In this document: one piece after another, positions 1 to 24,069 of the stretch | Layout of the letters: each line of letters opens with the position of its first letter | Position numbering within the stretch: position 1 is the stretch's first letter | Source of the DNA: Chthonomonadaceae bacterium | Lineage (GTDB): Bacteria > Armatimonadota > Chthonomonadetes > Chthonomonadales > Chthonomonadaceae | DNA: 24,069 nt | Direction of reading: 5' to 3' | NCBI GenBank assembly: GCA_025054835.1 | Contig: JANWZQ010000187.1 | Location: 1 to 24,069 of the forward strand | The notes under the pieces: model-generated | Databases searched by the model: none | What the model was told of the DNA's origin: nothing | The model's input: only the letters and a program-made list of their open reading frames with translations | Program-made: the position numbers and the translations under genes

Positions 1-220
1 CCCCGATCCGGTCCAAAAAACTCGACCTGTACGTCGGGTTGTGTGGGGTCCGGAAGGCCAGCAACCACCGGTTTCTGCCCTTGCCATAGAAAGCAGGTAA
101 GACTGAAGAGGAGAAGCGTACCCCGAAGGACTTTTGCAGAGATCAACCCGGTATCGTCCCGAACCAGTGAGATCGTGGTTCATTATACCCCGATAGCCTG
201 ACAGAAACCGCAGGCAACAC

Positions 221-1729
221 TCACGCACACACAGGCAGTTCCACCGTGAACGTTGTTCCGCGCCCTATCTCACTGGCAACGCGGATCTGCCCGTTATGTG
301 CTTCTGCGATCCAACGCGCGATGTTGAGACCGAGGCCACTGCCACCGAGATCCCGACTTCGGCCCGGATCCACGCGGTAGAAACGATCGAAGATGTGCGG
401 CAGGTGTTCTGGTGGGATGCCCGGTCCGGTATCGCGCACCTGCATCAGGGCACGCCGGGACGTTCCCACGTATTCGCAACGCAACGAGAGGAAAACTCCT
501 CCCCCCTCAGGTGTGTAGTTGATCGCGTTGTTCAGGAGGTTGGTCAGCAGTTGTAACAGCCAGAGCGCGTCGCCCCGCAGGGAAACCTCCTCCAGATTTT
601 CGATGTCCAGTGTGATACGCTTGCGTCGGGCCAGAGGTTCTACCCGCTCGTAGGCCTGCATGACGAGCGTGTCCAGTGCGACCGGCTCCTGTTTCAGGGT
701 TACCTGATTGGCGTCCGCCCGTGAGAGTAGAAGCAGGTTGTTGACAATCTCCGTCAGACGCTCTGTCTCCTCAAGGATGCTTCGCAACGCACGCCGGTAC
801 TCCTCCGACGTCAGGTCCGACATGAGCGCCACTTCTGCTTCTCCACGGATCGCGGTCAGAGGGGTCTTGAGTTCATGTGATGCGTCCGCTGTGAAGCGCT
901 CGATCTGCCGGAAGCTTTTGTCCAGCCGCGCGATCATCTCGTTCAACGCAGAAGCCAGTCTCCCGATCTCATCATCCGTACGCGGAGGAACCAGTCGCAC
1001 ATCCAGTCGCTTGCTCTCGATGGACAACGCCGCACGTGTCATATCGTCCACAGGCTTCAGGGCGCGCCCGACCAACCACCACCCCCCGACCAGAGCGATC
1101 ACAAATACCGATGGGGTGAGCACCAGTAAGATCACCGACGCACGCTTCAGCGCAGCCTCCACGCCCTCTACAGACGCGCCGACCTGCACCAGATACGGCA
1201 CTCTGTTGCCGATCATGATAGGTACTGTGACAATCCGCACCGGATATTCGCCGAGCTCCGTCTCTGTGGTGAAGAAGGTCTCTCCGCGCAAACCGCGCAA
1301 CAGAGCGTCGTCACGCAACCGGGGCAGGTGTTTGGTTCGCAACGCATCGGAACGCGCTACCACTTCCCCCCGACGATTAATGACCTGCACATACCGTCCC
1401 CACGACTGCACATCGTTGTTGTCCACAAAGCGCGCTTCCTCGGCAGGACCAATCTCTTTGCCGGGAAACTGTTGCTGAAAGCGCAGCAGATCCGCCACGA
1501 TGATCTTTGCTGTCGTTTCTGCGTACTCTGCCAGCGCCGTGTCGGCCCGGGAGTTCAGGAACTGCCGCAACAGAACGTAGGTGAACGCTGCCAGCAGAAG
1601 CAAGGTGATGGCCAGCAGGCCCCCATGCCACAACGCCAGTTGCGCCCGGAGACTGCGCGGTCGGGGCCAGTCCCGAAGCAATTGCCGGGGCAGTTGTAGA
1701 CGACCTGCTATGGACGGCGCGACACCCAC
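221..1729 (-). CDS. Two-component sensor histidine kinase with a periplasmic sensor domain, HAMP, HisKA and HATPase_c domains
   Basis: A TM helix (GGLLAITLLLLAAFTYVLL) and a second TM (VILLVLTPSVFVIALVGGWWLV) flank about 150 aa of periplasmic sequence. A HAMP-like linker follows. The H-box is FTADASHELKTPLTAIRGEAEVAL. The N/G boxes are LLTNLLNNAINYT and DTGPGIPPEHLPHIFDRFYR. The G2 box is GGSGLGLNIARWIAEAHNGQI. The ORF begins with GTG at 1729 and the exact start is uncertain. It lies 3 nt downstream of the response-regulator stop, consistent with an operon. Confidence 0.85.
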   Translation of the reverse strand: MGVAPSIAGRLQLPRQLLRDWPRPRSLRAQLALWHGGLLAITLLLLAAFTYVLLRQFLNSRADTALAEYAETTAKIIVADLLRFQQQFPGKEIGPAEEARFVDNNDVQSWGRYVQVINRRGEVVARSDALRTKHLPRLRDDALLRGLRGETFFTTETELGEYPVRIVTVPIMIGNRVPYLVQVGASVEGVEAALKRASVILLVLTPSVFVIALVGGWWLVGRALKPVDDMTRAALSIESKRLDVRLVPPRTDDEIGRLASALNEMIARLDKSFRQIERFTADASHELKTPLTAIRGEAEVALMSDLTSEEYRRALRSILEETERLTEIVNNLLLLSRADANQVTLKQEPVALDTLVMQAYERVEPLARRKRITLDIENLEEVSLRGDALWLLQLLTNLLNNAINYTPEGGGVFLSLRCEYVGTSRRALMQVRDTGPGIPPEHLPHIFDRFYRVDPGRSRDLGGSGLGLNIARWIAEAHNGQIRVASEIGRGTTFTVELPVCA

Positions 1730-1732
1730 CGT

Positions 1733-2410
1733 CTACTCCGCCTCCTCCCTCAGTACATATCCCACGCCACGCACTGTGTGCAGCAGCTTGCGCCTGGCTC
1801 CATGGTCTATCTTCTTACGCAGAAAATTCATGTAGACTTCAAGCACGTTGCTTCCCGCATCGAAGTCATATCCCCACACACTCTCGAGGATTGCAGTGCG
1901 CGTGAACACCTGCCCGGGATGTCGGAGCAGCAGTTCCAGTAGTGCATACTCCTTGTTGGTCAATTCAACCGGACGACCATCACGGGTCACCATGCGAGTG
2001 ATCGGGTCCAGTACCAGACCACCATACTCCAGTCGCGGTGTTCGCGCAGTGCCCTTCCGACGCAGCAGAGCGCGCAGGCGCGCCAGAAACTCCTCGAAAT
2101 GAAAGGGCTTGGCCAGATAGTCATCGCATCCGCTGTCCAGTCCCTGCACGCGATCTTCCAGAGAGTCACGCGCAGTCAACGCCAGAACCGGTGTTGTGCA
2201 GCCGCGCTCCCGCAGTTCCCGTACGACGGAAAACCCATCCTTGCCAGGCAGCATGATGTCGAGCACGATAGCATCGTAGTCATTGGTCAGTGCACAGGCC
2301 AGCGCGTCCTCGCCGTTGTCGACCACGTCGACGGTGTAGGCAGACTGCTCCAACCCCTTTTTGACAAAACTGGCTACTTTCTCCTCATCTTCCACGACCA
2401 GAACACGCAT
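1733..2410 (-). CDS. OmpR/PhoB-family response regulator with a receiver domain and a winged-helix DNA-binding domain
   Basis: The sequence MRVLVVEDEEKVASFVKKGLE...DAIVLDIMLPGKDGFSVVRELR shows the receiver Asp pocket and the conserved K. The C-terminus, LEYGGLVLDPITRMVTRDGRPVELTNKEYALLELLLRHPGQVFTRTAILESVWGYDFDAGSNVLEVYMNFLRKKID, is a classic OmpR wHTH. The ATG at 2410 (MRVLVV) is preceded by GGAGG. The ORF-track start at 2479 adds 23 non-conserved residues. Confidence 0.9.
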   Translation of the reverse strand: MRVLVVEDEEKVASFVKKGLEQSAYTVDVVDNGEDALACALTNDYDAIVLDIMLPGKDGFSVVRELRERGCTTPVLALTARDSLEDRVQGLDSGCDDYLAKPFHFEEFLARLRALLRRKGTARTPRLEYGGLVLDPITRMVTRDGRPVELTNKEYALLELLLRHPGQVFTRTAILESVWGYDFDAGSNVLEVYMNFLRKKIDHGARRKLLHTVRGVGYVLREEAE

Positions 2411-2569
2411 GGTGCCTTCGACCTCCATCGGACATCCGCTCTCGTTCCCATCAATCCAGTATACTCCAGCAACAGACACTTCGTCGCGCGTACACTGTGC
2501 AGAGCTCGCGCATGATTGATGGCTCTACATGCTACAATCTCACAGACACTGGATACTGAGAGAAACCGA

Positions 2570-3397
2570 ATGGGCGGGCGTAAGAAGAGAGGCAAAAACG
2601 ACGTCGATATGGAGGTCGATTTCCACGGAATGACAGTGGAAGCTATGTCCCGTGCCCTTAATCATCTGCTGAAGAAATGGCGGGATATGGCCTGCGTGCG
2701 CGTCGTGCATGGTCAGGGCACGGCACTACCCCCCGTGTTGCACGAATGGTGTCATCACCGTGGTATCGCATTCCAGCTGGAACCCGGAAATCCGGGTTCC
2801 ACACTGCTTTTCCCTCGCCGACATCGTGAACACCCGGAGCGCCCTCTGAACCCTGTCGGTGAGAAGATGCCGGACGCGCTCAAGCTGTTGCGCCAATCAG
2901 ATGAAAAACCGCCGGCAGATGGTCAGCAGGACGCACAACAGCGCCGTCTGCAGATGGTACGCAGAGAACTGGAGCGACGCCGCAAAGAAAAGGAGGCCGA
3001 GGAAGAACGCAGACGTCAGCAGGACCTTCTTCTCTGGGAAGCGGAAAAAGCGCGCCTCGATGCGATGGACCGCAACCGCCCGCGGTCCGATCCGGGTGAC
3101 TGGAAACCCTCTCCGCCCCGCATCGTATCGCGCAGTGTGCACAGCAGGCAGCAGGAAGGTTACTGGAGAGCCGAACTGGTGCGCATTGCGGATACGGATA
3201 CTGAAACCCTGCAGAAGCAGAAACAGACCGGCCTGGATAAACTGGTTCCCCCTCTGGATCCTACGGCTCCGTCATCAGAAACCTCCGGTAAATCCCGGCA
3301 AACACATACGCCTCCACGCGATGAAGAAGCGGATCGGGCTCTCTTTGAAGCTGAGATGAAGCGCCTGCAGGAGGAAGGCCACGCACCGAAGTACTGA
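2570..3397 (+). CDS. Smr (small MutS-related) domain protein with a long charged, low-complexity C-terminal tail
   Basis: The N-terminus, VDFHGMTVEAMSRALNHLLKKWRDMACVRVVHGQGT, matches the Smr signature (the DLHG-type motif and the later HGKG-type motif). The ATG at 2570 is preceded by GAGAG 7 nt upstream. The ORF-track TTG at 2516 is less likely. The C-terminal 180 aa are rich in R, E, K and Q (RRELERRRKEKEAEEERRRQQ) and are probably coiled-coil or disordered. Confidence 0.7.
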   Translation: MGGRKKRGKNDVDMEVDFHGMTVEAMSRALNHLLKKWRDMACVRVVHGQGTALPPVLHEWCHHRGIAFQLEPGNPGSTLLFPRRHREHPERPLNPVGEKMPDALKLLRQSDEKPPADGQQDAQQRRLQMVRRELERRRKEKEAEEERRRQQDLLLWEAEKARLDAMDRNRPRSDPGDWKPSPPRIVSRSVHSRQQEGYWRAELVRIADTDTETLQKQKQTGLDKLVPPLDPTAPSSETSGKSRQTHTPPRDEEADRALFEAEMKRLQEEGHAPKY

Positions 3398-3431
3398 AGC
3401 GCCCCCGGATGGCAAGCTCAATCGGGGCGCT
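3398..3431. terminator. Hairpin between the convergent Smr gene and the dockerin-protein gene, a candidate bidirectional terminator
   Basis: AGCGCCCC (3398-3405) pairs with GGGGCGCT (3424-3431) to give an 8-bp GC-rich stem with an 18-nt loop. It begins immediately after the Smr stop (TGA at 3395-3397). There is no clear U-tract. Confidence 0.3.
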
Positions 3432-3506
3432 CCTTACCCTGTAGGCGAAGAAATGGGGCAGGAGACACCGGGATCCCCTGCCCGCTGTAATCTGCTGGTA
3501 CGCCTT

Positions 3507-4664
3507 TTACGGGAACTCATCCCCGGCCTGATCGAAGTTCCGAATGAAAATGCCCAGGTCCAGCACGTCCACGGCACCGTCGCAGTTGAAGTCCGCACGG
3601 TTGGTGTATCCAGCGTCCCCCTCTACCGCGTCGAACGCTCCGATCAGAACGTCCAGATCCAGCACATCCACCACGTTGTCCGCATTCGCGTCGCCCCCAA
3701 CCAGTGTCACAGGAGGCAGAATAAGACTGCCATCCACGGTCACATTGGGGATCACTTTGCGCAGCGAGTTGCGCGAGCGTATCCCTACATGGTAGGTTCC
3801 TGCTGGAACTTTCACCATGAAGATACCATTCTCGTTTGTCAGAGCGGCCCGGGTGAACACCGGGTCCGCAGGATTCACTGAGCGAAACTCCAGAAACACC
3901 GGGGGCGGCATCACGCAGTCCGAGGAGACCGCACCGGCAAAATCACGTACATTCGTGGCGAGGAACAGGTCATCGATGTAGATCGTGTACGGGCCCCGTT
4001 GCGTCACGTCCACAGGAGTGATGCCAAGGCTCTCCAGGGTCGCCCGACCGGAGAACGTCTCCAGGATGCCATTGCCCGTGAAGAACTGCACGGGTTCGAT
4101 GTCCATTTCAAACCCGAGTGTAGTCCATCGCCCGGCAGGTACGAGCTTCCCCTTCGGCTCTATTCCACTTGTGCCACTGACCGTCACAGCCGTGGCACCC
4201 ACCCACTCAATGGTACCACTGGTCCCGGAGTTGGCGCCCAGCGCGGCAACCGTATTGGTCTCACGTACTCCCAGCGACACATAGAGATCCGCTGGACCGG
4301 CGTTGTACACCTGCATCTCCACGTAACCGTTGGTCACCGGGATGGCCGGGTTCCCCAGTGTTGCTACGTTGAACGTTGTCAGACGAAGCCATGTGAACGC
4401 GGTACTGTCGCGCCACTGCCAGGACACCTTGATCGCCCTCGAGCCACTCAAGGCACGCTCAGTGAGGACCTGTGCAACGTTAGGCGATGCCGCCAGGAGC
4501 CCGCTGGTACTTCCAGAGAAGGATGGCTGACGAAACAGAACGGCTCCATTACCACCGGAACGACTCTCGAAATTCTCAGTAAACACCTGGATCTGTGCTG
4601 TAGCTGGCAACGCGATCATCAGAGCAAGAAGGCCAGCGAGGTATCGTGGTCCCTGCATTTTCAT
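3507..4664 (-). CDS. Secreted protein with a signal peptide, a beta-rich domain (carboxypeptidase-regulatory-like segment) and a C-terminal dockerin-type double Ca-binding repeat
   Basis: The ATG at 4664 gives the N-terminus MKMQGPRYLAGLLALMIALPATAQ, a signal peptide. It is preceded by GAGGAG 6 nt upstream. The upstream part of the ORF-track ORF (start 4790) lacks an RBS. The C-terminus has two dockerin-type segments: GDANADNVVDVLDLDVLIGAF and ADFNCDGAVDVLDLGIFIRNF. The segment GIFMVKVPAGTYHVGIRS resembles a CarboxypepD_reg-like fold. Confidence 0.75.
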   Translation of the reverse strand: MKMQGPRYLAGLLALMIALPATAQIQVFTENFESRSGGNGAVLFRQPSFSGSTSGLLAASPNVAQVLTERALSGSRAIKVSWQWRDSTAFTWLRLTTFNVATLGNPAIPVTNGYVEMQVYNAGPADLYVSLGVRETNTVAALGANSGTSGTIEWVGATAVTVSGTSGIEPKGKLVPAGRWTTLGFEMDIEPVQFFTGNGILETFSGRATLESLGITPVDVTQRGPYTIYIDDLFLATNVRDFAGAVSSDCVMPPPVFLEFRSVNPADPVFTRAALTNENGIFMVKVPAGTYHVGIRSRNSLRKVIPNVTVDGSLILPPVTLVGGDANADNVVDVLDLDVLIGAFDAVEGDAGYTNRADFNCDGAVDVLDLGIFIRNFDQAGDEFP

Positions 4665-4975
4665 TGATTTCTCCTCAGAGTCTAGGGGTAACGCGTAGCA
4701 CGGGCGAACTGTGAATACATTCCCGTACTGAAGATCCCGGAACACCACATGAGTAGACACAGCAGGAAGGGCGTCTCTGCTCCTGTGCAAGCGCTACGGA
4801 TGAGTCATCATCCAGCAGAAGGCATAGCGGAGAAAAGCGGCTCGGTCTGTCAGGATCGTATTGCGCAACACGGTGAGCAGGCTGTGTCCATCATGGACAT
4901 ATGCATAATTCATGCCAGACCGGCTCGATCCATATAACCGGACCTGCATACGAGAGGACATTGTTGCAACGCAGA

Positions 4976-6121
4976 TCAGCCACGTCGTTCGATGATGCTG
5001 ACTGGATCCAGCCGTGCCAGACGGCATGCGATGGTCAGGAGAGCGAACAGCGTGATAGTGATTGGAAGGGGAACTGTAAACAGGTACGCGGAGAAGTCCA
5101 GTGGGTTGAGCAACAGCCCGCGGGGTGTGATCAGAGTGGCTTTGATCGCCGTGAGAACGCCGATCGTTATCACACATCCGGCTCCCCACCCGACCATGCA
5201 GTAAATCACCGTCTCCATGCCTGCCCGCGCCAGTAACAGGTTGCGCGTATACCCGATTGCTGACAACGTGGCAATTTCAGGCAACCGTTGCGTGAAATAG
5301 ATGTTCGCCAGCAGGCCGCACACGAACGAAATGGTGAACACAACAATGCTGATGATCACTCCGAGTACCAGGTACAGGTTCGCCAGCGAGAGTTGCGTCT
5401 CACGCACCACGTAGGAGAAAGGCCAGACGCGCGCCCGGCTACGATCCACACGTTGTTCCATCTCCCTGCCCAGCTCTTCCTGGAGCTCTGGCGTTCGAGC
5501 GAAGGCCAGATACCCCTGCCATGTGTAGGGAGAGTGCCGGTCCACAAATGATTTGGAAGTCAGTCCGAGCCAGCTCGCCCCGCGCAACAGGCCAACCAGC
5601 TTCACCGGCACCGGCGCATAGCGGTCCTCGGACTCTGGAAACAGCAAATTATCCCCGACTTTCACCCCGAGGTTTCGTGCGACCTCCTCTGACACAACCG
5701 CCTCAGCCGCTCCTTCGCGCAGCATGCGCCCTTCTGAGACGGTCACCTGACAGACCCGCATCAACCGCTCACGCGCCTCCGGGGAAAGCCCGAAAATCGG
5801 GAAGATCAGCCGTCCGAAGATCGTGCGCAGCATCACCTGATACGAGTGTGCGCCGGCCAGATATCCCATTTGAGGAAGGTGGCGCACCTCCCGCACGATG
5901 TCCTCGTCCACAGCAAGCGCATTCCGTGGAGTGAGCCCTGTAACGTATCGGTTGTAGCCATAGAAGGTATACACGGTGAGGTCAATCGAGTTCACCACTG
6001 TCACCACACTCGCGACCATCACCACCGACAGCGAGATCACCAGCACGAAAGGCAACGTCCGCGCAGGGTTGCGACGCACATACAGTAAAGGGCTCAAAAC
6101 CGAGCGTATCATCAAGCGCAA
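4976..6121 (-). CDS. FtsX/MacB-family ABC-transporter permease, with no cognate ATPase in the window
   Basis: The topology is one N-terminal TM (LPFVLVISLSVVMVASVVTVV), about 200 aa of periplasmic domain, then three C-terminal TMs (LVLGVIISIVVFTISFVCGLL, VIYCMVGWGAGCVITIGVL and LFTVPLPITITLFALLTIA). This is the FtsX-like permease architecture. The ORF starts with TTG at 6121, and an alternative ATG lies at 6112. No adjacent gene has Walker motifs. Confidence 0.8.
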   Translation of the reverse strand: MRLMIRSVLSPLLYVRRNPARTLPFVLVISLSVVMVASVVTVVNSIDLTVYTFYGYNRYVTGLTPRNALAVDEDIVREVRHLPQMGYLAGAHSYQVMLRTIFGRLIFPIFGLSPEARERLMRVCQVTVSEGRMLREGAAEAVVSEEVARNLGVKVGDNLLFPESEDRYAPVPVKLVGLLRGASWLGLTSKSFVDRHSPYTWQGYLAFARTPELQEELGREMEQRVDRSRARVWPFSYVVRETQLSLANLYLVLGVIISIVVFTISFVCGLLANIYFTQRLPEIATLSAIGYTRNLLLARAGMETVIYCMVGWGAGCVITIGVLTAIKATLITPRGLLLNPLDFSAYLFTVPLPITITLFALLTIACRLARLDPVSIIERRG

Positions 6122-6183
6122 ATCACCACAGGAAGACGCCCACTCCGTTCACGCATCACAGGCCAATCCACACAGGCCGGGGA

Positions 6184-6211
6184 AACTGTACTCTCTCGTC
6201 CGGCAACAGTT
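6184..6211. promoter_or_regulatory. Inverted repeat AACTGT-N16-ACAGTT in the divergent intergenic region between the permease and the membrane protein, a candidate operator
   Basis: AACTGT (6184-6189) and ACAGTT (6206-6211) are exact reverse complements with a 16-nt spacer. They sit in the 182-bp divergent promoter region (6122-6303). Confidence 0.2.
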
Positions 6212-6303
6212 CTGACGGTTTCCGCTTCCCCCGGGTTATCTGTAGTAGAAATCACAGCACAACATCCTCACAAAGCCCTGACAACATTCCAGGAGACGCC
6301 ATC

Positions 6304-7134
6304 ATGAAGTCACAGAAAACCCGCACAAAAGTGTCGGACATCATCCACGATACGATGCAACTGCTCATCTTCTTCGGCGGCCTGTCCCTCTGCATGCTGT
6401 TACAGGCGAAGCTCCTATCCCTGCTGTGCCCGCAACCAGATCAACCGGGGGAACCACTGGAGAAGTTCCTGTCCGGGCCGGTAGAACATGCGCTGAGCAG
6501 TATGCCCACCTACCTGAAGACATTCTGCAGGGTATGCATCTATGTTCCCTGCATTGCCCTCTACATATCGGGCCTGTTTCTGGCGTCCTTTCCGCACATC
6601 GCCATCCTGGGCCCCTGTCTGTTACTTCGATTGTATGACACCTACCGCACCCGGGGCAATTATCACCGGGAATTCAGACAGATAAAACAAGCGATCGAGT
6701 GGTTCCAGCAGAAAAAAGCAGATATCATCCTCGGCCTCATCCTGCTTGTATCCGTTGCCGCATCAGTCGCCGAGATCCACTTCTTTGCAGACCGCATCGC
6801 TCCGTTTCTCGCAAACACCGTGTTTGTGCCTCTGTCGCACTCTCTCGGACAGCTCTGGGAGCGCTTCATAGACCGGCCGGCGGTTCACTCCATCCTGACG
6901 TTCTTCCATTCTCTGTATTCCAGCTACCCGGCATTCTGGAACGTGATCCAGTGGATAGTGGTCTCGGTTCTTACGGTGCTCATCCTGCTGGCTGCGTTTG
7001 TTCTGTTCTTCCTGCTGATCTTGTGGAATGCGTTTATCCCGATGCGCATCTTCCATGCTGCAGACGAGTTCCTGAAATTTGTCCGCAAACATGCGGGCCG
7101 TTGCATGAAGGTCAGTCCGTGCGCTCAGTCATGA
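6304..7134 (+). CDS. Hypothetical polytopic membrane protein with about 6 predicted TM helices, no recognisable domain and atypical composition
   Basis: The ATG at 6304 is preceded by GGAG 8 nt upstream. Hydrophobic segments include LLIFFGGLSLCMLL, VCIYVPCIALYISGLFLASF, IILGLILLVSVAASV, and IVVSVLTVLILLAAFVLFFLLILW. GC is about 50% against roughly 60% in the flanks. The gene uses ATA, AAA and TTT codons that are rare in the neighbouring genes. Confidence 0.6.
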   Translation: MKSQKTRTKVSDIIHDTMQLLIFFGGLSLCMLLQAKLLSLLCPQPDQPGEPLEKFLSGPVEHALSSMPTYLKTFCRVCIYVPCIALYISGLFLASFPHIAILGPCLLLRLYDTYRTRGNYHREFRQIKQAIEWFQQKKADIILGLILLVSVAASVAEIHFFADRIAPFLANTVFVPLSHSLGQLWERFIDRPAVHSILTFFHSLYSSYPAFWNVIQWIVVSVLTVLILLAAFVLFFLLILWNAFIPMRIFHAADEFLKFVRKHAGRCMKVSPCAQS

Positions 7135-7168
7135 GCTACTGCTTTCAACCCGCACCACAGCTATCCAG

Positions 7169-7201
7169 CCAGTAGAGGCAGAGCTTTCTCGCCTCTGCTG
7201 G
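7169..7201. terminator. Hairpin between the convergent membrane-protein gene and trpE
   Basis: CCAGTAGAGGC (7169-7179) pairs with GCCTCTGCTGG (7191-7201) to give an 11-bp stem with one G-U pair and an 11-nt loop. A pyrimidine-rich tract follows on the plus strand. Confidence 0.4.
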
Positions 7202-7244
7202 CTTCATACCATTCCTCCGTGTCCAGTCCATGTGCCCCTTGCAA

Positions 7245-8759
7245 TCAGTCCAGTCCTTCCTCGGCCAGCTCGATGGCCCGTACCAGCGCACTGGCCTTGT
7301 TTACGCACTCCTGATACTCGCTGGCCGGTACCGAGTCCGCAACCACTCCGGCGCCCGCCTGCAGGTAGGCAGTCTGCCCGTCCACCCACATGGTACGGAT
7401 CGTGATCGCCATATCCATGCCTCCCGCGTAGCCGATATAGCCGACAGCCCCGGCATAGAACCCGCGGCGGGTCGGCTCCAGCTCATCGATAATCTGCATG
7501 GCCCGCACTTTGGGGGCACCGGAAACCGTTCCCGCAGGAAAGCAGGCACGCAACACATCGAATACGCTGTGCTCCGGTGCCAGTCGCCCCGTCACATTGG
7601 AAACAATGTGCATCACATGTGAGTACTTTTCTATAACCATCAACTCATCCACACGCACACTACCGTACTCACACACTCGCCCGATGTCGTTCCGCCCCAG
7701 ATCCACCAGCATAATGTGCTCGGCCCGCTCTTTCTCATCGGCCAGCAATTCCGCCTCCAGTCGCGCATCCTCCTGATCGGAAGCACCGCGCCTCCGGGTT
7801 CCGGCTATTGGTCGCTCGCGCACGATCCCTCGATCCACTGTAACCAGGATCTCCGGGGACGTACCGATGAGCTGCTGTCCCCCCAGCATGAGATAGTACA
7901 TATAGGGCGATGGATTGACGGAACGTAACGCCCGATACAGATCAAACGGAGGTGCCGTGAATGGAACCCGGAAGCGTTGCGACAATACGACCTGAAACGC
8001 GTCACCGGCCAGAATGTACTCGCGACAGCGCGAAACGGCTGCCTCGAAGTCCGTACGGGCGAAAAGCGGTTCTACCGTTACCGGGACTGGATCACTGCTT
8101 CGCAACCCCCCTGCCGATTGGGATGCAGCCGGGGCGGCACACAGCCGGGCGATGATTCGCTCAATGCGCTCTATCGCCCGATCATAGGCGCTCTCAGGAT
8201 CATCGGTCACATGGACGTTGCAGACGACCTTGAGTCCGTGACGTAGATGATCAAACACCAGCAGCGTATCGGTGAAAAGGAAGCACACGTCATCCACGTT
8301 CAGTTCATCCGGGTTGGCATCGGGTAACTCCTCGAAGAACCGCACGACATCATAACTCAGAAACCCGACAGCCCCTCCACTGAAGCGTGGCAACGTGGGC
8401 TCCGGGACATATCGGTACCGCGCCATGAGCTCTGCCAGCAACGTCAGCGGATCTGCGTCCGGAAGGATCTCCCTTGTCTGGATCCTGCCATTTTCCACCA
8501 GCGTGGCGGTCCGCCCCTTGCTCCGAAAGATCATCGCCGGGTCAGCCCCCAGAAACGAGTAGCGCCCGATCCGCTCTCCCTTCTCCACGCTCTCCAGCAG
8601 AAACGCGTACTGCGGCCCTCCCGTATCCCCAACCAGCCGTTCGAACGCTGAGACCGGCGTTAACCGATCCGCCAGAATTTCCCGATAGACCGGGATCAGG
8701 TTCCCCCGGGTAGACCTGCGGAGGAACTCCGCCCGGTCCGGCACAATGGTCCTCGCCAT
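7245..8759 (-). CDS. trpE: Anthranilate synthase component I (TrpE; chorismate-utilising enzyme family)
   Basis: Motifs include QYAFLLESVEKGERIGRYSFLGADP, GGAVGFLSYD, EHIMLVDLGRNDIGRVCEYGSVRVDELMVIEKYSHVMHIVSNVTG and GAGVVADSVPASEYQEC. The ATG at 8759 (MARTIVPD) has GAAGGGAG 5 nt upstream. The ORF-track TTG at 8813 would overlap the upstream gene. PabB or isochorismate-synthase paralogs cannot be fully excluded. Confidence 0.8.
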   Translation of the reverse strand: MARTIVPDRAEFLRRSTRGNLIPVYREILADRLTPVSAFERLVGDTGGPQYAFLLESVEKGERIGRYSFLGADPAMIFRSKGRTATLVENGRIQTREILPDADPLTLLAELMARYRYVPEPTLPRFSGGAVGFLSYDVVRFFEELPDANPDELNVDDVCFLFTDTLLVFDHLRHGLKVVCNVHVTDDPESAYDRAIERIERIIARLCAAPAASQSAGGLRSSDPVPVTVEPLFARTDFEAAVSRCREYILAGDAFQVVLSQRFRVPFTAPPFDLYRALRSVNPSPYMYYLMLGGQQLIGTSPEILVTVDRGIVRERPIAGTRRRGASDQEDARLEAELLADEKERAEHIMLVDLGRNDIGRVCEYGSVRVDELMVIEKYSHVMHIVSNVTGRLAPEHSVFDVLRACFPAGTVSGAPKVRAMQIIDELEPTRRGFYAGAVGYIGYAGGMDMAITIRTMWVDGQTAYLQAGAGVVADSVPASEYQECVNKASALVRAIELAEEGLD

Positions 8760-8772
8760 CAACACTCCCTTC

Positions 8773-9588
8773 TCAGGCTGCGCCAGTGCCTGCAGCGTTG
8801 CCCTCTTCGCCAATCAGAGGATTGTCAGGGTTGAGCACGGAACGCACATGCGCAGCAAACTCTGGAGGAGCAACTATAAAGGGCGCTCGCGTTACTCTCT
8901 GTTTCAGTAACTCTCCGGGGTCCAGCGGTTCTCCAGTCAGATAAGTCGCGATGCAACCTGCTTCCTGTGCTACACAGAGCCCTGCGGCCATGTCGTAGAA
9001 CCCCTCGTTCCAACCAATCAAGCAACACAGTGTCCCCCGGGCTGTGTACACGAGATCGGCGGCAATGCTGCCCAGACAACGTATCCGGCCCTGCAACCCC
9101 ACGGTGTTCAGCATCTTCACTGCCCGGGAGGTGAACCCCAGCGTGTCCTCCGGGTGACACGCTGTACGGTCTGTCGCGCGCAGAACCGTACCGTTGCAGT
9201 ATGCGCCCTGCCCCCTCACAGCCCAGAACAGCTCCCCGGTGCAGGGCAAATACACCGCCCCTGCGCAGAGTGTTCCCTGATCCACCAGCCCGATGGAAAC
9301 ACCCCAGAACGGCAGATTGAACACCATATTGGTTGTGCCGTCAATTGGATCTACGGCCCAGAGTGGTGCAGTTTTGCTCCCCTGCCAGCCGTACTCTTCT
9401 CCCCAGAACGCGTATCCCGGGTAGCGCGTTTCCAACCGCTCCTGCACGAAACGTTCCACCTCACGATCCACCGTGGTCACGTAGGAACTATCTGCTTTGA
9501 ACTCCGTCTGCATCGCACGTCGCAACTGCAATGCAAGCCCTCCCGCTTCTACAGCCACACCTTTGATGAACTCAATATCGATCTCCAC
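8773..9588 (-). CDS. Inositol monophosphatase-family protein (SuhB, or a HisN-like histidinol-phosphatase)
   Basis: The motif WAVDPIDGTTNMVFNLPFWGVSIGL is the IMPase metal-binding DPIDGT signature. A C-terminal WDxAAG-like motif (YDMAAGLCV) is present. The GTG start at 9588 has GGGAGG 6 nt upstream, and this RBS lies inside the 3' end of the upstream methyltransferase gene, indicating translational coupling. Confidence 0.85.
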   Translation of the reverse strand: MEIDIEFIKGVAVEAGGLALQLRRAMQTEFKADSSYVTTVDREVERFVQERLETRYPGYAFWGEEYGWQGSKTAPLWAVDPIDGTTNMVFNLPFWGVSIGLVDQGTLCAGAVYLPCTGELFWAVRGQGAYCNGTVLRATDRTACHPEDTLGFTSRAVKMLNTVGLQGRIRCLGSIAADLVYTARGTLCCLIGWNEGFYDMAAGLCVAQEAGCIATYLTGEPLDPGELLKQRVTRAPFIVAPPEFAAHVRSVLNPDNPLIGEEGNAAGTGAA

Positions 9589-9590
9589 AG

Positions 9591-10286
9591 TTATCCTCCC
9601 GTTCCTCGCCGCGCCACCCAGATCACTACTTCCACAGACTTACCATGCGTGCCCTGCCAGCACACCTCCAGTGTTTCTATCTGAAAGTGCCATCCGCTCT
9701 TTTCCAGATGTGCAGCAAACTCCAGAGCCTGCGGGCGTACGGGATCAGCGATGATCAACACACCGTCCTCCTTGAGATTACGGGCGAACACCGCTTCCAG
9801 GTAGAAGTGCATGGCACGATCGTAGAAGACGTCAGCCCCGATCAACACATCGTACCGCCGATCGTGCGCCCACTGACGCCAGTCCCCGGGGAAACGTTCG
9901 ATCCCGAACACCCCATTCTGCAACGCGTTGATCTCTGCCAGCTGCAACGCCCCCGGCAGGTGATCCGTTTGCCAGACCTGTGCGCCCAGAGAACGCGCGA
10001 TGATCCCGGACAGCCCGACACCACACCCGAGCTCCAGCACCTCCCGGCCGCGCACGTACTCCGGGCAGGTTGCCAGATAGCGTGCCAGCCCCACAGACGC
10101 TTCCCAGAGCAAGTACCCGTAGGGAAAATGCTCCATGGAGACGGCAGCATCCAGAAGAGCATCCTGATCCTCCACACAGGTTACCTGCCACACCCGATCC
10201 GCCACCACCACCGGGCGTGTGACCAGAGCGACCTGCGCGGACAGACGTGCCCATAATGCCTCAATCCATGCGGTTTGTGCCATCAT
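9591..10286 (-). CDS. Class I SAM-dependent methyltransferase, Methyltransf_16-like (protein-lysine N-methyltransferase fold)
   Basis: Motif I is VLELGCGVGLSGIIARSLGA. The post-I acidic residue is in VWQTDH. The sequence YDVLIGADVFYD is the family-typical motif. The likely start is ATG-ATG at 10286 (MMAQTAW), and the ORF-track start at 10373 adds 29 unsupported residues. Confidence 0.7.
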   Translation of the reverse strand: MMAQTAWIEALWARLSAQVALVTRPVVVADRVWQVTCVEDQDALLDAAVSMEHFPYGYLLWEASVGLARYLATCPEYVRGREVLELGCGVGLSGIIARSLGAQVWQTDHLPGALQLAEINALQNGVFGIERFPGDWRQWAHDRRYDVLIGADVFYDRAMHFYLEAVFARNLKEDGVLIIADPVRPQALEFAAHLEKSGWHFQIETLEVCWQGTHGKSVEVVIWVARRGTGG

Positions 10287-10378
10287 GGAAGGAACAGCTT
10301 TTCCTGTGAACGTATAGTTATACCGACGTGTCGCGCGTGCACATACATCGTGCATGCCGGGAGATGCAGGCAACGCCC

Positions 10379-11146
10379 ATGCGAGTTATCTGGAATGGAA
10401 CCGGTGCAGCATGGTCCTATCATCTGGGCAACGCATCGGCTATTGTGGAGACGGACGGGCTCCGAATATTGATCGACTGCGGGCACACTGTGCCGGCACG
10501 CCTGCAACAGATGCACCTGGCTTTCAACGACATCGACGCGGTTGTCATCACGCACCTGCACGGAGACCATATCTACGGTCTGGAAGAGTGGGGCTTCCGC
10601 AACTTTTTGATCTGGAACCGCCGTCCTCCTCTCCTCATTGCACACCCCCTTGTGGACCCGCTCTGGCATCACGTTCTCAGCGGACCCATGGGCCAGAATG
10701 ATCAGAAACGCCAGCTAGGTGACTATTTTCAGGTGATCCCGTTGCAAGAGAACGCGCCCCTGCCGTTTGGTCCGGTGACCATAGAGGTACACCCTGTTCT
10801 GCATGTTCCCGGTGTTCCCGCATACGGCATCAAACTGCAGGGCCCCGACGCCACTATCGCCTTCACAGGCGACACACAGGCGGAAGGGAACCCTTTCTTC
10901 TACAACGATGTGGATCTGACTTTCCACGATTGTAGCTTCCTGCCCCCCTACCCGAACACGGTCCACGCGCACTTTGAAGAACTCCAGCGCTACCCCCGGG
11001 AATGGCGCCAGAAAACGTACCTCACGCACTACGAAGACGCTGTCCAGCAATGGCGTACCGATCCGCAGTGGCGCGCCATGGTAGAACAGACTGGCATGCG
11101 CCTCGCCGAGCCTTTCACACCCATTGAAGTCATCCACACGCCTTGA
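10379..11146 (+). CDS. MBL-fold metallo-hydrolase
   Basis: The motif VVITHLHGDHIYGL matches HxHxDH. Downstream His and Asp ligands are present in HPVLHVPG, FTGDT and HYEDA. A beta-lactamase-like N-terminus, MRVIWNGTGAAWS, is present. The start is ambiguous among GTG at 10328, ATG at 10364 and ATG at 10379. Confidence 0.7.
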   Translation: MRVIWNGTGAAWSYHLGNASAIVETDGLRILIDCGHTVPARLQQMHLAFNDIDAVVITHLHGDHIYGLEEWGFRNFLIWNRRPPLLIAHPLVDPLWHHVLSGPMGQNDQKRQLGDYFQVIPLQENAPLPFGPVTIEVHPVLHVPGVPAYGIKLQGPDATIAFTGDTQAEGNPFFYNDVDLTFHDCSFLPPYPNTVHAHFEELQRYPREWRQKTYLTHYEDAVQQWRTDPQWRAMVEQTGMRLAEPFTPIEVIHTP

Positions 11147-11170
11147 CGCTGGCAGGCCCTATCGCGTACC

Positions 11171-12682
11171 ATGAGTGCCATGATCACCTCTGGCCTCAGT
11201 CTGGATCCGGCGATCGAGAGCGTACTGGAACGCATCCGGCAGGTCACTGCCGGTACTCCCTACGAGGGCACGCTCTACCTCGTAGGCGGTGTCCTGCGCG
11301 ATCATCTGCTGGGAGTCCCTCATGGAAACGACCTCGATCTGGTGCTGGAAGGAGATGCGCTCGCGCTTGCGCGCTTCCTGCACCAACAGGGTGTTACCCG
11401 GCATGCCCCGGTCACCTACCCGCGCTTCGGTACCGCCATGGTCCATATTCTTTCTCAGGATGGCACAGAGTGGACCGTGGAGCTGGTGTCGGCACGCGCT
11501 GAACGGTACTCCCCGGACTCGCGCAAGCCGGAAGTCCGTCAGGGCACCCTGCAGGACGATGTGTTGCGCAGGGATTTTACCATCAATACGCTCCTGCAGA
11601 ACCTGCACTCCGGTCAACTGCTTGACCTGACGTGCAAAGGGCTCGCTGACCTGCGCTCCGGGATTATTCGCACGCCTCTCGAGCCACGCGTCACTTTCTT
11701 CGATGACCCGTTGCGCATGCTCCGCGCCATCCGCTTTGCTGCCCGCTTCGAATTCACCATTGAGACCGCAACCTGGAGCGCGATCGTCGAGCACGCGGGC
11801 AGGCTCCAGTCACAGGCCATCTCTGCAGAACGCATCCGCGATGAGTTCCTCCGGATTGTACGTCTCCCGGGACCGAAGTTCCGTCGCGGTATGGAGTTGC
11901 TACTCACCTCGCGCCTCCTCGAGCAGTTCCTGCCGGAAATGCTGCCCATGGCAGGTTGCACGCAGGGTACCTGGCACATACATGACGTCTGGACCCACAC
12001 GCTGATCACGCTGGAGTGCCTGCCCGACGATGCCCCGGATGAGGTGCGCCTGGCCTTGCTCTGGCACGATATCGGCAAGCCTTCCACACGCAGCGAAGAT
12101 GCGACGGGCATTCACTTCTTCCATCATGCAAAGGCAGGCGCAGAGATCACCCGGGAACTGATGACCCGACTCCGCTTCCCGAACGACGTTATCAAGGACG
12201 TGACTGCTCTGATCGCCCATCATATGCGTCCGGGCGAATACCGCACCGGATGGTCCGACGCGGCAGTCAAACGCCTCATCCGTGATTGTGGTGAATACCT
12301 CGAACGGCTGCTCCTGATCACGCAATGTGACCGCTCCGGTATCAATATTCCCCCGGAAGAGGCGGCCAATCTCGACGAGCTCCGCGCCCGGATCGAGCGC
12401 ATCAATGCGCTCTCGGATGTCGCGCGCATCGATAGCCCGCTGAACGGCCACGAAATCATGCAACAGCTCGGTGTCGGTCGCGGGCCCCATCTGCGCGCAG
12501 CCAAAGACTTCTTGATCAATGAGATCCTGGAAGGCCGCCTTTCCGAGGGAGACAAACAGACAGCGCTCCAGCTGCTGACCCGCTGGTGGCAGACGCAACA
12601 GGTCACCTCACCCGATCAGATCTCATCCCTTCATCGGCCAGACAACCTGCGCGAAAACGTCGTAACAGACTCGCCCCGGTAG
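11171..12682 (+). CDS. cca: CCA-adding enzyme (tRNA nucleotidyltransferase) with a class-II Pol-beta head and an HD domain
   Basis: Motifs include GGVLRDHLLG, DLDLVLEG (the catalytic DxD), RRDFTINTL, and the HD motif in LLWHDIGKP followed by later His and Asp residues. The C-terminal 30 aa are low-complexity and overlap the convergent rnz gene by 60 nt. Confidence 0.8.
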   Translation: MSAMITSGLSLDPAIESVLERIRQVTAGTPYEGTLYLVGGVLRDHLLGVPHGNDLDLVLEGDALALARFLHQQGVTRHAPVTYPRFGTAMVHILSQDGTEWTVELVSARAERYSPDSRKPEVRQGTLQDDVLRRDFTINTLLQNLHSGQLLDLTCKGLADLRSGIIRTPLEPRVTFFDDPLRMLRAIRFAARFEFTIETATWSAIVEHAGRLQSQAISAERIRDEFLRIVRLPGPKFRRGMELLLTSRLLEQFLPEMLPMAGCTQGTWHIHDVWTHTLITLECLPDDAPDEVRLALLWHDIGKPSTRSEDATGIHFFHHAKAGAEITRELMTRLRFPNDVIKDVTALIAHHMRPGEYRTGWSDAAVKRLIRDCGEYLERLLLITQCDRSGINIPPEEAANLDELRARIERINALSDVARIDSPLNGHEIMQQLGVGRGPHLRAAKDFLINEILEGRLSEGDKQTALQLLTRWWQTQQVTSPDQISSLHRPDNLRENVVTDSPR

Positions 12683-13537
12683 CACAACGCTCACACGGGC
12701 ACGGATCTCCCGGCGGGCACAGGCAGCACGGACTGTGCGCAGGATCTGCTCGTCTGTGTAACGCCGGGAGATGTGGTACAGGGCCAGCCGCTCCACGCCC
12801 GCGGCCTGTGCGACCTCCAGCACCTCGCTCAGGCAGGAATGCTCGTGTCCGCGCGCCCGGGCTTCGGCGCGCTGCTCCGCATCCTCATCCAGAAACGTGC
12901 ACTCGTGCAACAGGAAGCGCGTTCCCGCCAGTGCCTCTGGATGCAGAGGCAGCGTATCCCCGGACACGGTGAGCAGAACGTCCTCCTCCACGCAGGTGAT
13001 CGCCGCGCGCCCGCGTTCGGTGCGCAACCGATCCAGTTCCTCCTGTGGCAGGCCGCGCAACTCCGGCCGCAAACGGGTCACCACCCGCCCGATCTGATAT
13101 CCCAGGCATCGTGGTCTCCCGTCTGCCGTGCCGGGCACATGTCGGGTCTCGCAGGCACGCAGAAAGCGATTGTCCCCGAGGTCCAACCGATCGTCATGGC
13201 GCATGCCGTGCCATCGTGTCTGCCCGGTCGTACTCTGGTCAAATTGCGCGAGGAAGCGCCCGAATGCAGCTACCGCGTTACACCCTTCAGGGTGCACTAC
13301 CTCCACCGGGAAGCCCTGCAGAGATGCAACACCTCCTCGCAGATTCAACAACTGTGGCAACCCCGCAATGTGATCACGATGCGAATGCGTCAGGGCAACG
13401 TACTGCACTCGGTGCACCTTGCCATCCAGCAGTGCAGCTACCCCGTCGCCAGCGTCAAACAGCACGCGGTGGGTCTCATCCAGAACCCATGTGGACACCA
13501 GAGGCGTGGAGAAAGCGATGAGCCGGGGCGGTTCCAT
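12623..13537 (-). CDS. rnz: Ribonuclease Z (tRNA 3' endonuclease, short form)
   Basis: The motif VALTHSHRDHIAGLPQLL matches HxHxDH. The sequence HECTFLDEDAE with downstream GHEH...LYHISRRY matches the RNase Z or ElaC HST-like motif. The length of 304 aa fits the short form. An ATG lies at 13537. Confidence 0.8.
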   Translation of the reverse strand: MEPPRLIAFSTPLVSTWVLDETHRVLFDAGDGVAALLDGKVHRVQYVALTHSHRDHIAGLPQLLNLRGGVASLQGFPVEVVHPEGCNAVAAFGRFLAQFDQSTTGQTRWHGMRHDDRLDLGDNRFLRACETRHVPGTADGRPRCLGYQIGRVVTRLRPELRGLPQEELDRLRTERGRAAITCVEEDVLLTVSGDTLPLHPEALAGTRFLLHECTFLDEDAEQRAEARARGHEHSCLSEVLEVAQAAGVERLALYHISRRYTDEQILRTVRAACARREIRARVSVVLPGRVCYDVFAQVVWPMKG

Positions 13538-13630
13538 GGCATTGCAATAGACCGGGACGGCACCATCCGCGCCGCAGACAACATTGTACCCGACATGGCC
13601 TTCTCAAGGAGGATGGGCTCTCCGGTAGCA

Positions 13631-13674
13631 GTAAAGAAGGGCCGGGGTGCTGCATCCCGTTGCACCTCCGGCCC
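13631..13674 (-). terminator. Intrinsic terminator of the acidic orphan gene
   Basis: GGGCCGGGGTGC (13639-13650) pairs with GCACC-T-CCGGCCC (13662-13674) to give a 12-bp stem with a 1-nt bulge and an 11-nt loop. It starts 14 nt after the stop. On the minus strand it is followed by TTCTTTAC. Confidence 0.6.
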
Positions 13675-13687
13675 TCAACAGCCACAC

Positions 13688-14953
13688 TCAGAATCTACCC
13701 GCAAAGATGACTCTCTCCTTACCTTTACCCTCAACTCTCCCTCTGAAGAGTTCGACGATACCCTGGTACATCTCTTCCATCGCACCCCGAATAGGTTGCA
13801 GGTGCTTTTGCACGAGAGCATCCCTGTGCCTGGCGACAGCCTCACTCAGCAATCGTTCTATTTTCGGCCCCACCACCGGAAGGCCATACAGGATTTCCAC
13901 ACGGCACGTGCTCTCGAAGCGACGTAGCTCAGAGGTCATCGCCTGCAGGACATCCAGATTCTCCTTCAGCAGTGCGTGCACCTCCACACGCATTCTGGCA
14001 ACAGCCTGTGCCAGACGCTCTGCGTTGCGGTACATATTCTTTTCGATATCTTTCTGCTTTTCATCTGTCATCTCATAGTCGGGTTCACTGACAACAAAGC
14101 ACTCCTCTGGAAGATCCTTTCCAAGGACACGGGCCTCGCAGTAATCAAGTTTGAGCTCCCCTTCCATGCCATCGAGAAAGGCACCTGCCTCGTTCACCAA
14201 ACGGATACTATCAGGCAGATCCTGGAGCAAATAAGGCAGAAAACCTTCCCAGTCCACACCAGCCATGCTCCTGATATCGCCAAAGAAGTCAGGCATGTGA
14301 GCATGCAGGCTGAATTTCGCATAAGCATCTACGGAGATGCGGGGGACGCTCGCCCACCAGTCCCGGTCGTATCCGCTACACCCTCCTTCGATAGAAGATG
14401 TGACATCAACGTCTACCGTAACAGGGCATCCATCATAGTCGAAGAGATAGGTTTTCTCCTGCTTTTTAAAGCCCTTCCAGTAGTTCCTAAATTCCCATTC
14501 TAAATGCTCGAAATATTCCCTGACTTCCTCAGCTTCTTCCTCACAACACCTGTAGGCGTATTCACTGAAGTCGCTGTAGTATTCACTCCCTATTTCTGCT
14601 GCCTCACAGGGGTATCTGCTCCAGGCCTTGAGAAACGACATATAGTCATGATAACCTTTACCTCCCAATCTGTAGTAATACCTTTCCTCGTCATCGTCCT
14701 CTTCATACTCGTCCACTTCGTCTGTATCGCTTTCCTCATCTTCCTCGTCGTCTTCGCAATCCTCATCCACGTACTCGTCTTCCTCGTCCGTGAGCATATC
14801 CTCTGCTTCTTCCAGCTCATCGAACGCGGCTTCCTCTACGTCCCGGGTCTCAACGACCACAGTGGCAGTCAGGTCCTCCTGCTCGTTTGCCATCCCGGCG
14901 GCCGGTGCCGTGTTCTGGACTTCCTGCATGTTGCTGCGAGCTTCGGTGATCAT
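13688..14953 (-). CDS. Hypothetical hyper-acidic protein with an N-terminal Asp/Glu-rich disordered region and a Tyr/Trp/Cys-rich core; orphan, with foreign codon usage
   Basis: The ATG at 14953 has AGGAGAG 6 nt upstream. Residues 20-90 are mostly D and E (EEDEYVDEDCEDDEEDEESDTDEVDEYEEDDDEE). The core contains YYYRLGGKGYHDYMSFLKAWSRYPCE, DYDGCPVTVDVDV and a C-terminal helical region. The gene uses AGA/AGG Arg, ATA Ile and TTA Leu codons, and its GC is roughly 50%. Both are atypical for this window. I recognise no domain. Confidence 0.65.
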   Translation of the reverse strand: MITEARSNMQEVQNTAPAAGMANEQEDLTATVVVETRDVEEAAFDELEEAEDMLTDEEDEYVDEDCEDDEEDEESDTDEVDEYEEDDDEERYYYRLGGKGYHDYMSFLKAWSRYPCEAAEIGSEYYSDFSEYAYRCCEEEAEEVREYFEHLEWEFRNYWKGFKKQEKTYLFDYDGCPVTVDVDVTSSIEGGCSGYDRDWWASVPRISVDAYAKFSLHAHMPDFFGDIRSMAGVDWEGFLPYLLQDLPDSIRLVNEAGAFLDGMEGELKLDYCEARVLGKDLPEECFVVSEPDYEMTDEKQKDIEKNMYRNAERLAQAVARMRVEVHALLKENLDVLQAMTSELRRFESTCRVEILYGLPVVGPKIERLLSEAVARHRDALVQKHLQPIRGAMEEMYQGIVELFRGRVEGKGKERVIFAGRF

Positions 14954-15319
14954 GGGTGACTCTCCTGTTCTCCTGCGGTGTGGTGGTAGCTCTGCAGGGG
15001 CCTCTGCCCCGTCCCTTTCATTTCACACACTCGCAACTTCAACTCAAAACCGGAAACCGGGGACGCTTTTCTTGCTGTTTTTTGCAGGCACACCGGAACA
15101 GGAGCAATGAAAAGTGGCACTATGGCACGGGCCGGGTAGCGTGATCTGGTCCTGCAACACCCGGGCGGATCTATGTCATGCGGGCAGCAGTGCAACGCTC
15201 CGGTGAAGAAACAACGTAGAGTTAGATGAGGCAACGCGTTCCGGCGCATCAGAAATGCCGGAATACACAACCAGGCTGACCAGAGCGTGAGCCTGCGGAC
15301 ATCGTACAAACTCTCCCTG

Positions 15320-15348
15320 CCCGGCGTGCTGAGCGCCGGGATTTTTTC
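15320..15348. terminator. Rho-independent terminator hairpin, canonical on the plus strand, sitting 27 nt past the DUF3500-like stop
   Basis: CCCGGCG (15320-15326) pairs with CGCCGGG (15334-15340) to give a 7-bp GC stem with a 7-nt loop. ATTTTTTCT (15341-15349) follows on the plus strand. On the minus strand the A-tract lies upstream, which is the arrangement of a bidirectional terminator. Confidence 0.5.
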
Positions 15349-15358
15349 TGGATCGTAC

Positions 15359-16408
15359 TCAGTGCCGGTGGGGCACGGGGAACCGATGGTAGTGCTCGGC
15401 CAGAAAATCGCGCCCAAAGTCCCCCTTGAAGTCGCGCCAGACAGTGTGGATGTGATTGGCGTCATTCTGCGTGTTATCGTACTCTATCAGGAAGGTCTTC
15501 CCCTGGACGCGATAGTAGTGACCCTGTCCCTTTTCCAATCCCCCCATCCACGCAAACCGGATCGTGTCCAGTCCGGCCTTTCGGATCGCCTCGAGGCGTT
15601 GCCGCGCCAGCTCCGGGCGTTGCACACTGGCATGCTCCCGGATCAGTGCGAGAAGGATCCCCTGCTGCTCCCGATTGAGTGTCCGATAGGCAATCCCTCG
15701 ATCCTCCAGGATTGCCGCCTCACGCTTGTTGGACGTGATCAGATCCGGAGGAGCAGTATCGCTCAAGATGGCCTGCCGACGTTGCTCGGCACTCAGTGAG
15801 CGGACCAGCGCGCGCCCCAGATCTTCCTCGGCAGCCAGTGCGCGCGTGCCTCGCATCGGGCCCTCACGTACTTCAGCAGGATTGGAACCCAGAAATTGCG
15901 GGCTGGATGCGATGACCTTTCCCCCAACACTTGTCCAGTTGAGGGAGATGTGATGTCCCTCGTAGCGCCATCCCCATGCCCCCTGTTGCGAGGGCTCGCC
16001 AAACACTGTGATGTAGTATAGCTCCGGGTCACGTACCGGTCCTCGCCCCTGCTCGATCTCGCGTAACACGATTTCCAGAGCGCGAATGGTCTCCACCTTC
16101 TGATATCCTCTCGCACTGAGGCTATCGCGCAACAGCTGGAGTGCAGCCTCACGTTGCGCAGGACTCAGGTCTTTGAAGCTGATCCCTTGGCGCACCATCG
16201 GCACGTAGTTGAAGTTCAACCGCTCTTCCGAGTTGAATGGCAAAACGGCCCTGGCCCGTTGCTCTGCCGTGAGTGTCGCAAGGAACCGGGCAACGGCCCG
16301 GTCCATCGCGTGTTCCTCTCGTCGTTGCGCCAGCGAGAACATCACCATAGCGAGCGCTCCTGCACCCGCCAGGATCAGAGGCCCCCCATGGACAGAACGC
16401 AACATCAT
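15359..16408 (-). CDS. DUF3500-like protein with an N-terminal signal or TM anchor
   Basis: The ATG-ATG at 16408 has AGGAG 5 nt upstream, and this RBS overlaps the kbl stop. The N-terminal hydrophobic segment is GPLILAGAGALAMVMFSL. The conserved C-terminal block YYRVQGKTFLIEYDNTQNDANHIHTVWRD is what I recall as the DUF3500 signature. The assignment rests on memory only. Confidence 0.55.
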   Translation of the reverse strand: MMLRSVHGGPLILAGAGALAMVMFSLAQRREEHAMDRAVARFLATLTAEQRARAVLPFNSEERLNFNYVPMVRQGISFKDLSPAQREAALQLLRDSLSARGYQKVETIRALEIVLREIEQGRGPVRDPELYYITVFGEPSQQGAWGWRYEGHHISLNWTSVGGKVIASSPQFLGSNPAEVREGPMRGTRALAAEEDLGRALVRSLSAEQRRQAILSDTAPPDLITSNKREAAILEDRGIAYRTLNREQQGILLALIREHASVQRPELARQRLEAIRKAGLDTIRFAWMGGLEKGQGHYYRVQGKTFLIEYDNTQNDANHIHTVWRDFKGDFGRDFLAEHYHRFPVPHRH

Positions 16409-16421
16409 AGCATCTCCTGCA

Positions 16422-17603
16422 CTAGATAATCCCCAGTTGCTTCCCGACCTTTTCGAACGCAGCCAGAGCGTCGTCCAGGTCCTGTCGGGAGTGCATGGCG
16501 CTCGGCATGGTGCGTATCCGGGCCTTGCCCCGCGCTACCGTGGGGTAAACGATGGCAAGCGCCATCACCCCTTCTTCGAACAGGTCCCGTTGCATCTGCT
16601 GCGCCTTCTCCTCGTCCCACGTCATTACAGGAGTGATCGGCGTTTCAGAAACCCCGGTGTCGAACCCGAGACGTTTCAAGCCTTCCTTCCAGTAGCGCGC
16701 GTTGTCCCAGAGCCGTTCTGTGAGCGAGGGATCATTCTCCATCAGATCGATCGCGGCCAGAACGGCCGCCACCACTGCCGGCGGATGCCCGGTGCTGAAC
16801 AGGAACGGGCGAGCGCGTTGCGTCAACCAGTCAATCAGCACCGCGCTGCCAGCAATGTAGCCTCCCATCACGCCCACAGCCTTGGAGAGTGTGCCCAGTT
16901 GAATATCGATCCGCTCGTGCACACCAAAGTGAAACGCCGTGCCCCGGCCGCCCCCCAGCACGCCAGACCCATGGGCATCGTCTACCATCACAGCCGCGTC
17001 GTACTGCTCTGCAAGGCGCAGGATGTCTGGCAGAGGCGCGATGTCCCCATCCATGGAGAAGACCCCGTCGGTAATGATCAGGCGCTTCCGGGCGTCCCGT
17101 GTGGATTTCAGAGCGTCCTCCAGCGCGTTCAGGTCGCAATGCTTGTAGATCCTGCGTGCCGCTTTCGACAGACGCACTCCATCGATGATACTGGCGTGGT
17201 TCAGCTCATCTGTGATGATCGCATCCCCTTCCTCGGTGATGGTTGGAATGACCCCCGAGTTGGCTGTAAAACCACTCTGAAACACCAGCGTGGCAGGCAC
17301 ATGCTTGAATTCTGCCAGACGTCGCTCCAGATCCATATGCAGGCGCATAGTCCCGATAATCGGGCGTACCGCACCGGCCCCGGCTCCCCATTCCATAACG
17401 GCCCGGATTGCCGCTTCTTTCACCTTCGGATGGTTGGCCAGACCCAGGTAGTTGTTGCTGGACAGATTGATCACCCCGGGCCTGCCGTTCACCGTGATCC
17501 GGGCCTCCGAGGGCGTTTCCATAACGACAAGCGGCTTATACAGGTGTTCTTCTTTCAACGCATGGATCTGCGCTTGCAACCAGCGATGCAGTGTGGTGTT
17601 CAT
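16422..17603 (-). CDS. kbl: 2-amino-3-ketobutyrate CoA ligase (glycine C-acetyltransferase; PLP-dependent alpha-oxoamine synthase)
   Basis: The matches to E. coli Kbl blocks are very close: [29 protein letters not shown], and the PLP-lysine region [14 protein letters not shown] lies 7 nt upstream of the ATG at 17603. BioF and ALAS paralogs are less likely given these Kbl-specific blocks. Confidence 0.8.
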
Positions 17604-17790
17604 ATCGTCCGCTCTCCACGTTTCTCGTTGCTTTCATATCGCGCCTTCTGTTGTATCGAAGCGCCATGTGAGATATAGCGACTGTTTCTTGCACGCGGCA
17701 CTCTTTTCCTGCGCTCGAACAGTACACACGACAGACAGGGGGTTCCGGGTACAATCACAGCACAGCAGAACATTCAGGAGGAGCAAAAGC

Positions 17791-18573
17791 GTGCATCTGG
17801 GGCTCGATGGGAAGATCGCTCTGGTCACTGCGGCCAGCAAAGGACTGGGGTTTGCTGCTGCTCTGGCGCTGGCACGTGAGGGAGTGCAGATCGCGATCTG
17901 TTCGCGATCCGAGCAGAACATTCACAATGCCGCCAGCCAGATCCGGGAACTGACCGGGGAATCGGTCCTGCCGATCGTGGCGGACGTGACCCGACCGGAG
18001 GATGTTGCGCGCAGCGTTCAGGAGACCGTTGATCATTTCGGCGGTCTGCACATCCTCGTATGCAACAGCGGCGGGCCTCCGGCCGGGACCTTCGAGTCGC
18101 TGGAAGAGGCGCAGTGGCAGCAAGCGCTGGACAGCACGCTCTTCTCGACCACGCGCCTGATCCGCTCGGCTCTGCCCCACCTGCGCGGATGGGGACGGAT
18201 CATCGTCATCACCTCCACTTCCGTCAAACAACCCATCCCCGGGCTCTTACTTTCCAATACGATCCGCGCTGGCATCGTCGGGTTGTGCAAGACGCTCTCG
18301 CAGGAATTCGCCCCCTACGGTATCACGGTGAACAACGTCGCGCCGGGCAGTTTCGACACCGACCGTCTGCGCATGCTGCACGAACGACAGGCCAGGGCAG
18401 CAGGGATCTCACTGGAAGAGGCGCGCCGGCAGGCCGAAGCCCGGATCCCGCTCGGGCGTCTCGGCCGCCCGGAAGAGCTGGCCCATGCTATCGTGTTCCT
18501 CGCCTCCGAGGCTGCCAGCTACATCACCGGGCAGACCCTGATCGTAGATGGAGGTCAGACGCTCGGCATCTGA
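17791..18573 (+). CDS. SDR-family oxidoreductase (FabG-like short-chain dehydrogenase)
   Basis: The GTG at 17791 has CAGGAGGAG 7 nt upstream. The Rossmann motif is ALVTAASKGLGFAAA (TGxxxGxG). The NSGG motif is present in VCNSGG. The catalytic S, Y and K are spread through ITSTS...GLLLSNTIRAGIVGLCKTL. The ORF-track start at 17452 has no RBS or Met. Confidence 0.85.
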   Translation: MHLGLDGKIALVTAASKGLGFAAALALAREGVQIAICSRSEQNIHNAASQIRELTGESVLPIVADVTRPEDVARSVQETVDHFGGLHILVCNSGGPPAGTFESLEEAQWQQALDSTLFSTTRLIRSALPHLRGWGRIIVITSTSVKQPIPGLLLSNTIRAGIVGLCKTLSQEFAPYGITVNNVAPGSFDTDRLRMLHERQARAAGISLEEARRQAEARIPLGRLGRPEELAHAIVFLASEAASYITGQTLIVDGGQTLGI

Positions 18574-18613
18574 TCCCCGCCCCCTCAACGGTCCCTGAGA
18601 CACTACCATCAGA

Positions 18614-18647
18614 CAACGAGCCCTCTGCCATGGCAGAGGGCTCGTTG
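18614..18647. terminator. Perfect 34-bp palindrome (17-bp arms) between convergent genes; a bidirectional terminator or protein-binding site
   Basis: CAACGAGCCCTCTGCCA|TGGCAGAGGGCTCGTTG is an exact reverse-complement pair with no loop and a CCATGG core. It sits 41 nt after the SDR stop and 23 nt before the stop of the prepilin-like gene on the opposite strand. Confidence 0.55.
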
Positions 18648-18669
18648 CGACACGGCAACGGGAAATTGC

Positions 18670-19464
18670 TCAGGTGTTGGGCGCGCCGCCCGGAATTCCA
18701 GACAGATCGCAGGGCAGTGTGTAGGTCTTCACATTGCCCGTTGAGATGCCCGGGATGTCGCTGCGTCGGGTGTGGTACTTGGCATGGCCGTCCACAAAGT
18801 TGACCACGAAGCCGTCCGAGTGTCTGGGATCCGCCGGGAAGTTGTCCCACCCGAAAACTCCGGAGGGACGCGGGCAGATCGGATCCACCTGCGGATCGGT
18901 CGGGCGAACGTAACGTGAGTCGAAGAACATGGTGGTATTGACGGGCTCCTGGATGGCCGCCAGAGGCACCACCGGGTCATCGGCAAACAGACCGGGGGGC
19001 AATGCCGGATCCTGGAACAGCGCAAAGTTCATGGCGTAAGAGGAGTAGCGGAAGTTGCCACTGCCACGCAGGCCCAGATTGGGCAGGATCGCGTTGGCCG
19101 GCGGCGGATTGGTCCCCGGCCCTGCGAAGTCGATCCCCGGCCGGTTCGACGGGCAGACCAGGATCTCAATGTTGCGCATATAGGGCATCACCGCATCGTA
19201 GACCGTGAACACCCGCACCCCGGTACCCGGCATCAAGATCGGTGAGTCCATGCTGTACGCGCTCTGCGGAAACGTCTCGTCGTAATCCTGCACATACATC
19301 AGCACAGCGGTCGCAAACTGGCGCATGTTGGAAGTGCAGGAGGCCTGCCGTGCCTTCTCCCGCGCCTGCGCGAACACCGGAAACAGGATCGCCGCCAGAA
19401 TGGCGATGATCGCGATTACTACAAGCAGCTCAATCAGCGTAAAACCCTGTCTTTTGCGATACAT
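18670..19464 (-). CDS. Prepilin-type N-terminal cleavage/methylation domain protein with a C-terminal H-X9-DG domain (DUF1559-like)
   Basis: The N-terminus [43 protein letters not shown] is the class-III signal-peptide GFTLIE motif, followed by DUF1559-like spacing. The C-terminus carries an H-X9-DG-type motif in FVDGHAKYH...RSD. GGAG lies 5 nt upstream of the ATG at 19464. Confidence 0.8.
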
Positions 19465-19557
19465 AAGAGCTCCTATCCTGAGTCACATGGCCACGAATGC
19501 AGCACAACAATGCTGCTGGCCGTCATTGCAATTCGTGAGCCATTGTACCTGCCGTAC

Positions 19558-19585
19558 GTGTTAAGAAAACGTTAAATTTCGTTCC
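19558..19585. promoter_or_regulatory. AT-rich island (GTGTTAAGAAAACGTTAAATTTCGTT) in the divergent intergenic region, likely a -10 or UP region for one or both flanking genes
   Basis: This is locally the most AT-rich 28 nt in a 60%-GC window. It sits in the 248-bp divergent region between the prepilin-like gene and the Gfo/Idh/MocA gene. Nested inverted repeats lie immediately 5' of it (19484-19540). Confidence 0.25.
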
Positions 19586-19712
19586 CGGAGCCTGTCGGAT
19601 CGCCCGGCCCGTTGCCACCTGCAGAAGGATTTCCCCGATCACTGGCGAATTGTCCCGCAGCGATATCGGGCTCCCGGCCCGAACCGAAGGATCCCAACGG
19701 AGGTTGTAGCAC

Positions 19713-20879
19713 ATGGCCAAACGGCAGATCAACGTGGCTCTCATCGGCTATCAATTCATGGGCAAAGTGCACAGCAACGCTTACCGGCAGGTTCACCACT
19801 TCTTTGACCTCGACGTTGAGCCTGTCATGAAGGTGATCTGCGGTCGCACGGAACACAAAGTGAAGGCTGCACAGGAACAGTTCGGCTGGCAGGAATACGC
19901 GACGAACTGGGAAGACGTAGTAGCCCGCAACGACATCGATCTGATCGACATCGGCACTTCCAACGACACGCACGCGCAGATTGCCATCGCAGCGCTCAAA
20001 GCAGGCAAGCACGTGCTCTGCGAGAAACCACTGGCTATTTCTCTGGCCGATGCACGGGCGGCGTGGGAGACCGCACGCAACAGCGGCCGGATCCATGGAA
20101 TCTGCCACAACTACCGCAAGGCTCCGGCTGTTGCCTTCGCGAAGAAACTGGTCGAGGAAGGCCGTCTGGGCCGGATCCGCCACTTCCGGGGTGTCTACCT
20201 GCAGGACTGGATCCTGGACCCCTCGGTTCCCCTCGTCTGGCGCCTGGATAAAAAGGTCGCGGGCAGCGGATCACACGGCGACCTGAACGCGCACCTTATC
20301 GACACAGCCCGTTTCGTGATGGGCACTGAGTTCTCCGAAGTATGCGGCATGGCCGAGACGTTCATCAAGCAACGCCCCCTGCTTGCCGACACCGAGGGAG
20401 GGCTCAGCGGATTCAAATCCTCTGGAGAGATGGGGGAGGTGACCGTTGACGACGTCACTGCCTTCCTCGCCCGCTTTGAGAACGGCGCTACCGGCACCTT
20501 CGAGGCCACGCGTCTGGCCCCGGGACGCAAAAATCACCAGCGCTGGGAGATCAATGGCGAAAAAGGCTCCATTGTGTTCAATCTGGAGCGGATGAACGAA
20601 CTCGAGGTGTATATCACGGACGATCCAGAGGGCTTGCAGGGCTTCCACCTCATCCAGGCCACCGAAGGGTTCATGCCCTACATGAGCGCCTACTGGCCTG
20701 TCGCACACATCATCGGATACGAACACACCTTCGTTAACATGATGTACGACCTGTTCAAGGCCATCAGCAAGAATGAGCCCTTCTCACCCGACTTTCTGGA
20801 CGGCTATCGCAATCAGGCCGTGCTGGATGCCGTTGAGCAATCCGTCGAGAAGAAACAGTGGGTCACTCCTGAGAAGTGA
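19713..20879 (+). CDS. Gfo/Idh/MocA-family NAD(P)-dependent oxidoreductase
   Basis: The N-terminal Rossmann segment is INVALIGYQFMGKVHSNAY. The sequence LKAGKHVLCEKPLA is the family EKP motif. A C-terminal alpha/beta dimerisation domain is present. GGAGG lies 9 nt upstream of the ATG at 19713. Confidence 0.85.
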   Translation: MAKRQINVALIGYQFMGKVHSNAYRQVHHFFDLDVEPVMKVICGRTEHKVKAAQEQFGWQEYATNWEDVVARNDIDLIDIGTSNDTHAQIAIAALKAGKHVLCEKPLAISLADARAAWETARNSGRIHGICHNYRKAPAVAFAKKLVEEGRLGRIRHFRGVYLQDWILDPSVPLVWRLDKKVAGSGSHGDLNAHLIDTARFVMGTEFSEVCGMAETFIKQRPLLADTEGGLSGFKSSGEMGEVTVDDVTAFLARFENGATGTFEATRLAPGRKNHQRWEINGEKGSIVFNLERMNELEVYITDDPEGLQGFHLIQATEGFMPYMSAYWPVAHIIGYEHTFVNMMYDLFKAISKNEPFSPDFLDGYRNQAVLDAVEQSVEKKQWVTPEK

Positions 20880-20897
20880 GCGCGTCGGAATGACGCT

Positions 20898-20943
20898 CCG
20901 TGGGCCGTTGCAGAGCATCGCAACGGCCCACGGTTCTTCCCCC
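20898..20943. terminator. Strong intrinsic terminator between the convergent oxidoreductase and flotillin genes
   Basis: CCGTGGGCCGTTGC (20898-20911) pairs with GCAACGGCCCACGG (20920-20933) to give a 14-bp perfect stem with an 8-nt loop. TTCTTCCCCC follows. Confidence 0.7.
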
Positions 20944-20960
20944 GACATCTCGGGATCGCG

Positions 20961-22904
20961 TCAGGTTCCCTGCGTTCCCTCCGAGGAAGCAGGCGCAGCG
21001 CCATCGTTGGCGTCCGGTGTCGCAGGTCCGCTGGGGGCTACCGCGCTCGCACTACCATTCAGGTCCAGACCGGTCAGGCGAGAGAGCAACTCCCGGGCCT
21101 GAGCCGGCAGGTTGGCCTGAAAACCATCCAGCATGAACCCGGCGCTCTGACCGGCGAAGAACGCCCGTGCCATCTTCTGCATTGCTTCCGGATCTCCCCA
21201 GATCGTGACATTGGCTTTCGCCATGGCAGCACCGAAAGCCTCCGCAGCCGCTATCCGTGCGGCTTTCTCGGCCTCGATCTTCGCCAGTTCAACCTGAAGC
21301 TCACGCGCGATGGATTCAAAGCGCGCCTGCCCCTCCAGCTCCCGGATCTTCACAGCAACCCGATCGTCTTCTACCTTCACTTGCTCCCGGGCTACCAGCA
21401 CCGGCACCATCTGCAGGGCCTGCTCGCCCTCGGCATGTAGCGCTCTGGCTTTCCTGTCCGCCTCCGCCAGCACCAGTTGCGCCTGCGCCTGTTTCTCGGC
21501 TGCCTGCTGCTCCGCCTCCGCTTCCTTGACACGGGCATACGCGGCCACATCCGCCGCCATCTGCTGCTCAATGCGCTGTTGCTGCACCACGGCCTCTTTG
21601 GCGATGATGGCTTTCTGCCGCTCGCGCTCCGCGGCAGCTACCTCTCTGGTCGTCACGACTTCCTGACCGGCAGCCTCCTGCTGCTTCTGAGCAGCCAGCT
21701 GCAACGCAGCGGCTTCGGCGCGCGCCTTCTCCGCCCGGGCGATCTCGATCTCCTGTTGCCGGCGGGCCAGCTCCATCGCCTTCTCAGCCTCCACCTCCGC
21801 TACCCGCCTGGCCCGTTCACGCTCTTTGTCCGCAACCTCTATCGCCTTCTGCTGCGCCACGCGAGCCAGCTCGATCTCCTGTTGCGCCTGCACCTCCGCG
21901 ATCCCGGCAATGCGTTGCTGTTCTGCGGCTACTGTCCTGGCACGTTGAGCTGCCTCGGCAGCGGCAATGTTCTTCTTCGCCTCCGCCTCATACTGAGCCA
22001 GCGCGGCATACTGATCCGCCTCACTCTGCGCCACCTTCTTGCGCGCCTCTGCCTCTGCCATGGCCCGGGCCTGCGCCGCATCCTGCTCCGCGATGTACTT
22101 CGCAGCCAGAACCTGCTGCTCTTTCACCTTCTGATCCGCTTCGGCCTCGATCCGGGTTCGCTCTACCCGTTGCCGCTGCACCTGCTCCGCAATGGTCCGG
22201 GCACCCTGCGCATCGAAAACGTTCTCCTCCGGCCGCATGGAAGAGAGAGGCGCCTGATCCAGACTGGAAATCGTCACCGACTCCAGGCTCAATCCGTTCG
22301 CCTTGAGATCCTCCGCAACGATCTTCTGAACCGCATCGGCAAAGTCTGCGCGATTTGCGTTCAGGTTCTGCAATGTCTGCTGCGCAGCCACGGTGCGTAG
22401 CGCCGAAACCAGTTTGTCGTTGATCAGGGCCTGTACCGGACCAATATCCGAGGTGATTTCTGGCAGAGAGCTCGCCGCCTGAATAATGGATGAAGGATCT
22501 TTCTGTACCCGTACATAGAACACGGCCTTGACATCCGCACGCAGGAAGTCCGCCGTGATCAATGCCTCCGGCCCGGTCCGATCCACCTCCAGCTTGAAGG
22601 TGTTGGTCGGGATCATCTTGATCTGGTGGAGCACCGGGATCACGATGGCACCGCCATCAATCACACACTTCATCCCCTTGACCCCGGTGCGCACAAACGC
22701 GACATCCGCCTTCGTGCGCACGTAAAGCCGGGTGATCACCGCCAGAACACACCCGAAAAACGCCAGGATGGCCCCGAACCCGACCAGAACCCCCCGGCTG
22801 ATCGGCGGCAGGTCCGGCACCAGAAACGGCGCGACCACCAGCGCCAGTCCCAGTCCGGCCACCAGAACCAGTACCAGTGTTAACCCACCACTTGTTCTCT
22901 GCAT
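20961..22904 (-). CDS. Flotillin-like SPFH/band-7 protein (YqiK family) with N-terminal membrane anchor or anchors and a long Ala/Glu-rich coiled coil
   Basis: The ATG at 22904 has AGGAGG 8 nt upstream. The N-terminus has two hydrophobic segments, followed by RTKADVAFVRTGVKGMKCVIDGGAIVIPVLHQI (the SPFH start; compare E. coli YqiK AEQAFVRTG). About 250 aa of EA-rich repeats follow (AEAEARKKVAQSEADQYA...), typical of flotillins. Confidence 0.85.
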   Translation of the reverse strand: MQRTSGGLTLVLVLVAGLGLALVVAPFLVPDLPPISRGVLVGFGAILAFFGCVLAVITRLYVRTKADVAFVRTGVKGMKCVIDGGAIVIPVLHQIKMIPTNTFKLEVDRTGPEALITADFLRADVKAVFYVRVQKDPSSIIQAASSLPEITSDIGPVQALINDKLVSALRTVAAQQTLQNLNANRADFADAVQKIVAEDLKANGLSLESVTISSLDQAPLSSMRPEENVFDAQGARTIAEQVQRQRVERTRIEAEADQKVKEQQVLAAKYIAEQDAAQARAMAEAEARKKVAQSEADQYAALAQYEAEAKKNIAAAEAAQRARTVAAEQQRIAGIAEVQAQQEIELARVAQQKAIEVADKERERARRVAEVEAEKAMELARRQQEIEIARAEKARAEAAALQLAAQKQQEAAGQEVVTTREVAAAERERQKAIIAKEAVVQQQRIEQQMAADVAAYARVKEAEAEQQAAEKQAQAQLVLAEADRKARALHAEGEQALQMVPVLVAREQVKVEDDRVAVKIRELEGQARFESIARELQVELAKIEAEKAARIAAAEAFGAAMAKANVTIWGDPEAMQKMARAFFAGQSAGFMLDGFQANLPAQARELLSRLTGLDLNGSASAVAPSGPATPDANDGAAPASSEGTQGT

Positions 22905-23360
22905 CGTAATCTCCTCCTGACTCCACCCTCCGACAAGGCACTACCTGAAGCGAGATAGGGCCCGCTTCCTTCCACCATGCAGTCACCTGCGCACCGGTGT
23001 TGTCCCACGCTGCGATAGAGGTCCAATCGGTCGCCTCACCCACTGCATCCCGGCTCACCAGAAACTGATATTGCTCCGGGTACGGCCCTGCCAGCAATCT
23101 ACTGTCCTTCCAGCAGTCCTGCATCCTCCCTGGAATCGATGCGCTTCTGCACGACGTTCTGGAACCGTGAAGAACGTCGCCACTGCACCTGACTGACCGT
23201 CCACGGGGTATCCGGCACGAATACCTCCACGTTGACACTGATCGCCCCATCACGCGGATCACACCCGAACTGCAATCGCTTGTTCTGATTCTTGAGCTCC
23301 AGCAACTTCCGGGCAAAGGTGGGCAGACCACTCTGCAACCGCGGAGATCACGCGCACATT

Positions 23361-23966
23361 CTATCCCTCGTCTGTCAGTCCGACTCGCCGCACCAGGTAC
23401 ACATCCCGCTCCGGGTCGTACTCCTCCAGACGCACCTGCGAACCTGCCGGTATCGACTCCTCCCCCGGGAATGTACGACACTCCAGATCCAGCAGATGCC
23501 CGAAACGATCACGCACACGCACGGTCCCCCCCTGCCCGTGTACTGAGTAAAGCGCCAGTCCGGTTTCCCCCCATAACTCGGCACGTGTCGCATGATAGCT
23601 CTCTTCCGACGGCACCACCCGCGCCACACCCTGCCCGATCACGCGCGCTCCGAAAACGGACATCACTGTTGCGCACAGCAGAGAAATCCACACACGGTGC
23701 ACCCCGACAAACAGGTTACAGATCAACCCGGAGGCCCCCCAGACCAGCAGCAGGCCTGTCAGCAGAATGGACAGCGGAACGCGCCCGACCCCCAGAAAGT
23801 CCAGCATCCCGCTCCACAAACCGGGCCCTGCCTCGACTTCTCCGTCACCCTCCAGCTCCCCTGCATCCGTGTCTCCCACACCACTGACAGCCAGTGCCAG
23901 CGCATATAACGCGCCTGTGACCAGCGGAATGAAGAAGATGAGATTCTGCCACAGTATCAGCTCCAT
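23361..23966 (-). CDS. NfeD/YqiJ-like membrane protein with N-terminal TMs and a C-terminal OB-fold-like domain; presumed partner of the flotillin
   Basis: The ATG at 23966 has GAGG 7 nt upstream. TM segments are LIFFIPLVTGALYALALAV, PLSILLTGLLLVWGASGLICNLFVGV, and ISLLCATVMSVFGA. A soluble, beta-rich tail of about 85 aa follows. The gene lies upstream of, and on the same strand as, an SPFH gene, as in the E. coli yqiJ-yqiK pair. Confidence 0.6.
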   Translation of the reverse strand: MELILWQNLIFFIPLVTGALYALALAVSGVGDTDAGELEGDGEVEAGPGLWSGMLDFLGVGRVPLSILLTGLLLVWGASGLICNLFVGVHRVWISLLCATVMSVFGARVIGQGVARVVPSEESYHATRAELWGETGLALYSVHGQGGTVRVRDRFGHLLDLECRTFPGEESIPAGSQVRLEEYDPERDVYLVRRVGLTDEG

Positions 23967-24069
23967 ACAGGTGCCTCACAGCATCGTTCCAGCCGAACAG
24001 CGGCTCACCACAGGCCGTCCCGCTGGTTTCAGGAACACCTATCGATTGCCCGCAGGACTGCACGCCATT

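Follow-up and report, generated by a model that had tools for sequence, protein, structure and literature searches.

An undescribed, strongly acidic 421-residue protein encoded at a housekeeping locus of one Chthonomonadaceae lineage

The window analyzed here, a stretch of 24,069 nucleotides, contains a 421-residue ORF on the minus strand (13688–14953 in the ORF list). The locus raises the question of whether this ORF is a foreign gene, forming a single-gene island and serving a mobile counter-defence role, as an earlier note on the same DNA had suggested, or a long-standing resident of the chromosome. Its position had been given as lying between rnz and kbl/DUF3500, and this is correct: one flank is an RNase Z-like MBL gene (12623–13537) and the other a Kbl/DUF3500 pair (15359–17603). 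The same protein has been deposited twice, as identical entries. The gene and its signals are located as follows.

13688–14953, minus strand: coding sequence of the acidic orphan, stop codon included (NCBI MDW8206250.1 and MCS6777900.1).
14960–14965, minus strand: Shine–Dalgarno-like GGAGAG, read from the sequence, 6 nt upstream of the ATG.
13633–13674, minus strand: intrinsic-terminator-like hairpin GGGCCGG...CCGGCCC followed by UUCUUU, 3' of the stop codon.
14954–15358, minus strand: upstream intergenic region of 405 nt, for which segment identities were taken against the ortholog.

The strongly acidic character expected of the product was confirmed by calculation, with a pI of 4.30 and a net charge of −58.8 for the 421 residues; the charge per residue is −0.14, compared with −0.04 to +0.03 across 18 neighbors. 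The N-terminus is indeed rich in Asp and Glu, but its description as almost pure in these residues was overstated, since they account for 28 of 35 positions in residues 56–90 and 41 of 75 (55%) in residues 21–95. A core rich in Tyr, Trp and Cys had also been described; Tyr is enriched (5.7% of the protein versus 0.7–4.2% in the neighbors), whereas the Trp content (1.4%) is ordinary and that of Cys (2.1%) falls inside the range of the neighbors. We infer that the product is soluble and cytoplasmic, because the sequence shows no sign of a signal peptide and its maximum 19-residue hydropathy (0.8) is well under the level of a membrane span. The protein is tentatively divided into four parts.

14894–14953, minus strand: residues 1–20, N-terminal segment with coding-type constraint (MIxExRxxxQxVQNxAP), from the ortholog alignment.
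14669–14893, minus strand: residues 21–95, polyanionic low-complexity tract, predicted coil, variable in length, net charge −38.
14069–14668, minus strand: residues 96–295, putative acidic, Tyr-rich α/β core (net charge −25), from invariant columns, with a dN/dS of about 0.27–0.29.
13691–14068, minus strand: residues 296–421, the most conserved part (62% identity, dN/dS 0.30), slightly basic with a net charge of +5.

The domain boundaries and helices remain tentative owing to the low mean pLDDT of the AlphaFold2 models, which, with a two-sequence alignment, reached 36.3 on the full-length protein and 38.0 on residues 91–421. The helical C-terminus suggested by the earlier note is predicted, in low-confidence models only, as three long amphipathic helices (residues 297–349, 354–375 and 379–403), and the hydrophobic periodicity in this part is 3.5–3.67 residues. 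No internal repeat was detected in the core by self-BLAST.

An exhaustive phmmer search of 1.84 billion representatives (about 15 billion proteins) returned two proteins at E ≤ 0.001, i.e. one homolog (P0002), which is 47–52% identical to the acidic orphan. A word-indexed search with the core and a search with a two-sequence profile gave no further members, the profile refinding the same two proteins, and both are singleton clusters. The claim that the protein contains no known domain is supported, as Pfam and NCBIfam gave no meaningful match: at E ≤ 10, hmmscan against Pfam gave only TAL_effector (0.21) and PI3K p101 (2.8). A PDB profile search at the same threshold gave five unrelated chains, PHROGs and PADLOC gave no match, and two scans of JGI metagenome contigs gave no relatives. 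The expectation of an undescribed protein was justified: the acidic orphan is real, has not been described before, is strongly acidic and has an atypical codon usage. The gene appears to be restricted to one lineage of Chthonomonadaceae (Armatimonadota), represented by two closely related bacteria. In Chthonomonadaceae with an rnz-like protein of 59–70% identity, other genes are found upstream and no acidic ORF is present, and no positional analogue was found upstream of the rnz-like gene in 11 Chthonomonadaceae loci. Absence of the gene is seen only where the rnz-like protein is at most 70% identical and the upstream synteny is also lost, in a comparison that leaves out species with 74–77% identical rnz-like proteins.

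The homolog occupies the same locus in a sister species, in which 10 neighboring genes are 83–95% identical, and L001 and L016 (sister species) are collinear with the window over 1700–14950. At conserved residues, fourfold sites differ by 0.41 in the target and 0.38 in the neighbors, and twofold sites by 0.33 and 0.30, respectively (Fisher p = 0.63–0.64, 10 neighbors). This equality of silent-site divergence indicates that the gene already occupied the locus in the common ancestor of the two sister species, with vertical inheritance from their split onward. Allele replacement or recombination had been suggested by a Nei–Gojobori dS of 1.02, compared with 0.58–0.85 in the neighbors; it was dropped since the target's silent divergence at conserved residues matches that of the neighbors, the excess in dS being an artefact of the high dN.

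The surroundings show no signatures of mobility. None of the 20 window ORFs has an integrase, transposase or other mobility domain, and the neighbors are housekeeping genes with generic domain matches only. There is no credible tRNA near the gene (the sole call is 4 kb away, inside a gene, and lacks Rfam support), the gene is not flanked by direct repeats, and of the single 17-nt inverted pair one arm falls inside the rnz-like gene. Rfam, at gathering and E-value thresholds, gave nothing in the window or in 13500–15400.

The base composition and codon usage are nevertheless those that the earlier note had read as foreign, in part correctly. The codon log-likelihood (z = −6.4) makes the gene the clearest outlier in the window, the next worst being −3.2. 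AGA and AGG supply 14 of 28 Arg codons, compared with at most 6 of 36 in other window genes, and are scattered along the entire gene rather than just in the repeat tract, whereas ATA (2 of 12) and TTA (1 of 31), also cited as anomalous, are ordinary. The CpG odds are 0.82, compared with 1.0. The low GC content (0.52 versus 0.594 for the window) is genuine, but about half of the deficit arises at the first and second codon positions and so reflects the amino-acid composition (GC2 is 0.346), and the remainder stems from GC3 (0.59 versus 0.64–0.78 in the neighbors). The ortholog has a GC content of 0.50, a GC3 of 0.56 compared with 0.74 for its neighbor, and AGR in 11 of 25 Arg codons; as the anomaly is common to both orthologs, it predates their split. 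We infer that the gene either came from a lower-GC donor prior to the split or has been retained at low codon adaptation. The gene thus resembles an island in its divergent composition and codon usage, but presence/absence polymorphism, divergence unlike that of the flanks and mobility signatures were not found. A recent insertion is contradicted by the shared locus in the sister species, by the flank-like silent divergence and by the lack of mobility signatures. A second genome therefore resolves what had looked like an eye-catching 'foreign, hyper-acidic island gene' into one that appears to be old at its locus and vertically inherited, with a neutral, expandable acidic tail.

These results weigh on the proposal that the product is a horizontally acquired, mobile DNA mimic or counter-defence protein (Ocr-, ArdA- or anti-CRISPR-like) that would block restriction or other DNA-binding defences, which we regard as highly improbable. 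The net charge of −59, a core that is also acidic (−25), the atypical codon usage and the rapid evolution of the protein favor it, and DNA mimics are known to have highly divergent sequences that are difficult to spot by sequence (PMC3902945). The strong negative charge, low pI and possible electrostatic competition are shared with Ocr (T7 gp0.3) and ArdA as a resemblance only. Unlike Ocr and ArdA, the acidic orphan does not reside on a phage, plasmid or conjugative element: its sole homolog is chromosomal, and no relatives were found among IMG/VR viral contigs or, by tblastn, among GenBank phages and PLSDB plasmids, so the distribution anticipated for a mobile gene was not seen. It matches nothing in Pfam, the PDB, PHROGs or PADLOC, and hence is no ArdA or Ocr. 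Disorder is predicted for its most densely acidic part, which evolves neutrally and varies in length, whereas mimics need a fixed, defined arrangement of charges (PMC3902945), and with 421 residues the protein is far larger than Ocr with its 116 residues (PMC3439906). The mobile framing is further opposed by the housekeeping context without integrase, transposase or credible tRNA, by collinearity and co-divergence with the neighbors in the second species, and by the lack of any 30-codon window with dN/dS above 1. Separately, a resemblance of 'YYSDFSEYAYRCCEE' to an ArdA motif was considered and dropped, as neither the Pfam profile nor the PDB search supports it.

Of the expression signals, the ribosome-binding site and the gene's own terminator were both correctly recognized in the earlier note. 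GGAGAG is identical in the ortholog (alignment columns 357–362). The terminator region folds, over 71 nt, with −34 kcal/mol (z = −2.9), and the core of its stem matches that of the ortholog exactly; with a loop longer than 8 nt, this hairpin was missed by the consensus scan. Within the intergenic region, the distal 130 nt (15185–15316) are 83% conserved, compared with 56% in the next 125 nt, and a TTCCGG/CCGGAA hairpin is kept with a varying loop and without compensatory changes. With its own ribosome-binding site and terminator, the gene appears to be monocistronic, but the independent transcription that had been asserted is plausible only, since the sigma-70 scan found no sigma-70-like promoter for the gene and the hairpin after DUF3500 has no U-tract on the minus strand.

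The protein has diverged 4–16 times as much as its neighbors (52% versus 83–95% amino-acid identity; dN of 0.36 versus 0.02–0.09). The dN/dS is 0.35 overall, 3–10 times that of the neighbors, and 0.1–0.5 across the core, in an analysis that rests on two sequences and has little power. Differences in residues 96–421 are fewest at codon position 2, intermediate at position 1 and most numerous at position 3, and the comparison indicates that the core (about 200 residues) and the C-terminus (about 125 residues) are under purifying selection. Cys136, Cys192 and Cys272 and the motifs PVTVDV, DWW, HMPDF, GDIRS and VDWE are conserved in the core. At the N-terminus, 10 of residues 1–17 are invariant between the two orthologs, and differences per codon position in residues 1–20 are 0.15/0.30/0.40. 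The acidic tract behaves differently. In residues 21–57 the differences are equal at all three codon positions (0.33/0.36/0.28), the window dN/dS in residues 21–95 is 0.6–0.86, indels of 57, 33 and 3 nt fall within residues 21–95, the homolog has a tract shorter by about 30 residues, and the GAN-rich DNA of the tract contains short direct repeats. Such a pattern indicates neutral drift in sequence and length, with only the acidic composition kept. Positive selection at the N-terminus, suggested by the few silent changes at conserved residues (3 of 30), was dropped because the three codon positions differ equally (about 0.3, the neutral level) and no window has dN/dS above 1.

At 59% GC, spurious ORFs of some length turn up often, and the region is overlapped by several on both strands, so a chance ORF that is not a gene has to be considered. 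The comparison with L001 and L016 effectively refutes this, leaving it next to no chance: P0002 keeps the ORF, all five indels in the coding sequence are multiples of 3, dN/dS is well below 1, the codon-position pattern is of the coding type, and the ribosome-binding site, start codon and terminator are conserved. Purifying selection together with these conserved signals points to a functional protein-coding gene. Whether it is a marginal one is a separate matter. The very narrow distribution, the elevated dN/dS, the neutral N-terminal quarter, the low codon adaptation and the direct repeats in the acidic-coding DNA would suit a decaying or marginal lineage-specific gene, recently born or a domesticated remnant under weak constraint, in which GAN-repeat slippage and low expression gave rise to the acidity and odd codons as side effects. 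We consider this unlikely, given an ORF that is intact in both species after a silent divergence of about 0.4 per site, a core dN/dS of 0.1–0.3 over more than 300 codons and a conserved ribosome-binding site and terminator; the spread of AGA/AGG beyond the repeat tract also argues against slippage as the source of the codons.

Taken as a whole, the locus is best explained by a lineage-restricted, vertically inherited, fast-evolving acidic protein gene, an account that we give about an even chance; the promoter that was not found and possible read-through from DUF3500 count against it. Like bacterial ORFans, such a gene is confined to two sister species, outpaces its neighbors, has a lower GC content and atypical codons and lacks a known domain. 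It departs from ORFans, which are usually short, in its 421 residues, its extreme acidity, the more than 300 residues apparently under clear purifying selection and its stable, vertical inheritance among housekeeping genes, outside any prophage or variable island.

The architecture may be compared with that of the RNA polymerase delta subunit (RpoE) of Firmicutes, a resemblance only. In B. subtilis, delta combines a folded domain with a disordered acidic region whose net charge is −47 (PMC7749165); the acidic orphan would likewise join a folded part to a disordered polyanionic tract of about 75–80 residues, with −38 against −47, and for either tract it would be enough to maintain the composition. 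In delta the tract lies at the C-terminus, in the acidic orphan at the N-terminus; the acidic orphan belongs to a different phylum, has 2.4 times the length and an additional, predicted helical domain, and the delta family models gave no Pfam or NCBIfam match at E ≤ 10.

Modelled on the acidic tail of delta, a mechanism can be sketched, which we consider rather unlikely as it stands. The soluble cytoplasmic protein would assemble or dock through its conserved C-terminal amphipathic helices and core, and the disordered polyanionic tail would act electrostatically, possibly by competing for or shielding a basic surface that binds nucleic acids, either a partner's or that of the protein's own slightly basic C-terminal domain; specificity would then lie in the folded parts and not in the acidic tract. 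Against this, the unconstrained tract may be a tolerated product of slippage without a role. It is very unlikely, though conceivable, that the gene is the founder of an undescribed family of chromosomal polyanionic regulators in Armatimonadota, in which the folded module, evolving rapidly, would target one specific basic nucleic-acid-binding protein and the disordered tail would occlude its DNA- or RNA-binding surface; candidate targets would include nucleases, polymerases and enzymes of defence or tRNA processing, for instance the neighboring RNase Z-like protein. The acidic orphan has no linked partner gene, its neighbors being unrelated housekeeping genes.

Asp/Glu-rich tracts are generic cation binders, and the tract could instead serve as a low-affinity buffer for Ca2+, Mg2+ or Fe, or as a solubility tail, beside a metal- or redox-dependent core bearing Cys and His, with no competition for nucleic acids. 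Cys66, Cys136, Cys192, Cys272, His219, His326 and His376 are invariant between the orthologs despite 52% identity, although in a comparison of just two sequences chance alone leaves many residues unchanged. As no recognizable metal-binding motif or family was found in Pfam, NCBIfam or the PDB and no transporter or cofactor genes are linked to the gene in the window, this reading is clearly unlikely. For the fast-evolving, vertically inherited acidic protein gene preferred here, the remaining interest is modest and lies in a two-member family of 421 residues, more than 300 of them apparently under selection, with persistently atypical codon usage. Should a partner be found, the gene could extend polyanionic-tail regulation to a chromosomal case outside Firmicutes; for now, it is one more uncharacterised lineage-specific gene.

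The contig itself belongs to Chthonomonadaceae (Armatimonadota) and not to Chloroherpetonaceae; the analysis of the acidic orphan flagged a mis-binned contig in a public MAG.

The acidic protein is encoded by a single minus-strand ORF at 13688–14953 (421 residues) within the flagged interval 13631–14970. Its signals and charged segments are as follows.

6 nt upstream of the ATG, minus strand: Shine–Dalgarno-like GGAGAG
13633–13674, 3′ of the gene: hairpin GGGCCGG...CCGGCCC, then UUCUUU
Residues 21–95: Asp+Glu 41/75 (28/35 in 56–90), net charge −38
Residues 96–300: Asp+Glu 44/205, net charge −25
Residues 300–421: Asp+Glu 17/122, net charge +5

The ribosome-binding site and terminator claimed in the earlier note are borne out: the 3′ hairpin folds to −34 kcal/mol over 71 nt (z = −2.9 against shuffles), and the ribosome-binding site, start codon and terminator stem are all kept in the ortholog. 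The product is strongly acidic, with a pI of 4.30 and a net charge of −58.8 (−0.14 per residue, compared with −0.04 to +0.03 for the 18 other proteins of the window). It contains no hydrophobic segment (19-residue hydropathy peaks at 0.8) and, as the earlier reading held, no known domain, with no Pfam or NCBIfam match at E < 0.2.

An exhaustive phmmer search with residues 91–421 against 1.84 billion cluster representatives (E ≤ 0.001) returned two proteins, the query and P0002, a 381-residue protein from a sister species (E = 2.5e-94). A two-sequence profile run against 5.8 billion sequences again recovered just these two, each of which is a singleton cluster. PHROGs, PADLOC and PDB sequences gave no match, and no relatives were found in JGI metagenome contigs, IMG/VR, GenBank phages or PLSDB plasmids, the last three of which lend nothing to the proposed carriage on mobile elements. 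The sequence family is undescribed, with P0002 as the sole homolog found. In kind it belongs among orphan genes, here one bearing a low-complexity acidic tail, and there is so far no sign of a new mechanism.

The protein was deposited twice in identical form, as MDW8206250.1 (labelled Chloroherpetonaceae) and MCS6777900.1 (labelled Chthonomonadaceae). The window is from Armatimonadota and the Chloroherpetonaceae label, carried by the contig in one NCBI MAG, is wrong, because the 11 best relatives of the neighbouring RNase Z-like protein among species-representative genomes are all Chthonomonadaceae/Chthonomonadales (59–69% identity), several of their genomes retain the arrangement of RNase Z-like, CCA-adding enzyme and second MBL genes, and the N-terminal methylation motif on a DUF1559 protein is consistent with this phylum. 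The contig was probably mis-binned.

The gene for P0002 was found on L001, a Logan contig of 2 kb whose overlap with the 16.8-kb contig L016 is 100% identical. The two contigs combined match window positions 1700–14950 collinearly, sharing the order response regulator, Smr, dockerin protein, FtsX, TrpE, IMPase, methyltransferase, MBL, CCA enzyme, RNase Z-like protein and acidic protein.

Divergence between the window and L001/L016 (Nei–Gojobori estimates)
Ten neighbour pairs: amino-acid identity 83–95%, dN 0.02–0.09, dS 0.58–0.85, dN/dS 0.03–0.14
Acidic-protein pair: amino-acid identity 52%, dN 0.36, dS 1.02, dN/dS 0.35

The higher dS of the acidic-protein pair was rejected as a true excess and is an artefact of its many replacements. 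When only residues shared by the two species are counted, differences at fourfold sites are 0.41 for this gene and 0.38 for the pooled neighbours, and at twofold sites 0.33 and 0.30 (Fisher p = 0.63–0.64). This equality of silent divergence indicates that the gene has diverged for as long as its flanks, was already at its present locus in the common ancestor and was inherited vertically thereafter. More distant Chthonomonadaceae (RNase Z-like protein ≤70% identical) have different upstream genes and lack the acidic ORF. Neither integrase, transposase nor flanking repeat was found at the locus or in the window, and the neighbours match only generic domains in PADLOC and PHROGs. Read as a recent insertion, the 'foreign single-gene island' of the earlier note finds no support in this comparison. 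In contrast, ∼1 kb between TrpE and FtsX (∼6240–7238) is missing from the otherwise collinear L016, where the gap is 90 nt, and is a true presence/absence single-gene indel. It contains a 276-residue ORF (6304–7134, plus strand) whose product has a pI of 9.2 and matches nothing in Pfam, NCBIfam or PHROGs.

The compositional outlier status claimed for the gene stands in part. The ORF has a GC content of 0.52 against 0.594 for the window; since GC1/2/3 (0.62/0.35/0.59) all lie below the neighbours' values (∼0.65/0.44/0.70), the dip is due in roughly equal parts to amino-acid content (Asp, Glu, Tyr and Lys codons) and to synonymous choice. The synonymous component is real: when scored with codon frequencies taken from the 18 other genes, the log-likelihood is 6.4 s.d. 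below the expectation for the protein's own composition (next worst gene, −3.2). Arginine is encoded by AGA/AGG in 14 of 28 cases (at most 6/36 in other window genes), GCG, CCG and TCG are depleted and the CpG odds are 0.82 versus 1.0; ATA and TTA, also cited as foreign, are ordinary. The anomaly is old, because the ortholog shares the bias (GC 0.50; GC3 0.56, with 0.74 in its neighbour; AGR 11/25).

All five coding indels between the orthologs (3, 57, 33, 3 and 24 nt) are multiples of three. Over residues 96–421 differences follow the coding pattern (position 2 < position 1 < position 3) with a dN/dS of 0.27–0.30, and the C-terminal 126 residues are best conserved (62% identity). No 30-codon window reaches a dN/dS of 1. 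In residues 21–57 differences are spread evenly over the three codon positions (0.33/0.36/0.28, the silent-site level elsewhere). Because of this, and because the acidic tract holds the 57 and 33 nt indels and its DNA carries short direct repeats, the tract is a neutral, slippage-prone tail of which composition alone is kept; its counterpart (P0002 residues 21–68, 48 residues) has a net charge of about −14. This neutrality, the genomic context and the distribution of homologs all count against a mobile counter-defence protein, which we disfavour.

A DNA mimic requires a DNA-like charge arrangement on a suitable structure (PMC3902945). AlphaFold2 models from the two-sequence alignment have a mean pLDDT of 36.3 for the whole protein and 38.0 for residues 91–421 and convey secondary-structure tendency only: mixed strands and helices in residues 96–270 and three long helices in 297–403, whose hydrophobic periodicity of 3.5–3.67 is consistent with amphipathic helices. 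The earlier observations were largely correct, and the island and DNA-mimic reading is mostly unsupported. What the data support is a cytoplasmic protein that is real, restricted to one lineage and fast-evolving, with selection acting on its core and helical C-terminus; rival readings are a marginal, weakly constrained gene and a protein whose conserved Cys and His residues serve a metal- or redox-dependent function. In the mechanism we prefer, though it is rather unlikely in itself, the conserved helices and core would mediate docking or oligomerization, and electrostatic competition for a basic surface would fall to a disordered polyanionic tail. The B. subtilis RNA polymerase δ subunit competes in this way through its acidic region, of net charge −47 (PMC7749165); the likeness lies in the polyanionic disordered region, of −38 here.

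In the intergenic region upstream of the gene, conservation between the two species is 83% over the 130 nt farthest from it (15185–15316, minus strand; L001 1–134) and 56% over the next 125 nt. The distal segment contains a TTCCGG...CCGGAA hairpin with a variable loop, has no Rfam match and, with a pair of sequences to compare, shows no compensatory change; a promoter, a leader or a small RNA may lie here. A GC-rich hairpin (15320–15340) lies 20 nt past the DUF3500 stop. Since it scores as a terminator on the plus strand alone, where a T-run follows, and on the minus strand is preceded by an A-run, Kbl/DUF3500 transcription may read through into the gene. Elsewhere, a 99-nt tRNA-Gly(GCC) called by ARAGORN (19310–19408, plus strand) within the minus-strand DUF1559/N-methyl gene is probably a false positive, because the window has no tRNA match in Rfam. 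A 274-residue ORF (22657–23481, minus strand) matches neither Pfam nor NCBIfam and probably does not represent the frame that is translated, since its GC2 (0.665) exceeds its GC3 (0.535), opposite to what real genes of this DNA show. The MBL-fold protein at 10328–11146 (plus strand) matches Pfam Anti-Pycsar Apyc1 (100.6 bits; cut-off 50); its gene clusters on the chromosome with those for the CCA-adding enzyme and the RNase Z-like protein, a conserved grouping also found in other Chthonomonadaceae, and the protein is probably a host-encoded relative of the enzyme known from phages.
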